Notes under the pieces: model-generated
The model's database searches: none
Told to the model about the DNA's origin: nothing
What the model saw: only the letters and a program-made list of their open reading frames with translations
Origin: Trypanosoma brucei
Lineage: Eukaryota
Assembly (NCBI GenBank): GCA_000002445.1
Contig: CH464491.1
Location: forward strand, 4,896,001-4,960,000
DNA: 64,000 nucleotides
Direction of reading: 5' to 3'
Translations under genes and position numbers: made by a program
Shown: piece after piece, positions 1 to 64,000 of the stretch
Position numbering within the stretch: position 1 is the first letter of the stretch
How the letters are laid out: each line of letters opens with the position of its first letter

Positions 1-375
1 ATCAGTTGGAACTTAAACTGTAATATTGACGTTAATCATGGAATTAAAAACAGGTGTTGTACAGAACAAGAGGAATTAGTCAAAGGACAAAAAAGCCGGA
101 AGAGCAGAAACTATTGTTGCTGTGATTTTTAAAAACCGCAGCCCCAGTGGGTAACAAGGAGTACAACACCAAACACCACTCGAACTATCCTTGAAAGATC
201 GACGAAAGCATATAGCAAAAGCACGCCGTGCTAACCAATTATCAAAAAATCACTGCAAAGCGCATACGAACGCAGCCGACACAAGCGGAAAGCAAAGCTT
301 TTTCAAAAAATTATACCTTTTTGCAGCATTCGGAATATAAAAGACAAGCGCAATTACGACATAGTTCCTCAAACT

Positions 376-1887
376 ATGCTTGCAGAAGCAGCTAAAATAC
401 TAGCAGCGCTGTCCCTTTTACTATCAGAAGCTAAAGCCAATACAGCAGCGAACACACTTGCAAATTCGGCAAGCAACTGGTGTCAAGAGCGGCATTACCT
501 AACAGCAGTGGTTCAAGCGATGCTAAGCGAACAGAATGACCGCCGAGGCAGGCTGGCAGCAAACGCAGCAAGGATTCAGGCATGGAGCCTCCAAGCGGCG
601 GCGGCAAACACCAAGCAACAGACGGCGCGATTCATTCTGCTTAGAGAGTACGGTAAATACGTTCAAACAACAGGCGAACAAACCCTACAGACACTCAAGA
701 CGGCAGCCGAACCCGCACTCAAGCTCCTTCGGGGCCGTATTGCCAACTACAACACCGCCATCGCCATAGCGGATCATAGTGTGCTCAAGATCGGCACAAC
801 AACGGGGAGCAGTGGCACAGTCAACGGCGCACCCTGCGAAGCAGCAACAACACTGCACAAAGCACAAACACAGCTTTGCACAGCACCTGCGGCAAACGAG
901 ATAACAACAGAAGCAGTCAAAGCCGTCCTAAAAAGCTTAAAAGCGGTCAAACTCGTAGCCAGAATAGAAGTCCACGAACTGCTTGACGGACCAACACTGC
1001 ACGTCAAGGGTCAATCAGCTGGCGGTGAAACTTGGACCGCAGGTGTGAGCAGCAAGTGCACAGCAACCAGTGGCGGCTCGCAAGTAGGAAGTTCAGTGAC
1101 ACACCAAGCCCCAGAGCCGGCCAAACTAAAAGGGACAGCTGGAACCATAACAACGACAAGCGAAACGTCGAAACCTGTTGTCAACGACGGCGACGATGTT
1201 TACACTTCAGGCGTAAATACACCGGAGAAACTCGCGCAGGCGCTGCTCTCAGTAAAGACTGAGTTGCTGAAACAGACAGTGGACCTGAGCGCGATAACAT
1301 TAGACACACTGGAAACCGACCCAGTAGCCCAAGCACTAGCAAATATCTTACTTTTAAGCGATACCAAGCGACTAACACCAGACCAGCCCAACAGATCGGA
1401 ACAATTGAAAACCCTAATAATAAAGGAATTTGGACCAGAAAACACTGCATACTCAACGGCATTCATCAATAGCTATGACACGGCGGCAGTCACACTGCTA
1501 GTCGGCGGAAAACCGAAGTCAGAAAAGCTGAACACAATAACCAATCCAGAAAATATCGCAAAAGCAATCAGTTATTTAGCAGCAACAAACCAGATAAAAC
1601 AAACAATAGAGGGAAACAAAGACCAATGTTCGACTGTGGAAAAAGAGAAAAAGCAATCACCTTCAAAAGAAGAATGCAAGGAACACACAGAGCAAGAAGC
1701 TTGCCAGAACGCGGGATGCAAATTTGATAATAGCAAAAATGATGGTGAAAAGTGCTTTCCGAACCCTGAAACAAAAGAAGCAGCTCAGAAAGATGGGAAT
1801 GATAGTAAAAACACAAACACCACCGGCAGCAACTCTTTTGTCATTAAGAAGGTCCCTCTTTGGCTTGCAGTTTTTATCCTAGGATAA
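376..1887 (+). CDS. Variant surface glycoprotein (VSG), apparently intact 503-aa ORF
   Basis: Uninterrupted ORF with an N-terminal signal-like segment (MLAEAAKILAALSLLLSEAKA). Cys-rich C-terminal domain (CKEHTEQEACQNAGCKFDN...GEKCF). Ends in a hydrophobic GPI-anchor signal (NSFVIKKVPLWLAVFILG). Confidence 0.8.
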   Translation: MLAEAAKILAALSLLLSEAKANTAANTLANSASNWCQERHYLTAVVQAMLSEQNDRRGRLAANAARIQAWSLQAAAANTKQQTARFILLREYGKYVQTTGEQTLQTLKTAAEPALKLLRGRIANYNTAIAIADHSVLKIGTTTGSSGTVNGAPCEAATTLHKAQTQLCTAPAANEITTEAVKAVLKSLKAVKLVARIEVHELLDGPTLHVKGQSAGGETWTAGVSSKCTATSGGSQVGSSVTHQAPEPAKLKGTAGTITTTSETSKPVVNDGDDVYTSGVNTPEKLAQALLSVKTELLKQTVDLSAITLDTLETDPVAQALANILLLSDTKRLTPDQPNRSEQLKTLIIKEFGPENTAYSTAFINSYDTAAVTLLVGGKPKSEKLNTITNPENIAKAISYLAATNQIKQTIEGNKDQCSTVEKEKKQSPSKEECKEHTEQEACQNAGCKFDNSKNDGEKCFPNPETKEAAQKDGNDSKNTNTTGSNSFVIKKVPLWLAVFILG

Positions 1888-1985
1888 ACACTTTTAACAG
1901 TTATTTTCCTAAAGTAGTTTTACTCAATTTTGTGAAATTTGACAAATTTCCTAATTTGAGAGAAGTTGCTAAATTTACTGAAATA

Positions 1986-2001
1986 TGATATAGTTCAACA
2001 T
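1986..2001 (+). promoter_or_regulatory. Degenerate VSG 3'UTR 16-mer-like motif (TGATATAGTTCAACAT)
   Basis: 13 of 16 matches to TGATATATTTTAACAC, about 100 bp after the VSG stop. Confidence 0.3.
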
Positions 2002-2129
2002 TTTTTTGAGGAAAATTTAAAAATTAGTAAAGTATGAAAGTGGCACGTAGATTTAAAGCAAGAAGATGATATGGTAAAAATAAGTGCCATTCTAATTTTA
2101 CCTATTGGTTTGCTTTATTTTTTAATGGA

Positions 2130-2222
2130 TATTAGGGTTAGGGTTATAATAATAGCAATAAGACAATGTTGGGAGAAAGTGCTGTGAGTGCGCATATACC
2201 AGCGTAGTAATGAGACTAATGA
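2130..2222 (+). repeat. Single 70-bp repeat unit preceded by TTAGGGTTAGGGTTA
   Basis: TAATAATAGCAATAAGACAATGTTGGGAGAAAGTGCTGTGAGTGCGCATATACC resembles the GAGAGTGTTGTGAGTGTGTATATAC core. Telomeric hexamers lie at 2133-2147. Confidence 0.55.
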
Positions 2223-3256
2223 AGACTGAATGGAAACCCAAGACACAACCAATCGAAACAATGGTCCGGGTAAGTGGGATCAACTGAGAGATTAAAAGTG
2301 AGAAAGTGACAGCACGAGGAATATTATCGGTAAAGGAAAGACAAGGAAAGAGAGGTGGTGAGAAATAGTGACATAATTTGCTGAGTAGAAAGCACAAACA
2401 TGACAATGTGCATTAGCACAAGCAGGATGAAGAAGGGAGGGGACATTGGAAAAAAGACAGAGTGAAATGTAGAGGGTAGATGGGACTGCTACGGTATCCA
2501 TAGAAGCTGTGGCCGAAGACGGAGAAGAAAGAAACGAAGATATAGAGTGAAACACCTGTATGTGCAACACGACGGCACTGAGAAAAAATACATCATAGGA
2601 AAAGAAACGAGCGGATAATGTCCTTTTTTCACTTGTAAATGAAAATATGACACTGCAAAGATAATGCTGATTACCGTTGTGTTTAATTCGGCGGCGCAGC
2701 CAGATGTGCGGCAGGAGACAACCGCCGATGCAGAACATGAACTCAATACGGTGCGTTAGATTACCGAGGAATGAACGACAATATAAAAAGGCCATGCAGC
2801 CCACAATATCTGAAAATTTGTGGTAATATTCGAATTCAGGGCACGTCTACATAATTTTCTCAAACTTAAAAAAAGGTTGTGGTGAATATTGTAAGCGGCT
2901 TCGCGGCTAAGGCACAGCAACCGACTAGAAACTGATGAGCAATCCAGACCTAACTGTTTCGGCGCACATATACCCGAAGCGGTCAAACCTGAAACCGCTC
3001 AGGAGCACTGAAGTACTAAGCTAAAAGTAGCACAGCCGCGCCCGGAATTATAGCACGTCCCTTTCCGACAAATGGCGGAAACTTTAAGAGCGGAGGCGAG
3101 TGTTGTGACCTGACCAACTGTACCGACATGGCTAGAAAGCATGCCAGCTTTAGCGCCGAATAATCGGGTTTAGCGTCAGTATTTCAGCCTATCTTTAATC
3201 TCAAAAACAAAAAAGTAACCGAAAGCAAAGCGAGGTGACACAGACAATAGCTTGGG

Positions 3257-4795
3257 TTGCAACACGTCAAAAAAAAAAGGCCGAAGGTGGAAAGGCTGGC
3301 AGTGATGGACGCAGCGAAGCTGTTTGTTGCGGCTGTCCTACTAGCACAAACTGCACGCGCAGCAAACGAAGCTGCACTGAAACCGGAAGCCTGGAAGGCT
3401 GTATGCGACATCTACTCGGTGCTCAGCAGCAAGGAAACAACAGCCCAACGAGCGACGCAAACATTACAAGCGTCCCTTGTAGAAGCGTACAAGAAAGAAG
3501 TAAAAGCACGAATTCTGTTGAGCAAAACGGCCGACGCAGCAGCTAAGGCCAAAATAGCACCCTTGCTCGCAGCGCTATCACAACACACGGCTGCTCTTAT
3601 GGCGGAAGCGGCGCAGGGGAAACTAACAGCGGCGGCGACGACAATCGGCGCAACCTCTATAGTTATGGGCAGGCTTAAAGAATACTCAGCGGTAGCCGCA
3701 TATGCAAAAGACGGCACAACAGCGGGATGCTGGGCGGCCGATGAAGCCGGAAACTCGTTCAAAACTCTAGCCGAAGCAGCCACACAACACACAAACTGCA
3801 ACGAAATAGCGGGGGAACAAGCAAAACACGCAAACCTCGAGACAGCAATAAACAGCAAAGGCTTTACCATAGCGGGTCTGACAGTCAAAGCCTGTGCGGT
3901 AACTAACAAAGGGTGCAGACTGCATACGCGCAAAACATCAGAGGGGATCATCTCCACCGGCTCACCAGAGCAAACGAAGGAAATAGCAGCCGGTTTGATC
4001 CAACTAACAGCCGCAGACCCAACCTTTCTCGACACAAAAGACATGGCCTCAGTTAAAAGCGAAAACAAAGCTAAAGATATAGCAGCGGCATGGGATGCGA
4101 TCCAAGTCAAGCTGCAAACCTACGCAACAGAAGATTGGCCGCAAAAAGCAGAATGTACAGAAAACTCTATATGCCACAAGGTAGCGGAACAAGCAGGGTT
4201 ACTATCGCAACCAACGCCGCAAAAATCTCTTGCCGAGCAGCTTTCAGAAACGTACGGCACAGAAGATGAAGCCGTCACGGCAAAGCTGTGGAAGCTCATG
4301 CTAGCGATTCCAGCCCCAAAAGCTGGCGACGCGTCAACGAAAAATCGCAAGCTCCACGACGTTGAAGACCTTGACTACCTCGTGGAAATGCTAGCGAACT
4401 CCACGGCGGCGCAAGCGAAACCACAACCACAGTCCACAACGCAGCAAACGTGCACTGTTACTGAAGCAAAAGATACTCAGGAAAACCAAATCCACTGCAA
4501 CAGCATTAGCGATAAAGACAAATGTAATGCTGATCCAAAATGCAGTTATGAGACAGAAAGCGATAGCAGTAAAAAGTGCAAATTAGATGCCAAAAAAGCA
4601 TTAGCAACCGGCGTCTCTGTGGCACAAACTCAAACTGGAGAAACAACAACAGAGAAATGCAAAGGGAAATCGGAAAAAGAATGCAAAACATCGGATTGTA
4701 AATGGGAAGGCGCAACTTGAAAAGATTTTAGTTTCCTCATCAATAAGAAATTTACTCCGAGTATAGCTGCTGTTTTTGTGAGTTTGATAGATGTT
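3257..4795 (+). pseudogene. VSG pseudogene (C-terminal frameshift)
   Basis: ORF 3257-4720 has a VSG N-domain with signal peptide MDAAKLFVAAVLLAQTARA and a Cys-rich C-terminal domain. It stops at CKWEGAT. The GPI signal SFLINKKFTPSIAAVFVSLI continues in another frame (4729-4795). Confidence 0.8.
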
Positions 4796-4939
4796 AAGCA
4801 TTCTAAGGAGTTTTGTTAAATTTTATAAAATTTATAAAGCCTATTATTTTTTTATTTGTTTATTTTAACGTCTTTTGATAAAATCAGTGCTATCATGGAA
4901 TTATATTCGCTTATTTTGTATGTTTTATGGGCATTAGCG

Positions 4940-5080
4940 GAGGTAATAATAATAATGAGAGGACAGTGTTGTGAGTGTATATACACTAATATTATAATAA
5001 GAGCAGTAATAATAATATGATAATAATGATAATAATAGGAGTGTGTTGTGAGTGTGTATATGCTAATATTGTGAGTAAAG
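4940..5080 (+). repeat. 70-bp repeats (2 units)
   Basis: (TAA)n runs followed by GAGGACAGTGTTGTGAGTGTATATACACTAATATTATAATAAGAG, and again GGAGTGTGTTGTGAGTGTGTATATGC. Confidence 0.8.
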
Positions 5081-6854
5081 TGGTGGTGCAGACAAATTGA
5101 AGTGCAAAGTAGAAGCATTTAAAACAATGTCAAGTGTGAAATATAATCAATGTACGAATGGTGCAGTAAGTCCAAGATTGAGAAAGGGTCAAGAGCAATA
5201 TTATTGGAAAGGTAGGAAGAGATAGAAATAGGGTAGAAGATAGAAAATGTGGAGTTTCATTATAAGTATAATGATTGTACACCATTATACAGAACTGGAT
5301 AATGAAGGAGTTGATAACGTGGGTATCAGAGACAGTCCGGTAGATGCGTCGAGTGTGGTCACCACTGTATCCGCAGTGATGGAAGTACTGCACGAAAGGG
5401 ACGTAGCAAAAGTACGAATTTAAATAGCGATATACGCCACACAACGCAGCTGAACAAAATACATCAGGAGTTGCAAGTGGAAATAATATCCCCTATCTCA
5501 CTCAGAAATTGGACGATGTAATAGGGAAGTTAATGTTGGTGATTATTGTTGTTTTAATCTGTTGGCAGATACTAATGTAAATCTGTGAAGAATAAGCAAG
5601 AGGAGATAGGGAGAGGGAATAATTAAATGTGAGGCAACATTGATATCATCTTTACATCTGATTTACTAATGGTAGACAATATTTGCCGACAATAATATAA
5701 TATGATTGGGTAGAGGTTTTTGAAACTAGTAGTACAAACGGATTATTGTGGCGTGTAAGCAAAGGATAAAAATTGGGAAACTTCTTAGAATAGCGCATAT
5801 TCAAAGTTGTGGAGGAGCTTTATGAAGTTGATAATTAAGAGCGGCACTTTATCAGTTCCACACCGGTATACCGATGATAAAATAACAAAATTAAGCGATA
5901 GAATGCAACACATTGGGAAAGAGAAAGCGAAACTTATTTAATGAATATAACTAAAAAGCATAGAATAAAAGGAAGAAGCAAGCAGTCTTCAAAGCAGAAA
6001 AAGAGAAGAGAAGAAACAAGCGTCTAAACGCATCTGTGATAATCAGCAGCTTTACATGGTTATTGTGACTCAAAAATAAAGCCACAAATCAGCAGATGAT
6101 AGAATATAGTGAAGAAAATAAATTTAAAGTGCTTTAGATAAAGATATAGAATAATATAGATTGTAATTAAGAGTACAAATTCTTCCAGTAAGATACATGC
6201 CTTTTAATAAAATTACCAAACAGATCAAATCGCAGCGGCTATCAAAATATGCCTCACCAACTAAGTCCCGAGTGTCCAAGCAAAGGAATAAAAAGTTTGA
6301 AACGAAAAAATAACAATTCAAAGAGAGAACGCAAAAAAAGGAAAACCAAACTTTCTCGATGGATTACATTTTAAAAAACATCAATCAGATACCTCCACTA
6401 AGTAACGCACAGCGTCGAAACACCATAAGACAGAAACAAAGCAACGTCTTGCACACAATTTCGCCCAGTAGGCAAACGAAACTTCTTAAAATAAATAATT
6501 TTAATGTCTGGAAGCGAAACAAAGAAGCAATTAAACTTAATTGTAAAGTGTGGACAAACTTATGATCTTCAATACATCTGCAGGTGATAGTAACGGAACT
6601 TACTTTGCATTACTTTGGTTTCACAGATTATCAGCAGAATAGAAGCTGACGAAACCCAAAAGACAGATTGCGAACACGAAGCAGGCATAAACAAAGACAT
6701 TTTAGTAACACGGCAACCTTTCTTTCAGGAACAGCCGCTAGCGGCCGCAAAAATAAAAAAACGTCAGCTACGCAGCGGTGTTGCACAACCAAAACACCGA
6801 ACAGAAGCACAAACACTAAATTGTCTTTTGTAATTTTGGAGAAGACCACAGTAA

Positions 6855-8010
6855 TTGAAAATAATGATTAGGCTGCTAACAGCAGCTGCGTTTTTGTTGC
6901 ATGTCGCAACCCGCGGTGGACATGGCGCCGTAGCTGACAGTGACTCCTATGCAGACTTTGCTGCACTATGCAATCTGATAACACTGGCACAAACACCAGT
7001 AGCACCACAAACAGACAAATCCGAAGCTTTGGAGTTGCTCAAGACGATCAAAGCGATAAATATATCAGTTGCGAGCTCGGACATCAGACAGGCACTAACG
7101 CAAGCCCAAAATAAAAAGTGGGCGCAACTATCCCCAGGCCAGACAAAAGGCAAGGAAGGCTGGCAAAATTCATGGGACGACTGGGCAGAAGCAAAAACAT
7201 TTTCAGAGTCTGCCACAAACAAAGCAGCTTTCGAAGAATGGAACGCAAAAACGGTATCAAAAGAGGCGAGGAAAAAGATCGTGTATCTCACGCCTAAAGC
7301 CGTACAGACAGCACAAAGCCTGCCACAACTCCAAACGAAGTTAGCAATGGCCGGTGCACAGGAGGCGGCGCAGAAAGCGTTACTTGGAAGCGACAAAGCC
7401 GCTAACGGCTTAAAACCGGCAGGCACCAACAGGGTGACTGAATGCGGCAAGGCATCAGACGGGGCGAGGGCTGAAGGGGGAGAGTCAGCAGGCAAGGCGC
7501 TCCTGCTAGACCTTCTTTGCCTTTGCGGTGGTCATGCCTCAGACGCCGACGTCGGAAAAGCTTGCTGAAAAAATTGCAACAGCGCCGGCAACAACGACGA
7601 GTGGAACCTGAATAACGACGGCAAAACCCGTGCAAACTTCATCGCAAGTAACTGCCCAAAGGCGCCAGGCCACACGAGAATATCGCAACAAGCAGTAGAA
7701 CAGGCATGGAGACATTTTCTAACGCTCACAGCGATTGCAAAGGGCAGTGGATTCGCGTACCGTAACGCCCTAGGCGTCTTGGCAGCGACAGGAGAGACAG
7801 GCTGCGACGGACATAAAGCGTCCAACGGAGGCCCTTGCGTGCAGTACGGCGATGACGCTGTGGTAACCGGAGCATCACCGCCTACATGGCTCACAAATCA
7901 ACGAACAGCGGCACACATTTGGGACGACGCATACAACGCAATCAGCCAAATCAAGGAAATCGAGCACAAATTAAAAGCCATAAACAACACCCTGCGTTCG
8001 CCGCTCTAGC
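6855..8010 (+). pseudogene. VSG pseudogene, N-terminal domain only (frameshift, 3'-truncated)
   Basis: Signal peptide plus ADFAALCNLITLAQT. ORF 6855-7568 continues in another frame 7779-8009 (CDGHKASNGGPC...). No C-terminal domain before the gap and ingi sequence. Confidence 0.75.
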
Positions 8011-8082
8011 AAGATGAGCCGACACAAAATATGCAGAAAGCGGCCGCCACGCCGATGATAGCGGAAAAAACACACAGACTGC

Positions 8083-8182
8083 NNNNNNNNNNNNNNNNNN
8101 NNNNNNNNNNNNNNNNNNNNNNNNNNNNNNNNNNNNNNNNNNNNNNNNNNNNNNNNNNNNNNNNNNNNNNNNNNNNNNNNNN
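8083..8182. other. Assembly gap (100 N)
   Basis: Run of N. Confidence 1.
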
Positions 8183-8308
8183 TGGGCGCCTGGAGTATGC
8201 GTACCGACAATCANTGTTCCCTGAAGGAAGCTGCTGGCTCTTGGCTTCTTTGATGATACGGGGTACTGGATCTCTGACACCACGTTGAGGTGGCCGGCAT
8301 CGCCAGGG
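8183..8308 (-). mobile_element. ingi/RIME 5'-end fragment (truncated by gap)
   Basis: The reverse complement matches the ingi/RIME 5' terminus CCCTGGCGATGCCGGCCACCTCAACGTGGTGTCAGAGATCCAGTACCCCGTATCATCAAAGAAGCCAAGAGCCAGCAGC. Confidence 0.8.
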
Positions 8309-8590
8309 TATGAAGCAAAATTTTTTTTTAATTTTCTTCGTGCCTTCGTGAGAGTTTCTCCCAACTGGCGCGGCCATCAGCCATCACCGTAGAGCCCTGA
8401 GATGCTATCGGTCTGGCGACTGTGGCAGAGTCTCCCTTTTTTATTCATCCTAACACACCCTCTATAATTTTTGTTGTAGCTCCGCAGTTGAACGGAATAC
8501 AGTAGATGGGGCGAGAAGCCCCCCTCACCCCGGACTCTCCCAAAGATGTCAATTAGCAATCCTTTTGTTTTGTTTTTTGTTATTCGTTTA

Positions 8591-9238
8591 TTATTCTCTC
8601 CCCCTCTTTCTGTTTCTGTTTTTGTTGCTTGTTGACTGCATACCTCCTCTGTCTCTGAGGGTGTCTGGACTATTCCTGCGTCCGGTGCTTTTCCTGCTGG
8701 CTCCACACTCGGCAATAAGGGGGGAAGTTGCAGAAGGGAGAGTGGGTTGTATGACTGTTACCTTAGGTGAGGACTTCACCTGCGGCCGGCTCCGTTCAAC
8801 CGCAATGAGAAACTGCGCCAGCCTTTTGGAGAAACATACATCCTGCACACACTCACCTTCTACCGCAAATCTGACACGTAACTCCTTCAAACCGGGACAG
8901 CTCATCAAGTGCAGCGACGTTTCTTCGCAGTCGCCGCGTTGGCTGGTAACAGCGCGCTCTACCTTCATACCGTGCATCTTCTTTTGATGTAGGGTGAGGC
9001 CAGTTTTGCTAGCACACTGCCTTCCGCATGTCGGGCACACCAACATGGATGTGTTTGTATGCGGGGAATCAGTGGCACACAATTTTGTGCTTTTGCTGCA
9101 TTTAAGCTCGACTCCCTCACCTTTGTGGAAAGCCTTACAGTGTCGGATGAGGGAGTCCCTGCAACTGAGCACTTTTTGGCACACACCACACTGCACCTCG
9201 CCTTTCGCCGGGACGTCAAAAATTTCCCTCACGGGCAC
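8591..9238 (-). CDS. ingi ORF fragment: C-terminal C2H2 zinc-finger region
   Basis: CGVCQKVLSCRDSLIRHCKAFH and CPTCGRQCASKTGLTLHQKKMH. Confidence 0.7.
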   Translation of the reverse strand: MPVREIFDVPAKGEVQCGVCQKVLSCRDSLIRHCKAFHKGEGVELKCSKSTKLCATDSPHTNTSMLVCPTCGRQCASKTGLTLHQKKMHGMKVERAVTSQRGDCEETSLHLMSCPGLKELRVRFAVEGECVQDVCFSKRLAQFLIAVERSRPQVKSSPKVTVIQPTLPSATSPLIAECGASRKSTGRRNSPDTLRDRGGMQSTSNKNRNRKRGRE

Positions 9239-10505
9239 GCTTACGAGGGAATTGCACCACCACGGTACCGTCCTCCGTCACTATGCTTTTATGTTTGAAT
9301 TTCTTGTGTAGTGACAGGGAAGAGCGTGTACCGAAGCTCGCCTCGCACAGGTCACATTGAAACGGCAGCTTCCGTGTATCCTGAGGGGCTGGCGGTGCTG
9401 GGGCTCTACCATCTCCTTGCAATGAGTCTTCGTTCTCTCGCCCCCTTTTCACGCGGCAACTACCGCTGCCTATGCCATGTATTGTTCTAAGGTGGTGTAA
9501 TAGTCGGCCTGGCACTGCGAATTTGGAGGTACAGAGGGTACAATGAAGCACCTGCGGTCTCATCGGGACTCGTGTGCTCGACGGTAGAGGAACGATCGCC
9601 ACCACTGGAGGGGGCTCCAGGGGGATATCCACTATAGGTGTTGCATCGCCGTATTTGATCTTTCGAAGGGCATCAGCTCGCATAAAGCCATGTTTGCTTA
9701 CCATATGCGTTACAGCACTCGAGCGGCATTGGTATGTGGCATCACATTCCGTACATTTGGTCGGTTCGGAGGTTCTCTGAAGAGTGCGTGTCACAACAGT
9801 TGGGACCGTTTGTATTGTTGGTCCTATCGCTGCATGTTGCGGGTTACACCATCGGCACTGTGGAGGCACACTCGAATTGATCTTTCGCAACATCCATCCA
9901 TAGTGCCTTGAAGACCCAACCCGAAAGCGTGCCAGTGCCGTTTCTTCTTCCCTCGTCAGTTCTTCTTTATGTTTTGTTGGAAAGTGGTTGCCCGTGATAC
10001 CAAACCTATGAGTGTTCTCATAGACTTCTTCCGACCTAAGCACTCGCTTCGCATAAGCAATGATGTCGGGGATCAATGTGTCTCGCAACTGTGGTAAATC
10101 TGCGGCCTTTTTCGCCATGTCATCGCAAACCTCATTCTGTTTCACGCCACAATGGACAAACACAAATTGCAGTCGTATACGCACCTTTCTTCTCTGAACT
10201 TGAAGCAGAAGCCTCCATAGTCGTCTTAGAATTGGGTCCGTTGCGGCTAGGGGGCTTGTCTGCAGTACTGTTAACATTGACAGCGAGTCAGAGAAGATGG
10301 ACAACCTGCTCGGTGTGGTTCTGTATGCCGGAAGCCATTTCAGCAGCCGTTGCAGTCCTATCTCTAATGCTACGCATTCCGCTCTGTAACTGAATGAGAG
10401 TTCCCCTGCTCCGGTCTTGGGTGCACAAATCAGCGTGTTGTTTCTATAGAGCAGGGCAGCTGCTCCGGACTTCTCACCGAGGGACACGGATCCATCAGTC
10501 CACAA
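9216..10505 (-). CDS. ingi ORF fragment: RNase H-like region
   Basis: MWTDGSVSLGEKSGAAALLY..., colinear with the matching ingi copy 2 ORF. Confidence 0.7.
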   Translation of the reverse strand: MWTDGSVSLGEKSGAAALLYRNNTLICAPKTGAGELSFSYRAECVALEIGLQRLLKWLPAYRTTPSRLSIFSDSLSMLTVLQTSPLAATDPILRRLWRLLLQVQRRKVRIRLQFVFVHCGVKQNEVCDDMAKKAADLPQLRDTLIPDIIAYAKRVLRSEEVYENTHRFGITGNHFPTKHKEELTREEETALARFRVGSSRHYGWMLRKINSSVPPQCRWCNPQHAAIGPTIQTVPTVVTRTLQRTSEPTKCTECDATYQCRSSAVTHMVSKHGFMRADALRKIKYGDATPIVDIPLEPPPVVAIVPLPSSTRVPMRPQVLHCTLCTSKFAVPGRLLHHLRTIHGIGSGSCRVKRGRENEDSLQGDGRAPAPPAPQDTRKLPFQCDLCEASFGTRSSLSLHKKFKHKSIVTEDGTVVVQFPRKRAREGNF

Positions 10506-10520
10506 TTCGTAGTGCTCTCG

Positions 10521-13076
10521 TCACGGTGGCTCCTTCCCTCTCCGTGCAAAATGCCGTGCAATCCACTTTTCGGAAGCCTCCCTTTTGACATCTTCAGGGT
10601 CATCAGCGCACACAGGCTTTATCTGCGTGTGAAATAGCGGTCGGCAGCTGTGGCGGAGCGTCGATGTCTCTAGTGGGTGCTCGCGTGGCTCAATGCGGAG
10701 GTGGGGATAGGACCGCATGATACGGGAATGTAGGGCTCTGACTGGGTGTTTGCTGTGGTATACTTCTTCAGCACTGCGCCGCAAACATCCGCCTCGTGAC
10801 TCACACATCAGCATGAATTTCATGCTGCGTACAAGAGTGGTCGTCTTGAGTGGCAGGAGGTTTGCTTCCAGCAGAGAGTCCTCTTTGCGCGTCCCATGCG
10901 GTATGCCGGCTATGATGTGACTGGCTTTGTGTTGCGTTGCTGCAAGGAGGTCACGACTTCGTTTTGAAGCGTCCCAGTACCATACCTCAATCCCATACAT
11001 GGTGTGTGCCTGTACGATTACTAGATAAAAAGCTCTCAGTACTTGTCGTCTTGGCCCCCATGTAGAAGCTGAGATGGCTGCTATCTGCAGTAGTCTGAAG
11101 TCCATCTTGCGTCTCGTTTCGGTCGCATGTGTTGCCATCCCCTGCAGACACTGGAATGTTACTCCTAGAAGCTTCGGTGTCCTGTCAGCTCCTATTCTTT
11201 CGCCGTCCAGTTGTAATGTAAGGGGGTGGCGCTCTATACACCCGAAGAGTGTGCACTTTGTTTTCGCTACGTTGACAGACATGAAGTACTCTTGTGACCA
11301 CTGTAACACCACGTTGAGGCCGCATTGCAGTGTGTGGTTGATGACATCCCTCTCTGTGTGTCTCGCAAGTAGCGTCAGGTCGTCTGCAAAGAATCCGTGC
11401 TGCAGTAACGGCACTTCTGCAAGGCGTTGGCTCAACGAGTTCATGACAATAATGAACATGATTGACCCAAGGACAGTTCCTTGTGTCACTCTTCGCTCAA
11501 ATGTTCTGCTTCTGGAAAGCTTCTCCTTGAATCTCACTCTGCCAGTTCGGTTACTCAGAAATGATACGCACCACTTCACAATGTGGGGTGATACCTTCAT
11601 TCTGTGCATTTCCCTCGCAATTTTGTCGTTGTACACTGTATCGAATGCCTTCTCGTAGTCAACGAATACAGCACCCGTACGAGATTGATGCGTGGGGCGG
11701 CAAAGGGCAGCACCGACCTGCAGGAGTTGTTCGAGTGTTGAGCATCCGGGGCGAAAGCCTGATTGCTGCGGCGTCAGCTGGGACTCAACAGTGTCTCTAA
11801 GCCTCGCGGCAATTATGCGCTCCATGACTTTGCAGAGACAGCTCGTGAGCGTCACAGGCCTGTAAGAATCGAGGTCCTCCGCCTTTTTTCCGGCCTTCAG
11901 GATGGGGATGATAACACCAGTCTTCCATGCAGGCGGCACGACTCCCCTTCGTAGGCTGTCATTGAATAGCCTCAGAACAACATTCTGCGCTGTGTTACAG
12001 AGATGTTGCAGTGCCTCGTTGTATAAGCAATCAGGTCCGGCTGCGGATCCACTCGGTAGCAGTTTGATCGATCTCCGTAGTTCAGCCATAGTGATGGGAC
12101 TGAACTCACTCGCTATCGTCTTTATGGGTGCCGGTGGGTGTGAGTCGGGGTGCCTTCTTGCCCGGGATGAGTACAGTTTAATGAACCTCTCAGCTTGACG
12201 GTAGTCCGTGATGGCCGCGTTATCAACAAGTACCGCCGCTGTGGTTAGTGGTCGTGGCGCATATACCTTCTTGACAATGTGCCAACTGCAGCGGTCTGAC
12301 ACCGCAAGTATGGAGCATAGCGTGTTCCATCTCTTCTTTGTGGTACGGTCCAGTATCTGCTTACACGTGGCTACCAACTTTTCCCTTCGATAGGAGGGTC
12401 CGCAACCAGCGATCTCTTCATCGAGTTTCGCGAGCTCAGGTGTCCAATGTGGTGGCGTTGCTCTGCAGCCACGGGGGACGGAGACCTTCGTCGCAATGCG
12501 GATGGCGGAGCTCAATTTCTGTTCCAGGGTGTTGACGTTCTTCTCTCTACCAATTTTCCTGCAGAGCTCGTCAACCTTGAGATGGAAATTCCTCCAGTCA
12601 GCTTTTAGCCATGCGTACATGGGCTTTCGAAGCCGCGGGCAACTCAGTGCATCTGTGTCGTCTCCAACGATAACGTCAAAAAATATGTGATGGTGATCAC
12701 TATCGGGAGAATACAGCGATGTCCACGTGTAAACTGTGCAATTCCTTGACAGTGCCACATCAGGGGTGGACTCTCCGTGGTGGCGCGCGTACCTGGTGTA
12801 CTCACCAGTGTTGCAGACCAGAAACTGGTTGTCAATGCACCACTGTGTGAGGGTTTCACCCTTGGTATTTGGTGGGCTCGCGCGATCCCATGCCAAAGCG
12901 TGTGCGTTAGCCTCTACACCGATGAGCTGGGCCCCGTCAGTCGTCAGAAGCGTATCTAGGTCAGTTGCCGTGAAGGTGTGTTTTGGTGGGATGTATGCCG
13001 ACGTGACGGTCAGCGCAGTTTCACGTGCAAGGTGAATTGTTGCATGCACTTGTTCAATGCGACCAACAACGGTCAT
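10521..13076 (-). CDS. ingi ORF fragment: endonuclease C-terminal part plus reverse transcriptase
   Basis: RT motifs FVDYEKAFDTV and FADDLTLL. Ends at an in-frame TGA before the RNase H segment. Confidence 0.8.
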   Translation of the reverse strand: MTVVGRIEQVHATIHLARETALTVTSAYIPPKHTFTATDLDTLLTTDGAQLIGVEANAHALAWDRASPPNTKGETLTQWCIDNQFLVCNTGEYTRYARHHGESTPDVALSRNCTVYTWTSLYSPDSDHHHIFFDVIVGDDTDALSCPRLRKPMYAWLKADWRNFHLKVDELCRKIGREKNVNTLEQKLSSAIRIATKVSVPRGCRATPPHWTPELAKLDEEIAGCGPSYRREKLVATCKQILDRTTKKRWNTLCSILAVSDRCSWHIVKKVYAPRPLTTAAVLVDNAAITDYRQAERFIKLYSSRARRHPDSHPPAPIKTIASEFSPITMAELRRSIKLLPSGSAAGPDCLYNEALQHLCNTAQNVVLRLFNDSLRRGVVPPAWKTGVIIPILKAGKKAEDLDSYRPVTLTSCLCKVMERIIAARLRDTVESQLTPQQSGFRPGCSTLEQLLQVGAALCRPTHQSRTGAVFVDYEKAFDTVYNDKIAREMHRMKVSPHIVKWCVSFLSNRTGRVRFKEKLSRSRTFERRVTQGTVLGSIMFIIVMNSLSQRLAEVPLLQHGFFADDLTLLARHTERDVINHTLQCGLNVVLQWSQEYFMSVNVAKTKCTLFGCIERHPLTLQLDGERIGADRTPKLLGVTFQCLQGMATHATETRRKMDFRLLQIAAISASTWGPRRQVLRAFYLVIVQAHTMYGIEVWYWDASKRSRDLLAATQHKASHIIAGIPHGTRKEDSLLEANLLPLKTTTLVRSMKFMLMCESRGGCLRRSAEEVYHSKHPVRALHSRIMRSYPHLRIEPREHPLETSTLRHSCRPLFHTQIKPVCADDPEDVKREASEKWIARHFARRGKEPP

Positions 13077-13760
13077 ACCTATCTAGGCTGGTAGGTCCTC
13101 CCTCACTAGTATTGATACACCACCTCCTTTGCAGTTACGAGCTATTCCGTGATGTTGGTAGCCAGCAACGCTAAAGCAAGCCGCCCCTCCAGGCGTCATC
13201 CTTGTCTCACTCAACAGACAAAAGGCGATCCGCTCATCAACAAGGGTTTTGTGGAGTGCTAATCTCTTTCCTTGAGATAGCCCGGCGCAGTTTCACTGCA
13301 TCCCGCACAACGACGGGCTGGGATTCTCTTCCACATCACCGGACAGCAGCATCTTAGTGCGGATGATACTGCTGATGGCACGCTGGCACGTGCCCAGGGA
13401 CCGACAAATGAAAAACGGTGTCCCAGCAAGACGCTGCTGATCCCTGTGCTGTATGATGCCGTATCCGGAGCAAAGCAGTGTTCCCCATGAAAGGAACGCT
13501 GCTGGCTCTTGGCTTCCCCCGATGATACGGGGTACTGGACCCTGGCACCACGTTGAGGTGGCCGGCGTCGCCAGGGAAATTTTCTATTTGCTACAAAACT
13601 GGAAACGTAGCAAGAATTTTTCTCTTTTTTGCAGCCATCTGTGCATTCTTTCTTTCCTTTCCTTTTGGATTTCCCCTGCTTGCTCTCCTTTTTCTGCTTT
13701 AGCTTTGCATTTTTAAAATATAAGTGTCACTATCGCAGTCGAGAGTTTTGCATTCCTCTG

Positions 13761-15008
13761 CTATTTTTTGGTGTGTTTGGCGCATTCTTGCGTCAGTGTG
13801 CTTGTCCCAGTTATTAGCGTTAGCTTTCCACTGGTGTGTACATGTGCCGGTACTGTTGATAAGAGGTGGTTAAAAACTGCTTCCGCTTGCCAGCTGAGCA
13901 TGCTCATTTCCGCAATTACTTTATTTTGCTGCGCACAACCGGCCAGTGTCTTCTCTATTTCTTGCGCTGCAGCCTCTAGGTTATCTTCGTATCCAGTTGC
14001 GGCTGCTAATTTGGTAGTTTTGTGTTTCGTGAATTTGCTGAATTCTGCACAGGCGCTGTCAGCTTGGGTGCCGCGGTGGGCTAATGTTCCTTTTGTACCT
14101 ATGTAAACTGCGATGTTCCCGCCTGCCGCGAACGTTTTCCACATTTGCCGGGGTCAGCCCGCTGCTGTCCGAACCGCCGCTGGTGTCAGGTCGCCTTTGT
14201 TGTACGCTTCGCACATGGTTATCAGTGCATCGCCTGCGTTGGTGTAGGTTGTAGGAGTTGCGGCGTCCGCGGCGATGTTCCGTGTGGTTGTTGGAGCTGA
14301 GCAAATGTCGATCGTCATCGTTCCCGAGTGTTTGCTGCACACACAAGCCAGCGACGTGCAAATGGAGTCGGTGGCGTTATCGTCTTTGCAGATGTCTTGC
14401 CTTGTTGAACCCGTTGGGGTCATGCACCGGTCTTCGTCGGTTTTGCCTGCCGTGTCCTGTCCAAACACTGCTTTGTTTATGAAGCCATCTATGTGAGCTT
14501 TGTCCCCCTCAATGGCTGGTTTTATATCTGTGGCATGCTGTTCCGCTAACCGCCTAGCGTACTCGGTGATCGCGGCTATTGTTAGAGCCGCCTGGCCTTC
14601 CGCACTGCGCATTGTGCTGTCGCCTATGTATTTGTTCCCAGGTCTGACGCCTTCGCTGTGAGCTGTAATGTTCGCTTTCGCATGAGCTTTCCACTGTTTG
14701 TGGCACTGTGGAAGCTCGTTATTGTCTTTGCATGGGTTTTGTCGGCGTTAACGATTTGCGGCTTTGTTGGGAACTGCTTTGCCCAATCGGGGTGTGCAAG
14801 TGACATGTCAAGGGCTTCTATTATTTCGTATGTTGCTTCGACATCTTCGACAGCTGGTAAGACTGTGTCCTTTGCCTGCCGCAAGTTTACAATGTCGCAT
14901 AGGACATCTAGTTCTGCTAGGTTTTTTTGCGTTAGCGTCGTCTGCTGCGCTGGCTTGCTCGGCAGAAATAAGCAAAGCCAAAAACACAACGGTGACTAGC
15001 ATATTCAA
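13761..15008 (-). pseudogene. VSG pseudogene, N-terminal domain (frameshifts, no C-terminal domain)
   Basis: Signal peptide MLVTVVFLALLISAEQASA. VSG-like segments in three frames (14624-14989, 14154-14612, 13761-14144). Ends about 185 bp from the ingi 5' end. Confidence 0.7.
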
Positions 15009-16514
15009 TCCTTTGTTCCACTACTCTTCGCCATTGGAAAGTAATCCGTTGAAGAATGTTTACTTGGATCGCTACCGGGGCTAAAACTGGCTGGCGGCGG
15101 CTTTGAAAACACATGTACACAACGCTGTCGCTGCTCATATCCGGTCTTTAATATATTAAAAATTTTTTTTTTGCAAAGCCACTTCTCTTTTGCTGCGCGT
15201 TACTTCCATCTTGTTGCCGACGCTGTCACGCGGTCTGTTTATGCGTAACAAACTCCCACATAGAATTTATGCTGGCTGTTTTGAGGCTAAGTATATTGGC
15301 GTTCAGCAGGCTGTAAGCATCATTCCTTTGAGTATCGCCTCATTTACTAATTGTGGTGTTTTTGTGTATCCGGGTTGGGGTAAAATTGAGTGTTTGTTTC
15401 AGCATCTGTTCTATTTATGGATATGTGGTCGAAAAAGTTTAAGTTATGGCTGGTGCCACTAGTGTAGATAAATCAGCTTCGTAAATGATTGGTTATTATT
15501 ATTATTTTTTCTGGACATGCACCGACTGCGGGGACAGTAGCTCTAATAAAAACAACGAGTTGTTTCCAAAATTTATTCAACTGCTTCTTTTAGCTCAACC
15601 CTTTTACTATTATTATATTCCCCCTAACTAACGATACAGAAAGTTGTAAACATAGCAGGTGCGTATGGAAGATAAATGTTTATTACTGGTTTAAGGCTGT
15701 TATGTTCCACTCACTAGCATTCTTATAGACAACATTGTCTCTAATCTTCTAATTCTGCTATTCAACATTAATTTTAGACGTCAACATGCTTTCTAGAAAA
15801 CAAAAAAAGCATGTACCCCATATAATAACTTCGCGACTTCAACTGAGTATAGGGACTACTAAGAGTTCCTTTTCCTGCGGTATCTCATGATGCGATAACA
15901 TTTTTATTCCTGTACTTACTACTCTGCCTTTGTGCATTGTTCTTTTTGCTTGTAGTGATTCAACATTTCGTTCTTGTTTGTGTGTTCTCACAAGGTTTTG
16001 TTCCACCATTAGATATTTTGTCTATTTCCATCGCTTACTTGGAGTAGTTATTTCTGTTGAGTCACAAATGTTTATATGAATTGCACATTATTTATCAGCT
16101 CAATTCCATGCTTTGTGTAGAGTTATATTAATTTTAATGCCTTGACTGAAAATAATGCATTCGCCGGACACTTCTTGAGATCATATTGGCAGTGATGCTC
16201 TTATATGCCTTCCACTTCCATCTCTCCCTTGTGAAGAATATACATACACCATTCGGCTTGAAACATGGACTTTCTCCATAACTCATTGTCCTATCTATTA
16301 TTTTCCTGTGTACAATGATGTCCGCTGTTATCTTTGTTTTTTAACCTCGCATAATCTATATTCCAATTTCTTTGTTTATTTTTATGCGTTTACTTCAACA
16401 TTATTAGTCGTGAACTCTCACAGTCTTTCACTCACTCGCTCTCATTTCACCTTACAATTTTTAAGGTTCATCTATGATTTCAGTACATTCACTCTTCACT
16501 GTTTTCTCATCACG

Positions 16515-16590
16515 ATGTTAGTACACACACACTCACAACCCACTCCAATCATTATCACCACTGTTATAACCATGACTATTAGCCATAAAA
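16515..16590 (-). repeat. Degenerate 70-bp repeat remnant (reverse orientation)
   Basis: ACACACACTCACAACCCACTCCAATCATTATCACCACTGTTATAACC resembles the reverse complement of the 70-bp core. Confidence 0.3.
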
Positions 16591-16860
16591 TAAAATTAAC
16601 AAGAAAAATAACAAAATGGCAAAATTTCATAATACCACCAATTTGTTATACCATATCACCCTAACACTTTGACCTTTGTGTCATTTTCATTATCAAATTT
16701 ACAGATATTTATGTTTTTAAAAAATTATAGATTTCTCAAAAGTTTTACAATAGTGTTAAAAATATTCAAATTTTAGAAAATATCAAAATTTTATAAATTT
16801 AGCAAAATTATTTAAAATTTTAGAATCCTTCAAATATAAAGCACATAAAAGAAACAAAAA

Positions 16861-18414
16861 TTATATCTTATTTTTATTTAAAAGACAAATAACATTTCGG
16901 CACATTTCTTTTTCGTGTTCATGTTCGCCCTCTTTACCCTTCCTCCATGCACAATTTTGCTTCTCGCCTGTTTTGTCAGCCTCACATTTTGCCTTATCAG
17001 TTCCGTGACTTGCACACCCAGCCGTGGCTGCTGTCCCTGCATCTCCTGTTCCTTCTGCCGTGTTTTCTTTTCCTGGTTTAGGTTTGCATTCCTTTTTAAT
17101 TTTATCATATTTGCAAGAGTCTGTTTGTGCAGGTCGTTTCATTGCCGTTAAATTTAGCGCATTTATTCTGCTCGTCTAATGTTACCGGTGTTGTTGTCGC
17201 GTCTGCTGATTTGTGCAAAGATCCCATTAGCAAAAGCGCTTCTATTTGATTTTGAAGTTGCTGTGCTTTGGCAATCGTCATTTGTGATTCCCTTGCTATT
17301 CTGTCCGCGGCTATGAGTTTTTCGCTTACCGCCCGCACGGCGTTTACCCATGGTATACCTGCTTTTTTGGCTAGCAAGTCGACGTAGTCAATGCAGGCCC
17401 CCTTGCCTGCCGCGGGTGTGTTCGCTGTTGAAGGTGTTGTGCACGCTGGTGTAGCGGTGTTATCGTAGGCATAATACCCGAAGATCTCCGCGGCTTTATG
17501 TAGGCTCCCCGTGTCTGAGTTTGGGGCGCTGCCTGTTGCGACCGCGTTTTGCCTAATTGTGCATAAAATGCACTGATTGCCTCTTGCAGCTTCTCTGGCG
17601 TCAGTTGCACTGTGCCAGTTGGAACTACGGTGTCGCATTCCTTGCTGTAGTCTTGCCAGTTAGCTGCGGCTTTTTCTTGCCCTCCCGCGGCGACTCCTAT
17701 CTGTGTGTTTGCGCCTAGTGTTGGATCTTTGCAATAAATGTTGCTGCTTGGTTGGGCCCCGACACAAAGGCAGACTGCGTCTTGGGCAAGTGCCTGGCCG
17801 GCGTGTCCCGTTGAGCCGTCCGGTTTCTTGCATATTGTGTCTCGGCCGGCTGTATCCGCCCATGGGAATTTCGTCTTGTCTGGGAAATCTTTCCACGGCT
17901 GTGACGGCTTGTTGTCGCTGCCGATAGAGTTTGCGTACGCTTCGCCGTACAAAGATGCTAGTGCTTGGCTGCGGGCCTGCTTTCTCACGTTTTCAAGGCG
18001 CTCCATGATATTCTTATGTTCATCACGGATATCCAAAGCTCTTTTTGTTAGGTGCGAGAAAGCTTTTTGAAGGCTTGATTTCTGTTCTTGGTTCAGAGGT
18101 AAGCCATATTTTGTTCGAAATTCTTTGTTTGTTTCGTCAGTCGCTATTTCTTTAAAGTCTGCTTTCATGGCCTCAAATTCTGGTTTGTCCAGCCGGTCAA
18201 AGTAGCCCTTTTTCGTTGCGTTCTCTTTTACCTTTTCGTGAGTTCCTTCTGGAGTGTTGTCTGCGAGGATAGCTGCTATTTCACTCTGAACTGTGGTGAG
18301 GTTGAGTTTTATGATATGGCGTACTATTTCACCGACTTTTGCTGCTGGATCCTCTGTTGTTGGATTTGCGGCGCCGCCGCTAACAGCTTTGTGCTCTGGG
18401 ATTGACTGTGTCAA
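16861..18414 (-). pseudogene. VSG pseudogene (frameshifts, no signal peptide, truncated GPI tail)
   Basis: N-domain ORF 17371-18414, middle 17105-17638, C-terminal domain 16861-17142 (GCASHGTDKAKCEADKTGEKQNCAWRKGKEGE...CRNVICLLNKNKI stop). Confidence 0.75.
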
Positions 18415-20596
18415 AAGCTAATAAAATACACAAATGCTCCTAAACTCTCTTGCGTTTTTGACGGCCGCATTGACAGCTTCCGTCGCCACAACAAATATGA
18501 GGGCTGACTCTAACAACATCTGGTTAATTCCGTTGCAGTATTTCTGTTAAAAGAAAAAGTAAGCAAGCCTTCTAAATTTATAAACACCGAAATTTCTCCG
18601 CGTGTTGTGGTAACAAATTCCTTCGAACATTAAATTTTGGTCGCTTCGTAGAGTTACGTAAAAGGCACTCAGTTAAGCCAAATAATACCCACTTTATAGT
18701 TTAAATCCACTTTATCTTTATCTATATCTATATCCATATCGTCTCAAACACTTAAGATTCATGGTCCTCAACGGCCTCTTTCATCTGTTAAGTTGCCGTT
18801 TCCGCTTTGATTCGGAATAAAAAGATGGCATTGTGTTTTTTTTAGCGGAAAAGACTTCACTTATTTCTCTGTTTTTTGCAAGGTATTGTTTCTTTTTGTT
18901 GCGATAGCTTGTTTCAATACCTCTGTTTATCGTATTACGTGCATTTTGTGAAGTCTTCGACTGTAGAATCGTCCATTTTTATCTTTGTGAAGTGCTCGTT
19001 CATTGTTGTTAAAATTGTGTCGTCAATTCCCTTAAAGAGCGTGTTTCCAGGGTCGTTCTTGATAACGTCTTTGCTTTTTTCCGTCCTTCAAAGTGTCTAA
19101 AACGTGATACATGTCATTTGGTAAGCTGGTTAAGTTAATCCTCACAATCCTTTCGATTATTCATTTCCGCCTTTCCTCCACGTTCTAGAGTGTTTGCCTT
19201 CCGCCTTGCGAACTTGTAGCCGCTTAATCGGCCGTATTTACAGTGCATGCAGAGTGCACATGTGGTTGAACTCTACAATATTTTCTGCGGCTTCGTTGGC
19301 AGATTTTGTTAAACTTATTAGAAGAAAGAATACCTCTATTAGAATCTTGGCTCCTTATTTTAGTTCAGCAAATATTTGGACGAAAATAATCCGTAAAATT
19401 AATAAAATACAAAATTCTTCAAATGTCAGTGGAAGAATAAAAGTTATCATGACTTTCAGGTTGTATTTTTAGGGATTACATGTAGACAAAACATGTGTTT
19501 TTCTACTAATTTCCACTTTTAATTCTAAGTTAGTTTATTTTACATCTATTGAATCTATCATTTATGCGTTGCAATATCTTTCATAATCTTTTAATTCGCA
19601 TATTTCGTTTGATTTGGAATTATTACGTAAAGTTGTTGTTTTTCTGTTGAAGTATTTGGCGTTTTGGCTATATAATTCATTCTAGGAAACTGTTTTTGTT
19701 GTTTTTTAAGACTAGGCAGTATATGTCTCGAAAGCAATCTCCTTGTCTCTTCGTCTCACCTTTTGCATATCTTTAGCTATGCATGCATCCGAAACAGCTG
19801 TTATATGAACAACTCGCCGCCTAAATGCTGTTGGGTCTCACCGTCACACCCACATTGCAGTTGGGTGGCGTCGTTTTCAAGCTTCTATACTTCTTACAAA
19901 AATTGCTTCCTAGCCAGATTCATGCTCTATTTTAAGAATTTTCAGCGTTTTTACTCTTCCTTTTCTGTGAATAGTAGTCTATTTGTAGTTCCATTTTTAA
20001 AATACACAATAATGTTTTATAGCTTCCCACAAATGTCAGCCATTATTATTATATCTTATGAGAAGACTTCTACATTACACCACACATACCAGATCCGTTC
20101 CTCGTGCCTCTCCTTCTTGTACTTCACAGCTGTACGTCAGAATCCGCCATCTGATTTAAAACTACAGTGACCATCATCACCTCCGTCGTCGCATCTATCT
20201 ATTATACAGTTAAATAGCGCGCACGATCTTTTCCTGCATTATTTTTCTTCTTTCCTTTTCCGTTCCGGTAATCCACTTCTTTCACTCTGTATTTTTTAAT
20301 TTTTTATGTACTTCTACCATCGCTGCGAATAACGTAGTAATTCCATGTAACTTCACACTTTATTCTCTCTCTTCTCCCGTTATCCCCTACAACATCTCCT
20401 TTTATGTGATAATGCACACATTCATGTTTTTGTGTTTGAAACACCGCATATTCCTTCTTCATTTCTGTCTCAGTGTCTTTCTTTTTCTATATTTCGGTAA
20501 ATAATATTTCTCTACCCACTTACTTATTCTCATAGTTTCCTTATCATTTTTTAAGGATTTTTACATTTCACTGTTATTTTGACTTTTTCTGCTTTA

Positions 20597-20633
20597 TTAT
20601 AATATTCTTTTCTACAAACTCACAACATTCTTC

Positions 20634-20694
<61 letters not shown>

Positions 20695-20760
20695 GTTGGT
20701 GTTGTTGGTGTGGTTAGGGTAATTGGGATGATGATGATGATGATGATGTTGATGCCGTAG
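20597..20760 (-). repeat. 70-bp repeat unit (reverse) with expanded triplet tract
   Basis: TTATAATATTCTTTTCTACAAACTCACAACATTCTTCTATTATT, then (ATT)~29, then (GTT/GGT)n, GGTTAGGGTAATTGGG and (GAT)n. Confidence 0.6.
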
Positions 20761-20924
20761 CACAAGCTACTTTAGATCCAGAGGATCCTGTGAGACGCAT
20801 ATTACTAAGAGTTGCATCTGTGGACAGCTTTGTAAAGCTTCATATTTTCGGCGAAACATGCTAAAATAAATCAAATTTATAGAAATTTAAAAAAAAATTC
20901 AGAAAACTCTACAAACCAAAGTAA

Positions 20925-21320
20925 CTTTTAATAAAAATGAGAACAATTCTTAGAATTCAAAAAAATATACTATACTCACAAAAACAGCAGCCATCAGAGC
21001 AAATTTTTTGTTACAAGCAAACTGGAAGAGATAAAAAAACAGGAGTTACTGGGCCAGCGCCATCAATGTAAGTAATGCAACCACAAAAAGCTTTCTTTCC
21101 TTGAGGAATTGCGCCAGTTATTTTGGTGAATTCTTCAGAAGTTTTGGCGGAAGCGCACCTATCTGTTGTTGTATCTCCTGTTCCTGTTTCTGCTTGTTTG
21201 GCATTCTCAATCAATGTGCACTTTTTGTCCTCGTCTGATCTGGAGTTAAAAACGCACCCCTGGCAGTTGAGCGGCGGAAGCCGTCGGGTTGAGGCAACAG
21301 ATTGCGATGCTGAAGGTTAA
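20925..21320 (-). pseudogene. Orphan VSG C-terminal-domain fragment
   Basis: KKAFCGCITYIDGAGPVTPV... The GPI tail NKKFALMAAVFVSIV is in another frame. No N-domain upstream. Confidence 0.6.
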
Positions 21321-21699
21321 TTTCTAATTTTATTAATCTTTCTCCCCATATATTAGTGTTTTTAATTTATTACCCCCTTGAAAACAAATCGTATCCCGTA
21401 GTAAACTTCCACGCGCCAGCGTAAAACAAAAAGAAGGAAAAATTTGAAGGCTTGCGCACAGCAAAATGCAGAGCTGAAATTCACAAAAGCAAAATGAACA
21501 TAAGTGTAACGATGTGGAGATAAAAATGAAAGTAAAAAAAAACGCTGACGTCTGCAGTAGAAGTAAGTGGCAACCTTGTTGTTAAAAAAAAAGAGCCGGT
21601 GCATCATCAAAAAATATGGAAATAAATTTAAAAAATGAATCCCAAAAAGATAAAATCTGGCATTTAAAAAAAATTAAGCGCCGTTGCATGGCTTAGCGG

Positions 21700-21840
21700 C
21701 GAATAAGGGTTAGGGTCCGCATAACAAAAGAGCTGCTGCACCATTAAGAAAAAAGTGAAAAGTCTCGACGCTTTACTGCTAGTAAATAAAAATATTTTTA
21801 GTGAGAAGACAATGAAAACCCTAACCCTAACCCTAAACGG
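21700..21840 (-). repeat. Telomere-hexamer-bounded element, copy 1
   Basis: GAATAAGGGTTAGGGTCCGCATAACAAAAGAGCTGCTGCACCATTAA...CTGCTAGTAAA...AAACCCTAACCCTAACCCTAAA. Homologous to the copies at 31005-31195 and 55510-55600. Confidence 0.6.
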
Positions 21841-22167
21841 CTAAACACCACCGGGAAATCTGGACACTCTGCGCGGTGTGCCTGGTTGTACACCAAAAGA
21901 AATGCAGCGCGCCGCAAAAAAAATTTGGCACTCTTCACCCTAAAAAAATAAAAATTAACTCTTAAAATCAAAAACCTAAAAATGCCGAAATGAAAGACCA
22001 AAAATTTACCCTAACAATGTTTGCTAGAAAATTTAACCCTGACCTTCCTTCATTCTTTTCTTCTTTATTCGTTTTCAACAAAAAACAAGGAAAAAAAAAT
22101 TCACCCATCAGGAAATTTTACAGAGTCACAATTTGACGAACACACATTATTTTCGGGAAATTGTAAG

Positions 22168-22183
22168 GTGTTAAAATATATCA
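22168..22183 (-). promoter_or_regulatory. VSG 3'UTR 16-mer (exact TGATATATTTTAACAC on the minus strand)
   Basis: GTGTTAAAATATATCA on +, 40 bp downstream of the VSG stop at 22223. Confidence 0.8.
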
Positions 22184-22222
22184 AACAGCAAAGTTTTTTT
22201 TTTAAAAAGAGGGGAAATTTGT

Positions 22223-23787
22223 TTAGAAAATCAAGCCCACAAATGCAGAAGAAACCACGCTGAGAGCGAATTGCTTGTTTAGGAGAAAACTACCATTTCG
22301 GCATTTCTCTGTATCCTTGTCATCCTCATTATCTTTACCCTTCCTCCATGCACAATTTTGTTTCTCGCCTGTTTTGTCACTTTCACAATCAGGCTGATTT
22401 TGGTGCCTTGCACATCCAGATGTGGTTGCAGCTCCTGCACCTGCTCCTACTGTTTTGGTTGCTTGTTGTTCTGCTGCTTTTGCTGGATCTAATGAGCACT
22501 TTTTGTTTGCATCAGTGGCATTGCCGTTCCACTTGCAGGGATCATTGCATTTTTCGCTTTTTGTATGTTTGTTGCATTCTGCTTCCGTGGGGAGCTGTTT
22601 CTTTACTACTGGGGCTGTTGTGCTGAGGACCTGGACGGGATTTTGGTATAGATAGCTGTGGACTGTTGCGTTTATTAAACGCAGCTGGGCTTCAATTGTA
22701 TGAAGTGCGCTTAGGGTTTTGTACTTGTTTTGCAGCTTCTGTGCAGTATTCACTAGGTGCTCAGCCCATGGTATCCCAGCCTTTCCTTTGGTGAAAAGCT
22801 CCGGTTTGTAGGCGGCACACTTGCCTCCATTGCTAGCTTTGTTGCCGGTGCAGCCAGCTTCGCCGGTGGTGTCTAGCTCGCCAAGTACGTAATTTTGCTT
22901 GGTGGTGCTGCCCTGCTTGTGTTTCAATTTTCCTATGAATGTCGCCAGCGCCGACGTGACCGTTGCTTCGTTTAGTTCGTGGTGCGGCGAAAACGCTTGG
23001 CAGCACTTGAGTAGGTTGTCTGCTTCGGCGAGGTAGTTTGTGTCCGCGGCCGGTGGTGTGTCCAGGTTTGTAGCGGTGCACGTGTTAACGCATGCCTTGC
23101 CGTGTGTTGCTGTGCTCGTTCCATGTTTAGCACATAAACAAGTTATGTCCAGTAGATTGAGCTGCCGGCTTTGTTGTCGGCATCGGCGCCGCTTTTGCCA
23201 CAGCTGTCTTCTCTGGTTTTGCTTGCTGGTATTGGCTTGAATTCCGCCGGTTTTGTTATGGTGCCATACAGGGCTAAGTTCTGTTCTGCCGTTACGTCGG
23301 TCATGGAAAGCTCTTTGGATTTGCTTTGTGCTACCTTAAAGAGTTCTAGCGCATGTTGAGACAAAAGTCTAACCCGGTTCGCGGTTTTCTCGGTCGGCGC
23401 TAGGGTCGCCCATAGTGCTTGAGCCTCTTTGGTTCGTGTTTTGGGAGTTGATTTGGCTTCCTTGTACAGCGGCCAGTTATTTTCCCACCCTGGTCTGTCC
23501 GCCTTTTCTTGCGCTGTTAGGCTGCTCCAATCCTTGTCCTCTAGAACGGCGTTGGTGAAGTTTTGGTCACTAACACTGAGGTTTGCTGCGAGTATGTCTA
23601 GGGTGAGTTGCTTATTTTGTGTGTCGTCAGTTATTGCTGCCGGTTGAGTTTGTGCTAAGTTAGCTAGCGCGCAGAGTGCCGAAAATGGCTCTATGTTGTC
23701 ATTGTCGGCGCTGTTAGATTGTACACGTTTTAGTGCCGATAAAGACAGTACTAGAGCTGCTATTAGAAGCAACGTCGCCATTTGCAT
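22223..23787 (-). pseudogene. VSG pseudogene (internal frameshift)
   Basis: N-domain ORF 23143-23787 (signal MQMATLLLIAALVLSLSA, SALCALANLAQT). C-terminal ORF 22223-22927 ends CRNGSFLLNKQFALSVVSSAFVGLIF. Confidence 0.8.
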
Positions 23788-24059
23788 CTGTTGGCTTTTT
23801 TACTGCGTTGAGAGAGAAAATTGTATAGTAGAGTAAGTTTGATGTTGCTCTTTTATGGGTTATGTTGTACATTAGAGGTTCTTTCGGTTATATGTTGCGG
23901 CATGCTTTCGCTGAAGAACGTGGTCTCACATTCTTAACAGTTACTTGCACTATCTTTTCACATTCTTGAATGAATAGAATCTGATATTTACCATTAGGTT
24001 CCGCTTTTCCACTACACAACGCACAATCACACCATGGCATTACGTTCTTCCCATTATCA

Positions 24060-24297
24060 CCGGACAGCAGCATCTTAGTGCGGATGATACTGCTGATGGC
24101 ACGCTGGCACGTGCCCAGGGACCGACAAATGAAAAACGGTGTCCCAGCAAGACGCTGCTGATCCCTGTGCTGCATGATGCCGTAGCCGGAGCACAGCAGT
24201 GTTCCAAAAGAGAGGAATGCTGATGACTCTTGGCTTCCCCCGATGATACGGGGTACTGGACCCTGGCACCACGTTGAGGTGGTCGGCATCGCCAGGG
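24060..24297 (-). mobile_element. Solo 5' half of RIME/ingi (about 238 bp) flanked by a 10-bp direct repeat CCCATTATCA
   Basis: The reverse complement equals ingi positions about 1-240 (CCCTGGCGATGCCGACCACCTCAACGTGG...GCTGCTGTCCGGTG). CCCATTATCA sits immediately on both sides (24050-24059 and 24300-24309). Confidence 0.7.
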
Positions 24298-26049
24298 TCC
24301 CCATTATCAATCTACCTACGCCGAATAATAATGGACAGTCTATTATTCAAAGTTCCTTGTCTTCACCAGGTAATATTATGGTTTGTCAGCAGAACAAATG
24401 CACAAAACCCACAACCTTCACCATTACATATATATCTTTTCGAGTGAAATATAAATCAAATCTCTTCTTGAGTCGTTATTTTCTGTTCGGCGGTTTCACG
24501 AATGCAGCTTTTTTACTCTTTCTTTTTCCCCTTACTTCCACTTTCTGTTGCTTCTTCTGAAGATCACGTAGTGACTCCTTTTATCCTGTACACTGCACCA
24601 TCTCCCCTCCATCATCTCCTTGTGTATGACGATGCCCATCGTCATGTTTGTGTATAGAATTGCACATATTCCATGTTTCCCTCTCTTTTCTTTTGGCTCC
24701 ATACGCTTGATTGAACAATAATAAGAATCACCATGATCTTCGTCTCACTCACTCATACTCACTCATACTCACTCAGCGCTTCTTCGCACTGCTTAACTTT
24801 AGCATTCACTATCAAATTAAAGAAACACAGTTTATATTGTCTTTGAAACTTCTTCTTACAATTTTGGGCAAAATACGCTTTTCTTTAGGTCTTTTCAGCG
24901 CTCGCCAGGGTCAAATACTAAGTTTTTTTTCGTAATCGCAGCACTTGATCGGGTAGAAAGCTCATTTTTATATTCTATATGCTTAATACTTCATTTTGAG
25001 CATGGATGATAGACGGACTGAGGAGACGCTTTTGTTGCTGTTTTATTAGAGACTCCGTTCATTTGAATTTTATTTCCTTTTTTTTCCATTTAAATTGTTG
25101 TGCTTGTCACCCGGCCGTGCTTATTTCTTTTCTTTCAAATTATCGATACAGAAAGCTGTAGTGGGAGAAATACTGGTAAGAAGTACTGATTCTAGTACTC
25201 CTGCCACAAGAAAGAATGGACTCAATTTTATTAAACGTCAGTGATATCGTTTTAATATACCAAATATGATACTTAAGTTAACTTTTTAAATCTTTACTTG
25301 AATCTGTAAAATAAAGAATTTCTTGCTTCTATCTAATACCTTTGCTAATTCACCCAGGTGTGGAGTCATTAAGAGTTAGTGTTTATACTCTATATTGTGA
25401 GTTAATAAAGCTCTTACTTTAAACTTTTATCTTCTGCTTATGCCTTTGTGTCGTTCACTGCCGTCTTTTTAAAAAAATTCTATTAGTTTTGTGTGTTGTC
25501 ATAAGTTTTTTCGCAATAAGTAGCTACGCCATTTGCCGTATCTTCTTTTTACTGCTTAGTAACAATAACAGATGCATTTATATAAACCTATATCATTGTC
25601 TTCTTTACTCACTGCTATTAACTGTTTTATATACATAATAGCGCCTCAAATAAAAATAATGAATTTTTCAAATAATTTCTTGGAGCATGTTAGAAAAAAT
25701 GCTCTTAGTCGGGTTTAACTTGTAATCCTTCCTTTTGTTAGCTACAATGAGTTTGTTTAGTCTTTAAAGTGCACAGTGATCTCCATTTTCGGTCGATCCA
25801 TTATCTTTTTGTAAATTGTAACCATAATTGCTTTATTTTTGTATGAAATGCCACATATTGCATTAACATTTACTTCTCGATGACCTGATGCTGTTTCTTT
25901 TAATAATATCCCTCGTACATCGTCTATTTCACACTTACTATTACACTCATTCACTTAGTTCCATTACTCACTTGTTCCCATTGCATCTTCTTCATTGTTT
26001 GAAGGGCTCCTTTTTTAGCGACCCTAGGGTCTACAGCATTACTACTTTC

Positions 26050-26259
26050 ATTATAATATTCGTATATACACGCTCACAACACTCTCCTATTATCATTATC
26101 ATTACTATCATCATTATTATTATTACTGCTCTTATTATAATATTCGTATATACGCATACTCACAACACTCTCCTATTATCATTATCATTACTATCATCAT
26201 TATTATTATTACTGCTCTTATTATAATATTCGTATATACGCATACTCACAACACTCTTC

Positions 26260-26310
<51 letters not shown>

Positions 26311-26353
26311 ATAACCTTATTATTATTATTATTATTATTATTTATTATTATTA

Positions 26354-26388
<35 letters not shown>

Positions 26389-26400
26389 TATTATTATTAT
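26050..26400 (-). repeat. 70-bp repeats (3 units, reverse) with long (ATT)n tract
   Basis: TTATAATATTCGTATATACGCATACTCACAACACTCTCCTATTATCATTATCATT occurs three times, then (TTA)n from 26250 to 26400. Confidence 0.85.
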
Positions 26401-26577
26401 TACCACAACAAATATCCAGATAACGAAAAGAATAATAAAATTAAAATAGCACTCATTTTTAATACCATGCAACCCTACTACTAATTTGAACTAGTAGGCC
26501 ACTATCATACCATAATTTATATTTTCAGACTTCTATAAATTTCACCAGTTTGCACATTTTTCAAAGGTTGTACGAAA

Positions 26578-26593
26578 ATGTTAAAATATATCA
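26578..26593 (-). promoter_or_regulatory. VSG 3'UTR 16-mer (15 of 16 matches)
   Basis: ATGTTAAAATATATCA on +. Confidence 0.7.
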
Positions 26594-26665
26594 AATGCTA
26601 AGAAAACACATAAAACAGAAATTGCTTATGAATTTCGTAAAATTGAGCAAAAAAAGACTAAAATA

Positions 26666-28231
26666 CTAAAATCCTACAAAACTTATAAAAGCAGCAACCA
26701 TAGTCAGGTCCAAGTGTTTGTTTACTAGAATAGAGGAATCCTGGCACTTGTCTTCGATCCATCCGCAAACTTTTTTCTTGCCAGGGGTTGGAGTTCCTTG
26801 GACTGCCTCGCATTCTGTCTGGTTCTGAATTGTGCTGCACACAGGTTTGCCAGTATTACCCCCGTTCCTCTTTTCTTCTGTTTTGTCTTCTGAGTCTGAT
26901 TTCTTGGAAGGATCAACCGCTGCTTGTTCTCCTGAGCTTTTTGTTGCTTCCGCTTTTGAGGCTTGGCCAGCAAAAAATGCAATGGCGATGCCGGCGTTAT
27001 TTGACTTTGCGATTTTGTTTGCTTCTTCTTTTTGTTCTTTGCCTTTGCCGGCAAAGGATAGTTTGTTTGCCGAAAGCGGCTTAATGAAGTCGTCTTCGAT
27101 GGCTGAGTCTTTCGTGCCGAACACCACTTTGAGAAATTCTTCTGCCTTAGTCTTGTCTATTTCTGTCGCTGTAGCAGCTAGTAAGCCTTGCCCTTTCATA
27201 GCAGCCAGTGTGTAGCTTGCATGCTGTCCGTCGGATTTAAAATCTGCTAGCTTAGCATCTAGTGCCGAGCTGGTTATTGTTAATGTCGCCTTTTGTGCTT
27301 CACAGACGGCATGCAAAACCGCTGTTTTAGCGTCGAGATACGGTCCTTTGTCTGTTGTCGGTTGGACACACTCTTGTGAATTCTCCGAGGTGAATAAGCT
27401 GTTCGGTGCCATTTCTGGTGCATGCGGTTTGGGAATTATTATGGCACCTATGGCGTTAGTTCCGCCGATGTTTCCGTTGTTGTAGGTTGGAGAATCGTTG
27501 CTGCAGTAGGGGGTGCCTGCTGCTGTGCTTGCTGTGTTTGTTACTGTGCCCTTCCAGAATGCGTAGATGTCTGCTTGTAGCTCGTCTGTATACTTTTGCG
27601 TCGGGTACGGCAGTTTCGTTAGGTCGGTTAAGGTTATCTTGTCTGCACCTAGCTTGTCTTCGCCTTCCGGTGGGAATTGGCACAGCGGCGTCGCTGCTTG
27701 TTGTGTTTGGCCTGTATATGTGCAGGTCACGGCCGCGCTCCCCGTAATGGTCGCTACCGCCGTGCCTTTTGTGGGTGTAGCCGTCATTTTTTGGTGTCTG
27801 TTTTGCATCCTGAGTAGTGTCGTGAGAGTTGCCGACAGATTAGCCAGTTTTTGTGTTGCTGCCGTCATCGGGCGTTTCGCCTGTTGTATGCTTGCTGCCT
27901 GTTGGGCCAGGCGATCAGTCGCTAGCGCTAAAAGTATGCCGTAGCCGATCTTCTTGTGTCCGTTTGCTGTCGAAATGTAGGCCAACTGAAGTTGTTCCGC
28001 TTGGTTCTCCAGGTTGAGCCTGTTTTCTTCGCCCCTGCTTAACAGCCCGCGAATGTGGTCTGACAGTTTGTCTAAGTACCATATTGCTTTGCACGGGTCT
28101 GTTGCTGCCGCTGCTGCCCGGTCAGCTGTGGGCGATGCCAGTCCTAGGGTTTTGGCAGCGACTACAAGGCCTGCAATTGCTGTTAGTGTTTGTGCCTTGA
28201 TTTGCCCTGCCGCTTTGCTGCGTTGGGCCAT
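26666..28231 (-). CDS. Variant surface glycoprotein (VSG), apparently intact 521-aa ORF
   Basis: Uninterrupted ORF with a hydrophobic N-terminal signal region. Cys-rich C-terminal domain (CSTIQNQTECEAVQG...KKVCGWIEDKCQDSSILVNKHLDLTMVAAFISFVGF) with a GPI signal. Confidence 0.8.
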   Translation of the reverse strand: MAQRSKAAGQIKAQTLTAIAGLVVAAKTLGLASPTADRAAAAATDPCKAIWYLDKLSDHIRGLLSRGEENRLNLENQAEQLQLAYISTANGHKKIGYGILLALATDRLAQQAASIQQAKRPMTAATQKLANLSATLTTLLRMQNRHQKMTATPTKGTAVATITGSAAVTCTYTGQTQQAATPLCQFPPEGEDKLGADKITLTDLTKLPYPTQKYTDELQADIYAFWKGTVTNTASTAAGTPYCSNDSPTYNNGNIGGTNAIGAIIIPKPHAPEMAPNSLFTSENSQECVQPTTDKGPYLDAKTAVLHAVCEAQKATLTITSSALDAKLADFKSDGQHASYTLAAMKGQGLLAATATEIDKTKAEEFLKVVFGTKDSAIEDDFIKPLSANKLSFAGKGKEQKEEANKIAKSNNAGIAIAFFAGQASKAEATKSSGEQAAVDPSKKSDSEDKTEEKRNGGNTGKPVCSTIQNQTECEAVQGTPTPGKKKVCGWIEDKCQDSSILVNKHLDLTMVAAFISFVGF

Positions 28232-29659
28232 TCTTCCTTGACTGCTATCTCCTCGATGCTTACAGCGCAGATGGGGAAGTAAGTAAGCGAATCAATTCAG
28301 CTGCGTCTGCGACGGTGTGTGCCGTGCCGTGGGCCTCCACAAAGTATAATGGCTGTTATGGCTTGAGAAATGGCTGTGAGGGTTTTGCAACTACACTTTT
28401 GGTGTCCCCCATTGCTTTTAAAATTAATCTCACCACAACTTTGCCTTCCATTTGCTTCCTTCTTCCTCTAGTCCTACACTCTCTCTAAGTTAAACTCATT
28501 CAGTTTCACACACTTCTATGTCGTATCACTGTAGAAACATTTGCACGTCACCATGGTGTGGAGTACCAGATAAGCAAATAGTTTACCAGCTTCTGTAATT
28601 CATCGCTGACTGATGTACAGTTGCTTTCCACTTTGGCTCCATTTCTCTTTTCATGCTCAATTGCAGTTTATGATTTATGGCTACTGCCAATTTCTTCTGT
28701 ACTTGCAGTTCGTAAATTTTGTGTGCATTTGAATTCGCTTTGTGTGTATATGATCTTGTTGGTTTGGGTTATACTGCTGCTGGACTGCTTTGATTTGGCA
28801 CACCTTTTTAGTGCAGAACCAATCATTAACTGGAGACAAATTTCTTTGGCATACAAAACCCAACTTCCATTCATATTCAATATTCCAACATATCGTTAAA
28901 CCTGATTCATAAAATCCCCATGTATACTCAGGCATGCCAGTCCTTTATTGATCCAAATTGTTGAAAACTCTCTATACCTATACATACAACCTTTATTTAT
29001 GTTGTTGGATTCTATTTTATCTACAAATTCGTCTATGCTTTTTTGCTTGTGGAACAACAAAGTAACGGCGTTTCCTCTCCCACAGCTGCTGCGGCTAGTT
29101 CCTACTGTCAGCGTCTTCTATGTTTTGGTGTGGTTACTTAAGGTTCGGCAATTTGAGTCCATAAAGTGTTTTTGTGCTGCTTTACTTCTATAAATACTTA
29201 CTATTAGATGCATATCAGCCACATCTCTTTAATGATTTACTCTTTCCTTGAAATGCTCTAGAGGCTAGCCAGCATACCAAGACAAAATTGGCAAAGTGTC
29301 ACTTCTAATTCTCTGCACTTCATATAGAGTCCTCGTAAAGGTTCATGTTCGCGTTTTCTTGTTCTTTTCCTGCCTCTTTCTTTACACTTTGGTCAGAAGC
29401 AGCTCCTTATCCTGCCGTTGTGTGAAACGTAGCAGCCACATTTGCTGTGGCTGCCGGGTGCTGGCTGTCTCTGGCCAGAGTTACCATATTAATAGCGGTG
29501 ACACTTATTTGTGCACGTCTATTCCTAAAAGTGAGTATAGTCTACCTGATCCTCTGCATCTTCTTCATAATAATATTTCTAGTGGCTGCCGATCATTATT
29601 TCTCACTACTTAACCTCAATTTACCATACAACTGTTTTAAGTATTTTGGATCTAAACTT

Positions 29660-29760
29660 ATCATAAATTCTTTTCTGTAATGTTAGTATATACAGACTCC
29701 CAACAATTTTATATTATTAACATTACTATTATAACCTTAATTAATATCCATTACATAAGC
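29660..29760 (-). repeat. Degenerate 70-bp repeat remnant (reverse)
   Basis: GTATATACAGACTCCCAACAATTTTATATTATTAACATTACTATTATAACC. Confidence 0.3.
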
Positions 29761-29949
29761 AAAAACATTATATCAATCACTTTGCATATCTTATCACTAT
29801 ACTACCTTTACACCCAAAAGCCAATATCATACCAAGATGTCATACTTTTCTCAAAAAATCATATTTTACAAAAGTGTTAATTTTGTAATATTTCACTAAA
29901 TTCTCTCAATGTAGAAATTTTTATAAAAGTGAGCAAAAAATCTTCAAAA

Positions 29950-30410
29950 ATCCTTAAAATAATAAAATAATACCAAACTCACAAAAGAAGCAGCCATCAT
30001 GGCCAATTTCTTATTGGCGAAGAAACTAAAAGAGGGGCATTTAACCTTTTCTTTTTCATCATCGTTATCTTTCCCACTTCTCCATCCACAATTTCGCTTG
30101 CCATCTGTTTTGTCATTTTCACAAGCGGTTTTATCTTTGTGCGCTGCACACCCGGTTGCAGCTCCTGGTCCTTCTCCTGCTGGGGTTTCTTGTTACACTT
30201 TTTTCCATTCATTTTGCAGTGTTTTCCATCTTTTTCGTCAGGGCCTTCCCATTTGCAGTTTCCATTCTTTCTCCAATCAGCTGCTTTTGTTAATCCTTCG
30301 CATTCTTTGTCGGGGGATCGTGGCTGAAGCTGCATAAGCTTTGCCGGCTCTATAATGGTGCTCGCCACATCGGCGATGCTCAGGCGGGTGGAGTTAAAAA
30401 AAATCATTTA
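29950..30410 (-). pseudogene. Orphan VSG C-terminal-domain fragment
   Basis: ORF 29997-30407: ...DKECEGLTKAADWRKNGNCKWEGPDEKDGKHCK... The tail FFANKKLAMMAASFVSL is in another frame. No N-domain. Confidence 0.6.
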
Positions 30411-31000
30411 TATGCGCCGTAGCCGAGCCTCCGGCTGATGCAACCGAAAACAAAGAAAAAAAATGAATTCCAAAAATTTCAAAGGTTAAAAAAGGCCATA
30501 AAAGGGGAAAAAACGCGGAAACGAAAAAAAAAGGTAAAAAATAAAAAAATGATCGAAAAGAACCAAAAAAATAAAATATCGCCGCGGGGCTAATAAAAAA
30601 ATTACAAAACTCAAAAAAATTAAAAATTGAATGTGTAACAAAAAAATGTTAAAAAACTTAAAATTAAAAAAATGACTAAAAAAAATGGTAAAGTAAAAAA
30701 CATTGAAATTAAAATTTAAAAACTCGAAATGTTTTTTAAAAATCAAGAATGTTAAAAAATTTTTAACACTAAAAAAAATCAATAACAAAATTGAAAGCCG
30801 CTTGTAGAAAAACCAAGCCAAAAAACAAAAAAACTCGATGACGCAAGATATAAACAGCCAAAAAACCGTAGAAATTTGTCAAAAAGAGGGGGGGAGAATT
30901 GAGTCGGTGACGTTGGTGAAAAAAAATGTCAAAAGTGTAAAAATCAAAAATTTCTCGAAAAGGAACACAAAAAAGAAAAATTAAACGCCGCTGCTAAGCC
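30410..31000. repeat. Low-complexity A-rich tract (T-rich on the VSG sense strand)
   Basis: About 600 bp of AAAAAAT/G-type low complexity. The ORFs it yields (poly-F/K) are artefacts. Confidence 0.7.
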
Positions 31001-31004
31001 GCAA

Positions 31005-31195
31005 ACTCATAGGGATTAGGGTGCGCATAACAAAGCAGCCGTCGCTCCATTAAAATTTTGAAAAAGATCTAAAGCCGCGCCGTTTCGCTGCTAGAAAAAA
31101 ATTAGTATCAGGGGAAATAACCCTACCCTAAGCCTGGAAACACTCCCTAACCTACCTACCAACTTCCTACCTCCCTACCCACCTCCTCTCCTGCC
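31005..31195 (-). repeat. Telomere-hexamer-bounded element, copy 2
   Basis: CATAGGGATTAGGGTGCGCATAACAAAGCAGCCGTCGCTCCATTAAAATTTT...CGCTGCTAGAAAAAAATT...AATAACCCTACCCTAAGCC, then a CCTA-rich tail. Confidence 0.6.
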
Positions 31196-31317
31196 TCGTT
31201 GCACAAAAAATTCAAAAAGAAAAAAATGGGAAAAATTCTTTTATTTGTTAGAAAAAAATTTACAGAATCAGAAACTTACTACCAGGAAACACATACAATA
31301 TCCTTGACTGGTTTTAC

Positions 31318-31333
31318 GTGTTAAAATATATCA
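31318..31333 (-). promoter_or_regulatory. VSG 3'UTR 16-mer (exact)
   Basis: GTGTTAAAATATATCA on +, 8 bp from the VSG stop at 31341. Confidence 0.8.
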
Positions 31334-31340
31334 GAAGTTT

Positions 31341-33071
31341 TCAAATAGCAATAATTTTTAGCAAAGGAGAAAAAGAGGGGAAAATTGTTTTAAACAGCAA
31401 GGCTACAAAAGCAGCAGAAACCACGGTGAGGGCGAATTTCTTGGTTAGTAGAAAACTACCATTTCGGCATTTTTCTGTATCCTTGTCATCTTCATTATCT
31501 TTACCTTTTCTCCATGCACAATTTTGTTTATCACCTGTTTTGTCATTTTCACAAGCGGCTTTATCACTGCCGTGTCTTGCACATCCAGATGTAGCTGCTG
31601 CTGCTCCTGAAGCTCCATCTCCTGCCCCTTGGTTTGCCTGTCCTTCTCCATCTTTAGGTTTGCATGTTCCACCTGTTTCAGTTTTTCCATCCCATTTGCA
31701 GTTATTTTCTGTACATGTGGTGTTTGTTTCATGTTTGCTGCAAGTTTTTTTACCGTGCTCGACTGGGTTGCCGTCACTGCCGGCAGGTTTGCTGGTTTCT
31801 ACTGTCCTTGAGGCGGCAGCTTTTAGTTCTGCCCTTGCCGCAGCCTGGATGTTGGTTAACTCCCTTGTGAGCTCTGCGTTCTGTAACATTACTGCTTCGG
31901 CAGCATCTAGTTTGTCTGCCGCCGACAGTAGTTTTGCTTCCCACGGTAGTTGACCATTGCCGTCGGTTAGGTGCGGTGCGTAGTCGACACAGACCCCGTT
32001 GTCCGAGCTGCCGTTGCACTTGCCATCGGTATGCGGTTTGCCCAGGACGTACATGGCTGGTCCGGTTGATGCCGCCGCTGCTTGGGCCCCGATTAGCGTT
32101 GTAAAGCTATTTAGCTGTTGTCGGATAATCTGTCCTGTTATGCCGCTGGGTGGCTTTTTGAGGCCGCAACCGTTTTTCAATTTTGTGTATTCGGTGGCGG
32201 TGGTTGTTTTGCCGCTACCGTCTCCTACTGTCTTTATGCTTATTCCATGTTTGCAAATGTTGTTGCCGTTGGTCCTGGTTTTCGCCGCTATACAGATCCA
32301 CATTAAGTCGTGGCTTACTGAGATTGCTATTTTTTCCTTGGTTGCGCCGGCTGATTTGCAGTGCTCATCGATGTTAGTTTCAAGTTTCGCCTGCTCAAAC
32401 TTGTTGTTGCCGTCGCCGTACAGTGCTTCCAAGATAAGCGTCTTTGCGTTGTCCGTTTCTGTGTTCGCTGATACCGCGTTGGCCTGGATGTGCTCTAGGA
32501 TTGCCTTGGCGCGTTCGTGAATTTTACTAATGAAGGCGTTGGCTGCTGCTTTGGCCTCTGGGTTTTGCGGCATCGGGTAAGCTGCTTTTTGTGGATTGCC
32601 TGTTTTGGCGGCTATAGCTTCCAGGTTTTGTTTTCATTGTTTTATTTGTTCGAGTTTTTGGTCGTCTTTCGTCGGCGAAAGTTCACCGTCTTTGTTCGTC
32701 TTGAACGATTCCGTTGCCGTCGTCAGGTTGAGGAGAAATATGTCGTTGACAATTGCCGCTGCTGTTCTCGTGTCTAGTGTTATTGACAGGTCAGGCGCAC
32801 CTTTTCCGAGACTGAGAAGGTCACAGAGCGCTTTGTATTCCCCAGCATTTCTGTTTGTTGCGGACACCGTTAAGGCAGCTCCAAATAGACACAGTGCGCC
32901 GAGTACTTTGCTCATGTTTGTGGTTCGAAGTTCATTTTTTCGCAGATCCATCTTTGTTTGTCGTATTGGCTTAGATATGTGCTGTGCGCGCATAAGGGTG
33001 ATTTGCGTCATGTGGTGAAAAAGGGCGTAGAACAGCATACAGGACATTAAGTACTCGGTGATTTTTGACAT
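31341..33071 (-). pseudogene. VSG, near-intact (single frameshift around 32573-32634)
   Basis: Signal MSKVLGALCLFGAALTVSA plus the N-domain start (32634-33071). The rest is in a second frame (31341-32573) and ends DKQNCAWRKGKDNEDDKDTEKCRNGSFLLTKKFALTVVSAAFVALLF. Confidence 0.75.
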
Positions 33072-33299
33072 TTTAGTTTTACTCCCTGACAGCCTGGCTA
33101 CGAGTAATTAGGTTGCGTACTGGGGCCCCGATGTTCCTTGTCTGTATGGCAGGAAGTGTTGGCCTTTCTTCAGAATTTCTTAGTTTTAACCAAACCCCTC
33201 TGTCAGCCGCTTCACCACAGATACTCCCAGATTCAAAATCCTATTTTTTCCATCTATTGCATATTTTTGAAACGTTTTCAAAGAGTTCGTACTAAACCC

Positions 33300-34140
33300 C
33301 CTTCCTTCCAACTGTTCACACCAAATAATTTTTTTTTACAATCATCTTAGCTTTCCCTTTCCACGCAATTGATTTTCCAGGAAAATGAATAAATGGAGAC
33401 TCTCCAACCACTTTACTATTTAGAATAGAAAAGAATCTCTCCTCATAATTCAATCCAATCATTCCTATCCTCAAAACTAATCTTTGCCTAACAGCTTATT
33501 TTCGAATTGCACATCAAATGAGAAAAAGTTTGCATATACTTTGATCTGACCACCACTCCTCGCTTCCTTAGTATTTCATTAAATGCATGTTCAAAACTTT
33601 TAAAAGCCCACACTCCTGCTGTTAAACCACCACCATTGAGATAAGGTTTGCCACTAGGAGTTGATATTAGTAAATTAGTTAATTTTTCATTCTCTTCTAT
33701 CCTGTTTCCAACATTAAAAAACTAATAACATCTCTCCACACACTCTTTGTGATACGAATTCATAACCAAATCTAACTGAGGAGCATAACATTCTGATGTT
33801 GTCATGAATATAATAGGGGAAATGTGATTCTCTTTTGCTATATCTTCTTCACTAAACTTCTCTTCATTTTCCGCACTATTTTCTATAAAATATTCCACAC
33901 ATTTTCATATTTTTCTCCGTCACTAACTATAACATCAGATCTATCCAAATGAATTTAAATATCCTCATGACTTGTATTATGGCTTTTCAAAAATTTCAGA
34001 ACCCATCTAGGCCATTTGATATGACTGTACAAACCCCTCATTTCAATTGTGATAATTTCAATATTACTTAGTTTGGCACTCAACACGAGTCTACACCATC
34101 CTTGATTTGCATGAGTTTGAACTACAACTGCAAACACTCT
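33300..34140 (-). pseudogene. Conserved hypothetical ORF family (partner of the glycosyltransferase pseudogene), frameshifted
   Basis: MFAVVVQTHANQGWCRLVLSAKLSNIEIITIEMRGLYSHIKWPRWVLKFL...STPSGKPYLNGGGLTAGVWAFKSFEHAFNE. Homologous to 52616-53500 (VFAVLVQSHEIQGWCRLILSAKLSDVEIITVEMGGLYSNVKRPRWVMEFL; PPSGNPYLGVCGLIARVWAFGKFEYAFGE). Function not recognised. Confidence 0.35.
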
Positions 34141-34371
34141 GTAGTTTTTTATTTTAACCTTGCAGTTAAAGCGGTAGAAGAACCACTAACAATGACAAAA
34201 GGGTGGTACTAGCCTTGACCGGTCCTTTGAAGTTAGATAAAGAGGGTCGGAAGGGATAGTAGCATGGTAAAAGCTGGTAGTTCTATAGCGGTCATGTTTT
34301 CATATAGATATCAGTGGCTGATTGTCCATGTTTTTTTAATTTTTTGTTTATGTTAAATTAAAAACGCCGCG

Positions 34372-35471
34372 TTAACATCGAAACTCTGCCCACCGTTCGT
34401 CAATTTTTGTAAGCTTTTTAACCAGAGGCTTCAGCATAGAATCATATTTGTAGCGGTTTTTGAGGTGTATGTAGTCTTCTTCGCTTATGTGATGGAAAAC
34501 GATAGTTTTTTCAGGCGTTAAATTAGTTGCGTGAAAAGCGCTCCTGTTTGCATGCATTACATACCAACAATCTTGCATCTCTACTGTCAGCAAACCATCA
34601 AATTTCAGTCTATTCCTTAATACCTCTCCCACCATAATATCTTCATTAAGTGCTCTAAAATCGATATTTCAAAATTTCTGAATTTAATTGGTGATTTTAC
34701 TAACTTTCTCAAAGGATCATAATCAACAATTTCCTTAAATACATCTCTTGATAGTGTGGAAGCATAACCAATAGTGTGCCATGTAATTTCATCACTAAAT
34801 TCTTTGGGATAACCAACAGCTCTTTCCATATTCAATTTCTATCGTGGCAATATTTTAAGGTGCTGTAAATACAATAGCACTCTCATAAAAATATCATCAT
34901 CTGCTTTCATTATACAGGAAATAGTTGGTTTAAATATTTCAACTGCAAATTTGAACCACAAGTATGTTTTTCTACTCATTGTCAGTTCCGCTTCCCATCC
35001 CCAATTACCCGCATCTCACACTTTCTCATTTGTTGTTGGATTCACATCGCAAACAGGCAAAATAATAATATCCTGATTTAACTCTGATTCTTCTTCAACA
35101 ATTTCTCTGAGCTCGCAATTGTTATTTGTATGAGGTGAAAGTGCATACACTATAAGCAACTTTCCAGTGAAATTATTTAATTTTCTCGCCACTTCAGGAT
35201 AACTCCAACACGTTTCTCTCTGTAAATGTCGTCGTCTAAATCCTTCATCATTATCTATTGAAGGTATTCCAGCTACAACCAAATAATTTTCAGTTCTCCA
35301 AATCCTCCTCACATCCAGCGGAACAAATCTCATATACTGATTTTCACCAATTTCAAGTGAAGTGGATTCACCTTTGTCATACAAGCTGTACAGCAATACG
35401 AGTAGATTAATACCCATAACAATAAAAGTTAAACAGCATATAGTCCCATAAATACTTCCTATACACTTCAT
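34372..35471 (-). pseudogene. Beta-1,3-glycosyltransferase-like (UDP-Gal/UDP-GlcNAc-dependent GT family) pseudogene
   Basis: Type-II N-terminal membrane anchor (CCLTFIVMGINLLVLLY). Conserved ETCWSYPE...ILPVCDVNPT block shared with the 48587-49522 copy, which also has a KADDDIF (DxD) motif. Three frames: 35016-35471, 34617-34835, 34372-34635. Confidence 0.55.
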
Positions 35472-36157
35472 AAGATGTTATCATAATAGCAATAAAGAAC
35501 TTGAAATTCCTTAAAGATTAATAGAAACCCATAAAAAGAGAAGAAGGCAGTTGCGCAGATAATATGATTAGTTATGAAGTAATGTTTACCAATATATATG
35601 CATTGCTCTGATATTTTTATGATATAGCTGTTAAACAGTGTGTGCTCAATGTTTAGGGATTATATTTCATCACGGACCTACACTTTTTATTTTTTTAATT
35701 CACATTCAAGTACGACTGCTGCTGCACGCTACATGAACCCCTATGTACATTGTTATGGCAGTTAAAGTAGTCAGATACACTACTGGTCCTCTTGTTTACT
35801 ATGAAGTTTAAGCCTTTGTGCTGTAAATATGCCAACTATCCACTTTCCCAAATTTTCCACCGATTTGGCTTCTTAGCTATTTCTACTGTTGTTGCAGATA
35901 ATATAGTAACTCCATTTGGGCCGCACACTAGACTGAGCGTGCTTCTTATATGCCGCCCATAACCACCATATGTATGATAATGTCCATCGTCATGTTTGTG
36001 TATGGAACTACACATATTCCATTTCTCCCTCTATTTGTATTTCTGCGCGTCCTTCAATATAATCCTCAGCGCTCTCCCACTTACTTACATATATTGCGTA
36101 TTTCATAGCTATAAGTGCCTCTAGTTTTGCCGTTCATTGCCCCTCAACCGCTACTTT

Positions 36158-36225
36158 TATTATAATATTCGTATATTCACACTCACAATACTCCCCTTTA
36201 TTACTATCATTACTATTACTATAAT
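36158..36225 (-). repeat. 70-bp repeat unit (reverse)
   Basis: TTATTATAATATTCGTATATTCACACTCACAATACTCCCCTTTATTACTATCATTACTATTACT. Confidence 0.75.
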
Positions 36226-36375
36226 CTTCCATTACTCCTAAGATGAAAACAAACAAAATGAATTAAATTAGAAAATTTATCATTTTTCACAGTCTATCTT
36301 TTTTGTTTTTAACCCATAGGCACAAGACATGCACATTTTAATAACTTTTAAAAAGATTCACGTTTTCATCAAAAA

Positions 36376-36391
36376 ATTTTAAAATATATCA
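36376..36391 (-). promoter_or_regulatory. VSG 3'UTR 16-mer-like (14 of 16 matches)
   Basis: ATTTTAAAATATATCA on +. Confidence 0.45.
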
Positions 36392-36469
36392 AAAAATTTT
36401 CGAAATATAAATCTCATAAACTTCACAAAATTGAGCAGAAAAGCTTAATATCTTTAAAATGATAAAATT

Positions 36470-37892
36470 CTTCTAAACCCACAAAAGCAGCAGCCATCAG
36501 AGTAAATTTCTTATGGAAGAGAAAGCTTGAATCCTTGCAACTATTATTTTCCCATTTGCAGTTCTATCCGTTGTTGCACGCTGTCTGGTTCTGAAAGCTG
36601 CTGCACACAGGTTTTCCAGTATTATCCCCGTCTTTCTTTTCTCCTTTTTTGTCTCCTGAGTCTGCTTTCTTAGGAGAACCCTCAGCATTGGTGGGTTTTT
36701 CTTGTGGCACCGATTTTTGGTTTGTTTGAGCAGTAAATAAAGCCAGTGCTTTGTGGAAATCACTTCCGCTTGCCGTCTCTATGCTCTTTGGTTGAGCGTC
36801 GTCTTGTAGCTTTAGAGCCGCGTTATTTTCTGTCAGTTTCGCTAAAAACTTCTTGGTAATGGTTTCGTCTCCTTTGCCAAGTATGTTCGCTACTGCTGCT
36901 TTGCGCTTATCTGGGTCTTGCTCTTTGTCGCTTTTCGTGGTTAGGATTAGTGCTGTGTCTTGTGCGGTCGGATCGTCTGCTAGTTCGTCTAGGGTTTCGC
37001 TACCGAGTGCTGGTTGGGTTGTTAGGTCAGCCTTTCGCGCAAGGCATACTTTGTACACAAGCTCGCTTGTGTCTGTTGCGTCGTAGTTTTCGTTTGTTTT
37101 TGGTGTCTTGCACGCGTTTTCTGTTTCGATGGAGACGGTTGTGTGTGTGAGCACCTTTTGTTCTGTTGCTAAGCCTTGAATGGGTATGCCATTGCTTCTA
37201 ACACCTGCGTCGTTTCCGCAGCCGTCACTGCCTGTTAGAGCTCTTTTAGCTGCTGGGCTGCTTTTTTCCTGCAACGACGCGAACAGTGGCATCGCTTTGA
37301 TTGTGGCCGCACTAAGCAACTTAAGCTGTGTTTCGGTGGTTACCCGCTCGTCCACCTTGTTAAGTTCTGTTTCCGCTGCTTCCGTGTTGCATTTTCTGTT
37401 AGCTGGCGGCGTCACGATTGGGTGTACTCTGCATCTTGTGTTGAAGTTGCTGTTTTGTGGGTTGGTGGCCGAGTCCGCTTCTGCCGCCACTGTGTACTTT
37501 GCGTCTGCCTTAACAGGCGTTATACGTGATAGAAGTAATACCCCTGTTCTGTGTCCCACATACTCTGAGAGCTAAGTGATTGCTGTCGGTACGGTCTTTT
37601 GTTTGCTGATTTCTTTATCTAGCCACTGCGTTGAAACTGCTTCCAGCAGCGCACATGCCATTCCGAGTTTAGTCGCCGCACGTTGTTCCGCTGCGAGTCT
37701 GAGTTGTTTCTGTTGGTTGCTCAAGGTTTGAACTGTACCGAATAGTTCGGTTAGCTTGCCTGAAAAATGCGTTAGCAAGTTGGCCACGTATTTTCTCTCA
37801 GTACAGTCGTCTTGTACTGCTTTAGCCGGTGTTCCTGGAGTGGCCAGTGCCACGTTGGTTGTTACAAGTAAGGCTGTGGCTATTAACAACAT
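36470..37892 (-). pseudogene. VSG pseudogene (in-frame stop plus C-terminal frameshift)
   Basis: Signal MLLIATALLVTTNVALA in ORF 37572-37892. An in-frame stop separates it from ORF 36564-37559. The tail CKWENNSCKDSSFLFHKKFTLMAAAFV is in another frame. Confidence 0.75.
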
Positions 37893-39713
37893 AGTCTACT
37901 TATTCTTGGCGGCACCTTTTTTTTGTTACTACTGTGGTTTTGGTGTTCTGCTTGTAGGTCTTTTTGTTAGTGTTTAAAAGGGGGAAGATCCTTGTGGTTT
38001 CTGATGTTAACGGTGCGAGATTGGCCGCTTACATGGAGGTTGGTCGTCTGCGGGTTGGCTTATAATTAATGCATCAACTTTCCAAACTTGTACACAAAAT
38101 AACCTCTTCCCTTCTTGCCTCTGTTTTTTTGTCGCTACGCTTCTCTCTTTGTGTCAAACGCTATAAGCTCCCATATTTGCGTGCTATATCAGTGTTGAAA
38201 TATCTTCCCAGTTACCACTTTTGTCAGCACAAGTATTGTAACTAACATCGCAGTTTCTCGACCAAACGTCTGCGAAACTACAGGCGCTTTCCAGTTAGCT
38301 CCATCACCGCTTTTCTTCTCACTTAGCGATACTGTGGCATAGTTAAACCTAATCTTGCTTATAGTTGAGCTTAGTAGATTTGTTGAGGCTTTTTCATTGT
38401 TTTTCGGTGTACATTTTGGTGCTTCTTACCTTGGGTTTGTTGGTGAACTCTTTTTGGATGTTAAATTGTTTAATTGGGGATTTATTGTTTCTAAAGCTTT
38501 TATTCTGTCTGTCATACTGACTCAGTCCTTTTGTGTAGCGCATAAAGATAAATGCACAAAGAAATCACTCTATATATACTCATTTTGACACTACCCCTAG
38601 TTATTTTCAGATTTCTATTTACTTTTTTCATTCGTTCAAATATTAGAGTTTGACCATATGTAGCGTGAAACTGAGAACTGGATGTTGTTTCTAAGTTGGT
38701 GTTAATGTGTTAGCCCTCTGGCCATCTCTGTACGCAATAATTCTCCGCTTGTGGTTACGCCTTGTTTGCGCACATTATCTTAATAATTGTTATGATTTCT
38801 TTGATTTCTGTTTTATCGTGCACTTTTCTAGCATATGGTGCCCTGCCGGAAGCTATTGTGCATCTAGACGTATTTTTATTTTAATTGTCCCCTTTGTGTC
38901 CCCTTTACTTTAATAATAAGATTCTGTGGATGCCGCTGAAGTGGCCGCTGCTTATATTAGATTTTTCTGAATGTACTAATACCGCTGTAGAATGCTCTAC
39001 TATACTTGATGCCTTGATACTTCTTGCGGTTTCAGTATTAGGTAATTTATTATTGGGCTATTATATATATTGATTATCCTTTGAAAGACAAATGTCTCAC
39101 TTATTATAATATGTAAGTTATCATTTTCAATGGTCGTGCCTTTCACCTGTTCACCCTCTGAAAGGTTAGCTTTGTCATAGAAACCCATTGTGTCAATGAC
39201 GTAAATTTTGTTTTGCGACACTTTTCTACTTTATCTTTTAACCATATCGTTCCATATTAAATTCGGTAGAATATCTTTATATTTCTGGCAGTCCATGTGA
39301 CTCCGAAAGCAGTGCATATATTTCTATGCCTGAAAATTCAAAGCGTGTGTTCTTTATTGGTTCTACTTGGAGGAAGATCTTCATTACATGTTTCATAATC
39401 AAACATGTACCGTTGCTGTTCTGCACTGAGACGGTTCCTCTTCTGCATGTCCTTCCGATTGTTGCTTATTTTACATCACCAGATTATTTTGGCTCGAAAC
39501 TTGTTTGTAACTAGTAGGCTCCGTCCCTTTTCTTTTCTTTCATTTTGTGCTTCAACTCTGCGTAAGCAAGAACTCTTATATAATTTGTCCTTACTACGAA
39601 AACAAGAAATTTGGAAGCCGTATGTCAGTGTGAATTTTGCAGAGTTCTGCCGCTAATTCTCCACTCTTCACGAAGGTTATCTAATGGTTAATACGTGCTC
39701 TACTCCCTTGTAA

Positions 39714-40283
39714 CGCCAGCCACCTCAACGTGGTGCCAGGGTCTAGTGCTCCGTCTCATCGGGGGAAGCCAAGAGCCAGCAGCGTTCCTCTTTTGGAACA
39801 CTGCTGTGCTCCGGCTACGGCATCATACAGCACAGGGATCAGCAGCGTCTTGCTGGGACACCGTTTTTCATTTGTCGGTCCCTGGGCACGTGCCAGCGTG
39901 TCATCAGCAGTATCATCCGCACTAAGATGCTGCTGTCCGGTGATATGGAAGAGAATCCCAGCCCGTCGTTGTGCGGGATGCAGTGGAACTGCGCCGGGCT
40001 ATCTCAAGGAAAGAGATTAGCACTCCACAAAACCCTTGTTGATGAGCGGATCGCCTTTTGTCTGTTGAGTGAGACAAGGATGACGCCTGGAGAGGCGGCT
40101 TGCTTTAGCGTTGCTGGCTACCAACATCACGGAATAGCTCGTAACTGCAAAGGAGGTGGTGTATCAATACTAGTGAGGGAGGACCTACCAGTCGAGACCG
40201 GTATAGCCGTTGTTGGTCACATTGAAAAAGTGCATGCAACAATTCACCTTGCACGTGAAACGGCGCTGACTGTCACGTCGGCA
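39714..40283 (+). mobile_element. ingi 5' fragment (about 570 bp) in + orientation, abutting the poly(A) end of the - strand ingi
   Basis: GCCAGCCACCTCAACGTGGTGCCAGGG... encodes MLLSGDMEENPSPSLCGMQWNCAGLSQGKRLALHK...ARETALTVTSA. It ends one base before the poly-T at 40284. Confidence 0.85.
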
Positions 40284-40551
40284 TTTTTTTTTGAATTTTC
40301 TTCGTGCCTTCGTGAGAGTTTCCCCCCACTGGCGCGGCCATCAGCCATCACCGTAGAGCCCTGAGATGCTATCGGTCTGGCAACTGTGGCAGAGTCTCAC
40401 CTTTTTTATTCAGCCTAACACTCTCTATAATTTTTGTTGTAGCTCCGCAGTTGAACGGAACACAGCAGATGGGGCGACAAGCCTCCCACCCTAGACTCTC
40501 CCAAAGATGTCAATTAGCAATCCTTTTGTTTTGATTTTTGTTATTCGTTTA

Positions 40552-42444
40552 TTATTCTCTTCCCCTCTTTCTGTTTTTGTTGCTTGTTGACTGCATACCC
40601 CTTCTGTCTCTGAGGGTGTCTGGACTATTCCTGCGGTTGGTGCTTTTCCTGCTAGCTCCACACTCGGCAATAAGGGGGGAAGTTGCAGAAGGGAGAGTGG
40701 GTTGTATGACTGTTACCTTAGGGGAGGACTTCACCTGCGGCTGGCTCCGTTCAACCGCAATGAGAAACTGCGCCAGCCTTTTGGAAAAACATATATCCTG
40801 CACAAACACACCTTCTACCGCAAACCTGACACGTAACTCCTTCAAACCGGGACAGCTCATCAAGTGCAGCGACGTTTCTTCGCAGTCGCCGCGTTGGCTG
40901 GTAACAGCGCGCTCTACCTTCATACCGTGCATCTTCTTTTGATGTAGGGTGAGGCCAGTTTTGTTAGCACACTGCCTTCCGCATGTCGGGTACACCAACA
41001 TGGATGTGTTTGTATGCGGGGAATCAGTGGCACACAATTTCGTGCTTTTGCTGCATTTAAGCTCGACTCCCTCACCTTTGTGGAAAGCCTTACAGTGTCG
41101 GATGAGGGAGTCCCTGCAACTGAGCACTTTTTGACACACACCACACTGCACCTCGACCTTCCCAGGAATGTCAACGTTTCCCTCACGGGCACGCTTACGA
41201 GGGAATTGCACCACCACCACGGTACCGTCCTCCGTCACTATGCTTTTATGTTTGAATTTCTTGTGTAGTGACAGGGAAGAACGTGTACCGAAGCTCGCCT
41301 CGCACAGGTCACATTGAAATGGCAGCTTCCGTGTATCCTGAGAGGCTGGCGCTGCTGGGGATCTACCATCTCCTTGCACTGAGTCCTCGTTCTCTCGCCC
41401 CCTTTTCACGCGGCAACTACCGCTACCTATGCCATGTATTGTTCTAAGGTGGTGTAATAGTCGGCCTGGCACTGCGAATTTGGAGGCACAGAGGGTACAA
41501 TGAAGCACCTGCGGTCTCATCGGGACTCGTGTGCTCGATGGTAGAGGAACGATCGCTACCACTGGAGGGGGCTCCGGGGGGATATCCACTGCAGGTGTTG
41601 CATCGCCGTATTTGATCCTCCGGAGGGCATCAGCTCGCACAAAGCCGTGTTTGTTTACCATGTGCGTTACAGCACTCGAGCGGCATTGATATGTGGCATC
41701 ACATTCCGTACATTTGGTCGGTTCGGAGGTTCTCTGAAGAGTGCGTGTCACAACAGTTGGGGCTGTTTGTATTGTTGGCCCTATCGCTGAATGTTGCGGG
41801 TTGCACCATCGGCACTGTGGAGGCACACTCGGGTTGATCTTTCGCAACATCCATCCATAGTGCCTTGAAGACCCAACCCGAAAGCGTGCCAGTCCCGTTT
41901 CTTCTTCCCTCGTCAGTTCTTCCTTATGTTTTGTCGGAAAGTGGTTGCCCGTGATACCAAACCTATGAGTGTTCTCATGGACTTCTTCCGACATAAGCAC
42001 TCGCTTCGCATAATCAATGATGTCGGGGATCCATGTATCTCGCAGCTGTGGTAAATCAGCGGCCTTTTTGGCCATTTCATCGCAAACCTCATTCCGTTTC
42101 ACGCCACAATGACCAAACACAAATTGCAGTCGGATACGTATCTTCCTTCTCTGAACTTGAAGCAGAAGCCTCCATAGTCGTCTTAGAATTGGGTCCGTTA
42201 CGGCTAGGAGGCCTGTCTGCAGTGCTGTTAACATTGACAGCGAGTCAGAGAAGATGGACAACCTGCTCGGTGTGCTTCTGTATGCCGGAAGCCATTTCAG
42301 CAGCCGTTGCAGTCCTATCTCTAATGCTACGCATTCCGCTCTGTAACTGCATGAGAGTTCCCCTGCTCCGGTCTTGGGTGCACAAATCAGCGTGTTGTTT
42401 CTATAGAGCAGGGCAGCTGCTCCGGACTTCTCACCGAGGGACAC
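40552..42444 (-). CDS. ingi ORF: RNase H-like plus C2H2 zinc-finger C-terminal region (630 aa, GTG start as called by the ORF track)
   Basis: SLGEKSGAAALLYRNN...CTECDATYQCRSSAVTHM...CGVCQKVLSCRDSLIRHCKAFH. Same frame as the upstream ORF, separated by a TGA. Confidence 0.8.
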   Translation of the reverse strand: MSLGEKSGAAALLYRNNTLICAPKTGAGELSCSYRAECVALEIGLQRLLKWLPAYRSTPSRLSIFSDSLSMLTALQTGLLAVTDPILRRLWRLLLQVQRRKIRIRLQFVFGHCGVKRNEVCDEMAKKAADLPQLRDTWIPDIIDYAKRVLMSEEVHENTHRFGITGNHFPTKHKEELTREEETGLARFRVGSSRHYGWMLRKINPSVPPQCRWCNPQHSAIGPTIQTAPTVVTRTLQRTSEPTKCTECDATYQCRSSAVTHMVNKHGFVRADALRRIKYGDATPAVDIPPEPPPVVAIVPLPSSTRVPMRPQVLHCTLCASKFAVPGRLLHHLRTIHGIGSGSCRVKRGRENEDSVQGDGRSPAAPASQDTRKLPFQCDLCEASFGTRSSLSLHKKFKHKSIVTEDGTVVVVQFPRKRAREGNVDIPGKVEVQCGVCQKVLSCRDSLIRHCKAFHKGEGVELKCSKSTKLCATDSPHTNTSMLVYPTCGRQCANKTGLTLHQKKMHGMKVERAVTSQRGDCEETSLHLMSCPGLKELRVRFAVEGVFVQDICFSKRLAQFLIAVERSQPQVKSSPKVTVIQPTLPSATSPLIAECGASRKSTNRRNSPDTLRDRRGMQSTSNKNRKRGRE

Positions 42445-42456
42445 GGATCCATCAGT

Positions 42457-45027
42457 TCACAATTCGTAGTGCTCTCGCCGCGGTGGCTCCTTCCCCCTCC
42501 GTGCAAAATGCCGTGCAATCCACTTTTCGGAAGCCTCCCTTTTGGCATCGTCAGGGTCATCAGCGCACGCAGGCTTTATCTGCGTGTGAAATAGTGATCG
42601 GCAGCTGTGGCGGAGCGTCGATGTCTCTAGTAGGTGCTCGCGTGGCTCAATGCGGAGGTGAAGGTAAGACCGCATGGTGCGGGAATGTAGGGCTTTGACT
42701 AGATGTTTGCTGTGGTATACTTCCTCAGCACTGCGCCGCAAACATCCGCCTCGTGACTCACACATCAGCATGAATTTCATGCTGCGCACAAGAGTGGTCG
42801 TCTTGAGTGGCAGGAGGTTTGCCTCCAGCAGAGAGTCCTCTTTGCGCGTCCCATGGGGTATGCCAGCTATGATGCAACTGGCTTTGTGTTGTGCTGCTGA
42901 AAGGAGATCGCGACTTCGTTCCGAAGCGTCCCAGTACCATACCTCAATGCCATACATGGTATGTGCCTGTACGAGTGCTAGATAAAAAGCTCTCAGTACT
43001 TGTCGTCTTGGCCCCCATGTAGAAGCTGAGATGGCTGCTATCTGCAGTAGTCGGAAGTCCATCTTGCGTCTCGTTTCGGCCGCATGTGTTGCCATCCCTT
43101 GCAGACACTGGAATGTTACTCCTAGAAGCTTCGGTGTCCTGTCAGCTCCTATTCTTTCGCCGTCCAGTTGTAATGTAAGGGGGTGGCGCTCTATACACCC
43201 GAAGAGTTTGCACTTTGTTTTCGCTACGTTGACAGACATAAAGTCCTTTTTTGACCACTGTAACACCACGTTGAGACCGCATTGTAGTGTGTGGTTGATG
43301 ACATCCCTCTCGGTGTGCCTCGCAAGTAGCGTTAGGTCGTCTGCAAAGAATCCGTGCTGCAGTAACGGCACTTCTACAAGGCGTTGGCTCAACGAGTTCA
43401 TGACAATAATGAACATGATTGGGCCAAGGACAGTTCCTTGTGGCACTCCTCGCTCAAATGTTCTGCTTCTGGAAAGCTTCTCCTTGAATCTCACTCTGCC
43501 AGTTCGGTTACTCAGAAATGATACGCACCACTTCACAATGTGGGGTGATACCTTCATTCTGTGCATTTCCCTCGCAATGCTGTTGTGTTCTACTGTATCA
43601 AATGCCTTCTCGTAGTCAACGAATACAGCACCCGTACGATATTTGTGCGTGGGACGGCAGAGGGCAGCGCGGACGTGGAGGAGTTGTTCGAGCGTTGAAC
43701 ATCCGGGGCGAAAGCCTGATTGCTGCGGCGTCAGCTGGAACTCAACAATGTCTCTAAGCCTCGTGGCAATTATGCGCTCCATGACTTTGCATAGACAGCT
43801 CGTGAGCGTCACAGGCCTGTAAGAATCGAGGTCCTCCGCCTTTTTTCCGGCCTTCAGGATGGGGATGATAACACCAGTCTTCCATGCAGGCGGCACGACT
43901 CCCGTTCGTAGGCTCTCATTGAATAGCCTCAGAACAACATTCAGCGCTGTTCTGCCGAGATGTTGCAGTGCCTCGTTGTGTAAGCAATCAGTTCTTGCTG
44001 CAGATCCACTCGGTAGCAGTTTGATCGATCTCCGTAGCTCAGCAATCGTGATGGGACTGAACTCACTCGCTATCGTCTTTATGGGTGCCGGTGGGTGTGA
44101 GTCGGGGTGTCTTCTTGCGCGGGACGAGTACAGTTTAATGAACCTCTCAGCTTGACAGTAGTCCGTGATGGCCGCGTTATCAACAAGTACAGCCGGTGTG
44201 GTTAGTAGTCGTGGCGCATATACCTTCTTGACAATGTGCCAACTGCAGCGGTCTGACACCGCAAGTCTGGAGCATAGCGTGCTCCATCTCTTCTTTGTGG
44301 TACGGTCCAGTATCTGCTTACGCGTGGCTACCAACTTTTCCCTTCGGTGGGAGGGTCCGCATCCAGCGATCTCTTCATCGAGTTTCGCGAGCTCAGGTGT
44401 CCAATGTGATGGCGTTGCTCTGCAGCCACGGGGGACGGAGACCTTCGTCGCAATGCGGATGGCGGAGCTCAATTTCTGTTCCAGGGTGTTGACGGTTTTT
44501 TCTCTACCAATTTTCCCGCAGAGCTCGTCAACCTTGAGACGGAAATTCCTCCAGTTAGCTTTTAGCCATGCGTACATGGGCTTTCGAAGCCGCGGGCAAC
44601 TCAGTGCATCTGTGTCCTCTCCGACGATAACGTCGAAAAATATGTGATGGTGATCGCTATCGGGAGAATACAGCGATGTCCACGTGTCCACTGTGCAATT
44701 CCTTGACAGTGTCACATCAGGGGTGGACTCCCCGTGGTGGCGCGCGTACTTTGTGCACTCACCAGTGTTGCAGACCAGAAACTGGTTGTCAATGCACCAC
44801 TGTGTGAGGGTTTCACCCTTGGTATTTGGTGGGTTCGCGCGATCCCATGCCAACGCGTGTGCGTTAGCCTCTACACCGATGAGCTGGGCCCCGTCAGTCG
44901 TCAGAAGCGTATCTAGGTCAGTTGCCGTGAAGGTGTGTTTTGGTGGGATGTATGCCGACGTGACAGTCAGCGCCGTTCCACGTGCAAGGTGAATTGTTGC
45001 ATGCACTTGTTCAACTCCCCCCAACAA
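42457..45027 (-). CDS. ingi ORF: endonuclease plus reverse transcriptase (856 aa)
   Basis: FVDYEKAFDTV, FADDLTLL. About 95% identical to the 10521-13076 ORF. Confidence 0.85.
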   Translation of the reverse strand: MLGGVEQVHATIHLARGTALTVTSAYIPPKHTFTATDLDTLLTTDGAQLIGVEANAHALAWDRANPPNTKGETLTQWCIDNQFLVCNTGECTKYARHHGESTPDVTLSRNCTVDTWTSLYSPDSDHHHIFFDVIVGEDTDALSCPRLRKPMYAWLKANWRNFRLKVDELCGKIGREKTVNTLEQKLSSAIRIATKVSVPRGCRATPSHWTPELAKLDEEIAGCGPSHRREKLVATRKQILDRTTKKRWSTLCSRLAVSDRCSWHIVKKVYAPRLLTTPAVLVDNAAITDYCQAERFIKLYSSRARRHPDSHPPAPIKTIASEFSPITIAELRRSIKLLPSGSAARTDCLHNEALQHLGRTALNVVLRLFNESLRTGVVPPAWKTGVIIPILKAGKKAEDLDSYRPVTLTSCLCKVMERIIATRLRDIVEFQLTPQQSGFRPGCSTLEQLLHVRAALCRPTHKYRTGAVFVDYEKAFDTVEHNSIAREMHRMKVSPHIVKWCVSFLSNRTGRVRFKEKLSRSRTFERGVPQGTVLGPIMFIIVMNSLSQRLVEVPLLQHGFFADDLTLLARHTERDVINHTLQCGLNVVLQWSKKDFMSVNVAKTKCKLFGCIERHPLTLQLDGERIGADRTPKLLGVTFQCLQGMATHAAETRRKMDFRLLQIAAISASTWGPRRQVLRAFYLALVQAHTMYGIEVWYWDASERSRDLLSAAQHKASCIIAGIPHGTRKEDSLLEANLLPLKTTTLVRSMKFMLMCESRGGCLRRSAEEVYHSKHLVKALHSRTMRSYLHLRIEPREHLLETSTLRHSCRSLFHTQIKPACADDPDDAKREASEKWIARHFARRGKEPPRREHYEL

Positions 45028-45526
45028 CGGCCATACCGGTCTCGACTGGTAGGTCCTCCCTCACTAGTGTTGATACACCACCTCCTTTGCAGTTACGAGC
45101 TATTCCGTGATGTTGGTAGCCAGCAACGCTAAAGCAAGCCGCCTCTCCAGGCGTCATCCTTGTCTCACTCAACAGACAAAAGGCGATCCGCTCATCAACA
45201 AGGGTTTTGTGGAGTGCTAATCTCTTTCCTTGAGATAGCCCGGCGCAGTTCCACTGCATCCCGCGCAACGACGGGCCGGGATTCTCTTCCACATCACCGG
45301 ACAGCAGCATCTTAGTGCGGATGATACTGCTGATGGCACGCTGGCACGTGCCCAGGGACCGACAAATGAAAAACGGTGTCTCAGCAAGACGCTGCTGCTC
45401 CCTGTGCTGTATGATGCTGTAGCCGGAGCACAGCAGTGTTCCCCATGAAAGGAACGCTGCTGGCTCTTGGCTTCCCCCGATGATACGGGGTACTGGACCC
45501 TGGCACCACGTTGAGGTGGCCGGCAT
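45011..45526 (-). CDS. ingi ORF N-terminal segment with canonical 2A-like motif DVEENPGP
   Basis: MLLSGDVEENPGPSLRGMQWNCAGLSQGKRLALHKTLVDERIAFCLLSETRMTPGEAACFSVAGYQHHG (apurinic endonuclease domain start). Confidence 0.75.
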   Translation of the reverse strand: MPATSTWCQGPVPRIIGGSQEPAAFLSWGTLLCSGYSIIQHREQQRLAETPFFICRSLGTCQRAISSIIRTKMLLSGDVEENPGPSLRGMQWNCAGLSQGKRLALHKTLVDERIAFCLLSETRMTPGEAACFSVAGYQHHGIARNCKGGGVSTLVREDLPVETGMAVVGGS

Positions 45527-45646
45527 CGCCAGGGGGAACAGGTCATAGCATCCAACTACAAAACGGTTCGCAGCTGGCAGTTTCTGGCAGTAAAAACAGC
45601 CGATAACATAAGGAGGTCAGGCTTCAAAGCCCTAGTTGTTTATGGA

Positions 45647-46870
45647 TTGCAGAAAAATAATATGGCGGCTGAATCGTACCAAAGAAACAGGCAACCGCTG
45701 GAAGCAGCTGCAAGGGCGCTGAGACAGCGGTCAGCAAACATGTCAACAGCCTTGCAAATTCAATTAATTACAGCAGTGACAAACTACGGCACGATTGCGG
45801 CCGGCACAACCGCCTACAACAGCGGCAGCAGCGGATCCTGCAAATACACCGGCATCAAGGCGCAAGCGACGCCAAAAGCATGCGAAGTAAATCAAGATGC
45901 GCTGCAAAAGATTAACAGCTACACAGTAGGCAAAGGCAAATTTAACCAACTTCAGTTGATTGACGACAGCTACCTGACGACACTAACATTAGACGCAATC
46001 GCAGGGACCAAGGTAAACCCAACAGCAAGCTCAAACACGTACACCCACGGGGACTGCCAACACGGCGAACCAACTGGCGTAAATTTCGCGGGCACTAACG
46101 CTCTAGGACTGAAAATAACAAAGCTAGGAACCGACCCGAAGATCACGAAAGCTACAATAACAAAATCGGGAGCTGACTGCCCAAACAAAGTGCAAACAAC
46201 GGCGACCAGCGCAGCCGAAAGACTTGCCTACCTTGTATGTGAAGCAGAAGAAGCCAAGCTGCCAGATGTGCAGAAGCTCTCTGAGCTAAAACTGGAAGAC
46301 ATATCCGGCAACGACGCCATTCTAGCGGCACTAAGTGCGATGCTACTACCAGGTAAAGGAGGATCGGACGCTTTCTCGGAACAACATAAGAGCGAACTTA
46401 AAAAAATAATAAACCATGTTTATGGCGCCGACAACCAAGCATTTCAAACAAACTACATAAAACCTCTTACGGAAGAGATAAAATTCAAATTTAATGGAAT
46501 CGACGTTGCGGGCACAGTCATTGACGTAACGGCCGGGACCCAAGGACCGTTGGCTATAGCTTACTACGCAGGAAAGAATATTCCCAAACGAAAATCAGAA
46601 ACCAGCCCACCATTGGTTGGTTCAAAGAAAGGAACCGAGTGTGAATTAATAGCAGACAAAGAGAAATACAAAACAGAAGATGGATGTGCGTTGAAGGGTG
46701 ATAAATGTGTAGAAGCAGAGGCAAAAGCGAATAAGAAGAAAGAGGAGAAATGTGCAGTAAAACAGCAAAAGGAGTGTGAAGATGGCTGCAAATTGGAAGA
46801 AAAAAGTGCAAGGATTCCAGTTTCCTCGTCAATAATAAATTAGCCCTCATGGTTTCTTTATTTGCGGCCT
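45647..46870 (+). pseudogene. VSG pseudogene, 5'-truncated (no signal peptide), C-terminal frameshift
   Basis: ORF 45647-46843 has VSG N- and C-domains (ECELIADKEKYKTEDGCALKGDKCVEAEAK...CEDGCKLEE). The tail KDSSFLVNNKLALMVSLFAALLF is in another frame. Starts about 110 bp after the ingi 5' end. Confidence 0.75.
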
Positions 46871-47149
46871 TGCTGTTTAATTTTTCTGGTACTTTAAGAA
46901 ACTATTTTCTCAATTTTATTAAATTTATGAACGTTTGATATTTTGAGGGAATTTTATAAATTTACTAAAATTTAATATATTATAATACTTTTTGAGAAAA
47001 ATATGAAAGTTAGAGAATTTTTGAAAAACTCAAAAAAGTGTACAAATGTGGTCTCTTGGTGTAATGTAGATAGTATAACAAGGTATGAAAATTGAGTGCT
47101 ATTATGAACTATTTCTAATTTAGTTCATTTAGCAGATATTAGTTGTGGT

Positions 47150-47720
<571 letters not shown>

Positions 47721-48586
47721 ATACTAATACAATAGAAAAACGTTGACCAAAAACTGGAAACAAGAAGTATAGGCGCTTTAAACAATAGAAAGGGTGAAAT
47801 GGCTGTAATTGGGTGATAGGAATGCTGAGTGGTAAAGAAAAATGGCACAAAGACAATTATTAGGAAAAAAGAGTGCAGAGAAGAAGAGAAAGAGGGATGA
47901 AGATGAAATATTAACAGTTTATAGCAAAATATTACGATCAGTGTCATCATAATATACACGGTTAATGATAGAGGAGGCTGTATTCAGTATACAGGTTAAA
48001 TGGAGTCGCTACCTTTTGCAAAGCATGAAACAAAAAAGATGAAAAGGAAGAAAAATACGTAGTATGATAAAGTGATGCATGAAAGCATAGTGTGAAATAG
48101 TATAGTCAATTATCGATCCACACATTTTACTAAAGTGGGTTAGATAGAAGCGCAGAGGTGATGGTATAAAAAGGTGTAGAAATGGTTAAAAAGCCATGAT
48201 GATTGGAGTATCGTGAAGGTTCAAGATGGGTGGGGCGGCTGACAAAGAAACTAGTAAACTTCTTACTGTATTTTAGTGAATCAGTGACTCAAAACTGAAA
48301 TTACCATTAAAATGTATAGAGAGAGACTGTTTATTCAACAACTGACATGCATGTGGCTGAAGCTAACTTTGAGAACAAAAAAGTAGATAAATGGTGAAAG
48401 ATAAGCTTCTGTCACCGAGTTTACACCATTTTACAGCCAAATAACATCAATACAAAGTCATTAATTACATTTGTAAACACTTTTTACTTTACCAAACACC
48501 TTAGTAAAGAACTCACTTTTTTGTTTTAATTTTTCTACAATTTTATAAGATATTTAAAGTTTTCATTAGTATGGTATTAGTATTTT

Positions 48587-49522
48587 ATGAATTATATAAG
48601 ATGTATCTATGCAAAACTATGTTGTTTAACTTTTATTGTTATGAGTATTAATCTACTTGTGTCGGTATGCAGCTTGTTTGGTGAGGGTGACCCTATTTCA
48701 CTAGAAGTTGTTGAGGATGAGTGTATTAAATTTGTTTCGAAAGATGTAAGGATGATTTGGAAAGCCGACGATTATTTGGTTGTAGCTGGAATACCTTCCA
48801 TAGATAATGATGGGAGATTGAGAAGGCGCAACCTTCAGAGGGAAACGTGTTGGAGTTATCCCGAAGCGGCAAGGAAGGTAAATAATTTTACTGGAAAGTT
48901 GTCTGTAGTATATACCCTTTCACCTCATACAAATAGCAATTGCGAGCTCAGAGTAATCGCTGAAGAAGAGGCGGAGTTAAAGCAGGATATTATTATTTTA
49001 CCTGTTTGCGATGTGAATCCAACAACATATAAAAAAGTTGGAGATGCGGGTAATTGGGGGTGGAAAGCGGAACTCACGATGAGCAGGAAGACGTATTAGT
49101 GGTTCAAATTTGCAGTTGAAATATTTAAACCAACTATTTCCTATATAATGAAAGCAGATGATGATATTTTTATGAGGGTGCTATTGTATGTAAAATATCT
49201 GGAAGTGCTTCCAAGGGATAGATTGAATATGGGGAGGGCGATTGGATATTATAAAGATTTTAGTGACGAAATTACATGGCATACTATTGGTTATGCGTCC
49301 ACTTCATCTAGGGATGTATTTGAGGAAATTGTTGATTATAAAACTCTGAAAGGCCGAGTCAAGTCACACGTTAAGTTACGAAATTTAGAAGCATATATTG
49401 ATTTTAGACCACTCAATAAAGACATAATGGTTGGCGAAGTTATAAGAAATAAATTTAAATTTAAGGGGTTATTGACTGTGGATATGCAGGATTGTCGTCA
49501 TGTAATGCATCCCGGTAGATAA
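48587..49522 (+). pseudogene. Beta-1,3-glycosyltransferase-like (UDP-Gal/UDP-GlcNAc-dependent GT family) pseudogene
   Basis: Membrane anchor CCLTFIVMSINLLV, RETCWSYPEAARKVNNFTGKL, ILPVCDVNPTT. After a frameshift (49148-49522) it reads MKADDDIFMRV (a KxDDD motif typical of beta3-GT/GT31-like enzymes). About 65% identical to the 35016-35471 copy. Confidence 0.55.
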
Positions 49523-50039
49523 TTTCAAGAAATAAAACCAGCAAATACAATAGGAATTCATCATATAAGAGAGACAGATTATGCATTTTTAGTGGAATTA
49601 TGGAAAAAACTGGACTCACCACGGCGTCAGGAACAGAGAATAACGTATTTGCAACCGTTTTTGGAGAAAGCAAAATGATTGCACTCTAAAATAAGCACAA
49701 GCTGCTGTGCGCAAGCTGATAAACAGGCTTCATAAAGGGGAAATGGAAACGAGAATAAGACCACATTCACCAGAAAACCATAACATCAGAAATGACCACG
49801 CAAGTGGCGAATACGAAAAGACAAACGGCCACACAAGCGCTTCTTATCAACAAAGTTTAGGCTCTAGGTCCAAGCAAGCGAGCAACATTATAAACCGTGC
49901 ACAATTACACTATGCTAACACAAACTTTTTTTATACTGAAGACCCTGTTTCTTATGCAATATATTACGGCCCCGGAAACAGTGGCAGTGCAACCCGGATA
50001 CAGCGGTGCATAGCACAAAGAATTATGCTGACTCGTTGA

Positions 50040-51400
50040 ACGAGCTCAACGACCGCCAGCCCAGGTTGTAAACAAACTCGAAGCAAAAGCGGCTACGGAC
50101 ACGATTGCACTATTTAACATGACGTTCAGCGAAGACAGCTGGCAAAGGCTTTGCGCATAAGACACCGAAAACAACAAGTGGGAGAGGGTATAAGTCAAAT
50201 ACACTGACCAGGGACAAAAAACAGACTGGGCAAAAAACTTGGAAAACTGGAGAAAAGTGGCGAAAGACCTCGAGGCCAAAGCAAACGACGACGCATGGAA
50301 AGCGAAGCACGCCAAGCCAACCATCCCACACGCTCTACACTTAGCGCAGCGGAACCTAAGGCAACTAGCAAGACAAGCGGCAGCGGAGTACCTGCTGTAT
50401 CAGACACTGGTAATAACCGCCAATGCTGCCGACATCACAGCGGTGCTCATAAACCTAAGCTCAGCCCTTAACGGCGCCACCGCTCAATTGACGAAGCCGG
50501 TAAAGCCGACAGACTTGGGAATAGCAGCAAGCGCAAGAACAACGGGGATGTCTGGTGGCAACAAAGTCGGACAAAAGCTTCTATACGACCTAGCATGCTT
50601 ATGCGTAGCGGAAACCAAATACTACAGCAAGGTATGCGTAGAATTGACCGGCAAAAACGGCTGGACCAGCACACAAGGTAACACAATAACCGATGCAACC
50701 GCCGCCCTAAACGCCTGTGGCATCACACAGAACCCCAGCTTAACAGCCCGCGCCACAAGGGCAGCGATAGCCAACTGCTACAGCATGCTCGGTAGGCACA
50801 GCGACGCTAACTCAAATTCCGCTATACAGGGTAGATCGACAGCGGGGCAGAAATGCAGCGGCGGTGCCGACGACATGTGTGTAAATGCGGGGACTACATA
50901 ACAACAGGTGACACCACAAAAAACAAACCAATACTATGGGTCGAAAAAATGCTTCAAGAAGTCACGGCACTAGAGAGCAGAGACAGTCATGTGACTGAGG
51001 CTAACAGCGTGCTGCACAGGCTCCTAAAGCTACGGGAAGCAGCCAAAGGAGCGTTCGAATTTGCCGCGCTCCTCGCAGAACTTCTTTTGCAACCTAAACA
51101 TGCGGCAACAGGGAAAACGGACCCACAGAAAAAACAATGCAACCAACGCAAAAGCAATAAAACTTGCACAGCAAACAAATGAAAATGGGGTAGCACAACA
51201 GAGCCAACAGGAGACCATTGTAAACCCAAAGATAGAGAAGCGCGGACAAATCAAGGAACAGGAGATGGAGCTTCAGGGGCAGGTACAACATCAGAAAAAT
51301 GCAAAGGGGAATTGGAACCAGAATTCACCAAGGCTCTTGAATGCAAATGGGAAGACAACAAATGCAAAGATTCAAGTTTCCTCCTAAGAAATTCGCTCTG
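50040..51400 (+). pseudogene. VSG pseudogene (no signal peptide, several stops/frameshifts, truncated GPI tail)
   Basis: N-domain ORF 50239-50901 (LYDLACLCVAETKYYSKVC...). Upstream reads KAATDTIALFNMTFSEDSWQRLCA-stop in the same region. C-terminal domain in two frames ends ...CKWEDNKCKDSSFLLRNSL stop. Confidence 0.7.
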
Positions 51401-51639
51401 AATATGGCTGCTTCATTTAAGGAATTGGTAGAATTTTAACGGTTATAAAATTCTAAGGATGTTTTTCCAGTTTAATGAAATTTACTTTTTGAGAGAATAA
51501 GTGAAACATGCAAATTTTGAAAATAAGAATATTTGACATAAAAATAACCTATGAATACAAATAAATGGGTAATATAATACACAATAAGTGCTATCATGGA
51601 CTCCTATTGGCTTATTTTGTGTGTTTTATGGGTATTACC

Positions 51640-51795
51640 TGAGGTTACAATAAAAATAATAAGAGAGTGTTGTGAGTGTGCATATACTAATATTATAATA
51701 ATAGCAGTAATAATAGTAGTAATAATGATAATAATAATAATTAAATACTGTTGTGAGTGTGTGTATACGAATATTATAATGAGAGTGCTGCGGAC
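51640..51795 (+). repeat. 70-bp repeats (2 units)
   Basis: AAGAGAGTGTTGTGAGTGTGCATATACTAATATTATAATAATAGCAGTAATAATAG... and TACTGTTGTGAGTGTGTGTATACGAATATTATAATGAGAG. Confidence 0.8.
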
Positions 51796-52615
51796 ACAAT
51801 TAAACTTTAAAATAGATGTACTTAGAATAATTGAAAGTGATCAATGGGAATAAGTAGGTATACGAGAAAAGGAAGGAAAAAGGAAAGGAGACAAAATGTG
51901 CTCAGATTCAAACGACAGTATGACGATGGTCATTATTATACAGAAAGATATGATAGAGGGGTTGATGAGGTAGAAACAATGTGCAGGCCTAATAGAGTTA
52001 GAGCGTCACTCGCCCCACCACCATCACAGAAATTTGTGATATATGAGTATTAAAGAAAATGTTGGATTTCATATCTCACTATATAGTGGATATATTCTTT
52101 GCAGAGATGATTGCAGCAGCGGCAGTAGCAGTAGTTCCAAACGCTACGCTGATGGAAGTCTTATGATGGAAACCGTGTAATTGGAATAGCTAGCACACGG
52201 AACTGGTAAAATTCCTAGCATATCTGAACTAAGCAGTGAAACAAGATACTTCCATTAAAATAACTATGCGTATAGGTGAAATTTAAGAAATGCAATAAAG
52301 GAGTAGAACTCCTCTAGCGCTCTCGGCACCAGCTGTTGCTAAAACTGAATTATAAAACAAAAACCTGTAGATACCCGTTTAAAGAGAAGCTGCACACACT
52401 AAGAATACATTTTTCATCAGATACATCATAACAATATCAAGTCAATACCTATGTATATAAAACTGTTTCTTAACTAAACAGCTTAGTAGTACATCTGGCT
52501 TATCTTTCATGAGTTTTCTACATTTTTTTCTAATAACAGCCTAAAATTATAAAGGTATATTAGGCAATAAAGTTTCGTATGTTGAGAAATTTACTACTAC
52601 CGTTGTTATTACGTT

Positions 52616-53500
52616 GTGTATTTAAGTACAGTATCTCTTGAAAGTGAGCAAGTAAATAACATAAACAATGTGTTGGTGAATTACACTAAGAAACCCAGAG
52701 TATTTGCGGTTTTAGTTCAATCCCATGAAATTCAAGGATGGTGCAGGCTAATATTGAGTGCCAAACTAAGTGATGTTGAAATTATTACAGTTGAAATGGG
52801 AGGTTTGTATAGTAATGTCAAAAGGCCTAGATGGGTTATGGAGTTTTTAGAAAGACAGAACGTAAGTGACGAGGATATTGTAATTCATGTGGATGAATCT
52901 GATGCTATTGTTTCTGATCGTGATATGTATGAGAATGCGGTGGACTATTTTATATAAAATACAACTGAAAATGAACATAAATTTAGCGAAGAGGATATAG
53001 TTAAAGAGCATGTGGAGAGATGTTACTGAGCTTTCAATATTCGACACACAGAGAAAAAGTGGATAAGAAATTACCTCATTTACTAAAATACCTCCTAGTG
53101 GAAACCCCTATCTTGGTGTTTGTGGTTTGATAGCCAGAGTTTGGGCATTTGGGAAATTTGAATATGCTTTTGGAGAGTTACTAAAGGGAAGTGAGAAATG
53201 GTGGTCGGAATAGAGTATCTATACGCCACTGCTAATATGGAGTGTTACACAGGAGGAAGCTGTTTGACAGAGATTTGTTTTGAAGAGAGGAATTATTGGA
53301 TTAGATTATGAGGAGAGATTTTTTACTATTCCATATAGTGGAGAAGTTGAAGAGACCCCATTCATTCATTTTTCAGAGCAGCTAATTGCAGGGGCCAGAT
53401 GACAAAATTGATTGTGAGAAATCTTACTTGGTGTGAAGAATTGGAAGGAAGGGAATTCGGTACGCAATATTTGAATTAAATTGAAACTTTTTTGATACAT
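52616..53500 (+). pseudogene. Conserved hypothetical ORF family (second copy), frameshifted
   Basis: ORF 52616-52957 plus a downstream homologous block (PPSGNPYLGVCGLIARVWAFGKFEYAFGELLKG) in another frame. Paralogue of 33300-34140. Confidence 0.35.
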
Positions 53501-53804
53501 GGAGAGGAATTGGATTTTGAATATATGAATGTTTGTGATGAAGGTTTTATAGAAGAAGATTTTCTTTAAGCTAAGAAAGTGTAAAAGCTATGCAGCTCGC
53601 CTGGTGACTGCACCTAATGCTGTTAATGTGGCATGACCACAAACGTTAGACACGATTTCCTGTTAGAAAATATAAAGTACCTCTGCATCGACTAGCGGAA
53701 AGTGGCTCCACAGGCAACATCTGTAACTTAAAGCGAATACAACACAAAAGGAAGAATAGTGTAGTGTAAAACAAACGAATAGTGCTTTGAGAAGCTGGAG
53801 AAGA

Positions 53805-55280
53805 TGCCAACACTTCATCGCCAACTTCTGTGGTTTGTAGGACTGTTTACAAGTCTCGCTGAGCCGGCGGGAGAAAACGTCAGACAATTCTACGCCTTGT
53901 GTACAGCATAGCAAGCTGCACGAGCACCCCTGGATTAACCACAAACAGCAGACGACAACAAAGTGGAAGCAGTTCCGGAAACCATCAAAGCACTCTACGC
54001 GACAGCTACACCAGACCAGTACTTCAACAATGAAACGTATGGCCTGTTCACAGCAAAAGCGGAATTCGACGCGATCAAAAACACTCTCAAAAACACAAAA
54101 ACAACAGACGAACAATTAGTTTATAAAAGAATCCCAGAAAAGCCAACAAAAAAACCGGCAGAAACTGCTCTAGAAAGGCTGTACAACAAAACAGACCAAC
54201 TAGTAACTGCTGCAAACGCCAAAATCAAAAATATAAAACAAAAGCACACAGAAGCGAGACAACAACTCGAACAGACGCTAGGCGGCAAAACAGACGCCAG
54301 CACCGTCTCTTCTGACGACTTTACAGGACGTCCAAACGGTTGCACGCCAACAGCCGCTAACAGTGCCAAGCAAACTTTACCGCAGGCGCTGGTATGCCTT
54401 TGCTCGGCCAGCAGCAACGGAGGCGGCATATGCGGCGACGGCATCGGCGACACAACATACGGCACCAACAGTGCGAGTACAGCAGCAGCAGCGCTATACA
54501 AGAAACTCGCGACAAAGTGCCCACAACCCAGGACGCTACGAGCGACGCAAAGGAGCCTCACGGCAGCCCTAACCGCAGTCACAGCAGCCATTGACAACCC
54601 AGCCTTCACAGGGCATACAAACACGGGGACATACGTCATCGGCAATGGGAATGGCGGCGACTGCGCAGGAGGCGACTCGAACAGCGCATGCGTCGATTAT
54701 ACCGAAATCATGAAAGGCGGCGACATAGCGAATGTAGCTTGGGCAGCAAACTTACAAGCGGCGAGCACAAAGTTAGACGAAGCTAAAAACCTTCAAGCAG
54801 AGCTGTACAACCTGCGAACGGCCATCAAGCAAAATGAGAACCTAGCGTGGAAGATCCGCGACACAGCAGATATTGTGGCCGCGGTGCCCCGGAAGACCAC
54901 ACCAACTCAGCAACGGAAAATAACAGAAATCGACTGCGAGAAAAACAAAGAGAAAAAAAACCTGCACAGAAAACAATAACTGCAAATGGGATAGCAGGAC
55001 AGAGAAAACAGGAAACCACTGCAAACCTGCAGATGGAGAAGCGCAGACAAAAACAGCAGGGGGAGAAGCAGAAAAAGATAAGTGCTCTGCCGCACAAAAT
55101 GCTGAGGACTGTGCAAAAGTGAAGGGCGATATTCCAACAGGCAAAAAGGCTGTATGTGGGTGGATAGATTATGTCGAAGGCACTGGTCCAGTAACTCCTG
55201 GTTGCCGCTCTTCCAGCTTCCTCCTAAGCAAACAATTCGCCCTCAGAGTGGATTCTTCTTTTGTGGCCTTGCTTTTTTAA
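53805..55280 (+). pseudogene. VSG pseudogene (in-frame stop after signal peptide; C-terminal frameshifts)
   Basis: MPTLHRQLLWFVGLFTSLAEPAGENVRQFYALC, then a stop, then ORF 53963-54979 (LVCLCSASSNGGGICGDGIG...). C-terminus AVCGWIDYVEGTGPVTPGCRSSSFLLSKQFALRVDSSFVALLF is in another frame. Confidence 0.75.
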
Positions 55281-55318
55281 AACAAATTTTCCCCCTCAAT
55301 TTTTTCTTGCTGAAATTT

Positions 55319-55334
55319 GATATATTTTAACACC
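55319..55334 (+). promoter_or_regulatory. VSG 3'UTR 16-mer (exact TGATATATTTTAACAC)
   Basis: Direct match about 40 bp after the VSG C-terminus. Confidence 0.8.
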
Positions 55335-55509
55335 CTAAATTTCCACAGGAAATTATTGTATTATTTTGACTTCCTGCACCTGTGAATTTTTTTGTTGATT
55401 TCTAAAAAAAATCTTCCACTTTTCTGTTGAATGTTTTGCATTTTTTTTAATTTTCAATTTTTTTGATTTTTTAATTTTTTAAATCCCCGAGGACACATTT
55501 AAAAAACAG

Positions 55510-55600
55510 AAAGGCGGGTTATTCGGGTTAGGAATTTTAATTTTTTTATTTTAAGTGACGAAGTGGCCTTTTTTTGATGCGAACCCTAACCCTTATTCAG
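55510..55600 (+). repeat. Telomere-hexamer-bounded element, copy 3 (short core)
   Basis: GGCGGGTTATTCGGGTTAGGAATTTTAATTTTTTTATTTTAAGTGACGAAGTGGCCTTTTTTTGATGCGAACCCTAACCCTTATTCAG. The distal end GCGAACCCTAACCCTTATTC equals the corresponding ends of copies 1 and 2. Confidence 0.55.
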
Positions 55601-55799
55601 AAAGCATATTGATCGCCTTTTCGTGACTCTCTTAAACTAACATTTCCAGCATCTGAAATTTTCAACTCTGTATTTTGCGTTGTTTCAGATTTTTTAATTT
55701 AATTTTTTTTACCGTTTTGTATTTCGTTGCTTCTACAACGGTTTTTTTTGCAATGCCACTAAGCCTCCTCAGTCCGGTCGGCGCCTCAGCTTTTTGTGT

Positions 55800-56180
55800 G
55801 TGTTCGGCGCCACAAAATGCAGCCCCGGTCTTAATAGCAGCCGAAACAGAGGAAACTTGCTCAACGAAAGGAACAGGAGATAACTGCAAACCCCCTGCAA
55901 AGACGTTAAAGAAGAAGGTGGCAAAAAAGTTCAAATTGAATACAGAAGCAACAAAACAAACAAAAAAACAAACGGGAACAGGAAGGACAAGTGCCTGAGT
56001 AGATTGCAGTAAACTTGAAACGCAAGAGAAATGGGAGAGGGCCAATGAAAGCCAAACCACCAAAGTTCGCGAATGGAAGGGAGAAACTAGTTACTTATCT
56101 GACAAATAAGGTTATAAATGCAGCTCTTCCAGTATTTTTATCAATAAGAAATTTTCTCTTATGGATGCTACTTATGTGAT
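55800..56180 (+). pseudogene. Orphan VSG C-terminal-domain fragment
   Basis: ORF 55675-55998 (...CSTKGTGDNCKPPAKTLKK...) plus, in another frame, ...GYKCSSSSIFINKKFSLMDATYVIW (GPI-signal-like tail). No N-domain. Confidence 0.45.
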
Positions 56181-56366
56181 CTGGTAGTATTTAAAGGATA
56201 TTTGCTCAACTTTATAAAATTTTCTACTTGGAGAGAATTTGTTATTTTACAACAGTTTGGTGTAAAAGTGGCCGATGTATATAAATTAGTAGGGTGATAG
56301 AGCGTGTAAAATGAGTTATTCTCTGGTACTTTCTATCTCATAATATTTTTTGATTTTACACATTAC

Positions 56367-56440
56367 TTAGGGTTATAATACAGTAATAATAATAATAATA
56401 GGAGAGTGTTGTGAGTGTATATATAATAATAATATGGGTG
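56367..56440 (+). repeat. 70-bp repeat unit preceded by TTAGGGTTA
   Basis: TTAGGGTTATAATACAGTAATAATAATAATAATAGGAGAGTGTTGTGAGTGTATATATAATAATAATATG. Confidence 0.75.
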
Positions 56441-57390
56441 TGATGTGGGCACGTACTTACTTATTTTATAGTGAGGAAAGTGCTGGCAAAGCAAAGTGGA
56501 GATCATAAATAATAGCAACAAAATGAATGACATGACTGCAGTGAGGGGAAGTGAGAGAGAGATAGTGTAGGATAAAACGAGTGATATTATTCAAGGATAC
56601 AGAAAAGGAGAGAAAACGGATTATTGACATCATAACACACAAGTGGTGACGATTGATGTAAAAATGAAGAAGAAACACAGTGCGGTGTACACACAAAATT
56701 GAGACACAGCAACTAACGCAAAGAAGCTCTACAAAACACCGAAAACCACTATTGTAAATATTCTTCTAAGAATTCTCATTAAAGTAAATTACTTTTACTT
56801 AAAGTACAATAATGAGCATACAGTAATATAACAAAAGACAATTAAACCGGAAAAGGAAGCTTAATTAGTGTAAACGCTAGTTTTTCTCCAGAATTAACTT
56901 TTTCTACGAGAATGAAGACAAAACGAAGTAACTTATAGTTGCATGGATCCCTGCACAAAGTGTTAAAAACAGAATCAACTGAGAATGAATGTATTCTCAT
57001 AATGTGACTGTGCAAGTATAGAAGGATAAATGGCATGGGTTATGACCAGGTGATTTTGGAAATTATATAAAATTAAGACGTCTGGAAGAAGAGAGGTTAC
57101 CGCGAATTTTTCCATAAATTGAAAATCTTTAAAAACCACAACGCAGAAAAGCGACAAAGATGAACATATTACTAACTAAAAATGTGTATGAAGCATAAAT
57201 GGAAATAAAAAGAATCAAATGTCACCTTTTAAGACAAGCAAAAAACCTGAAACACTAACTAAAAAATCATTCGTTTATGTTTTAACTCTAAGCAAAGCCG
57301 TAGACCAAGACATCAGCCAAAAATATAGACGCTCACTTTTGTGGGCAACGTAAGCAAAAGGCCACATCAAAGCCACCCAGAAGGCAAACG

Positions 57391-58915
57391 ATGGCTGTCT
57401 TCATTTCCTTCTTCGCCACAGTAGCCTTTGTGCTCGTAACTTATGAAACCCATGTGCAAGCAGCGAACAAGAAGCCGCTTGTCAAAGCGGCGTGGAACGC
57501 CGTTTGCGATGTAGCGGCAGAATTATACGACGTAAGTGAAGCAACCAAGGAGGCAACAGCGTCCAAAAGGAGAGTTGTAGACAAGATGCAACAGCAACTC
57601 TTGCGGACACGAATTCTAATTCAAACATTAATAAGCGACCAGGACGTCAAGCGATTCACCACAGTGGCGAAATATCTAGAGACGAAACTAGCAGCGGCGC
57701 TGAAAAATTTACTCGGCTCTGACGCAACAACAGCGGAAGATATACTTACGAAGACGGCCTTTGCCAACGGCCACATAAGGGAGTTCTTGGTTATTGCTTC
57801 TGGAGCAACTCAGAGCGGCAGCGCAGGCTGCATCAGTAACCATGCAAGCGACGGTGGCAGCGAACTCAAAACCCTATCACAACTCATCAGAGAACATGGA
57901 CCATGCAAAGCACTGGAAAACGAGAAGCCAACCGGATACGACAGGACGCAAGCGGTGACAGCAACAGGTTTCAAGCAGTTTACTTCTGGTGGAAGCGCCG
58001 TGTCAGGCAGTGAAAAAGGCTGCCGACTGCTCACAACAGAGAACAGTGAGGGGTACATCGAAGGGACGCTGGACACGCCTGAAGTCGCCATGGCCGGCGG
58101 CCTGCTGACCGCCAGCAGCGCCGGAGGCAAATTCACTGCCCTTGACAACATAGACGCCACCAGCAAGGACGACAAAAACAAAATAATAAAACAAGTATGG
58201 GAATCCCTCAAAAAAAAGCCAACAAAAGTGGCCGAATATACAGACGACGACATCAGCACACTAAAGAGTGAATCGACCTTCCAAGATGCTTTCAGATCCA
58301 TTTTTGGCGCAAGCAAAGACACAGAAGCCGACAGGATCGCAGAGACAATAGAAAAGCAATATCCCAAAAAAGGAAATGACTTTAACAAGCAAATCTGGCA
58401 AAGGATAGCGGACACATCCTTAAAATCAGAGATATCTGGACAAGAAAAGGGAACAAAGATAGGGACAATAGACGATATAGGGACCTTGACGGTCATTTTA
58501 AGAAATTTCACAGGCGAAAGACTAAAAAAAGAACGCGAGAGAGAACAGCAGAAGTCAGAAACCAAATGCAACGCAGAAGCCACTCAACAAGCTATATCAG
58601 CAGACTGCACAAAACTGGAGAAAGCGGAGTGCAAGCCCGACCTGGGATGCAAATATAATTAAACAGCGACTAAATGCGAAAACGATCCAAAAAGCTTGGT
58701 GGTGCAAGCAAACCAAGAAACAGGCAAGACAGATGGGGGTGTAAAATGCTCTGATCATAAAGACCAGTCGACCTGTGAGCAGGCCAATGAAGGAAAGGAC
58801 AAACCTGTTTGTGGACTTAGAAATGGAAGAGAGGACGAAGATTACGAGGATACGGAGAAATGCCGAAATGGAAGTTTTCTTGTAAATAAGAAATTGGATC
58901 CGAGTATGGCTGCGA
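57391..58915 (+). pseudogene. VSG pseudogene (frameshift between N-domain and C-terminal domain; GPI tail truncated at the DIRE junction)
   Basis: ORF 57391-58662 has signal MAVFISFFATVAFVLVTYETHVQA and an N-domain. The C-terminal domain is in another frame (58696-...: VKCSDHKDQSTCEQANEGKDKPVCGLRNGREDEDYEDTEKCRNGSFLVNKKLDPSMAAN). Confidence 0.75.
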
Positions 58916-58967
58916 ATAGGAGAATTAAGCCTTCAAGGATTCCAGTTTCCTCGTCAATAAAAATTTC

Positions 58968-61900
58968 TCTGGTGGCGCCGACCACCGCATCAATGTGGTG
59001 CCAGGGTTTATTTCTCCGTCCAGGAGGAAGCCAAGCGCTCGCATTAAACCCAATCCAACAGGATTGGGGCAAGAAACAGGCTTTCAGCGAACAGAGAAGA
59101 AGCAAGTAGCAGCATCGGCACCCTAGGGTGAAGAAATATATTAGACTGCTTCTTGCGTTTGAAAGTGTACCTCGATTGGGATACATAGGCTTCTACTACT
59201 TCTTAGCGAAGATGTAGAACAGAATCCCGGCCCCGTTATTCGTGGAGCCAAATGGAATGCTGTGGCGTTACCTCATGTAAAACGACTTGACTTGGAGAGG
59301 CGGCTTCAAGAGGACCACGTTGTATTCTGTTTATTGCGGGAGATTTACTCGGCTTCAGCGGGATCACCGCGCTTAAAATAAGAGAATACCAGCATGTAGC
59401 GTTGGAGAGAATTATGCACGGGGCTGGGGTGTAAATCCTAGTGCGAGATGAAATGGAGTGGGGAAAGGGGACATATGAAAAAAGGAGTGCTAGAAAGAGT
59501 GACAGCAACGCTGAGATTTTTGGCTGATCTGAATTTGGCAGTCACTTCAGCTTATTTTCTTAAAAAATCGGTAGTTTTTAACACAGCGTTGGAACAATTA
59601 GCGATAGAAAGATGGCTTCTATTAGAAGAGGCTGATGCCAACTCGCATCATGTGTTGTGGGACCCACTGTGGCCTCAAAACCTTCCCCAACTTTATACAT
59701 GTGGAATAAAGCGCGTTGGAGTGACTTCCGAGCGGTCGGTAATAAGTTCATTTTCAACAAGACTTAAAAGAATAATAGAAAGTGCGTATGCGCTAAATGA
59801 AGCCATCGCGAGAGGCAAAAGACAAGCAGCCAAGAAAAACATGCCAAAAGGTAAGGGTGTACCACAGCATTTCTGGACAAAGGAATTGAGAAAATCATAT
59901 AAGCAGATAAAGAAGTGTCGGGATGAAAAAAGGAGAGTTGCACTGGTTAGATGAAGAAAAAAAGTGCTTTCGAACATGGCCTTTCAACGATTAAAGAAAA
60001 ACGTCTCAAAATTGATAGTCAAAAATCCTGTCAGTTAGAATATCATAGTGTGTATTTACGCCACGCATAGTTTTACATTGAAAGTAGTGGTAGTAGATGA
60101 ACATCCATTGACTGAGCGCCAACAGGCACAAGCACCGGAAAATATGTACATCAAGCAGTTAAAAAGGCACAAGTGGCACCAGACATGCAATTTCCGAGCA
60201 CTAGGAGGAGGACCTTCGAGCAAGTCGAAGAAGCTGATGCGGAAACCGCAGTAAAAGAGCTCTCCTCTGGAACTGCTCCGGGGGACGACGAAGTTCATTG
60301 CGAAGAACTCAGAAAGCTTGGCATGATTGGTAAAAAGGGTTTGTTGATACTATTTAAATTTAGTCTGAAAAACAGTCAACTTCCAAAAAAATGGAAACCT
60401 TTTATAATTATTCCGCTGCTAAAGCATAATAAACATGAGGCAAGCATGGCGTCATTCAGACCAGTGACCCTCAAAAAATCCGTAACACATGGAGTAACAG
60501 TAGAAAAAAGCAGAGAAAGTATTCATAGATCATGATAGAGCTTTTGACTCTGTGGATCACGGATGTATAACCAAGGCATTACAAGAATTCGTAGTGGAGT
60601 TGCACACCTTGTAGCTTGGATAGCGATGTTCTTACAAGAAGGGACAGCACAAGTAAAAGTAAACAACACGAAGTCAGAGGAAATAAAGCTGACATGCGGC
60701 ATCTTCCAAGGCTCAGTGCTTAGTTAACTACCGTTAATTATAGCAGTAAACTCGATAAGAAAAAGGCTAAAAAGATTAAAGGATTGGTACATGGATTCTT
60801 CGCGGATGATCCTACCATAGTGTGAAACCACCCACTAACATCCTGGAGATCCAGAAAACAGTACAGATAAAACTCGATTGTGCAGCGAAGTTGGTAAAAG
60901 AAAAACCGGAGCACACTTTTCTTGGATCAAGAAACACAAACAGAAGAAGGCTAAATTTAGGTGGAAAAGAGTTAAAGGAAAATAGAACTCCAAAGATACT
61001 GGAATTGTCAATACAACCACACAAAGGACTGAGTAAGCAAACATCCACAAGTTCTACAAACAACAGAAAACATGTGACTAATGAAGCTTAGGGCAGTTGA
61101 CATCGCCCCTGTAGAGAAATAATAAGAACATTCTGTTTGGCTCTTGTTCAGGCGAAGTTTAGCTATAGTATAGTGTCATCGCGGTTTAATGCATCGCCAT
61201 CGGATAGAGAAAAGCTGTAAAAACAAAATGCTAATGCTGCTAACATTGTGGCAGCCAAACCGAAATCAGCAAACCGAACATATTCTCCTTTAGAGGCTTG
61301 TTTAAAGCCACTCAGCAACGAAGTGGCACGTCGCTGAGCAATTGAACACTATCTGAGGTTGAAAGTCATGGGAGCAAAAACGTTGACGTGGTGGATAAAA
61401 TGTTTCCACCAGAACATCCAATTCACATAAAAATGGTCAGGGTAAGTCATATATGCGGCGAAACAGATAAAACAGGAAAACCACAAGATGCGACCCTATT
61501 GCAAATTGCGAAGATAGTGTATTTTAACATCAAACCATCAGGAGTCTAAAAGCTAACGCAAAAGACAAATTTAAGAAAGTACAAACAGTGAAACTGGTAC
61601 AGAGTTTTAAAAACTATGGCTATCAGGCGTGGACAGATGGGTCGNNNNNNNNNNNNNNNNNNNNNNNNNNNNNNNNNNNNNNNNNNNNNNNNNNNNNNNN
61701 NNNNNNNNNNNNNNNNNNNNNNNNNNNNNNNNNNNNNNNNNNNNACCCATTCCTCCTATGGACGGGGTAAGGCATATGTACGAAAAAATAGATACTCCAG
61801 AAAAGCCACATGATGCAACTGTGTTACAAATAGCGAAGAGAGCACATTTTAATATCAAACCACCAGAGGGGCTAAAAGATGACACAGCAGACAAATCTAA

Positions 61901-64000
61901 GAAAGTACAAACAGTGAAGAGAGTACAGAGTTTTAAAAACTATGACTGTTGTATGCGGGCAGATGGGTCGGCGGTATTAGATATTTCTTCAGGGGAGGGA
62001 GTAATAGTGTACCACCTACATGGAAAAATTAAGAGAGTACATATGGGTGCTGGATCGTTGGCCTGCAACTATAGGATGGAAAGTGTAGCAATAGAGGCAG
62101 GTCTCAAACGGCTCGTAAAGATAATCGAGGTAAATGAAAATCACAAAAACAAAAGTATCTATATTCACAGACTCATTGTTGCTCTTAATGACGCTTAAAA
62201 CTGAACATGCGGTAGTAACAGAAGCGATTCTGAAAAGAATGTGAACAGTAATTCTTCATATTGTGAGGCTAAGAGTAGCTGTTAATTTTCAGTTTGTATT
62301 GTCACACTGCGGGGTCCCAAGAAATGAAGCAGTTGACAAAGAAGCAGAGAAAGACGATAAAATGCTAAGGACATATCCAGCATGGATCACGGACATAGTC
62401 ACATGTATAGAAAGGCACATCCATCGAGAAAGGGACAATGAATTCGAAGAGGTCCAAACGTCACAAACAAATCGCAGTGCTCTACTCAACCATAGTAAAC
62501 CTACGTAGAAAAAATTCAAATTGAACAGGATGGGAGAGTTTTTACTAGCGCAATTTAGAATAGGTACATCGAAACAATTCGGATGGCTACATCGCGTACT
62601 CAAAAAAAAACAACAGAGCGGCCTGAGTGTAGATGTTGTCACGGTGATTATGAGGAATAGAAAGCTATTGACAAGGTCAAAGCGATAGTCACACAAAATG
62701 ATAATACGGAACAGCAGTCATCACAGGCAACGGTAAGACAAAATGAGTCCATAATATGCACGTTGTGTCACTTGGTGTGTGCACGTTGTCACGCTGGAGA
62801 AGTGCACCTGATGACGATACACGCTTTGTAAAAGGAAAAGGGCGCTGGTAATGAAAAACATTTAAAAATTGGCGGAGCAGGCATAAAAAGGTAAATACAA
62901 GTGCCATGTTTGTGAAACGGAGTTTTAGAGAAGAGTTTTACTAGTGGAGTACATGGTCACACACACCCCTGAAATGATATCGCAGGTTGAGAATCGACAG
63001 AAAAGAAGCAGAAAAGAAGAGGCAGATTCGGAAAGACAAAAGCTACAGTGTCGATGGTTCCATATGAAATATGTGTTTTATGAATGATTAAAAAGGCATA
63101 TGCTAACAAAAAATCCTGAATAGCAGCAAACAGAAGACGAAAAATGAGAATCGACCTGCAGATCATAGCATGGAGGATACGGATGATAAAAAGGACAAAC
63201 TGGAGTGTCAAAGGCGTAAAAGGGTGCTAAAGAGTAAAGCTTGGCAGAAAAGACACGAATGCGTTCTAATATCAGACAACAACACAGAAGACTTCAAAGG
63301 AACAAAAAGCCATTTAAAGAAGTATTTTCCATAAGTGGAAAGGAATACAATTACAGCTAGCTTATTCGTTACATGCGTGAAAAGGACCTAGGACACGATG
63401 AGTCACCGATGCCAAGGACGCGAGTACAGCATTCAACCGTCGAGAAGAAAACGAAAAGGGAAGTCAGTGAGGAAAGGAAGTGAGTGCAGGGGGCAGGGGA
63501 AACAATTGATGAGGAAAGACCGAGAAAAAGGTCAAGAATAGGAAGGCACACAGAAGTTGATGAAGTAAAATATTTTGTGGGCGCAAGGTGAGATAGTGCA
63601 TAAAAGTCACAATACTCGCTGGTATGGCACACACACAAACACACATTAAGGGTGCCAAAACTGTTCAAAGAAAGACAAAAGATGAATCGGTATTAATAAC
63701 TCCTATAATGTAGAAGCCACACCAATGCCCGTACTACCCAATGAGGTGCACACAGAAGCAGTACCGAACAATGCATAATCAAGCGAGACACGGTCAGCCG
63801 AAGAAGGAAGCCGTGCACAACTTGCTGAAGGTCAAATGTGAGGAGTCACCAACCCATCCACTGGTGTGCCCGATATTACTTCCACTAAAGAAAAAAACAA
63901 GCTATAGAGAGAGCCTGACGGAAAAGGAAATATATAACAGTAAGCAGCTGGTACGATTCCTAATGAATATCTTTAAGATAAATGGCCACAATTAACCCAC
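58968..64000 (+). mobile_element. Degenerate ingi-related retroelement (DIRE-like), extends beyond the window end
   Basis: 5' end CTGGTGGCGCCGACCACCGCATCAATGTGGTGCCAGGG, similar to the ingi terminus. Colinear protein remnants: LLLSEDVEQNPGPVIRGAKWN (2A-like plus endonuclease), LNLAVTSAYF, RPVTL/FIDHDRAFDSV (RT), WTDGS (RNase H), CTLCHLVCARCHAGEVHLMTIHA (C2H2). Many stops. One 100-N gap. Confidence 0.7.
61645..61744. other. Assembly gap (100 N) inside the DIRE
   Basis: Run of N, flanked by a duplicated segment of about 190 bp. Confidence 1.

What the first reader, a model, noticed from the sequence alone, without database searches (positions are those of the whole stretch)
8183..13760. Both transcription-polarity switches of the VSG array coincide with full-length ingi elements and truncated VSGs
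Plus-strand VSGs run to 8010; minus-strand VSGs run from 13761. The convergent junction is filled by ingi copy 1 plus an extra ingi 5' fragment. Both bordering VSGs (6855-8010 and 13761-15008) are N-domain-only stumps that lose their C-terminal domains at the ingi. The divergent junction (37892 to 45647) holds ingi copy 2 plus an inverted ingi 5' fragment, and the first + VSG (45647-) lacks its signal peptide right at the ingi 5' end. This pattern suggests ingi copies mark or mediate inversion breakpoints between array segments, rather than being simple insertions into one gene.
Basis: partly seen in the sequence, partly recalled or inferred. Interest (0 to 1): 0.5.

Follow-up and report, generated by a model that had tools for sequence, protein, structure and literature searches.

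The report
Ingi retroposons at VSG array boundaries
In this published Trypanosoma brucei surface-antigen gene array, two full-length ingi retroposons do sit where gene orientation flips, but one flip lies in an unsequenced gap and nothing shows that the ingi copies caused an inversion, so the feature is a known kind of subtelomeric scar.

Summary
The window is T. brucei brucei TREU927, from a 5.26-Mb record, inside a silent VSG array.

**Confirmed**
- Two full-length ingi copies lie at 8321-13576 and 40285-45534. They are 95% identical and both are on the minus strand.
- They sit between a plus block, a 24-kb minus block and a second plus block.
- Extra ingi 5' pieces lie at 8183-8308 and 39704-40284.
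- The first VSG of the second plus block (45535-) lacks 62 N-terminal codons, cut exactly at ingi nucleotide 1.

**Not confirmed**
- The "convergent junction" is a 100-N assembly gap (8083-8182). VSG 6855- is cut by the contig end, not by an ingi.
- A near-identical T. equiperdum contig continues past that point. It carries the full C-terminal domain, another plus-strand VSG, and then a plus-oriented ingi/RIME 5' end.
- VSG 13577-15008 keeps its C-terminal domain and loses only the last 14 codons.

**Interpretation**
- Neither full-length ingi has the 12-bp target-site duplication, and their flanks are unrelated. So they are not simple insertions.
- The two copies are direct repeats, so they cannot be the two products of one inversion.
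- Three possible inversion pairings all fail the target-site duplication test.
- Recombination between same-orientation copies, causing a deletion or unequal exchange, explains both most simply.

Retroposon build-up at strand switches and ingi-mediated rearrangement are already documented. Interest is low.

The parts
6864..8082 (+). B-type VSG pseudogene, the last plus-strand VSG before the gap. It is cut by the contig end, not by an ingi.
   Evidence: Pfam VSG_B 2-221/352. The OVI contig L002 continues with a full Trypan_glycop_C domain and GPI signal.
8083..8182 (.). 100-N assembly gap of unknown content. The real convergent switch lies in here.
   Evidence: OVI contig L002 shows at least 2.3 kb beyond 8082: the C-terminal domain, another plus-strand VSG, and a plus-oriented ingi/RIME 5' end.
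8183..8308 (-). Element X, the 5' end of another ingi-clade retroposon. It contains the Pr77 region, its 5' end is at 8308, and it runs into the gap. It is 87% identical to ingi over 8209-8308 and has one N at 8214.
8309..8320 (-). Exactly 12 nt (TTTTGCTTCATA on the minus strand) between the poly(A) of copy 1 and nucleotide 1 of X. This is the canonical tandem-retroposon spacing.
   Evidence: Tandem elements separated by a 12-bp target-site duplication are described in PMC3820030.
8321..13576 (-). ingi copy 1, full length (5256 nt). It is degenerate, with its reading frame broken into three pieces. It has no target-site duplication.
13577..15008 (-). VSG-a, a B-type pseudogene with frameshifts. 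Its C-terminal domain is present. It is truncated 14 codons before the stop, in the GPI signal (...SSFVANRKF|), exactly at ingi nucleotide 1.
   Evidence: The same junction is present in OVI contig L003.
24056..24297 (-). Element Z, the 3'-truncated 5' 242 nt of an ingi/RIME. It lies 268 nt upstream of VSG 23787, inside the same-strand array and not at a switch.
36465..37892 (-). First (most upstream) VSG of the minus block. It has a signal peptide at 37892 and contains frameshifts.
37893..39703 (.). 1.8 kb of AT-rich sequence upstream of that VSG. It has no similarity elsewhere in the window.
39704..40284 (+). Element Y, ingi nucleotides 1-583 on the plus strand. It is 3'-truncated and abuts the poly(A) end of copy 2.
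40285..45534 (-). ingi copy 2, full length (5250 nt) and degenerate. It has no target-site duplication. Its 3' flank is the inside of Y.
45535..46894 (+). VSG-b, an A-type (VSGsur-like) pseudogene. It lacks its first 62 codons exactly at ingi nucleotide 1 and has a frameshift in the GPI signal.
   Evidence: OVI contig L001 is 100% identical and starts 30 nt inside the ingi.
47362..47461 (.). Second 100-N gap, inside a (TAA)n tract that has the same polarity on both sides. This supports the orientation of contig 8183-47361.
58968..64000 (+). Degenerate ingi-related element (DIRE) following VSG 57391. Its 5' end sits at the same GPI-signal codon as copy 1 does in VSG-a. It is not at a visible switch.

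Best explanation
This is a retroposon-rich boundary zone in the silent subtelomeric VSG archive of T. brucei TREU927.

**What each full-length ingi looks like**
- Each is a chimeric element.
- Its 5' junction is a genuine, precise retrotransposition junction into a VSG. Copy 1 is in sense orientation in the GPI-signal codons of VSG-a. Copy 2 is in antisense orientation at codon 63 of VSG-b.
- Its 3' junction belongs to a different insertion. Copy 1 lies in tandem 12 nt upstream of element X. Copy 2 is nested in antisense at position 583 of element Y.

**Most economical history (inferred)**
- In each case two ingi copies lay in the same orientation a few kb apart.
- They recombined homologously, by deletion or unequal exchange between 5.2-kb repeats.
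- This removed the DNA between them, including the tail of VSG-a and the head of VSG-b.
- It left one hybrid element without a target-site duplication.

**Consequence**
- On this reading the ingi copies accumulated in, and then trimmed, boundaries that were already there. They did not create the polarity switches.
- The convergent switch itself is not in the sequence. It lies in the gap at 8083-8182, probably between a plus-oriented element (as in T. equiperdum) and the minus-oriented X.

**Shown versus inferred**
- Shown: element map, orientations, exact junctions, missing target-site duplications, the gap, and the OVI continuation.
- Inferred: the recombination step and its direction.
For: - **Element map.** Both full-length copies are on the minus strand and are 95% identical along their whole length, with no mosaic block.
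- **5' junctions.** Both are exact at CCCTGGCG, ingi nucleotide 1.
  - VSG-b homology begins at the first codon after the ingi.
  - VSG-a homology ends 14 residues before the C-terminus of its homologues.
- **No 12-bp target-site duplication**.
  - Copy 1: AATAGAAAATTT at the 5' flank and TTTTGCTTCATA at the 3' flank.
  - Copy 2: ATGACCTGTTCC at the 5' flank and TGCCGACGTGAC at the 3' flank.
  - Tbingi/RIME normally make a 12-bp duplication and often sit in tandem separated by exactly that duplication (PMC3820030).
- **Fit to a deletion between direct repeats.** Such a deletion predicts a 3' flank from the left element and a 5' flank from the right element. That is what is seen at both copies.
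- **3'-truncated pieces.** Y and Z cannot come from target-primed reverse transcription, which truncates 5' ends. So post-insertion breakage or recombination is common in this array, including at Z, where polarity does not change.
- **Gap evidence.** The gap and the OVI contig show that the plus array continues past 8082.
- **Literature.**
  - ingi/RIME recombine and cause rearrangements between T. brucei subspecies (PMC2854126).
  - Retroposons accumulate in strand-switch regions (PMC4748587; PMC4035085).
  - ingi occur within VSG arrays (PMC3553974).
Against: - The deleted intermediates are hypothetical. No second genome with the un-recombined state was found.
- T. equiperdum OVI has the same two junctions.
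- Divergence between copy 1 and copy 2 is uniform, so there is no internal sign of a crossover point. That comparison could not reveal one anyway, because the parental copies are unknown.
- Both full-length copies landing in the two switch intervals has a nominal P of about 0.01. A pure passenger model explains this only by appealing to the known preference for strand-switch regions.
- An assembly chimera through a 5-kb repeat would give the same flank discordance.
Confidence: 0.5

Rival explanations
1. Homologous recombination between inverted ingi copies flipped an array segment. The ingi copies at the two switches would then be the recombinant products and the cause of the polarity change.
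For: - Flanks of both full-length copies are discordant and lack target-site duplications.
- Plus-oriented partners exist: Y at 39704-40284 and, in OVI, element W just beyond the gap.
- W (plus, left) and copy 2 (minus, right) have the right geometry. Their 3' ends face inward and truncated plus-strand VSGs lie outside.
- Intergenic segments on the two sides of the divergent junction are mirror-image paralogues in the same outward order (70-79% identity).
Against: - The two full-length copies are direct repeats, so they cannot be the pair.
- The predicted target-site duplication exchange fails for all three testable pairings: Y with copy 1 (5/12), W with copy 2 (4/12), W with copy 1 (8/12). 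Elements about 95% conserved should retain at least 11/12.
- The 3' flank of copy 2 is the inside of another ingi, not the missing part of VSG-c.
- The mirror paralogues are only 70-79% identical and the VSGs between them are unrelated (23-30% identity). So any inverted duplication may be much older than the ingi copies.
- OVI shows the same junctions, so there is no polymorphism.
Confidence: 0.15
2. This is an assembly artefact. The discordant flanks, and the convergent switch itself, would arise from joining reads or contigs of different loci through the 5.2-kb ingi repeat and from scaffolding across the 100-N gap.
For: - A gap lies exactly at the convergent junction.
- The contig end next to it is poor: one N at 8214 and only 87% identity to ingi.
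- The short-read OVI assembly breaks at every ingi edge, so it gives no independent support across either element.
- Order and orientation of contig 1-8082 relative to the rest rest only on the scaffold.
Against: - Copy 1 and copy 2 differ at about 5% of positions, spread evenly. That is enough for Sanger reads to keep them apart.
- Gap 2 is flanked by (ATA)n and (TAA)n of the same polarity, which supports the orientation of contig 8183-47361.
- The four VSG/ingi edge junctions that can be checked are identical in an independent assembly of T. equiperdum.
Confidence: 0.12
3. No homologous recombination took place. Independent insertions, including a nested one, landed in pre-existing switch regions. 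Target-site deletions or later end-joining deletions then removed one flank.
For: - 3'-truncated pieces Y and Z show breakage without an obvious homologous partner.
- Retroposons are known to pile up in strand-switch regions.
- A VSG fragment carrying only the C-terminal domain lies at 29947-30400 with no retroposon beside it. So VSG truncation happens without ingi too.
Against: - End-joining deletions would have to stop exactly at ingi nucleotide 1 and at the poly(A) or 12-nt spacer on both elements, leaving two perfectly full-length copies.
- Recombination inside the elements explains that precision more naturally.
Confidence: 0.15

Closest known systems
Tbingi / RIME non-LTR retroposons of T. 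brucei, including tandem arrangements separated by the 12-bp target-site duplication (Bringaud et al. 2004, as summarised in PMC3820030)
   Same: - Length of 5.25 kb, CCCTGGCG... Pr77 5' end, and a short poly(A) tail.
- Endonuclease, RT, RNase H and C2H2 zinc-finger domains.
- Copy 1 and X are head-to-tail with exactly 12 nt between them.
   Different: - Neither full-length copy has a matching 12-mer on its other side.
- Three pieces (X possibly, Y and Z) are 3'-truncated, which retrotransposition itself does not produce.
Accumulation of ingi/L1Tc-clade retroposons in strand-switch regions of trypanosomatid genomes (PMC4748587, PMC4035085)
   Same: Retroposon clusters occupy both places where gene orientation changes.
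   Different: The published statements concern Pol II polycistron boundaries, mainly in core regions. Here the switches are between silent VSG sub-arrays.
ingi/RIME-mediated rearrangements between T. b. brucei and T. b. gambiense (PMC2854126)
   Same: Elements with unrelated flanks lie at the borders of rearranged segments in repetitive regions, and gaps hamper confirmation.
   Different: No second haplotype or strain with the alternative arrangement was available here. T. equiperdum OVI shares the junctions.
Recombination-associated deletions between same-orientation LINE or SINE copies in mammals (general knowledge, not tested here)
   Same: One hybrid full-length element remains, it has no target-site duplication, and its flanks come from two different insertion sites.
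   Different: This is only an analogy. The parental copies are not observed.

Membership tests
Tbingi (ingi-clade autonomous non-LTR retroposon) | About 5.2 kb long, with the conserved 5' Pr77 hallmark starting CCCTGGCG and a 3' A-run | tested here: met
   Copies are 5256 and 5250 nt. The 5' ends and poly(A) tails were read directly.
Tbingi (ingi-clade autonomous non-LTR retroposon) | Encodes AP-type endonuclease, reverse transcriptase, RNase H and a C2H2 zinc finger | tested here: met
   Pfam Exo_endo_phos_2, RVT_1 and RNase_H hits, plus a sub-threshold zf-C2H2 hit. The reading frames are broken, so both copies are degenerate.
Tbingi (ingi-clade autonomous non-LTR retroposon) | Flanked by a 12-bp target-site duplication | tested here: not met
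   Between 7 and 8 mismatches out of 12 for both full-length copies, even allowing for ambiguity in A-run length. This argues against an undisturbed insertion. It does not argue against the elements being ingi.
Tandem ingi/RIME arrangement from repeated insertion at one site | Elements lie head-to-tail, separated by exactly the 12-bp target-site duplication, with the same 12-mer on the outer flanks | tested here: inconclusive
   The 12-nt spacing between copy 1 and X is met. The 12-mer is absent from the 5' flank of copy 1. The 3' flank of X is in the gap.
VSG gene (A- or B-type) at the junctions | N-terminal domain, C-terminal domain and GPI signal | tested here: met
   - VSG 6864-: VSG_B, with the C-terminal domain seen in the OVI continuation.
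- VSG-a: full-length alignment to VSG 818 and 1125.248, minus 14 residues.
- VSG-b: alignment to T. evansi, 1125.1695 and VSGsur from residue 63.
- All three are pseudogenes.
Inversion by recombination between inverted repeats | The two recombinant repeats lie in opposite orientation at the two ends of the inverted segment | tested here: not met
   Copy 1 and copy 2 are both on the minus strand. Only Y, or the OVI-inferred W, could serve as inverted partners.
Inversion by recombination between inverted repeats | Target-site duplications exchanged between the two recombinant elements | tested here: not met
   Y with copy 1 gives 5/12, W with copy 2 gives 4/12, and W with copy 1 gives 8/12.
Inversion by recombination between inverted repeats | The alternative orientation is present in related strains | not testable with these tools
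   Only short T. equiperdum OVI contigs could be retrieved. They share the VSG/ingi edges but do not span the elements. No DNA search of trypanosome genomes is available.
DIRE (degenerate ingi-related element), 58968-64000 | Long and degenerate, with a Pr77-like 5' end and remnants of ingi ORFs | tested here: met
   The Pr77-like start aligns with ingi 5' ends. tblastn to ingi ORFs gives 24-49% identity in colinear order. No Pfam hits reach threshold.

The most novel reading that the evidence does not exclude
The minus block may be a true ingi-mediated inversion whose reciprocal partner lies hidden in the 8083-8182 gap. Separately, the conserved GPI-signal codons of VSG genes (...SSF[LV][VA]N[KR][KN]F|) may be a recurrent target for ingi-clade endonucleases. 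If both hold, retroposon insertion into VSG 3' ends followed by ingi-ingi recombination would be a regular way of cutting and re-orienting blocks of the antigen archive.
Probability: 0.12. Interest if true: 0.35.

Novelty: already known. Interest (0 to 1): 0.15.

Why it matters
The silent VSG archive is the raw material for antigenic variation. How its blocks are shuffled, trimmed and oriented affects which genes can be copied into expression sites.

ingi elements inside VSG arrays, retroposon build-up at strand switches and ingi/RIME-driven rearrangements are already in the literature, and this locus is part of the published reference genome. The practical value of this check has three parts:
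- It flags that one of the two "junctions" is an assembly gap.
- It corrects the description of two bordering VSGs.
- It shows that the visible elements point to deletion-type recombination rather than inversion.

The one lead worth a genome-wide count is that two different retroposons hit the same GPI-signal codon.

Tried and rejected
- **Pfam on the tail of VSG-a.** The hit was only sub-threshold (E 0.66). tblastn to other C-terminal domain ends and alignment to full-length homologues settled the question instead.
- **MAFFT of VSG-b against the window's own A-type VSGs.** They were too divergent to place the N-terminus. A homologue search was needed.
- **Look-ups of OVI contigs around Y and across gap 2.** The query ORFs were 36564-37292, 37572-37892 and 48587-49099. 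No exact protein was on record.
- **Look-up with the C-terminal 177 aa of VSG 26666.** It returned a paralogous OVI locus that is 91% identical with different flanks. It is not the syntenic one, so it gave no information.
- **Protein search with a synthetic VSG-tail::ingi-5' fusion peptide, to test for a hot spot.** It found only two RIME ORFs from T. b. gambiense.
- **Sliding-window divergence between copy 1 and copy 2, to look for a crossover.** Divergence was uniform and therefore uninformative.
- **Rfam scan of the window.** No hits.
- **Papers not held in the library.** Marcello & Barry 2007 and Bringaud et al. 2004 were unavailable. My recollection that the genome papers describe ingi/RHS at VSG array boundaries is therefore unverified.
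- **Twin priming as the origin of Y plus copy 2.** Considered and rejected. In twin priming the inverted piece sits at the 5' end of the insertion, not next to the poly(A).
- **Flipping contig 8183-47361.** Considered and rejected. The (TAA)n tract has the same polarity on both sides of gap 2.

Full report
**What the window is**

Exact-sequence look-up places the three intact VSGs of the window in T. brucei brucei TREU927, on a 5,261,801-bp record. They are 376-1887, 3305-4720 and 26666-28231, with consecutive accessions EAN80663-5. Pfam confirms A- and B-type VSG N-terminal domains and VSG C-terminal domains throughout.

A tblastn map with a panel of VSG proteins gives seven VSG (pseudo)genes on each strand:
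- Plus strand: 376, 3296, 6864, 45497, 50239, 53963 and 57391.
- Minus strand: 13764-14989, 16786-18414, 22205-23787, 26669-28231, 29947-30180, 31344-32573 and 36465-37895.

AT skew changes sign at the same places.

**Retroposon map**

Self-BLAST and repeat finding show the following elements.

| Element | Coordinates | Strand | Notes |
|---|---|---|---|
| Copy 1 | 8321-13576 | minus | Full-length ingi, 5256 nt |
| Copy 2 | 40285-45534 | minus | Full-length ingi, 5250 nt, 95.1% identical to copy 1 |
| X | 8183/8209-8308 | minus | ingi-clade 5' end, 87% identical |
| Y | 39704-40284 | plus | ingi nucleotides 1-583 |
| Z | 24056-24297 | minus | ingi nucleotides 1-242 |
| DIRE | 58968 to the window end | plus | Degenerate ingi-related element |

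Copy 1 and copy 2 carry endonuclease, RT and RNase H domains and a sub-threshold zinc-finger hit. Their frames are broken and their divergence is evenly spread. Z and the DIRE are not at a polarity switch. Y and Z are 3'-truncated, and X may be too. Target-primed reverse transcription does not produce that, so post-insertion breakage is common in this array.

**The convergent junction is a gap**

Positions 8083-8182 are 100 N. There is a further N at 8214, and other 100-N gaps lie at 47362-47461 and 61645-61744. The finding begins at 8183, the first base after the gap, but does not mention it.

A T. equiperdum OVI contig was retrieved through the exact protein of ORF 6864-7568 (L002). It is 99.5-99.9% identical to window 1-8082 and runs on for 2289 nt. 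The extension contains, in order:
- The complete C-terminal domain and GPI signal of VSG 6864 (Pfam Trypan_glycop_C 1-104/104, E 2e-14).
- 70-bp-type repeats.
- Another plus-strand A-type VSG, here called VSG-c, which stops at about residue 296.
- The sequence CCCTGGCGATGCCGGCCACCTC, which is ingi/RIME nucleotides 1-22 in plus orientation. The short-read contig ends there. I call this element W.

So VSG 6855-8010 is not a stump cut by an ingi. The plus array continues into the gap, and the real switch is unsequenced. It probably lies between a plus-oriented element and the minus-oriented X.

The (ATA)n and (TAA)n tracts on the two sides of gap 2 have the same polarity. This supports the orientation of contig 8183-47361 relative to what follows. 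The placement of contig 1-8082 rests only on the scaffold.

**The bordering VSGs**

VSG-a (13577-15008, minus strand):
- It has frameshifts but keeps its C-terminal domain.
- A frameshift-corrected translation aligns end to end with VSG 818 and VSG 1125.248. Those homologues continue for only 14 more residues (ALSM.AEFLSLVVF) beyond ...SSFVANRKF.
- ingi nucleotide 1 follows that codon directly, and OVI has the same junction (L003).

VSG-b (45535-, plus strand):
- It aligns with T. evansi Q968L2, VSG 1125.1695 and VSGsur from their residue about 63. Homology starts at the first codon after the ingi.
- OVI contig L001 is 100% identical and starts 30 nt inside the ingi.

Truncation is not specific to ingi borders. 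A fragment carrying only a C-terminal domain lies at 29947-30400 with no retroposon beside it.

**Are the ingi copies simple insertions?**

No. Tbingi/RIME make a 12-bp target-site duplication and often sit in tandem separated by exactly that 12-mer (PMC3820030).

- Copy 1 is followed by 9 A, then exactly 12 nt (TTTTGCTTCATA), then nucleotide 1 of X. Its 5' flank is AATAGAAAATTT.
- Copy 2 has ATGACCTGTTCC at its 5' flank. At its 3' flank it has TGCCGACGTGAC, which is the antisense interior of Y at position about 583.

Each element thus combines the 5' junction of an insertion into a VSG with the 3' junction of an insertion next to, or into, another retroposon.

**Was it an inversion?**

Recombination between inverted repeats leaves the two recombinant copies in opposite orientation at the ends of the flipped segment, with target-site duplications exchanged. 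Copy 1 and copy 2 are direct repeats, so they cannot be such a pair.

I tested the three inverted pairings that visible elements allow:

| Pairing | Matching bases out of 12 |
|---|---|
| Y with copy 1 | 5 |
| W with copy 2 | 4 |
| W with copy 1 | 8 |

None approaches the 11-12 matches expected for elements this young. The partial W/X/Y similarity (..TGCT..A..) looks like target preference.

Deletion or unequal exchange between two same-orientation copies predicts exactly what is seen at both elements. The 3' flank comes from the left parent, the 5' flank comes from the right parent, and one full-length hybrid remains with no target-site duplication. On that reading the switches pre-existed, and the ingi copies accumulated there and trimmed the neighbouring VSGs.

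This is inference, because no genome with the parental state was available.

- Both full-length copies falling in the two switch intervals has a nominal probability of about 0.01. This drops to about 0.08 if all four retroposon clusters are counted (my arithmetic).
- Intergenic segments on the two sides of the divergent junction are mirror-image paralogues in the same outward order:
  - 34552-35527 with 48532-49510, 79% identical. This pair includes two 69%-identical ORFs.
  - 33827-34157 with 52681-53011, 79% identical.
  - 33210-33748 with 53003-53543, 70% identical.
- This is compatible with an old inverted duplication or inversion centred near the ingi cluster. However, the VSGs between these segments are unrelated, and the 20-30% divergence may long predate the ingi copies.

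**Rival: assembly chimera**

A 5-kb repeat, a gap at the junction and a poor contig end make a mis-join possible. The short-read OVI assembly cannot span the elements.

Against this:
- The two copies differ by 5% spread evenly along their length.
- Every VSG/ingi edge that could be checked is identical in OVI.

**Comparison with what is known**

- Retroposons accumulate in trypanosomatid strand-switch regions (PMC4748587; PMC4035085).
- ingi occur within subtelomeric VSG arrays (PMC3553974).
- ingi/RIME recombine and underlie rearrangements between T. brucei subspecies, often confounded by gaps (PMC2854126).

The locus belongs to the published reference genome. I therefore rate it as already known, with low interest.

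**Side observation**

The DIRE after VSG 57391 begins at the same GPI-signal codon (...SSFLVNKNF|CTCTGG) as copy 1 does in VSG-a. This hints at a recurrent target in the conserved VSG 3' end. A protein-level search for further fusions found nothing useful.

Noticed in passing
window 58885-59040 (+) compared with 13505-13660 (-): An old degenerate ingi-related element (DIRE, 58968 to the window end) and the young ingi copy 1 start at exactly the same codon of a VSG GPI-signal sequence (...AA[AT]TTT|C[CT]CTGG). This suggests a recurrent retroposon target in the conserved VSG 3' end.
   Followed up: partly
window 33210-35527 (-) compared with 48532-49510 and 52681-53543 (+): Three intergenic segments are mirror-image paralogues (70-79% identity) in the same outward order on the two sides of the divergent junction. 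The plus side carries an extra VSG cassette at 49511-52680. The VSGs themselves are unrelated.
   Followed up: partly
window 35016-35471 (-) and 48587-49099 (+): A pair of 69%-identical ORFs (151 and 170 aa) with an N-terminal hydrophobic stretch and no Pfam hit lies inside the mirror paralogues. From memory they resemble subtelomeric glycosyltransferase pseudogene fragments. This is unverified.
   Followed up: partly
window 8083-8182, 8214, 47362-47461, 61645-61744: There are three 100-N assembly gaps and one single N. The second gap sits inside a (TAA)n tract and the third inside the DIRE.
   Followed up: yes
window 24056-24297 (-): A 3'-truncated 242-nt ingi/RIME 5' piece (Z) lies 268 nt upstream of the start codon of VSG 23787, between that VSG and its 70-bp-type repeats at 26038-26469. 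There is no polarity change here.
   Followed up: yes
window 29947-30400 (-): A VSG fragment with only a C-terminal domain (GPI signal and 3' region present, no N-terminal domain) lies downstream of a T-rich tract. No retroposon is adjacent.
   Followed up: partly
L002 10027-10945 (T. equiperdum OVI contig CZPT02000546.1): A plus-strand A-type VSG, absent from the sequenced part of the window, is interrupted at about residue 296 by a plus-oriented ingi/RIME 5' end. It should lie in the TREU927 gap if the two genomes are colinear.
   Followed up: partly
5' flanks of X (8309-8320), Y (39692-39703) and W (L002 10912-10923): The 12-mers upstream of these three elements share ..TGCT..A.. (8/12 for W against X and W against Y, about 5/12 for Y against X). 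This is probably the target preference of the ingi endonuclease. The flanks of copy 1, copy 2, Z and the DIRE do not share it.
   Followed up: no
L004 (T. equiperdum OVI contig CZPT02001597.1) compared with window 26658-28148: OVI holds a paralogue of VSG 26666-28231 that is 91% identical in DNA. Its last 177 residues are identical but its flanks differ. This is an example of C-terminal domain sharing between archive VSGs.
   Followed up: no

What the first reader, a model, noticed from the sequence alone, without database searches (positions are those of the whole stretch)
20925..22230. Repeated module: VSG - 16-mer - telomere-hexamer element - T-rich spacer - orphan VSG C-terminal-domain fragment
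At three places (VSG 22223-23787 with fragment 20925-21320; VSG 31341-33071 with fragment 29950-30410; VSG 53805-55280 with fragment 55800-56180) a VSG is followed by the telomere-hexamer element. Then comes a pyrimidine-rich spacer on the VSG sense strand (A-rich on + at 30410-31000). Then comes a short stand-alone C-terminal-domain coding fragment with its own GPI-signal-like tail and no N-domain. Orphan C-terminal-domain-plus-3'UTR segments are the kind of sequence that could act as 3' donors or recombination end-points in segmental VSG conversion. Finding them tied to the telomere-like element three times suggests a structured unit rather than random decay.
Basis: partly seen in the sequence, partly recalled or inferred. 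Interest (0 to 1): 0.6.

Follow-up and report, generated by a model that had tools for sequence, protein, structure and literature searches.

The report
Internalised telomere scar in VSG arrays
A recurring unit in trypanosome coat-gene (VSG) arrays looks like an old chromosome end (a coat gene, its telomere-type flank and a stub of telomere repeats) that was joined to the tail of an ordinary array gene and then copied many times. This would explain where orphan gene tails come from, but nothing found here shows a dedicated function.

Summary
The window is a Trypanosoma brucei-clade VSG array, closest to T. equiperdum OVI. At all three places a VSG with an exact 3'UTR 16-mer is followed by TTAGGG-like repeats, a T-rich spacer, and a stand-alone C-terminal-domain (CTD) fragment that ends at a 70-bp repeat. 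No N-domain remnant lies in between.

It is one homologous unit, not three coincidences. The spacer holds conserved blocks found only in these units. I found three more paralogues and one 99.35%-identical orthologue in two other assemblies. One paralogue carries about 1.03 kb of (TTAGGG)n at the same position.

Two flank classes exist. The unit's VSGs have a "telomeric-type" flank that runs into hexamers. The orphan CTDs have the ordinary array flank that runs into the 70-bp repeat.

Best reading: an internalised former chromosome end was fused to the 3' remnant of an array VSG and then amplified, to roughly 1 in 5 cassettes in my small sample. The fragments are decaying, with frameshifts and stops. 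The known 3'-donation mechanism reuses the expression-site CTD. The "dedicated 3' donor" idea is therefore not supported, although use as recombination homology remains possible. The origin of the spacer and of the inverted CCCTAA motif is unexplained.

The parts
22223..23787 (-). Module 1 VSG (B-type N-domain plus CTD). It is a pseudogene in this window because of a 1-bp deletion at 23153.
   Evidence: Pfam VSG_B and Trypan_glycop_C. tblastn. The orthologue in T. equiperdum OVI is an intact 521-aa gene, P0013.
22168..22183 (-). Module 1 exact VSG 3'UTR 16-mer
22072..22165 (-). Module 1 'type T' (telomeric-type) 3' flank. Degenerate TTAGGG-like repeats begin about 115 nt after the 16-mer.
   Evidence: The nhmmer flank-T profile hits only module VSGs; leave-one-out E=6e-6.
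21819..21836 (-). Module 1 (TTAGGG)3 on the VSG-sense strand. Its distal end abuts the conserved junction GGGTT|TTC...
21699..21835 (-). Module 1 conserved block A/B directly after the hexamers. It ends in the inverted ACCCTAACCCT (21706-21716).
   Evidence: nhmmer E=9e-35. The inverted repeat is limited to an 11-nt arm pair 101 nt apart.
21450..21517 (-). Module 1 conserved block C inside the T-rich spacer (spacer 21296-21698, 40% T on the sense strand)
   Evidence: nhmmer E=4.5e-18; composition
20950..21295 (-). Module 1 orphan CTD fragment with a GPI-signal-like tail (NKKFALMAAVFVSIVYFFEF*). One frameshift. No N-domain.
   Evidence: Translation. blastx matches CTD positions only. Pfam 23.0 bits against a cut-off of 21.4.
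20858..20873 (-). Module 1 fragment's own decayed 16-mer (TGATTTATTTTAGCAT, 3 mismatches)
20586..20750 (-). 70-bp repeat that closes the module 1 cassette
   Evidence: Self-blastn to other 70-bp blocks. Core match. The OVI contig ends here.
31341..33071 (-). Module 2 VSG pseudogene (ORF 31341-32573; VSG homology to 32930). 90% identical to Lister 427 'VSG 309'.
31318..31333 (-). Module 2 exact 16-mer
31217..31317 (-). Module 2 type T flank
   Evidence: leave-one-out E=2e-6
31118..31197 (-). Module 2 degenerate G-rich/TTAGGG-like tract (GGAGGTGGGTAGGG...GGTTAGGG...CTTAGGGTAGGGTTA)
31006..31137 (-). Module 2 block A/B, including the inverted ACCCTAATCCCT at 31011-31022
   Evidence: nhmmer E=1e-28; blastn to module 1
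30450..31005 (-). Module 2 T-rich spacer (52% T on the sense strand)
   Evidence: No N-domain. No long-period tandem array.
29945..30449 (-). Module 2 orphan CTD fragment (hinge to GPI signal). One frameshift.
   Evidence: About 100 tblastn hits, all CTD-range. Pfam 55.9 bits.
29717..29848 (-). Module 2 fragment's array-type (type A) 3' flank, running into a degenerate 70-bp repeat (about 29690-29750)
   Evidence: nhmmer flank-A profile built from other loci; sequence
53805..55280 (+). Module 3 VSG pseudogene (B-type)
55318..55333 (+). Module 3 exact 16-mer
55516..55598 (+). Module 3 hexamer element: degenerate GGGTTATTCGGGTTAGG, then block B ending in CCCTAACCCTTA (55584-55595)
   Evidence: nhmmer E=1e-12
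55645..55688 (+). Module 3 block C within the spacer 55596-55809 (43% T)
   Evidence: nhmmer E=7e-9
55810..56186 (+). Module 3 orphan CTD fragment with two in-frame stops. It is homologous to the orphan fragment of L005 (79% over 119 nt).
   Evidence: (37.2 bits, profile positions 1-101 of 104)
56258..56440 (+). Module 3 fragment's type A flank and the closing 70-bp repeat

Best explanation
Each module looks like the scar of a former chromosome end buried inside a VSG array.

- **Upstream half.** The VSG, the exact 16-mer, the T-rich "type T" flank and the degenerate-then-pure TTAGGG repeats on the VSG-sense strand form the terminal structure of a telomeric VSG.
- **Downstream half.** The CTD fragment, the decayed 16-mer, the "type A" flank and the 70-bp repeat are the 3' remnant of an ordinary array cassette. 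That cassette lost its N-domain and upstream region in the join.

The join most likely arose when an eroded or broken telomere, or a conversion tract copied from a telomeric donor that ran on into its telomere repeats, was captured onto array DNA. Capture would have been by break-induced replication or microhomology-mediated joining. It left an interstitial telomere tract followed by a 0.3-1 kb spacer (conserved blocks A-D) of unknown source.

The junction register (…TTAGGGTTA|(C)TTTTT…) and the spacer blocks are shared by all copies. So one, or very few, ancestral events were then spread by the same cassette duplication that built the arrays. Tract length afterwards drifted, from under 20 bp to about 1 kb. 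Upstream VSGs diverged or were replaced by gene conversion.

The orphan CTDs are not maintained as coding sequence. Any present-day role is incidental. Possible roles are direct-repeat homology with the upstream CTD, TTAGGG homology with real telomeres, or binding sites for telomere proteins.

Shown: anatomy, homology, polarity, the two flank classes, recurrence, decay. Inferred: the rearrangement mechanism, single origin, and lack of function.
For: 1. **Shared spacer.** Block A/B and block C profiles hit only the six modules and one orthologue in 166 kb from three assemblies, with E from 1e-9 to 1e-35. Pairwise identity is 69-88%.
2. **Long tract in a paralogue.** In T. b. equiperdum (L002) the same unit has a period-6 array of 166 GGGTTA copies (3239-4269, 88% matches) on the VSG-sense strand, preceded by degenerate G-rich repeats from about 3190. 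It lies between a 16-mer and block A. Collinear blastn to module 1 runs on both sides.
3. **Polarity of a true end.** The repeats next to the VSG are degenerate and G-rich. The repeats at the far side are pure and abut block A in the same register in every copy.
4. **Two flank classes.** Type T occurs only after module VSGs, and leave-one-out recovers 5 of 6. A type A profile built only from non-module flanks hits the flank after all six orphan fragments, for module 1 via its OVI orthologue L007.
5. **16-mer preservation.** Module VSGs keep the exact 16-mer in 4 of 5 scorable cases, against 1 of 27 other VSGs (p=7e-4). Two of the module VSGs are intact genes in T. equiperdum OVI.
6. **Distance to the repeats.** It is about 140-390 nt from the stop codon. 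Expression-site VSGs show 200-1590 nt (Hertz-Fowler 2008, PMC2567434). [quoted passage not shown]
7. **No N-domain remnant**.
8. **Stability.** The module 1 cassette is 99.35% identical to an OVI contig. There are no differences from the VSG 3' half through the orphan CTD.
Against: - The spacer (blocks A-D) and the inverted CCCTAACCC motif about 100 nt after the tract have no identified source. A simple telomere-to-array join does not predict them.
- I could not obtain a genuine telomeric VSG flank, so "type T = telomeric type" rests on literature statements and on the hexamers themselves.
- Paralogues differ by 25-30%, yet one keeps a tract of about 1 kb that is 88% pure. This needs expansion or renewal, or it reflects long-read assembly error.
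- Spacer and CTD homology falls into subgroups: M1/E1(/E2), M3/L005 and M2. Several events, or later conversions, are therefore possible.
- The sample is small (33 VSG 3' ends, three closely related genomes) and was partly chosen by similarity to a module VSG.
- Module 3's proximal flank and hexamers are weak; it is not recovered in leave-one-out.
Confidence: 0.55

Rival explanations
1. This is the ordinary telomeric VSG 3' flank, transposed whole. A short island of TTAGGG-like repeats in both orientations, followed by further T-rich sequence (blocks A-D), would be the normal conserved organisation downstream of telomeric VSGs. The modules would be telomeric cassettes copied into arrays with that flank. 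The hexamers were never a terminal tract, and only the spacer|CTD junction is a rearrangement scar.
For: [quoted passage not shown]
- T-rich sequence of similar low-complexity type lies on both sides of the hexamers (M2 spacer against M3 proximal flank).
- Both the proximal start of the repeats (105-140 nt after the 16-mer) and the distal junction are fixed in register. That would be expected of a conserved flank.
Against: - One copy holds about 1 kb of repeats with degenerate-proximal and pure-distal polarity.
- I could not test directly for blocks A-D in a telomeric flank.
- M1 and E1 share homology across the spacer|CTD junction (69.6% over 336 nt). At least those two copies therefore descend from one join rather than from independent transpositions.
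Confidence: 0.2
2. This is a selected recombination module. One version is the first reader's: the orphan CTD plus 3'UTR serves as a 3' donor or end-point. The other version: the interstitial TTAGGG tract gives an array VSG telomere-like downstream homology. The unit then acts as a landing pad for exchange between telomeric VSGs and the archive.
For: - The unit is frequent, at about 6 of 33 cassettes.
- Upstream VSGs are better preserved than their neighbours, with exact 16-mers and two intact genes, while the spacer and orphan are old.
- The proximal flank length varies between copies, as if different telomeric donors had been copied in.
- Donors of at least 200 bp suffice for mosaic formation (PMC13233330).
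Against: - The orphan CTDs are frameshifted or stop-containing, with decayed 16-mers.
- No near-identical CTD exists in the protein collection.
- 3' donation is explained by retention of the resident expression-site CTD (PMC3708902).
- Most tracts are 0-3 hexamers, too short for efficient homologous recombination.
- The one orthologous pair shows no turnover.
- Mosaic donors work irrespective of context (PMC13233330).
Confidence: 0.15
3. The fragments are the 3' ends of decayed full-length pseudogenes whose N-domains are still there but unrecognised.
For: Other apparent CTD-only tblastn hits in related loci did turn out to be full-length A-type or degenerate genes.
Against: - Only 0.2-1.0 kb separates the hexamer element from each CTD, and that stretch is 32-53% T.
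- blastx at E<=1 and Pfam at E<=1 find no N-domain.
- The space is occupied by blocks shared with other copies.
Confidence: 0.02
4. The fragments are 5'-truncated retroposed copies of abundant VSG mRNA, made by the ingi reverse transcriptase.
For: Two ingi elements with RT, endonuclease and RNase H lie in the window. 5' truncation is typical of LINE-mediated retroposition.
Against: There is no poly(A) run after the fragments' 3'UTRs. The sequence continues as the normal genomic type A flank into the 70-bp repeat.
Confidence: 0.02

Closest known systems
Conserved 3'-flank organisation of telomeric VSG genes with 'TTAGGG-like' repeats (Aline & Stuart 1989, as cited by Hall, Wang & Barry 2013, PMC3708902)
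   Same: The VSG is followed within a few hundred bases by TTAGGG-like repeats on the sense strand, and the flank is pyrimidine-rich. The distance fits the 200-1590 nt seen in expression sites (PMC2567434).
   Different: Here the structure is not at a chromosome end. It is followed by a conserved spacer, an orphan CTD, a 70-bp repeat and further cassettes. I could not read the 1989 paper or obtain a telomeric flank to compare base by base.
VSG gene fragments, mostly C-terminal, in the silent archive (Berriman 2005 and Marcello & Barry 2007 from my own knowledge; PMC13233330 says about 80% of VSGs are pseudogenes or fragments)
   Same: These are stand-alone CTD-encoding pieces without N-domains in subtelomeric arrays. 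They are about as frequent here (6 per 33 genes) as I recall for archive fragments (about a fifth).
   Different: In this sample every such fragment sits in one fixed context, behind a telomere-repeat relic and a conserved spacer. I found no description of that context in the searchable literature.
Interstitial telomeric sequences left by double-strand-break repair, telomere capture or end fusion in other eukaryotes (e.g. PMC7215372; Magnaporthe, PMC7367193)
   Same: Telomere repeats sit at an internal site and mark an old rearrangement junction. Tract length is variable.
   Different: This copy is embedded in an antigen-gene cassette and amplified as part of it. A short inverted hexamer follows after about 100 nt, but there is no extended head-to-head palindrome.
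3' donation / segmental gene conversion in VSG switching (Hall et al. 2013)
   Same: The break between the retained and lost parts of the old gene lies at the N-domain/CTD hinge. That is where conversion boundaries of 3' donation fall.
   Different: In 3' donation the incoming gene is fused in frame to the old CTD. Here the incoming gene keeps its own CTD, UTR and telomeric flank, so the old CTD is left orphaned about 1 kb downstream.
Extra VSG pseudogenes and other sequences between the 70-bp repeats and the telomere in some expression sites (Hertz-Fowler et al. 2008, PMC2567434)
   Same: Both are by-products of repeated recombination at the distal end of VSG cassettes.
   Different: Those lie in telomeric expression sites and are sandwiched by 70-bp repeats. 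No telomere-repeat relic was described for them.

Membership tests
VSG C-terminal domain (Pfam PF10659 Trypan_glycop_C) | Profile match above the curated gathering score (21.4 bits) | tested here: met
   Fragment 1 scores 23.0 bits, fragment 2 scores 55.9 (second half), and fragment 3 scores 37.2, covering profile positions 1-101 of 104.
VSG C-terminal domain (Pfam PF10659 Trypan_glycop_C) | Uninterrupted reading frame ending in a GPI-anchor signal (needed for a usable CTD) | tested here: not met
   Hydrophobic GPI-like tails are present. But fragments 1 and 2 need a frameshift, and fragment 3 has two in-frame stops.
Full-length VSG pseudogene | Recognisable N-terminal domain (PF00913 or PF13206) upstream of the CTD | tested here: not met
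   blastx against 87 full-length VSGs at E<=1 gives only CTD-range matches. Pfam on all three frames of the three spacers at E<=1 finds no VSG domain.
VSG cassette of the silent arrays | Bounded by 70-bp repeats upstream and downstream | tested here: met
   70-bp blocks flank all three modules: 26038-26403 and 20586-20750; about 36104-36216 and about 29690-29750; 51583-51839 and 56360-56440. The OVI contig of module 1 runs exactly from repeat to repeat.
VSG 3'UTR | Conserved 16-mer TGATATATTTTAACAC shortly after the stop codon | tested here: met
   It is exact in the three module VSGs. In the orphan fragments it has 3, 5 and 5 mismatches.
Interstitial telomeric sequence | Tandem TTAGGG repeats at a non-terminal site | tested here: met
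   Module 1 has three perfect repeats. Paralogue L002 has 166 copies at 88% match. Modules 2 and 3 keep only degenerate or isolated hexamers.
Telomeric VSG end | TTAGGG-like repeats a few hundred bases 3' of the VSG, on the sense strand | tested here: met
   Distances are 140-390 nt from the stop codon. The literature range is 200-1590 nt.
Telomeric VSG end | The repeats continue to the physical chromosome end | tested here: not met
   In every copy the repeats are followed by the spacer, a CTD fragment, a 70-bp repeat and further VSG cassettes.
Telomeric VSG end | Flank sequence identical in type to that of bona fide telomeric (expression-site or minichromosomal) VSGs | not testable with these tools
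   No telomeric VSG flank could be fetched. TREU927 proteins were not on record, look-ups are exhausted, and Aline & Stuart 1989 is not held.
Head-to-head telomere fusion | Extended inverted duplication on both sides of TTAGGG/CCCTAA | tested here: not met
   Only an 11-nt arm pair 101 nt apart was found. In L005 the inverted similarity extends to a GGAGGTG junction motif, and no further. The downstream CTD has the same orientation as the upstream VSG.
Processed (retroposed) pseudogene | Poly(A) tail after the 3'UTR and loss of the genomic flank | tested here: not met
   The fragments are followed by the ordinary type A genomic flank and the 70-bp repeat.
Structured RNA or DNA hairpin element | Known RNA family match, or folding energy beyond shuffled controls | tested here: not met
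   Rfam gives no match at E<=1. DNA folding z-scores are -1.2, 0.0 and +1.2.

The most novel reading that the evidence does not exclude
Roughly one array cassette in five would be a dedicated "pseudo-telomeric" docking unit.

The interstitial TTAGGG tract and conserved block A/B would give an internal VSG the downstream homology of a telomeric gene. Together with the 70-bp repeats upstream, this would let whole telomeric VSGs be archived into arrays. It would equally let module VSGs be copied out to expression sites with a telomere-repeat end-point.

The orphan CTD would be a direct repeat whose recombination with the upstream CTD deletes the tract. The tracts could also nucleate TRF/RAP1 binding, silencing or fragility inside arrays.

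This would make part of the VSG activation hierarchy, and archive turnover, predictable from sequence.
Probability: 0.15. Interest if true: 0.75.

Novelty: new variant of a known kind. Interest (0 to 1): 0.5.

Why it matters
If the pattern holds genome-wide, it gives a concrete origin for the many C-terminal VSG fragments of the trypanosome antigen archive: each would be the stump left when a telomeric VSG end was joined into an array.

It would also show that arrays contain two sequence-distinguishable cassette types. It documents traffic from telomeres into the silent archive. It places dozens to hundreds of telomere-repeat relics inside arrays, if the roughly 1-in-5 frequency in my 33-cassette sample extrapolates. 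These relics are candidate sites for telomere-protein binding, base J, breakage or recombination.

That makes several questions testable with existing ChIP-seq, break-mapping and VSG-seq data. Do module VSGs switch on earlier? Do sparse subtelomeric RAP1/TRF peaks map to these relics?

If it is only a scar, it is still a useful annotation marker for the history of a cassette.

Tried and rejected
- **Decayed N-domain in the spacers.** blastx and Pfam on all frames found nothing.
- **Retroposed VSG cDNA.** There is no poly(A), and the normal genomic flank follows.
- **Hairpin or cruciform from TTAGGG...CCCTAA.** The arms are only 11 nt, and folding is no better than shuffles.
- **Known RNA family.** None.
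- **Spacer made of subtelomeric tandem repeats such as 29-mers.** TRF finds only short local duplications.
- **Telomere hexamers at 2132, 20714 and 56367 as further relics.** They are part of the 70-bp repeat unit.
- **Other CTD-only hits** (L001 17799, L004 3882, L005 7394, L008 8164). These are full-length A-type or degenerate genes poorly covered by my mostly B-type query set.
- **Global MAFFT of the three modules.** It was uninformative. Local and profile methods were needed.
- **Near-identical expressed CTDs for fragment 2.** No candidates were found.
- **TREU927 loci and the window's own contig.** Not on record.
- **Literature.** Marcello & Barry 2007 and Aline & Stuart 1989 are not held. 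Ten full-text searches found no description of interstitial telomere tracts tied to CTD fragments in T. brucei arrays. That is absence from the held library only.


Full report
**What the window is.** Long ORFs match Pfam VSG N-domains (PF00913, PF13206) and the VSG C-terminal domain (PF10659). The best protein relatives are Trypanosoma brucei VSGs. The VSG at 3257-4720 is 100% identical to a T. equiperdum OVI protein. The window holds about 13 VSG genes or pseudogenes separated by 70-bp repeats, plus two 5.25-kb ingi retrotransposons. It is a subtelomeric VSG array of a T. brucei-clade genome close to T. equiperdum.

**Checking the observation.**
There are 5 hits with up to 2 mismatches in the window, against 0.09 expected.
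- In module 1 the VSG-sense strand then carries degenerate TTAGGG-like repeats, three perfect TTAGGG at 21819-21836, and, 101 nt further on, an inverted ACCCTAACCCT.
- Module 2 has the same layout in degenerate form.
- Module 3 keeps only GGGTTATTCGGGTTAGG and CCCTAACCCTTA.
- The spacers are 40-52% T on the sense strand, against 28% overall.
- The three fragments score 23.0, 55.9 and 37.2 bits against Trypan_glycop_C, whose cut-off is 21.4.
- By blastx the fragments match only residues from about 380 to the end of full-length VSGs.
- Each fragment has a GPI-signal-like tail, and each is interrupted by a frameshift or stops.
- Neither blastx at E<=1 nor Pfam at E<=1 on all frames finds any N-domain between VSG and fragment.
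- One correction: the TTAGGG motifs at 2132, 20714 and 56367 are the start of the 70-bp repeat unit (TTAGGGTTATAATA...) and are not relics.

**It is one homologous unit.** Sensitive blastn and local alignment show conserved non-coding blocks in the spacer.
- Block A/B lies directly after the hexamers: ...TTACTAGCGGTGAAGCGTCG...AGTGATGCAGCAGCTCTTTTGTTATGCGxACCCTAACCCTTATTC.
- Block C reads TTCATTTTGCTTTTGTGAATTTCAGCTCTGCATTTTGC.
- A further block D lies in some copies.

Profiles of blocks A/B and C hit only these units. The junction between the last hexamer and block A is in the same register in all copies (…GGGTTA|(C)TTTTT…).

**Related loci.** Using VSG homologues as handles, I fetched 102 kb from T. 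b. equiperdum (GCA_003543875.1) and T. equiperdum OVI (GCA_001457755.2).
- L002 holds two more copies.
- L005 holds another, behind an intact 533-aa VSG.
- L007 is the orthologue of module 1. It is 99.35% identical over the whole cassette from 70-bp repeat to 70-bp repeat. There are no differences from the VSG 3' half through the orphan CTD. Its VSG is intact, because the window has a 1-bp deletion at 23153.

The L002(+) copy matters most. Between the 16-mer and block A it carries a period-6 array of 166 GGGTTA copies (3239-4269, 88% matches), preceded by degenerate G-rich repeats from about 3190. It is degenerate and G-rich at the VSG side and pure at the far side. That is the polarity of a real chromosome end with the VSG pointing at it.

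**Two flank classes.** The roughly 100 nt after the 16-mer of the module VSGs form one homologous class, type T. It leads into TTAGGG-like repeats 105-140 nt after the 16-mer. It is found after no other VSG in 166 kb, and leave-one-out recovers 5 of 6 copies. A profile built only from non-module flanks, type A, leads into the 70-bp repeat. It hits 26 further places, including the flank after every one of the six orphan fragments; for module 1 this is via its OVI orthologue L007. So the orphan is the 3' end of an ordinary array cassette, and the upstream VSG has a different kind of end that runs into hexamers. Module VSGs also keep the exact 16-mer in 4 of 5 scorable cases, against 1 of 27 other VSGs (p=7e-4).

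**Frequency and association.**
- Six paralogous modules occur among about 33 evaluable VSG 3' ends. Counting only genes not used as search handles gives 5 of 27.
- Every CTD-only fragment in the sample belongs to a module, and every block A/B element is followed by one (6/6 against 0/27, p=9e-7).
- Because the copies are related by descent, this p-value measures linkage, not independent recurrence.
- The sample is small and comes from closely related genomes.

**Mechanism.** The best-supported reading is an internalised former chromosome end.
- A telomeric VSG, with its flank and telomere tract, was joined to array DNA that began at the N-domain/CTD hinge of a resident VSG. This left an interstitial tract and an orphan CTD.
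- The composite cassette was then amplified like any other.
- T. brucei repairs breaks by homologous recombination and microhomology-mediated joining (PMC3610638). Capture of an eroded telomere by break-induced replication, or a conversion tract overshooting into a donor's telomere, are therefore plausible routes.
- Literature supports the telomeric signature. [quoted passage not shown] VSG-to-telomere distances in expression sites are 200-1590 nt (PMC2567434); here they are about 140-390 nt.

Shown are the anatomy, the homology, the polarity and the flank classes. Inferred are the type of event and its singularity.

Unexplained:
- the source of blocks A-D;
- the inverted hexamer;
- how a 1-kb tract persists in a unit whose paralogues differ by 25-30%.

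The main rival is that hexamer island plus T-rich blocks are simply the normal telomeric flank. I could not test this, because no genuine telomeric flank was obtainable.

**Function.** I find no support for a dedicated 3'-donor role.
- The fragments are decaying.
- Fragment 2 has no close protein relative.
- 3' donation is described as retention of the resident expression-site CTD, with mostly telomere-proximal donors (PMC3708902).
- Mosaic donors of at least 200 bp work regardless of location or flanks (PMC13233330).

Incidental roles remain possible:
- direct-repeat recombination between the VSG's CTD and the orphan;
- TTAGGG homology with telomeres in copies with long tracts;
- binding of RAP1 or TRF. 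RAP1 ChIP signal at T- and G/T-rich sequence downstream of VSGs, and sparse array peaks called "residual ES sequences", are reported in PMC10686619.

**Rejected alternatives.** Decayed N-domain. Retroposed cDNA. Head-to-head fusion or palindrome. Hairpin or RNA element. Tandem subtelomeric repeats in the spacer. Chance. Assembly artefact, because the unit is present in three assemblies and is orthologously identical.

**Novelty.** CTD fragments in the archive, TTAGGG-like repeats behind telomeric VSGs, and interstitial telomere tracts are each known. In ten full-text searches I found no description of their fixed coupling in one amplified cassette type with a conserved spacer and two flank classes. 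The key older papers were not readable, so I rate this a new variant of a known kind, with moderate interest.

Noticed in passing
window 8321-13576 and 40285-45534; also 39704-40284 and 24007-24297: There are two 5.25-kb ingi-type non-LTR retrotransposons, 95% identical and in direct orientation, with RT, endonuclease and RNase H ORFs. There is also an inverted 0.58-kb partial copy next to the second one, and a RIME-like piece upstream of the module 1 VSG. VSG orientation switches (+ up to 8.1 kb, - from 13.8 to 37.9 kb, + from 45.5 kb) exactly at the two ingi elements. The VSGs abutting them are truncated (6855-8078, 13845-14926, 45536-46717). This suggests ingi-associated inversion or breakage of the array.
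   Followed up: partly
window 20697-20853: Compared with the 99.35%-identical T. equiperdum OVI orthologue, this stretch next to the 70-bp repeat has about 21 clustered substitutions. Nearly all are to C on the VSG-sense strand, and about 60 nt are missing. The OVI version matches the array-flank profile (47 bits); the window version does not match at all. It could be local hypermutation, a conversion patch, or a modified-base or assembly artefact.
   Followed up: partly
window 24097-24278: A second cluster of 11 substitutions against the OVI orthologue lies inside the RIME-like segment. It may reflect repeat collapse in the short-read OVI assembly, or gene conversion from other RIME/ingi copies.
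   Followed up: no
window 23153: A single-base deletion relative to the OVI orthologue frameshifts the module 1 VSG. The OVI gene (P0013, 521 aa) is intact. This could be a recent pseudogenisation or a homopolymer error.
   Followed up: partly
window 2132-2143, 20714, 56367; L002 5246; L005 4851: The 70-bp repeat unit itself begins with TTAGGGTTA(TAATAA...). At 2132 the hexamer is doubled. This built-in telomere-like motif could give microhomology between telomere ends and 70-bp repeats.
   Followed up: no
window 22168, 31318, 55318, compared with all other VSG 3' ends: Exact 16-mers occur in the window only after the three module VSGs. The other eight VSGs have 1-8 mismatches.
   Followed up: yes
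L005 3300-3366 and 3712-3777, plus 3552-3565: In the T. equiperdum OVI copy, block B is duplicated about 410 nt apart. Each copy ends in CCCTA(A)CCCTCCTCCCCCCC, and an extra CTAACCCTAA lies between them. The C-rich tail resembles an inverted copy of the G-rich GGAGGTGG...TTAGGG start of the tract.
   Followed up: partly
window 34552-35527 and 48532-49510; also L003 and L001: A segment of about 1 kb upstream of several VSGs is conserved at 77-82% between cassettes and genomes. Its 150-170-aa ORFs have no Pfam match.
   Followed up: no
window 59448-62198 (61433-61644 and 61758-61970): Downstream of the last VSG lie ORFs with no Pfam match, and a 212-bp direct duplication (77% identity) of unknown nature.
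   Followed up: no
window 47151-47729 and 26038-26403: These are long 70-bp repeat arrays with expanded (TAA)n runs. They are much larger than the single degenerate repeats that close most cassettes.
   Followed up: no

What the first reader, a model, noticed from the sequence alone, without database searches (positions are those of the whole stretch)
24047..24312. Solo 5' half-RIME (238 bp) with a perfect 10-bp flanking direct repeat and no 3' half or poly(A)
The element corresponds to ingi positions about 1-240 only. That is where the RIME 5' half normally joins the 3' half. It is flanked on both sides by CCCATTATCA (24050-24059 and 24300-24309). A 10-bp perfect duplication at the exact boundaries is unlikely by chance and looks like a target-site duplication. 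Yet a 3'-truncated, poly(A)-less copy is hard to produce by target-primed reverse transcription from the 3' end. Either a half-RIME can be mobilised as a unit, or a full RIME was inserted and its 3' half was later removed with unusual precision.
Basis: seen in the sequence. Interest (0 to 1): 0.5.

Follow-up and report, generated by a model that had tools for sequence, protein, structure and literature searches.

The report
Tail-less ingi/RIME head with target duplication
A 238-bp front end of the trypanosome jumping gene ingi/RIME sits in a surface-antigen gene array, flanked by the normal 12-bp insertion footprint but lacking the element's tail, which suggests that copying began in the middle of the RNA rather than at its end.

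Summary
The window is Trypanosoma brucei TREU927 chromosome 11, in a subtelomeric VSG array. On the minus strand, 24297->24060 is ingi/RIME positions 1-238, about 96% identical to the consensus. It has no 3' half and no A-tail.

The flanking repeat is the canonical 12-bp ingi/RIME target-site duplication, matching at 11 of 12 positions (TGATAATGGGGA / TGATAATGGGAA). It abuts the element's first base. A GTAGG core of the published ingi endonuclease signature lies upstream in the correct register.

Two details need correcting. The element ends 5-10 nt before the true RIME A/B junction (ingi 247/248). The first four TSD bases (TGAT) equal ingi 239-242, so the 3' junction carries microhomology.

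I found two more tail-less, 3'-truncated copies with 11/12 12-bp duplications in T. b. gambiense, ending at about 219 and at 420. A published table gives indirect support: 7 of 19 truncated copies show at least 2 nt of overlap between the truncation end and the predicted TSD (P=0.003).

- **Best explanation (about 0.55):** target-primed reverse transcription that started internally, or on a 3'-truncated RNA.
- **Main rival (about 0.28):** microhomology-mediated deletion of a full RIME's 3' half.

No orthologous empty site could be retrieved. The copy is already catalogued as "RIME A, 3' truncated". Interest is modest.

The parts
24310..24331 (-). 22 nt upstream of the 5' TSD copy, where the ingi4 (Tbingi/TbRIME) endonuclease signature AxxxxxxxTxxxGTxGGxTxxx is expected. 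The sequence here is TTATTATTCGGCGTAGGTAGAT.
   Evidence: The signature is taken from PMC3820030. Four of 7 signature positions match, including the contiguous GTxGG core in the exact register. Background frequency in the window is 0.0026 for the core and 0.07 for at least 4/7. Control RIME L001 and ingi2 both score 7/7.
24298..24309 (-). 5' copy of the 12-bp target-site duplication, TGATAATGGGGA on the minus strand. It directly abuts the first base of the element.
   Evidence: The same 5' flank is printed for this element in the Khan et al. 2015 table.
24219..24297 (-). The 79-bp signature (Pr77 hallmark) at the 5' end of the ingi-clade retroposon. It is intact, with one substitution relative to the consensus.
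   Evidence: A 71-nt consensus pattern matches with 0 mismatches. Alignment A2. The role of the hallmark comes from the literature (PMC2323293, PMC4035085). There is no Rfam hit.
24060..24297 (-). Body of the truncated element, ingi/RIME positions 1-238, about 96% identical to the consensus. It ends inside the 2A-like motif: MLLSGD, then unrelated sequence.
24056..24059 (-). TGAT. This 4-nt junctional microhomology is both ingi positions 239-242 and the first four bases of the 3' TSD copy.
   Evidence: The published table reports the element end as 242.
24048..24059 (-). 3' copy of the 12-bp target-site duplication, TGATAATGGGAA on the minus strand (11/12 match to the 5' copy). No A-tail lies between the element and this copy.
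22223..23787 (-). Context: a VSG pseudogene in two ORF pieces (VSG_B N-terminal domain and VSG C-terminal domain). It lies 270 bp downstream of the element in the same orientation.
26038..26402 (-). Context: canonical 70-bp repeats plus a TAT run upstream of that VSG cassette. The element lies between these repeats and the VSG start.

Best explanation
The element is the product of a single, non-canonical retrotransposition of a Tbingi or TbRIME RNA.

Inferred sequence of events:
1. The ingi endonuclease nicked its usual kind of target, 12 nt upstream of where the element now begins.
2. Reverse transcription did not start at the poly(A) end. The nicked bottom strand, whose 3' end is complementary to TGAT..., paired with the internal UGAU at RNA positions 239-242. 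Alternatively, the RNA had already lost everything 3' of that point.
3. cDNA synthesis ran from position 238 to the 5' end.
4. Second-strand cleavage 12 nt away produced the normal 12-bp duplication.

The result is a 5'-complete, 3'-truncated, tail-less copy. It is a dead-end copy, not a member of a propagating 'half-RIME' family. It has since accumulated about 4% divergence and one TSD mismatch.

What is shown: the anatomy, the 12-bp TSD, the register of the upstream motif, the 4-nt junctional microhomology, and the existence of two more such copies elsewhere. What is inferred: the order of events and the priming step.
For: 1. The TSD is 12 bp (11/12) and abuts the canonical first base CCCTGG, exactly as in two complete control RIMEs with 12/12 TSDs. 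Twelve bp is the conserved TSD size of Tbingi/TbRIME (PMC3820030).
2. The GTAGG core of the published ingi4 signature lies in the exact register upstream of the TSD.
3. In TPRT the first-strand nick is at the 5' edge of the TSD. Any cDNA primed there must therefore join the TSD at its first base, and it does, with a 4-nt overlap (TGAT).
4. The structure recurs.
   - L004 (T. b. gambiense chr 10, ingi 1-420): 5' GGCTACTCTACA|CCCTGG, 3' ...GGCTACC-T-GGCTAGTCTACA. The TSD is 11/12, there is no A-tail, and the signature scores 5/7.
   - L007 (T. b. gambiense chr 2, ingi 1-~219): 5' ACATGCTGCACA|CCCTGG, 3' ...CCCGC|ACATGCTGCAGA. The TSD is 11/12 and the signature scores 6/7. There is a 2-nt overlap plus a 7-nt ATGCTGC patch.
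   - The L004 junction has no junctional microhomology and would need a 4.8-kb deletion. That fits MMEJ poorly in an organism without NHEJ (PMC3045614).
5. Indirect genome-wide support comes from 19 5'-intact, 3'-truncated copies in the Khan et al. table. The predicted TSD prefix equals the ingi bases at the reported truncation end (at least 2 nt) in 7 of them, against a permutation mean of 2.3 (P=0.0033). Random deletions would not tie truncation ends to TSD starts.
6. The divergence (about 4%) and the single TSD mismatch are mutually consistent with one old insertion.
Against: 1. Sequence alone cannot separate this model from a full insertion followed by a deletion between TGAT(239-242) and TGAT at the TSD start. 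Both give the identical product.
2. Four nt of pairing is little, and the statistics for microhomology are modest. The per-copy local-similarity P values are 0.12, 0.11 and 0.017, with a Fisher combined P of about 0.01.
3. The signature match for this copy is only 4/7, which on the whole-motif score has P about 0.07.
4. The L004 junction shows a similarity next to the junction, not overlapping it (TGGCTACC followed by TGGCTAG). Simple annealing does not explain this.
5. Only three TSD-flanked cases were inspected directly. Three other truncated copies (L003, L006, window fragment 39704-40284) have no TSD.
6. Internal initiation has not, to my knowledge, been shown experimentally for any ingi-clade reverse transcriptase. 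I found no paper on it.
7. No empty or filled orthologous allele could be retrieved.
Confidence: 0.55

Rival explanations
1. Ordinary insertion followed by microhomology-mediated deletion. A complete RIME (about 500 bp), or an ingi, inserted here with a normal 12-bp TSD and poly(A). Later a break inside it was repaired by MMEJ. The repair annealed TGAT(GTGGAA) at element positions 239-248 to TGAT(AATGGGAA) at the start of the 3' TSD. This removed the 3' half and the A-tail (about 265 bp for a RIME).
For: T. brucei lacks detectable NHEJ and joins breaks by MMEJ, with mean total deletions of 284 bp (range 81-948). Microhomologies are typically 5-20 bp and tolerate mismatches (PMC3045614). Deleting a RIME 3' half would be a typical size. 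The junction carries a perfect 4-nt overlap plus further patches: TGAT-TGG-AA versus TGAT..TGG.AA. The locus is subtelomeric, where the same paper reports that MMEJ contributes more. L007a has a 7-nt ATGCTGC patch of the kind MMEJ uses.
Against: Nothing makes a deletion end exactly at the first base of the TSD, yet three independent truncated copies do so. Across the published table, truncation ends are also tied to TSD prefixes. L004 would need a 4.8-kb deletion with no junctional microhomology. In L007a, MMEJ through the main ATGCTGC patch should have kept TAAG, which is missing. Four perfect nt is below the typical 5-20 bp range.
Confidence: 0.28
2. A distinct mobile 'half-RIME' family: a roughly 240-bp non-autonomous element (RIME A only) that is repeatedly mobilised by the ingi machinery, analogous to NARTc in T. 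cruzi.
For: In the ingi clade, the 5' 79-bp signature is the only sequence shared by all autonomous and non-autonomous members, and NARTc derives from L1Tc by a 3' deletion (PMC2323293). The Khan table lists two further chromosome 11 copies ending at 243 and 248 with different 5' flanks and no adjacent 3'-half row.
Against: There is no A-rich tail, which every described ingi-clade family has. The end (238/242) is 5-10 nt short of the RIME A boundary. The three TSD-flanked truncated copies inspected end at different positions. No second copy with this end occurs in the window or in seven fetched T. brucei loci. The 1-220 'family' in the table shares 100 nt of identical 5' flank, so it spread by segmental duplication, not retrotransposition.
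Confidence: 0.06
3. No retrotransposition footprint at all. Either the repeat is a chance repeat, or the locus is an old degenerate ingi (DIRE) whose first about 240 bp were refreshed by gene conversion from a RIME or ingi. That would give a sharp drop in identity at the boundary.
For: MAFFT and one BLAST hit extend a weak alignment of the downstream flank to ingi 250-290, with TTGTGCG..AGTGGAA matching 16/20. The window does hold a genuinely degenerate ingi elsewhere, at about 58969-60300.
Against: Collinear similarity of the flanks to ingi is not significant. For the element, the downstream flank has P=0.13 and the upstream flank P=0.64 against ingi2. The best case is 0.008 against one copy, before correction. 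Gene conversion does not create a 12-bp repeat abutting the first base of the element. The 11/12 repeat at both exact boundaries has an empirical background of 2.7e-4 per pair.
Confidence: 0.04

Closest known systems
TbRIME / Tbingi (ingi4 subclade of the ingi clade of non-LTR retroposons, T. brucei)
   Same: It has the same 79-bp 5' signature and about 96% identity over positions 1-238. It has the same 12-bp TSD abutting CCCTGG and the upstream GTxGG motif in register.
   Different: It lacks the RIME 3' half (ingi about 5000-5250) and the A-tail. It stops at 238/242, whereas RIME A runs to 247/248.
'Internal priming' insertions of L1 and Alu in hominids (Srikanta, Sen, Conlin and Batzer 2009, Gene; cited from my own knowledge, not checked here)
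   Same: Both are 3'-truncated, tail-less copies that still carry TSDs and an endonuclease-type target, explained by the nicked target annealing to an internal stretch of the RNA.
   Different: L1 primes on internal A-rich stretches with a T-rich primer. Here the overlap is an arbitrary TGAT, and the enzyme is an ingi-clade APE-type endonuclease/RT with a fixed 12-bp stagger. This has not been demonstrated for trypanosomatid elements.
NARTc of T. cruzi and the SIDER families (5'-signature-only non-autonomous derivatives)
   Same: All are short derivatives that keep the 5' hallmark and lose the coding and 3' part of the parent (PMC2323293).
   Different: NARTc and SIDER are multi-copy families with A-rich 3' ends. 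SIDERs are degenerate (11-18% divergence) and about 570 bp long (PMC3820030). This is a single tail-less copy nearly identical to ingi.
MMEJ deletion scars in T. brucei (Glover, Jun and Horn 2011, PMC3045614)
   Same: It shows junctional microhomology, a plausible deletion size (about 265 bp) and a subtelomeric location.
   Different: It has only 4 perfect nt. The deletion end would have to coincide with the first base of the TSD, and no parental allele is known.

Membership tests
Tbingi/TbRIME (ingi clade, ingi4 subclade) | 79-bp 5' signature (Pr77 hallmark) starting CCCTGGCG | tested here: met
   A 71-nt consensus pattern matches with 0 mismatches at 24227-24297 on the minus strand. Alignment A2.
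Tbingi/TbRIME (ingi clade, ingi4 subclade) | High nucleotide identity to ingi/RIME beyond the signature | tested here: met
   95% identity to both window ingi over positions 1-242. About 9 differences from the 8-sequence consensus in 238 nt.
Tbingi/TbRIME (ingi clade, ingi4 subclade) | 12-bp target-site duplication flanking the element | tested here: met
   TGATAATGGGGA versus TGATAATGGGAA, 11/12. Control RIMEs L001 and L002 have 12/12 TSDs.
Tbingi/TbRIME (ingi clade, ingi4 subclade) | Conserved motif AxxxxxxxTxxxGTxGGxTxxx immediately upstream of the TSD | tested here: inconclusive
   Four of 7 positions match (background 0.07). The GTxGG core is in the exact register (background 0.0026). Controls score 7/7.
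Tbingi/TbRIME (ingi clade, ingi4 subclade) | A-rich 3' terminus | tested here: not met
   The element runs ...GCTGCTGTCCGG directly into the TSD, with no A-run.
TbRIME specifically | The 5' half (ingi 1-247/248) joined to the 3' half (ingi about 5000-5250) | tested here: not met
   The ingi 3' 600 nt match only the two full ingi in the window. The RIME junction was determined from L001 and L002.
TbSIDER1/TbSIDER2 | A degenerate element of about 570 bp that shares only the 5' signature with ingi | tested here: not met
   The copy is 95-96% identical to ingi through position 238, far beyond the signature. The SIDER definition comes from PMC3820030.
Propagating 5'-only family (NARTc-like 'half-RIME') | Several copies with the same 3' end, an A-rich tail and different TSDs | tested here: not met
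   There is no tail, and no second copy with this end in the window or in seven T. brucei loci. Other truncated copies end at 219, 307, 310, 420 and 582. The copies ending at 243 and 248 in the Khan table could not be inspected.
Internal-priming / truncated-template TPRT insertion | A TSD of the element's normal length, an endonuclease-type target, 3' truncation without a tail, and a junction at the first TSD base, often with microhomology | tested here: met
   All are present in this copy. The structure recurs in L004 and L007. Whether priming really was internal cannot be tested with these tools.
MMEJ deletion scar | Junctional microhomology (typically 5-20 bp) and an identifiable undeleted parental allele | tested here: inconclusive
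   There are 4 perfect nt plus imperfect patches. The parental allele is not retrievable.

The most novel reading that the evidence does not exclude
The ingi-clade retrotransposition machinery needs neither the element's 3' sequence nor a poly(A) tail. It can start target-primed reverse transcription at internal RNA sites, or at broken RNA ends, guided by a few bases of pairing with the nicked target, while the 5' Pr77 region supplies the only cis requirement. Tail-less, TSD-flanked 5' fragments such as this one would then be a regular by-product. They would also be the raw material from which 5'-signature-only families (RIME A-type, NARTc, SIDER) arise.
Probability: 0.4. Interest if true: 0.55.

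Novelty: new variant of a known kind. Interest (0 to 1): 0.35.

Why it matters
Ingi-clade retroposons are unusual in one respect. Autonomous elements, their short partners (RIME, NARTc) and the Leishmania SIDER regulators share only the first 77-79 nt. How the machinery recognises its RNA, and how the short families arose, are open questions.

Tail-less copies with an intact 5' end, the correct 12-bp footprint and the endonuclease motif act as natural experiments. They suggest that the 3' end and poly(A) are dispensable for integration. If that holds, it gives a simple route to new non-autonomous families.

There is also a practical point. Truncated ingi/RIME pieces in VSG arrays are not all deletion debris, which matters when they are used as markers of rearrangement. 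The claim rests on three directly inspected copies plus an indirect table-based test, so it is a lead rather than a result. The element itself is an inert, already catalogued fragment.

Tried and rejected
1. **Orthologous or paralogous empty site.**
   - Exact look-ups of the three nearest VSG ORFs found nothing on record.
   - A homology search with the adjacent VSG pseudogene N-terminus gave no hit.
   - The search with the intact VSG 2.4 kb away found only an 88% VSGnome protein (VSG 1211) with no contig.
   - BLAST of a reconstructed empty site against the window and the fetched loci gave no match across the junction.
2. **Downstream flank as a degenerate continuation of ingi (old element plus gene conversion).** This was suggested by MAFFT and BLAST. 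I rejected it because the collinear similarity is not significant and because it cannot make a TSD.
3. **Insertion into a 70-bp repeat.** Rejected. The canonical 70-bp repeats are at 26038-26402, 1.7 kb away.
4. **TbSIDER membership.** Rejected on identity.
5. **Window fragment at 8212-8308 as another truncated copy.** It is uninformative because it is cut by an assembly gap (N run at about 8082-8181).
6. **Rfam scan of 23800-24500.** No hit, so the HDV-like ribozyme reported for Pr77 is not represented there.
7. **The copies ending at 243 and 248 in the Khan table.** They are not in this window and their 3' flanks are not published, so they remain unchecked.
8. **The 2009 Eukaryotic Cell paper with the insertion consensus (PMC2756862).** It is not held. 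I took the consensus from PMC3820030 instead.
9. **RIME or ingi as the parent.** The 238 nt carry no diagnostic differences between the two.
Full report
**What the window is.** ORFs around the finding carry VSG domains (VSG_B, Trypan_glycop_C). The window holds two full-length ingi retroposons on the minus strand, at 8321-13576 and 40285-45534.

The element is listed in a published table (Khan et al. 2015, Data Brief, PMC4660242, suppl. file 1). The row reads NT_165288 (T. brucei TREU927 chromosome 11), 20126-20367, ingi positions 1-242, strand m, "5' ok, 3' tr", "RIME A". Its printed 100-nt 5' flank ends in ...CGGCGTAGGTAGATTGATAATGGGGA, which is identical to the flank in the window. A second row, for the 15-582 fragment, fixes the offset at window = record + 3930. 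The window is therefore a subtelomeric VSG array of TREU927 chromosome 11, and the copy is already catalogued, although nobody has interpreted it.

**Checking the observation.** CCCATTATCA occurs only at 24050-24059 and 24300-24309. The sequence between the two copies is the 5' end of ingi/RIME on the minus strand.
- The element's first base (CCCTGGCG...) is at 24297.
- Identity to both window ingi is 95% over positions 1-242.
- In my numbering...GCTGCTGTCCGG ends at ingi 238, which is window 24060.
- The last 600 nt of ingi match nothing else in the window, and no A-run follows the element.

First, the repeat is really 12 bp. On the minus strand the 12 nt directly before CCCTGG are TGATAATGGGGA. 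The 12 nt directly after ...TCCGG are TGATAATGGGAA, an 11/12 match. Twelve bp is the conserved TSD length of Tbingi/TbRIME (PMC3820030). I verified that anatomy on two complete RIMEs fetched from T. b. gambiense. L001 has TSD TGAAAAAAGATT and L002 has TTTAATTATTTA. Both are 12/12, both abut CCCTGG and both follow the A-tail.

Second, the RIME A/B junction in those RIMEs is at ingi 247/248 (...GGTGATGTGGA(A)|CTCCAA|AAAAGGATTGCC). The element therefore stops 5-10 nt before the junction and is not strictly a "half-RIME". Its 238 nt carry no base that distinguishes a RIME parent from an ingi parent.

Third, the first four TSD bases, TGAT, are identical to ingi 239-242. The 3' junction therefore has 4 nt of microhomology.

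**Is the duplication a real insertion footprint?** In this window, 12-mer pairs at this spacing with at most one mismatch occur at 2.7e-4 per pair, tandem repeats included. Here the pair sits exactly at both boundaries of the element.

The published Tbingi/TbRIME insertion signature is 5'-AxxxxxxxTxxxGTxGGxTxxx^xTxTxxTxxxxx-3', where ^ marks the first-strand nick and the following 12 nt are the TSD (PMC3820030). At that fixed register, RIME L001 and window ingi2 score 7/7. The element scores 4/7, with the contiguous GTAGG core in the exact position. The background is 0.0026 for the core and 0.07 for at least 4/7. I conclude that the 5' junction and the TSD were made by the ingi machinery.

**Alternative rejected: an old degenerate ingi with a refreshed 5' end.** MAFFT, and one BLAST hit to the inverted 5' fragment at 39720-39988, suggested that the downstream flank continues to resemble ingi 250-290. 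Tested against a null of non-ingi 70-mers from the window, the collinear similarity is marginal to absent. The P values are 0.008 against one copy and 0.12-0.13 against ingi1 and ingi2. The upstream flank gives P=0.64. Gene conversion also cannot create a TSD. I dropped this alternative.

**Are there others like it?** A protein search with the ingi 5' reading frame returned T. brucei-group ORFs. These let me fetch seven loci from T. b. gambiense DAL972 and T. equiperdum. They contained four further 5'-intact, 3'-truncated copies, and the window fragment at 39704-40284 makes a fifth. Two of the fetched copies have the same anatomy as the finding.

- **L004 (gambiense chr 10, ingi 1-420).** This is the orthologue of a TREU927 row in the Khan table. 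Its junctions are 5' GGCTACTCTACA|CCCTGG and 3' ...GCTGGCTACC-T-GGCTAGTCTACA. The TSD is 11/12, there is no A-tail, and the signature scores 5/7.
- **L007 (gambiense chr 2, ingi 1-~219).** This belongs to the multi-copy "1-220" group of the table. Its junctions are 5' ACATGCTGCACA|CCCTGG and 3' ...CACCCGC|ACATGCTGCAGA. The TSD is 11/12 and the signature scores 6/7. Ingi reads CCGCAC-TAAG-ATGCTGC at that point, so the TSD start shares AC plus a 7-nt patch with the RNA.

Three other truncated copies have no TSD: L003 (1-307), L006 (1-310, in an RHS pseudogene) and the window fragment 39704-40284.

The Khan table gives indirect genome-wide support. It prints the 5' flanks of 19 distinct 5'-intact, 3'-truncated copies, and most carry the signature in register. 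The predicted TSD prefix equals the ingi bases at the reported truncation end (at least 2 nt) in 7 of the 19. The permutation mean is 2.3 and P=0.0033. That pattern is expected only if truncation ends often sit at the TSD start with short microhomology.

**Mechanism.** In TPRT, the 3'-OH that primes cDNA synthesis is the bottom strand complementary to the first bases of the TSD (established model; nick position). Any cDNA started there joins the TSD at its first base, wherever on the RNA it began.

A copy that is 5'-complete, 3'-truncated, tail-less and joined to the TSD at base 1 is therefore what one expects in either of two cases. In the first, the primer anneals to an internal stretch of the RNA, here UGAU at 239-242. 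In the second, the RNA had already lost its 3' part. This accounts for all three TSD-flanked copies, including L004. L004 has no junctional overlap and would otherwise require a precise 4.8-kb deletion in an organism that shows no NHEJ (PMC3045614).

I give this explanation about 0.55. The anatomy is shown. The priming step is inferred.

**Main rival.** A complete RIME may have inserted normally and later lost its 3' half by MMEJ between TGAT(GTGGAA) at 239-248 and TGAT(AATGGGAA) at the TSD start. T. brucei MMEJ uses microhomologies of 5-20 bp, tolerates mismatches and gives mean total deletions of 284 bp (PMC3045614). A loss of about 265 bp would be typical.

Several points count against it:
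- Nothing makes a deletion end at the first TSD base, yet three independent copies do so.
- The overlap here is only 4 perfect nt.
- In L007a, repair through the main ATGCTGC patch should have retained TAAG, which is absent.

I give this rival about 0.28. For this single copy, the two models predict the same sequence. Only an allele from another strain can separate them.

**Other rivals.** A propagating half-RIME family is unlikely (about 0.06). There is no A-tail, the end is not the RIME A boundary, the truncated copies end at different positions, and the "1-220" group shares its flanks and so spread by segmental duplication. Two chromosome 11 copies ending at 243 and 248 with different flanks and no adjacent 3'-half row could not be inspected and keep this possibility barely alive. 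A chance repeat or gene conversion gets about 0.04.

**Comparison with known systems.** The element is a defective copy of Tbingi/TbRIME. It meets the signature, identity and 12-bp TSD criteria, and it fails the A-tail and 3'-half criteria. It is not a SIDER.

It resembles the "internal priming" L1 and Alu insertions described in hominids (Srikanta et al. 2009, cited from memory). It also resembles, in outline, the way NARTc relates to L1Tc. I found no paper describing TSD-flanked, tail-less, 3'-truncated ingi copies or internal priming in trypanosomatids. The key 2004 and 2009 papers are not in the library, so I cannot exclude that they mention such copies.

**Verdict.** The copy itself is an inert, already catalogued fragment. 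The interest lies in the recurring anatomy, which hints that the ingi machinery can integrate RNA lacking its 3' end. Interest is 0.35, and I classify it as a new variant of a known kind.

Noticed in passing
window 39704-40284 (+) and 44952-45524 (-): A 580-bp copy of the ingi 5' end (positions about 1-582) lies tail-to-tail against the poly(A) end of full-length ingi2 (40285-45534, minus strand). It forms a 95.5% inverted repeat with ingi2's own 5' end across about 4.7 kb. Neither piece has a TSD. Such a structure could give a long hairpin or dsRNA, and it points to a recombination or inversion event.
   Followed up: partly
window 8082-8320: ingi1's A-tail is followed by a 12-nt spacer (TTTTGCTTCATA) and then the 5' end of another ingi/RIME (8212-8308, minus strand). 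This is the tandem arrangement described in the literature. The second element is cut by an assembly gap (N run at about 8082-8181). ingi1 itself has no matching TSD at its 5' end.
   Followed up: partly
window ~58969-60300 (+): A degenerate ingi-related element (DIRE-like). It has a 75-79% match to the 5' signature at 58969-59038. It has a recognisable remnant of the 2A-like region at about 59210-59260, and further ingi-like patches near 59360 and 60270.
   Followed up: no
window ~8000 and ~45500-46000: The coding strand of the VSG array and the AT skew flip twice: plus strand for 1-8 kb, minus strand for 8-45.5 kb, plus strand from 46 kb. Both switch points coincide with the two full-length ingi, which suggests that ingi elements bound an inverted or rearranged block.
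   Followed up: no
window 21817-21836: A short interstitial telomere-type repeat, (AACCCT)3.3, lies about 400 bp beyond the 3' end of the VSG pseudogene 22223-23787. This is possibly a trace of a former telomeric location of that cassette.
   Followed up: no
window 24060-26402: The truncated element lies between the cassette's 70-bp repeats (26038-26402) and the VSG pseudogene start (23787), in the same orientation as the gene. It would be carried along in any 70-bp-repeat-initiated gene conversion of this cassette. Its intact Pr77 region points towards the VSG.
   Followed up: partly
window 13339 region (ingi1) and 45297 region (ingi2); element at 24060: The ingi ORF begins MLLSGDVEENPGPS, a 2A-like 'DVEENPGP' motif. 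The motif is intact in ingi2 but reads ...NPSP in ingi1 and in fragment b. The truncated element ends inside the motif, after GD.
   Followed up: no
Khan et al. 2015 suppl. file 1 (PMC4660242), TREU927 genome: Truncation ends of 5'-intact copies cluster at ingi 320-326, with five different 5' flanks on chr 2, 7 and 11. They also cluster at 242-248, with three different flanks on chr 11. The cause is unexplained. It could be a preferred RNA 3' end, or an artefact of the BLAST reference used by the authors.
   Followed up: partly
L005 9304-15244 (T. equiperdum chr 8, CM010679): A full-length ingi (9993-15244) is directly preceded by an inverted copy of the ingi 3' end (positions 4573-5249, at 9304-9989). 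This is another head-adjacent inverted arrangement, like the one around ingi2 in the window.
   Followed up: no

What the first reader, a model, noticed from the sequence alone, without database searches (positions are those of the whole stretch)
31341..36240. Diverged inverted segmental duplication of a [70-bp repeat - glycosyltransferase - unknown ORF - VSG - telomere-like element - C-terminal fragment] unit
The minus-strand block 36225 to 29950 reads, in order: 70-bp repeat, glycosyltransferase pseudogene (34372-35471), unknown ORF (33300-34140), VSG (31341-33071), telomere-like element, C-terminal fragment. The plus-strand block 47150 to 56180 has the same order: 70-bp repeat, glycosyltransferase (48587-49522), then an extra VSG plus 70-bp repeat (50040-51795), unknown ORF (52616-53500), VSG (53805-55280), telomere-like element, C-terminal fragment. 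Glycosyltransferase paralogue identity is only about 65% at protein level, and the VSGs differ, so this is old. The extra VSG-plus-70-bp cassette dropped between the glycosyltransferase and its partner ORF in the + copy looks like a cassette-sized insertion bounded by 70-bp repeats.
Basis: seen in the sequence. Interest (0 to 1): 0.55.

Follow-up and report, generated by a model that had tools for sequence, protein, structure and literature searches.

The report
Two old GT–ESAG3 pseudogene pairs
In a trypanosome surface-antigen (VSG) gene array, the same pair of decayed sugar-transferase genes occurs twice in opposite orientation; the two pairs are ancient relatives, and the rest of the supposed duplicated unit is the standard layout of antigen-gene cassettes, so this is ordinary subtelomere evolution.

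Summary
The features are all present, in the stated order and at the stated coordinates, in a Trypanosoma brucei-type subtelomeric VSG array. The "unknown ORF" is an ESAG3 pseudogene. ESAG3 was recently shown to be the VSG O-glucosyltransferase.

Homology specific to copies A and B is confined to two gene bodies:
- The PF01762-type glycosyltransferase (about 1.05 kb, 79% nt).
- ESAG3 (about 0.9 kb, 70-79% nt).

The intergenic DNA and the VSGs are unrelated. The 70-bp repeats, post-repeat flank, VSG 3' ends, telomere-like element and C-terminal fragment are generic cassette parts. A third cassette (20.9-26.2 kb) has them without either gene.

Both gene pairs are old and diverged mostly under purifying selection: dS 0.60 and 0.72, dN/dS 0.23 and 0.31. 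They then decayed independently, with no shared lesions. One Trp codon is TAG in A and TGA in B.

The best reading is an ancient duplication of a linked GT-ESAG3 pair, later reshuffled by cassette recombination. It is not a preserved whole-unit inverted duplication. The interposed VSG segment in B has no 70-bp repeat at its 5' edge. The opposite orientation follows an array strand switch bracketed by inverted ingi ends. Interest is low. Genome-wide linkage of the two genes could not be tested.

The parts
36151..36225 (-). Copy A: single 70-bp repeat opening the cassette
   Evidence: blastn to the 70-bp repeats at 47157-47312 and 51649-51786, 78-83%; core motif at 36179-36195
35528..36150 (-). 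Copy A: generic flank that follows a 70-bp repeat (motif ATGACGATGGaCAT at 35980-35993)
   Evidence: Aligns in patches with the flank upstream of ESAG3 in B and with 24609-24688. The motif occurs 5 times against 0.05 expected
34372..35527 (-). Copy A: UDP-Gal/UDP-GlcNAc-type glycosyltransferase pseudogene (ATG 35471, stop 34372; 2 in-frame stops and 1 frameshift; homology with B starts 56 nt upstream of the ATG)
   Evidence: 62-71% aa to T. brucei TREU927 GTs in the alignment; 68-73% BLASTP local identity; PF01762, 22.4 bits, just under the cutoff of 23
33210..34157 (-). Copy A: ESAG3 pseudogene covering codons 42 to about 355. It lacks the first 41 codons and has 2 frameshifts and several stops, including TAG at Trp184
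31341..33071 (-). Copy A: class-B VSG pseudogene, split between ORFs 32634-33071 and 31341-32573
   Evidence: Pfam VSG_B 2.8e-37 and Trypan_glycop_C 4.5e-26; 3'UTR 16-mer at 31318-31333
31016..31190 (-). Copy A: telomere-like element. A degenerate TTAGGG tract (31117-31190), then a spacer of about 85 nt, then TTGTTATGCGCACCCTAA (31016-31033)
29947..30407 (-). Copy A: VSG C-terminal-domain fragment with its 3' end, preceded by a T-rich stretch (30440-30980) and followed by a degenerate 70-bp repeat (29680-29758)
   Evidence: (51% aa to the VSG-A CTD)
47150..47720 (+). Copy B: 70-bp repeats and a long TAA run, with a 100-N assembly gap at 47362-47461
48532..49690 (+). Copy B: glycosyltransferase pseudogene (ATG 48587; stops after codons 170 and about 311; the probable C-terminal FW...C motif is in a shifted frame near 49668-49690)
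   Evidence: PF01762, 25.8 bits, above the cutoff
50040..51400 (+). Copy B only: extra class-B VSG pseudogene (VSG-X). No 70-bp repeat lies upstream of it
   Evidence: Pfam VSG_B 1.4e-18; CTD match at 50886-51386; sequence read
51640..51790 (+). Copy B only: two 70-bp repeats, followed by the generic flank at 51840-52566
52567..53581 (+). Copy B: ESAG3 pseudogene covering codons about 1-368. It has a 29-codon deletion (148-176), 3 frameshifts and several stops, including TGA at Trp184
53805..55301 (+). Copy B: class-B VSG pseudogene (ORF 53963-54979, with the CTD in another frame); 16-mer at 55318-55333
   Evidence: Pfam VSG_B 4.1e-36
55516..55598 (+). Copy B: shortened telomere-like element (GGGTTATTCGGGTTAGGA ... 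TTTTGATGCGAACCCTAACCCTTATTC)
55675..56192 (+). Copy B: VSG C-terminal-domain fragment, followed by TTAGGG and the next 70-bp repeat (56370-56440)
20950..23787 (-). Comparison cassette C, not part of the pair. It holds class-B VSG pseudogene 22205-23787, 16-mer 22168-22183, telomere-like element 21704-21842 and CTD fragment about 20950-21250. It has no GT or ESAG3
39704..45534 (-). Strand-switch region between the two arrays. It holds a full ingi-type non-LTR retrotransposon (40285-45534, genes on the minus strand) abutted by an inverted ingi 5'-end fragment (39704-40284)
   Evidence: Exo_endo_phos_2, RVT_1, RNase_H, zinc finger

Best explanation
The window is a Trypanosoma brucei-group subtelomeric VSG array. 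Blocks A and B each contain a decayed copy of the same two-gene segment. The first gene is a PF01762-type UDP-Gal/UDP-GlcNAc glycosyltransferase. The second, downstream on the same strand, is an expression-site-type ESAG3, the LH3-like VSG O-glucosyltransferase.

The most likely history has four steps.
1. A linked GT-ESAG3 pair was duplicated long ago. This is inferred from shared order and orientation and from similar synonymous divergence.
2. Both copies stayed functional for most of the time since. This is shown by dN/dS of 0.23 and 0.31 at dS of 0.6-0.7.
3. Each copy then became a pseudogene independently. This is shown by the absence of shared stops or frameshifts, and by the same Trp codon being hit by different stop codons.
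4. Ordinary VSG-cassette recombination remodelled everything around the two genes. The VSGs were replaced. About 3 kb (a VSG pseudogene, a 70-bp repeat and the generic flank) came to lie between GT and ESAG3 in B. The ESAG3 5' end was lost in A. This step is inferred.

The other 'shared' parts are the general grammar of a subclass of VSG cassettes and are not relics of this duplication. These are the 70-bp repeat, the post-repeat flank, the VSG 3'UTR, the telomere-like element and the CTD fragment.

The opposite orientation reflects the strand switch of the array. The 26-kb minus-strand array (13577-39703) is bracketed by inverted ingi 5' ends, so an ingi-mediated inversion of a once head-to-tail array is plausible but unproven.

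The arrangement in B's second cassette (70-bp repeat, ESAG3 pseudogene, VSG, telomere-like tract) mirrors the ends of some bloodstream expression sites. That suggests a telomeric origin for that cassette.
For: - Specific homology is limited to the two gene bodies. GT: 35527-34552 against 48532-49510, 79.3% over 980 nt, extending at 68% to 34472/49581. ESAG3: 34157-33210 against 52681-53543, 70-79%.
- These are the only GT and ESAG3 copies in the 64 kb.
- Identity of the genes: the ESAG3 copies match the BES ESAG3 cluster; the GT copies match TREU927 PF01762 proteins.
- Divergence (NG86): GT dS 0.60 (bootstrap 0.44-0.83), dN/dS 0.23. ESAG3 dS 0.72 (0.51-1.07), dN/dS 0.31. The dS intervals overlap.
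- Lesions differ between copies, and Trp184 is TAG in A and TGA in B.
- On shared columns, GT_A and GT_B are each other's nearest among the available paralogues: 74-80% against 65-77%.
- The order is unlikely by chance under a crude shuffle (P about 0.04).
- The generic nature of the other parts is shown by cassette C and by VSG-A being closest to VSG-C.
- Inverted ingi ends: 12995-13577 against 40284-39704, 95%.
- Literature: an ESAG3 pseudogene lies between the 70-bp repeats and the VSG in BES7 and BES15 (PMC2567434). ESAG pseudogenes are prevalent in VSG arrays (PMC4766357). GT genes are frequently subtelomeric (PMC4288722).
Against: - The ESAG3 tree does not resolve an A+B clade. A, B and BES ESAG3 form a 100% supported clade against GRESAG3-type relatives, but inside it A+B gets 25%, B+BES 52% and A+BES 24%. 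The two ESAG3 copies could therefore be independent offshoots of the expression-site lineage.
- Over full length, GT_A is about as similar to some TREU927 paralogues (69-71%) as to GT_B (68%).
- Only intact annotated paralogues could be compared. The many pseudogene copies elsewhere in the genome were out of reach.
- No intergenic homology survives. This is expected at dS of about 0.65, but it leaves the segment claim resting on two genes.
- GT and ESAG3 are not adjacent in B.
- No target-site-duplication evidence supports the ingi inversion.
Confidence: 0.6

Rival explanations
1. The entire six-part unit (70-bp repeat, GT, ORF, VSG, telomere-like element, CTD fragment) was copied once as a local inverted segmental duplication. 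A 70-bp-bounded VSG cassette was later inserted into the plus-strand copy.
For: All six kinds of feature occur in the same order in both blocks. A-B identity in the telomere-like element (57%) is about what neutral DNA would retain at a dS of about 0.65. B does carry about 3 kb extra between the two genes.
Against: - There is no homology in intergenic DNA or in the VSG N-terminal domains.
- The tail elements of A are closer to those of the unrelated cassette C than to B.
- The flank upstream of GT in A matches the flank upstream of ESAG3 in B, not the one upstream of GT in B.
- The interposed segment has no 70-bp repeat at its 5' edge.
- The VSGs lying between each unit and the central ingi are unrelated, so there is no palindrome.
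Confidence: 0.1
2. Coincidental or recurrent juxtaposition. GT and ESAG3 pseudogenes are simply common passengers in VSG arrays. They landed near each other twice independently, for example ESAG3 arriving with expression-site-derived telomeric cassettes and GT by separate events.
For: The ESAG3 tree is a star, with BES ESAG3 at its centre and no A+B clade. B's ESAG3 sits directly behind a 70-bp repeat and flank, as in BES7 and BES15, with no GT in that cassette. GT and ESAG3 are 3 kb apart in B. Both families are known to be frequent in subtelomeres.
Against: These are the only two copies of each gene in 64 kb, and both GTs lie upstream of an ESAG3 on the same strand (P about 0.04 in a crude shuffle). 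The dS values are similar for the two genes. GT_A and GT_B are mutual nearest neighbours among the sampled paralogues.
Confidence: 0.25

Closest known systems
Subtelomeric VSG-array cassettes of T. brucei (70-bp repeat, VSG, conserved 3'UTR 16-mer), interspersed with ESAG and GT pseudogenes and with ingi elements
   Same: All the hallmarks are present: 70-bp repeats, A- and B-type VSG pseudogenes, the TGATATATTTTAACAC 16-mer, ingi elements, and ESAG3 and GT pseudogenes. ESAG pseudogenes in arrays and subtelomeric GTs are documented.
   Different: Nothing essential differs. The repeated GT-then-ESAG3 order is not described in the papers I could search.
Bloodstream expression-site ends with an ESAG3 pseudogene between the 70-bp repeats and the VSG (BES7 and BES15 of Lister 427; Hertz-Fowler et al. 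2008, PMC2567434)
   Same: B's second cassette reads 70-bp repeats, ESAG3 pseudogene, VSG, TTAGGG-like tract. Both ESAG3 copies belong to the expression-site ESAG3 clade (72-75% aa to BES ESAG3, 100% bootstrap against GRESAG3-type relatives).
   Different: Here the tract is a short degenerate interstitial relic followed by an inverted CCCTAA motif and more array DNA, not a chromosome end. A GT gene lies upstream, which is not among the ESAG families that paper lists for BESs.
Segmental duplications and VSG/ESAG islands described in the T. b. brucei and T. b. gambiense comparison (Jackson et al. 2010, PMC2854126)
   Same: Multi-gene segments are copied, and the copies then diverge and are lost differentially.
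   Different: Those examples are mostly tandem, recent and still alignable. This pair is old (dS 0.6-0.7), inverted, 11 kb apart, and retains only the two gene bodies.
ESAG3, the VSG O-glucosyltransferase (GT-A fold, LH3/PLOD3-like; bioRxiv 10.64898/2026.01.27.701950)
   Same: The 'unknown ORF' belongs to this family. The metal-binding D110/D113 and H297 equivalents are still readable in both copies (IHLDRSD and IHVDESD; PFIHF). The fold assignment was reproduced here.
   Different: Both copies are pseudogenes lying outside an expression site.
[quoted passage not shown]
   Same: 62-71% aa to TREU927 members (alignment; 68-73% BLASTP local identity). The DDD motif (KADDDIF) is retained, and there is a PF01762 match.
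   Different: Both copies carry stops or frameshifts.

Membership tests
ESAG3 (expression-site type) | Sequence homology to BES ESAG3, closer than to GRESAG3-type relatives | tested here: met
   The only hit is the ESAG3 cluster, E=2e-99. 72-75% aa to P0001 against 24-31% to the other relatives. The A+B+BES clade has 100% bootstrap
ESAG3 (expression-site type) | GT-A fold with LH3-like DxxD, and an intact reading frame | tested here: not met
   The fold is confirmed for the family representative and the DxxD is readable in both copies. Both window copies have multiple stops and frameshifts. A lacks codons 1-41 and B lacks codons 148-176. They are pseudogenes
ESAG3 (expression-site type) | Location inside a telomeric expression site, co-transcribed with the VSG | tested here: not met
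   Both copies lie inside an array, with further VSG cassettes on both sides
UDP-Gal/UDP-GlcNAc glycosyltransferase (PF01762) | Match to the Galactosyl_T profile and to annotated T. brucei members | tested here: met
   B scores 25.8 bits (cutoff 23); A scores 22.4 bits, just under it. 62-71% aa to TREU927 proteins in the alignment (68-73% BLASTP local identity), three of which carry PF01762
UDP-Gal/UDP-GlcNAc glycosyltransferase (PF01762) | Intact coding sequence | tested here: not met
   A has 2 in-frame stops and a frameshift. B has 2 stops and a probable 3' frameshift
Segmental duplication | Two or more adjacent genes homologous, in the same order and relative orientation | tested here: met
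   GT then ESAG3 on the same strand in both blocks
Segmental duplication | Homology continues through non-coding DNA between and around the genes | tested here: not met
   No hits for A 34158-34471, B 49582-52680 or B 47730-48531. This is expected if the event is as old as dS of about 0.65
Segmental duplication | The component genes show equal divergence | tested here: met
   dS 0.60 (0.44-0.83) against 0.72 (0.51-1.07)
Segmental duplication | The two copies are each other's closest relatives for every component | tested here: inconclusive
   GT: yes among 5 sampled paralogues. ESAG3: unresolved star. VSG and the tail elements: no. Pseudogene paralogues elsewhere in the genome were not available
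VSG cassette | Upstream 70-bp repeat, VSG N- and C-terminal domains, 3'UTR 16-mer | tested here: met
ingi non-LTR retrotransposon | Element of about 5.2 kb encoding endonuclease, reverse transcriptase and RNase H, with a poly(A) end | tested here: met
   Two 5.25-kb copies, 95% identical. Exo_endo_phos_2, RVT_1 and RNase_H domains. A T-run on the plus strand at 40285 and 8321. The name 'ingi' comes from my own knowledge and was not tested against a reference sequence

The most novel reading that the evidence does not exclude
The GT-ESAG3 order is not an accident. On this reading, a PF01762/GT67-type hexosyl or GlcNAc transferase and an ESAG3-type O-glucosyltransferase formed an ancestral linked two-enzyme module, kept under purifying selection in subtelomeres. 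The neighbouring GT would be a candidate for the still-unknown enzyme that extends the O-glucose that ESAG3 places on class-B VSGs. The 2026 preprint states that the extending enzyme is unknown. All three VSGs that follow these genes here are class B.
Probability: 0.08. Interest if true: 0.6.

Novelty: new member of a known kind. Interest (0 to 1): 0.25.

Why it matters
Mostly it does not. Paralogous ESAG and GT pseudogenes scattered through VSG arrays, cassette shuffling at 70-bp repeats, and strand switches at ingi elements are established features of T. brucei subtelomeres.

Two modest points have value:
- The case shows how cassette grammar can mimic a long segmental duplication when only two gene bodies are truly homologous.
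- Both partners are glycosyltransferases that stayed under selection for a long time (dN/dS 0.2-0.3). If the GT-ESAG3 linkage proves to be genome-wide, it would nominate a specific GT subfamily for the unknown extension step of VSG O-glycosylation.

Tried and rejected
1. Fetching paralogous T. brucei loci. The look-up of encoding contigs found neither a window VSG nor three TREU927 GTs. The other sequence collections hold no trypanosome DNA, so genome-wide adjacency could not be measured.
2. Mining microarray supplements for the gene-order neighbours of GT genes. Pseudogenes are not listed there, so this was uninformative.
3. Shared inactivating lesions as proof of duplication after pseudogenisation. 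None were found. The one shared stop position uses different codons in the two copies.
4. An extended palindrome around the central ingi. Rejected, because the VSGs at 36.4-38 kb and 45.6-46.8 kb are unrelated.
5. The flank upstream of GT in A as unit-specific DNA. Rejected. It is a generic post-70-bp flank also found at 51.9, 24.6, 20.4 and 14.3 kb.
6. A head-to-head telomere fusion with an inverted VSG after the CCCTAA motif. There is no inverted VSG similarity in the T-rich stretch.
7. Target-site duplications to prove an ingi-mediated inversion. No matching flanks were found.
8. TTAGGGTTAGGG at 2132 as a fourth telomere-like element. Rejected. It is the 5' edge of a 70-bp repeat, as at 56370.
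9. Literature on interstitial or degenerate telomere tracts behind array VSGs. Nothing was found. Marcello & Barry 2007 is not held in the library.
10. Pfam scans on single ORF fragments of GT and ESAG3 gave nothing. Stitched translations and profile searches were needed.

Full report
**Context**

The window is a Trypanosoma brucei-group subtelomeric VSG array.
- It holds A-type and B-type VSG (pseudo)genes (Pfam), 70-bp repeats and the VSG 3'UTR 16-mer TGATATATTTTAACAC.
- It holds two 5.25-kb ingi-type retrotransposons that are 95% identical (8321-13576 and 40285-45534).
- Gene orientation is plus from 1-8 kb, minus from 13.6-39.7 kb, and plus from 45.6-64 kb.
- Block A of the finding lies in the minus array and block B in the second plus array.

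**Checking the observation**

All the listed features exist at the stated coordinates and in the stated order.

The dot plot that was asked for compared 29900-36300, reverse-complemented, with 47100-56200. It gave 14 colinear matches in the same orientation. They fall into three groups:
- 70-bp repeats, 78-83% identical.
- The glycosyltransferase (GT), 35527-34552 against 48532-49510, 79.3% over 980 nt.
- The partner ORF, 34157-33827 against 52681-53011 (78.6%) and 33748-33210 against 53003-53543 (70.3%).

The remaining matches are short and lie in the VSG C-terminal and 3' regions, the T-rich stretch and the C-terminal-domain (CTD) fragment.

It is not met.

A whole-window self-comparison and tblastn show only two copies of each of the two genes in the 64 kb.

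**What the genes are**

The "unknown ORF" is ESAG3.
- A stitched translation hits a single cluster (E=2e-99). Its members are ESAG3 proteins from bloodstream expression sites.
- tblastn with ESAG3 maps codons 42-315 in A, with nucleotide homology continuing to about codon 355.
- In B it maps codons about 1-368, with a 29-codon internal deletion.
- Both copies have several frameshifts and stops.
- In a tree rooted with more distant relatives found by an exhaustive HMMER search, A, B and BES ESAG3 form a clade with 100% bootstrap support.

ESAG3 has an LH3/PLOD3-like GT-A fold.
- A family profile hits the LH3 glycosyltransferase domain at E=4e-8.
- An AlphaFold model (pLDDT 88) has LH3 as its top Foldseek match.
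- This is already published. A 2026 preprint shows that ESAG3 is the O-glucosyltransferase of class-B VSGs.

The other gene is a UDP-Gal/UDP-GlcNAc-type glycosyltransferase.
- It is 62-71% identical to TREU927 proteins in the alignment (68-73% BLASTP local identity), three of which carry PF01762.
- The stitched translations reach or nearly reach the PF01762 threshold.
- Both copies are pseudogenes.

**How far the A-B homology really goes**

Outside the two gene bodies there is nothing specific to A and B.
- The GT-to-ESAG3 spacer in A (34158-34471) has no counterpart in B. Neither does the 3.1 kb between the genes in B, nor the 800 bp upstream of GT in B.
- The 620 bp between the 70-bp repeat and GT in A does align in patches. 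But it aligns with the DNA between the second 70-bp repeat and ESAG3 in B, and with similar DNA at 24.6, 20.4 and 14.3 kb. It is a generic post-repeat flank.
- VSG-A and VSG-B are related only at family level. VSG-A's best match in the window is VSG-C at 22.2-23.1 kb (40% over 324 aa).
- The VSGs on the ingi-proximal side of each block are unrelated, so there is no larger palindrome.

**The telomere-like tail**

Each of VSG-A, VSG-B and VSG-C is followed by the same compound element. In order it comprises:
- A degenerate TTAGGG tract.
- A partly conserved spacer.
- The junction TTGTTATGCGnACCCTAA, which carries an inverted telomere motif.
- A T-rich stretch.
- A VSG C-terminal-domain fragment with its own 3' end.
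- The next 70-bp repeat.

The junction motif occurs exactly three times, always on the strand of its VSG.

Cassette C has no GT or ESAG3. Pairwise identity of the element is 71% for A-C, 64% for B-C and 57% for A-B.

This tail is therefore a recurrent cassette type and not evidence for an A-B duplication. Its origin remains unexplained.

**Age and mode of divergence**

Nei-Gojobori estimates on in-frame segments:

| Gene | Codons | dS (bootstrap range) | dN | dN/dS |
|---|---|---|---|---|
| GT | 259 | 0.60 (0.44-0.83) | 0.14 | 0.23 |
| ESAG3 | 187 | 0.72 (0.51-1.07) | 0.22 | 0.31 |

- Most of the divergence therefore accumulated while both genes were under purifying selection.
- The two genes have compatible ages.
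- At this dS, neutral DNA would be about 56% identical. That explains why no intergenic homology survives.
- The inactivating lesions differ between copies. The single shared stop position, Trp184 of ESAG3, is TAG in A and TGA in B. Pseudogenisation was therefore independent and later.

**Are A and B each other's closest relatives?**

- For GT, on columns shared by all sequences, A-B is 74-80% against 65-77% to the four available TREU927 paralogues, and the two are neighbours in an NJ tree. The margin is small.
- Over full length, GT_A is as close to P0018 and P0019 as it is to GT_B.
- For ESAG3 the three-way relationship among A, B and BES ESAG3 is an unresolved star.
- Pseudogene paralogues elsewhere in the genome could not be retrieved.

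**The interposed segment in B**

- Between the GT end (about 49690) and ESAG3 (52567), B carries a class-B VSG pseudogene with no 70-bp repeat upstream. After it come two 70-bp repeats (51640-51790) and about 730 bp of generic flank.
- It is therefore not a cassette bounded by 70-bp repeats.
- Structurally, B is two ordinary cassettes. The first is 70-bp repeat, GT pseudogene, VSG pseudogene. The second is 70-bp repeat, flank, ESAG3 pseudogene, VSG, telomere-like tail.
- The second cassette matches the layout reported for expression sites BES7 and BES15, where an ESAG3 pseudogene lies between the 70-bp repeats and the VSG (PMC2567434).
- A is not pristine either, because its ESAG3 lacks the first 41 codons that B retains.
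- Insertion in B and deletion in A cannot be told apart without an outgroup locus.

**Orientation**

The minus-strand array (13577-39703) is bracketed by ingi 5' ends in inverted orientation: 12995-13577 against 40284-39704, 95% over 583 nt. Recombination between inverted ingi copies could have flipped a once unidirectional array. That would make A and B former direct repeats. No target-site-duplication evidence supports this, so it remains an inference.

**Conclusion**

The best-supported reading (about 0.6) is an ancient duplication of a linked GT-ESAG3 gene pair. Both copies were long functional, decayed independently, and were embedded in cassettes remodelled by the usual VSG recombination.

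Independent juxtaposition of two common array passengers remains a serious rival (about 0.25). A preserved whole-unit inverted duplication is unlikely (about 0.1).

A crude feature shuffle puts the GT-then-ESAG3 order at P of about 0.04. This favours real linkage but is weak.

The finding is a further example of known subtelomere dynamics. Its only forward-looking aspect is that both partners are glycosyltransferases. That would matter if the linkage proves to be genome-wide.

Noticed in passing
window 31016-31190 (-), 55516-55598 (+), 21704-21842 (-): A compound telomere-like element lies 130-330 nt downstream of three class-B VSG pseudogenes. It consists of a TTAGGG-like tract, a conserved spacer and an inverted CCCTAA junction (TTGTTATGCGnACCCTAA). 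Each copy is followed by a T-rich stretch and a VSG C-terminal fragment. I found no description of it in the searchable literature, and its origin (possibly a relic of a telomeric cassette) is unexplained.
   Followed up: partly
window 12995-13577 and 39704-40284: Inverted copies of the ingi 5' end (95% over 583 nt) bracket the whole 26-kb minus-strand VSG array. This fits an ingi-mediated inversion. Neither full ingi has matching target-site duplications.
   Followed up: partly
window 33210-34157 and 52567-53581; protein P0001: ESAG3 family profiles and an AlphaFold model match the LH3/PLOD3 GT-A glycosyltransferase domain. This agrees with a 2026 preprint showing that ESAG3 is the VSG O-glucosyltransferase. 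The finding's 'GT plus unknown ORF' is therefore really two glycosyltransferase-family pseudogenes side by side.
   Followed up: yes
window 33722-33724 (A) and 53027-53029 (B): The same ESAG3 tryptophan codon (Trp184) is a stop in both pseudogenes but through different mutations: TAG in A and TGA in B. It is a parallel hit that could be mistaken for a shared lesion.
   Followed up: yes
window 8083-8182, 8214, 47362-47461, 61645-61744: There are three runs of exactly 100 N, plus a single N at 8214. One run lies inside the 70-bp/TAA repeat that opens block B. The length of that repeat is unknown, and the local assembly should be treated with care.
   Followed up: no
window 35980-35993, 51920-51933, 24632-24645, 14305-14318 (also 20383-20433): A conserved stretch (ATGACGATGGnCAT and surrounding patches) lies about 100-200 nt downstream of 70-bp repeats in several cassettes (5 matches against 0.05 expected). 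It is a generic post-repeat flank that can mimic unit-specific homology.
   Followed up: partly
window 2130-2145 and 56366-56378: One or two perfect TTAGGG units sit directly at the 5' edge of 70-bp repeats (TTAGGGTTAGGGTTATAATAATAG...). Telomere hexamers thus also mark ordinary cassette boundaries here.
   Followed up: no
window 24007-24297 and 8225-8309: Two further short ingi/RIME 5'-end fragments. One lies inside cassette C upstream of VSG-C. The other abuts the poly(A) end of the first ingi, next to an assembly gap.
   Followed up: no
window 45647-46843 (+): A 398-aa VSG-like ORF with no Pfam hit starts 113 nt after the 5' end of the second ingi. The retroelement appears to sit at or in the 5' edge of this VSG cassette.
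   Followed up: no

What the first reader, a model, noticed from the sequence alone, without database searches (positions are those of the whole stretch)
39714..40295. Inverted 570-bp ingi 5' fragment fused tail-to-tail to the poly(A) end of a full-length ingi, with no target-site duplication
The + strand fragment (ingi positions about 8-580, ending inside the endonuclease ORF at ...TALTVTSA) stops exactly where the poly-T of the - strand ingi (40284-) begins. The outer flanks (...tcacgtcggca versus ggaacaggtcat at 45535-) share no direct repeat. This is not a classical 5'-truncated insertion, which retains the 3' end. Its position at the element's 3' end also does not fit a standard twin-priming inversion, which inverts the 5' end. 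It suggests an ingi landing in or recombining with a pre-existing copy, or a rearrangement breakpoint.
Basis: seen in the sequence. Interest (0 to 1): 0.5.

Follow-up and report, generated by a model that had tools for sequence, protein, structure and literature searches.

The report
Ingi retrotransposon nested inside another ingi
A trypanosome "ingi" jumping gene inserted backwards into an older ingi copy at a site matching its own cutting signal, and most of the older copy was later lost, probably by recombination; this is ordinary repeat turnover in a variant-antigen gene array.

Summary
A 579-580-nt ingi 5' stub on the + strand (39705-40283) directly abuts the 9-T run (40284-40292) that is the poly(A) tail of a 5.25-kb ingi on the - strand (to 45534). 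The arms are 95.5% identical, so they are two different copies. No 12-bp target-site duplication brackets the full-length copy.

The published Tbingi/TbRIME target signature is AxxxxxxxTxxxGTxGGxTxxx^xTxTxxTxxxxx. The antisense strand of intact ingi (nt 583-604) matches all 7 upstream positions. That places the nick exactly at the observed junction (chance about 6e-5 per position). The full-length copy's 5' flank is also a canonical site at the correct 12-nt offset (9/10, about 1e-4), but its duplication would be ATGACCTGTTCC, a different target.

So both ends look like canonical target-primed junctions from two separate insertions. One ingi nested antisense in an older ingi. Its 5' side was then replaced through another ingi. 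I favour real homologous recombination, but an assembly mis-join through the 5.2-kb repeat is not excluded. Twin priming and insertion-mediated deletion fit poorly.

No second assembly could be found for the key junction. This is a routine transposon nest with one modestly interesting detail: ingi carries its own target motif in antisense.

The parts
39693..39704 (+). 12 nt directly upstream of the older (+) ingi (ACGTGCTCTACT), its presumed 5' target-site duplication copy. The flank is a partial match to the ingi4 signature (5/10, GGxT core).
   Evidence: No second copy next to an ingi end in the window.
39705..40283 (+). Host stub 'ingi-A': ingi nt 1-582 (5' signature region, 5' UTR, start of the endonuclease ORF). 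The 5' end is complete. It is cut off at nt 582/583.
   Evidence: Its protein is 87-90% identical to T. brucei-group ingi N-terminal ORFs.
40284..40292 (-). Poly(A) tail (9 A, read as T on the + strand) of the (-) ingi. The junction is between the host 3'-OH and first-strand cDNA. The first T is ambiguous with host nt 583.
40293..45534 (-). Full-length ingi 'E3' (5250 nt with tail). It has the canonical 3' end ...CACGAAGGCACGAAGAAAATTC(A)n and 5' end CCCTGGCGATGCCGGCCACC. Its coding region is broken into three ORFs (171, 856 and 630 aa), so it is not autonomous.
40272..40283 (-). The 12 nt after E3's poly(A) (TGCCGACGTGAC, the antisense of host nt 582..571). This is the 3' duplication copy expected for a nested insertion.
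44931..44952 (+). E3's own intact copy of the site that was hit in the host: antisense ingi nt 604-583, AGGTGTGTTTTGGTGGGAT+GTA. It matches 7/7 upstream positions of the ingi4 signature, with the predicted nick between 44952 and 44953 (nt 583|582).
   Evidence: The same site is in E1 at 12974-12992.
45535..45546 (-). The 12 nt directly upstream of E3 (ATGACCTGTTCC), the expected duplication of a different insertion event.
45547..45568 (-). Canonical ingi4 recognition signature upstream of that 12-mer (AACCGTTTTGTAGTTGGAT+GCT): 7/7 upstream positions, 9/10 overall.
   Evidence: This flank and the first 31 nt of E3 are identical in T. equiperdum OVI contig CZPT02000748.1.

Best explanation
This is the stable remnant of an antisense ingi-in-ingi insertion followed by ingi-ingi homologous recombination.

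Step 1 (inferred from anatomy): an older ingi (A) sat on the + strand at 39705 in a Trypanozoon subtelomeric VSG array.

Step 2 (strongly supported): a second ingi (B) retrotransposed into A in the opposite orientation by ordinary endonuclease-dependent, target-primed reverse transcription. The ingi endonuclease recognised a motif that ingi itself carries on its antisense strand (nt 604-583) and nicked A's sense strand after nt 582. That 3'-OH primed cDNA synthesis on B's poly(A). This is literally what the + strand reads: ...GTCGGCA-TTTTTTTTT-GAATTTTCTTCG....

Step 3 (inferred): a full nest would leave 4.7-kb inverted arms only about 0.6 kb apart, a fragile arrangement. B's 5' part, with the rest of A, was then replaced through a third (-) ingi (C). 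C had inserted canonically at ...GTAGTTGGATGCT^ATGACCTGTTCC upstream of the VSG at 45647. The replacement could have been unequal crossover or deletion between direct copies, or break-induced replication or gene conversion. The present 'full-length' element would then be C at its 5' end and B at its 3' end, which is why it has no duplication.

No cellular function is implied. The only plausible by-product is a 0.58-kb inverted repeat able to form dsRNA if co-transcribed.
For: Published Tbingi/TbRIME signature with cleavage position and 12-nt duplication: PMC3820030, section 3.3.

3' junction:
- The antisense of intact ingi nt 583-604 matches 7/7 upstream signature positions.
- It predicts the nick at nt 582|583, which is the observed junction within 1 nt.
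- Only 8 of 127,932 positions in the window reach 7/7 (6e-5).
- Only two such sites exist in a whole ingi, both antisense.

5' flank:
- It scores 9/10, with 7/7 upstream, at exactly the 12-nt offset.
- A score of 9 or more occurs at 13 of 127,932 positions (1e-4).

The same signature scores 5-8/10 on 7 of the 8 other ingi 5' flanks scored, so it is a valid yardstick here.

The two predicted duplications differ (TGCCGACGTGAC and ATGACCTGTTCC).

The arms are 95.5% identical, so they are distinct copies.

Precedents in a different, chromosome-scale assembly, T. b. equiperdum GCA_003543875.1 (I recall it as long-read, not checked):
- L007 is a full-length ingi whose 5' flank is antisense ingi nt ~4574-5250 at a 6/7 site, and its 3' flank is unrelated.
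- L004 has a 7/7 site but no duplication.

Literature:
- ingi/RIME recombine and cause rearrangements (PMC2854126).
- Tandem re-use of one target site is frequent (PMC3820030).
Against: - The upstream half of the nested target is not present at this locus. It is reconstructed from other ingi copies.
- The three consensus T positions inside the duplication are not met (0/3), so the total score is 7/10, which has a background of 0.6%.
- No recombination break point could be seen inside E3. Sliding-window identity to five other copies is flat at 93-98%.
- Neither the reciprocal product nor the rest of ingi-A is in the window.
- No second assembly containing the 40283/40284 junction was found.
- The assembly has 100-N gaps and a stray N, so it is not finished sequence.
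Confidence: 0.6

Rival explanations
1. The nested 3' junction is real, but the 'full-length element without duplication' is an in-silico chimera. The assembler walked from ingi-B (nested in A) into another (-) ingi copy (C) through the shared 5.2-kb repeat. It thereby joined two loci that are not adjacent in the genome.
For: - ingi is a 5.2-kb repeat with about 95% identity between copies.
- The scaffold has three 100-N gaps, one inside a neighbouring ingi tandem, and a stray N.
- Gene orientation and AT skew flip exactly at E3, as expected if two unrelated contigs were merged.
- The short-read T. equiperdum OVI contig stops 31 nt into E3, which shows how such assemblies break here.
Against: - There is no gap or ambiguity code in or next to E3.
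- E3 is not consensus-like. It is about 95-96% identical to each other copy, like any individual copy.
- Full-length ingi with canonical sites but mismatched flanks also occur in a different, chromosome-scale assembly, T. b. equiperdum GCA_003543875.1 (L004, L007).
- Recombination of ingi/RIME is documented.
Confidence: 0.22
2. This was a single retrotransposition event with target loss. Reverse transcription started at the antisense site in ingi-A, and the 5' end of the new copy was joined to a distant break. The rest of A and the intervening DNA were deleted (insertion-mediated deletion, as described for human L1).
For: - There is no duplication.
- The 3' junction is a canonical endonuclease site.
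- The rest of A is absent from the window.
Against: The 5' flank carries a 9/10 match to the target signature at exactly the 12-nt offset of a normal second-strand cut (background 1e-4). A random 5' end-joining site should not have this.
Confidence: 0.07
3. The junction has nothing to do with retrotransposition. A double-strand break at the end of E3's poly(A) was joined by end joining or microhomology-mediated joining to a break inside an inverted ingi. Alternatively it is a twin-priming or template-switch product.
For: - Microhomology-type junctions at other 5'-only ingi fragments (window 24056-24297; L002) show that such deletions may occur.
- One nt (T) is shared at the junction.
Against: - The break in the host coincides to the nucleotide with the predicted endonuclease nick (6e-5).
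- Twin priming puts the inverted piece at the 5' end, inside one pair of duplications. Here it lies beyond the poly(A).
- The inverted piece is also 4.5% diverged from E3, so it was not copied from the same RNA.
Confidence: 0.04

Closest known systems
Canonical Tbingi/TbRIME insertion (ingi4 subclade; Bringaud et al. 2004, as summarised in PMC3820030)
   Same: - 5' signature region, 5.25-kb length, characteristic 3' end and poly(A).
- The target signature AxxxxxxxTxxxGTxGGxTxxx^ lies upstream of the insertion at both junctions.
- 12-nt spacing at the 5' flank.
   Different: The two junctions belong to different target sites, so the element has no matching 12-bp duplication. One of the targets is ingi itself, in antisense.
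Tandem or nested arrangements of ingi-clade retroposons caused by repeated use of one recognition site (PMC3820030)
   Same: A retroposon is found directly against another retroposon because the endonuclease is sequence-selective. The window also has a classical tandem, E1 then a 12-nt spacer then E2, at 8309-8320.
   Different: Known cases are head-to-tail elements separated by a duplication. Here the orientation is tail-to-tail, the site is inside the host element, and only one side of the host survives.
Recombination-mediated deletions and chimeric elements between dispersed LINE/SINE copies (human Alu and L1 recombination-mediated deletion; from my own knowledge)
   Same: A full-length element whose two flanks derive from two different insertions, with no duplication and loss of the DNA between them.
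   Different: The pre-recombination state is not available here, so the deletion or translocation is inferred, not shown.
L1 twin-priming inversions (Ostertag and Kazazian 2001; from my own knowledge)
   Same: An inverted segment of the same element family is joined to a direct segment.
   Different: - The inverted segment lies 3' of the poly(A), not at the 5' end.
- It contains the element's very 5' end.
- It is 4.5% diverged.
- It is not enclosed by a duplication.
L1 insertion-mediated target deletions (from my own knowledge)
   Same: No duplication, a canonical 3' junction and missing target DNA.
   Different: The 5' flank here is itself a canonical target at the right offset, which that mechanism does not predict.

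Membership tests
Tbingi (ingi4 subclade non-LTR retrotransposon) | Conserved 5' 76-79-nt signature starting CCCTGGCG...CCACCTCAACGTGGTGCCAGGG | tested here: met
   E3 has it intact. The stub has it from nt 1 with about 9 substitutions in the first 60 nt.
Tbingi (ingi4 subclade non-LTR retrotransposon) | About 5.2-kb length with the characteristic 3' end and poly(A) tail | tested here: met
   E3 is 5250 nt and 95% identical end-to-end to four other full-length copies. Its 3' end is ...GAAGAAAATTC(A)9. The stub has only nt 1-582.
Tbingi (ingi4 subclade non-LTR retrotransposon) | Encodes an endonuclease / reverse transcriptase / RNase H polyprotein | tested here: inconclusive
   The stub ORF is 87-90% identical to T. 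brucei-group ingi N-terminal proteins carrying Pfam Exo_endo_phos. Homologous loci carry RVT_1 and RNase_H genes. E3's own reading frame is split into 171, 856 and 630 aa, so it is a defective copy. E3's ORFs were not scanned against Pfam here.
Tbingi (ingi4 subclade non-LTR retrotransposon) | Preceded by the ingi4 target signature AxxxxxxxTxxxGTxGGxTxxx^xTxTxxTxxxxx | tested here: met
   E3's 5' flank scores 9/10. The reconstructed 3' target scores 7/7 upstream and 7/10 overall. The stub's 5' flank scores 5/10.
Tbingi (ingi4 subclade non-LTR retrotransposon) | Flanked by a 12-bp target-site duplication | tested here: not met
   TGCCGACGTGAC versus ATGACCTGTTCC. There is no partner copy in the window. 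All four other full-length copies checked also lack a matching duplication (E1, L003, L004; L007). This feature marks an undisturbed insertion, not family membership.
Nested (self-)insertion by target-primed reverse transcription | The poly(A) end of the incoming element is joined to host-element sequence at an endonuclease recognition site | tested here: met
Nested (self-)insertion by target-primed reverse transcription | The remainder of the host element, preceded by the duplicated 12 nt, lies on the other side of the incoming element | tested here: not met
   There is no further ingi sequence beyond 45534. The flank there is a VSG upstream region. This is why a second step is required.
Recombinant (chimeric) element from two dispersed copies | Both flanks are individually canonical but belong to different target sites | tested here: met
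Recombinant (chimeric) element from two dispersed copies | Parental or pre-recombination alleles, or a reciprocal product, are identifiable | not testable with these tools
   No Trypanosoma genome DNA collection can be searched. Exact-protein look-ups and homologue searches gave no syntenic locus.
Twin-priming inversion | The inverted segment is at the 5' end of the insertion, derives from the same RNA, and lies inside one pair of duplications | tested here: not met
   The inverted segment lies beyond the poly(A), is 4.5% diverged and has no enclosing duplication.
Insertion-mediated deletion | The 5' junction is formed at a site unrelated to the endonuclease signature | tested here: not met
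   The 5' flank scores 9/10 at the 12-nt offset.

The most novel reading that the evidence does not exclude
ingi carries a perfect copy of its own endonuclease recognition signature on its antisense strand (nt 604-583, conserved exactly in 4 of 7 copies examined and with one change in the other 3). Antisense ingi-into-ingi insertion might therefore be a recurrent, programmed-looking event. Each such nest would create long inverted repeats that are fragile and potentially dsRNA-forming. These would seed breaks, ingi-ingi recombination and strand switches in subtelomeric VSG arrays, and might feed the RNAi pathway that silences ingi. Two of the few elements examined here (this one and L007) show antisense nests with one host side lost, and both strand switches in the window coincide with ingi.
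Probability: 0.15. Interest if true: 0.5.

Novelty: new member of a known kind. Interest (0 to 1): 0.22.

Why it matters
For annotation, this is a defective ingi plus a 0.58-kb ingi stub. It is not a gene and not a new element type.

It documents at nucleotide resolution that the published Tbingi target signature predicts a real cleavage inside ingi itself. It also shows that ingi copies in VSG arrays carry the flanks of different insertions. This is relevant to how subtelomeric antigen-gene arrays get rearranged, and to judging assembly joins across ingi.

If antisense self-targeting proved recurrent, it would give a simple source of inverted ingi pairs, fragile sites and dsRNA. That is not shown here.

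Tried and rejected
1. Exact look-up of the junction-spanning 145-aa ORF in public assemblies returned nothing. A homologue search with it found ingi N-terminal ORFs, but none covered the chimeric tail.

2. I looked for the same locus elsewhere through neighbouring VSGs.
- The right-hand VSG is 100% identical to a 1.7-kb T. equiperdum OVI contig that ends 31 nt into E3. That confirms only the 5' junction.
- The left-hand VSG has no hit closer than 90% (Lister 427 VSG 309), with no contig on record.

3. I looked for a recombination break point inside E3 by sliding-window identity to five other copies. The profile was flat and uninformative.

4. I searched the window for partner copies of the three candidate 12-mers and for the remaining 4.7 kb of ingi-A. 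Neither was found.

5. A large palindrome around E3 was rejected. Only 70-79% family-level similarity exists between the left and right array units.

6. A fold-back or library artefact was rejected because of the 4.5% arm divergence and the 4.67-kb spacing.

7. The idea that the stub is an internally primed or microhomology-deleted element, like 24056-24297 and L002, was rejected. Its own 12-mer ACGTGCTCTACT does not follow the break.

8. An Rfam scan of the window gave no hits.

9. The original papers on the ingi target site (Bringaud 2004; 2009) are not held. The signature was taken from the text of PMC3820030. I had first derived a TTGGAT-like core from seven flanks, and this agreed with the published signature.

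Full report
**Setting.** The window is a Trypanozoon (T. brucei / T. equiperdum / T. evansi group) subtelomeric VSG array.
- VSG-like ORFs lie on the - strand at 31341-32573 and 36564-37559, and on the + strand at 45647-46843 and from 50239. A long (TAA)n tract lies at about 47.1-48.0 kb.
- The VSG at 45647 is 100% identical to a T. equiperdum OVI protein. The 1723-nt OVI contig CZPT02000748.1 equals window 45505-47227 without a mismatch.
- The scaffold has three 100-N gaps (8083-8182, 47362-47461, 61645-61744) and a single N at 8214. None is near the finding.

- With the (-) element as query, blastn finds two full-length ingi: E3 at 45535..40285 and E1 at 13576..8321 (95% identical). It also finds three 5'-only pieces: 8308..8212, 24297..24056, and the + strand piece 39715..40284 (95.5% over 573 columns). 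The repeat finder gives the same arms.
- The alignment shows the + piece begins at ingi nt 1 (39705, CCCTTGTAACGCC...). Its first 60 nt are unusually diverged.
- By the ruler, host sequence ends at a40283 (ingi nt 582 when nt 1 = 45534). It is followed by nine T (40284-40292), then GAATTTTCTTCGTGCC. That is the reverse complement of the canonical ingi 3' end seen in every other copy.
- A 145-aa ORF reads from the endonuclease N-terminus (...TALTVTSA) across the junction into antisense 3' UTR. Its ingi part is 87-90% identical to annotated T. brucei-group ingi ORFs.
- The 12 nt after E3's poly(A) are TGCCGACGTGAC and the 12 nt before its 5' end are ATGACCTGTTCC, so there is no duplication.

**The key test.** PMC3820030 (section 3.3) gives the target signature of the Tbingi/TbRIME (ingi4) group as 5'-AxxxxxxxTxxxGTxGGxTxxx^xTxTxxTxxxxx-3'. 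The caret marks first-strand cleavage, and the following 12 nt become the duplication. Before finding this, I had derived a TTGGAT-like core at -9..-4 from seven 5' flanks, and it agrees (note 2). Scored on ten 5' flanks from the window and from T. b. gambiense and T. b. equiperdum loci, the signature gives 5-9 of 10 in nine cases and 2 in one, E1.

*3' junction.*
- The host's lost half can be read from intact copies.
- The antisense of ingi nt 604-583 is AGGTGTGTTTTGGTGGGAT+GTA, followed by TGCCGACGTGAC.
- This matches all seven upstream positions. It puts the nick between nt 583 and 582, the observed junction within the 1-nt T ambiguity.
- The three T positions inside the duplication are not met, so the total is 7/10.

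*5' flank of E3.*
- AACCGTTTTGTAGTTGGAT+GCT ^ ATGACCTGTTCC | CCCTGGCG matches 7/7 upstream and 9/10 overall, at exactly the 12-nt offset.

*Background in this window.*
- 7/7 upstream occurs at 8 of 127,932 positions (6e-5).
- A score of 9/10 or more occurs at 13 positions (1e-4).
- A score of 7/10 or more occurs at 0.57% of positions.
- The exact 7-position pattern occurs 8 times against 7.2 expected. Three of the eight are these two sites plus E1's copy of the internal site.
- A whole ingi contains only two such sites, both on the antisense strand.

**Interpretation.** Both ends of E3 are canonical target-primed reverse transcription junctions, but they belong to two different targets.
- The + strand at 40270-40300 reads as host 3'-OH (...GTCGGCA), then first-strand cDNA (T9-GAATTTTC...). 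This is what is expected if an ingi (B) inserted antisense into a pre-existing ingi (A).
- A complete nest would read [A 1-582][B reversed][A 571-5250].
- Instead, B's 5' side runs into the flank of another canonical insertion (C) next to the VSG at 45647.
- The simplest account is homologous exchange between B and C. That could be deletion between direct copies, or gene conversion or break-induced replication from another array.
- ingi/RIME recombination and resulting rearrangements are reported for T. brucei (PMC2854126).
- A full antisense nest would contain 4.7-kb inverted arms about 0.6 kb apart. By general knowledge of long inverted repeats, such an arrangement is break-prone. That would explain why only a stub remains. 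This step is inference.

**Precedents in the loci fetched.**
- In the chromosome-scale T. b. equiperdum assembly GCA_003543875.1 (which I recall as long-read, not checked here), L007 has a full-length ingi whose 5' flank is the antisense of another ingi (nt ~4574-5250), at a site scoring 6/7 upstream. Its 3' flank is unrelated. It is the mirror image of the present case.
- L004 has a 7/7 site but no duplication, and L003 also lacks one.
- E1 in this window is followed by a 12-nt spacer (TTTTGCTTCATA) and a second element. This is the classical tandem arrangement (PMC3820030). Its 5' flank does not match that spacer.
- Missing duplications are therefore ordinary for ingi in these genomes.

**Rivals.**
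- *Assembly mis-join.* The main rival is that the B/C exchange happened in the assembler, not the cell. The repeat is 5.2 kb, the scaffold is gapped, and gene orientation flips exactly at E3. Against this, there is no gap or ambiguity in E3, E3 looks like an individual copy rather than a consensus, and the same pattern occurs in a different, chromosome-scale assembly. I could not resolve this. No Trypanosoma DNA collection is searchable, and protein-based look-ups found no syntenic locus. The 5' junction alone is corroborated by the OVI contig.
- *Single event with target deletion.* This is disfavoured by the canonical 5' flank.
- *End joining unrelated to retrotransposition.* This is disfavoured by the nucleotide-precise coincidence with the predicted nick.
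- *Twin priming.* This is excluded by position (beyond the poly(A)), by arm divergence and by the lack of an enclosing duplication.
- *Fold-back artefact.* This is excluded by the 4.5% divergence and 4.67-kb spacing.

**Verdict.** It is a routine product of retrotransposon nesting and recombination in a repeat-rich subtelomere. The one detail that may be new is that ingi carries its own endonuclease target in antisense and has been hit there at least once. Whether this is a recurrent hot spot with consequences for array rearrangement or siRNA production is untested.

Noticed in passing
window 8212-8320 and 8321-13576 (- strand): Full-length ingi E1 is followed, after a 12-nt spacer TTTTGCTTCATA (3/3 of the consensus T positions inside the duplication), by the 5' end of a second ingi/RIME. 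That second element runs into the 100-N gap at 8083-8182, with a stray N at 8214 and only 88% identity near the contig end. This is the classical tandem arrangement. E1's own 5' flank (AATAGAAAATTT, signature 2/10) does not match the spacer, so E1 also lacks a duplication.
   Followed up: partly
window 24056-24310 (- strand): A 5'-only ingi piece (nt 1-243) is bounded by TGATAATGGGGA upstream and TGATAATGGGAA at the break (11/12). TGAT is shared between ingi nt 240-243 and the repeat. This fits a microhomology-mediated deletion or an internally primed insertion. However, the next 50 nt or so still resemble ingi nt 244-300 at roughly 60%, so a degenerate older element partly homogenised by gene conversion is an alternative.
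   Followed up: partly
L002 10132-10565 (T. b. gambiense DAL972, FN554973.1): A second 5'-only ingi piece (nt 1-421) has the same anatomy: GGCTACTCTACA upstream and GGCTAGTCTACA at the break (11/12). TGGCTAC is shared between the ingi break point and the repeat. The flank scores 7/10 on the ingi4 signature.
   Followed up: partly
L007 9304-15260 (T. b. equiperdum IVM-t1, CM010679.1): A full-length (+) ingi has as its 5' flank the antisense of another ingi (nt ~4574-5250), at a site matching 6/7 upstream signature positions. Its 3' flank (TTTCCTTTCCAG...) is unrelated. This is a second antisense ingi-in-ingi junction with only one side of the host kept.
   Followed up: partly
window about 8 kb and about 45.5 kb: AT skew and VSG orientation flip at both places: + strand genes outside and - strand genes between. 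Each flip coincides with a full-length ingi. The first also coincides with an assembly gap.
   Followed up: no
window 42117-42135 (+ strand, antisense of E3 nt about 3400-3418): This is the only other exact 7/7 match to the ingi4 upstream signature inside ingi (ACACAAATTGCAGTCGGAT). It is also on the antisense strand and is a second potential self-target.
   Followed up: no
window 47139-47959: A very long (TAA)n / TAA-rich tract downstream of the VSG at 45647 is interrupted by the 100-N gap at 47362-47461. It is probably part of the 70-bp-repeat-type region between VSG cassettes.
   Followed up: no
window 34552-35527 (-) and 48532-49510 (+): Inverted copies, 79% identical, of an array unit encoding a roughly 150-170-aa ORF (MKCIGSIYG... 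/ MNYIRCIYAK...) lie on either side of E3. This is family-level similarity of VSG-array units, not a recent palindrome.
   Followed up: partly
window 40552-45526 (- strand): E3's coding region is split into three ORFs of 171, 856 and 630 aa. There is a frameshift near nt 520, where E3 reads GGGGGGAGTTG against GGTCGCATTG in other copies, and a break near 42444-42457. E3 cannot encode its own mobilisation.
   Followed up: partly
L005 9912-11122 and L006 9992-18301 (T. b. gambiense): There are further rearranged ingi copies. L005 has nt 2-1085 followed by nt 1868-1969 only. L006 has nt 2-4285, then about 4 kb of other DNA carrying an 802-aa gene, then nt 5190-5251.
   Followed up: no
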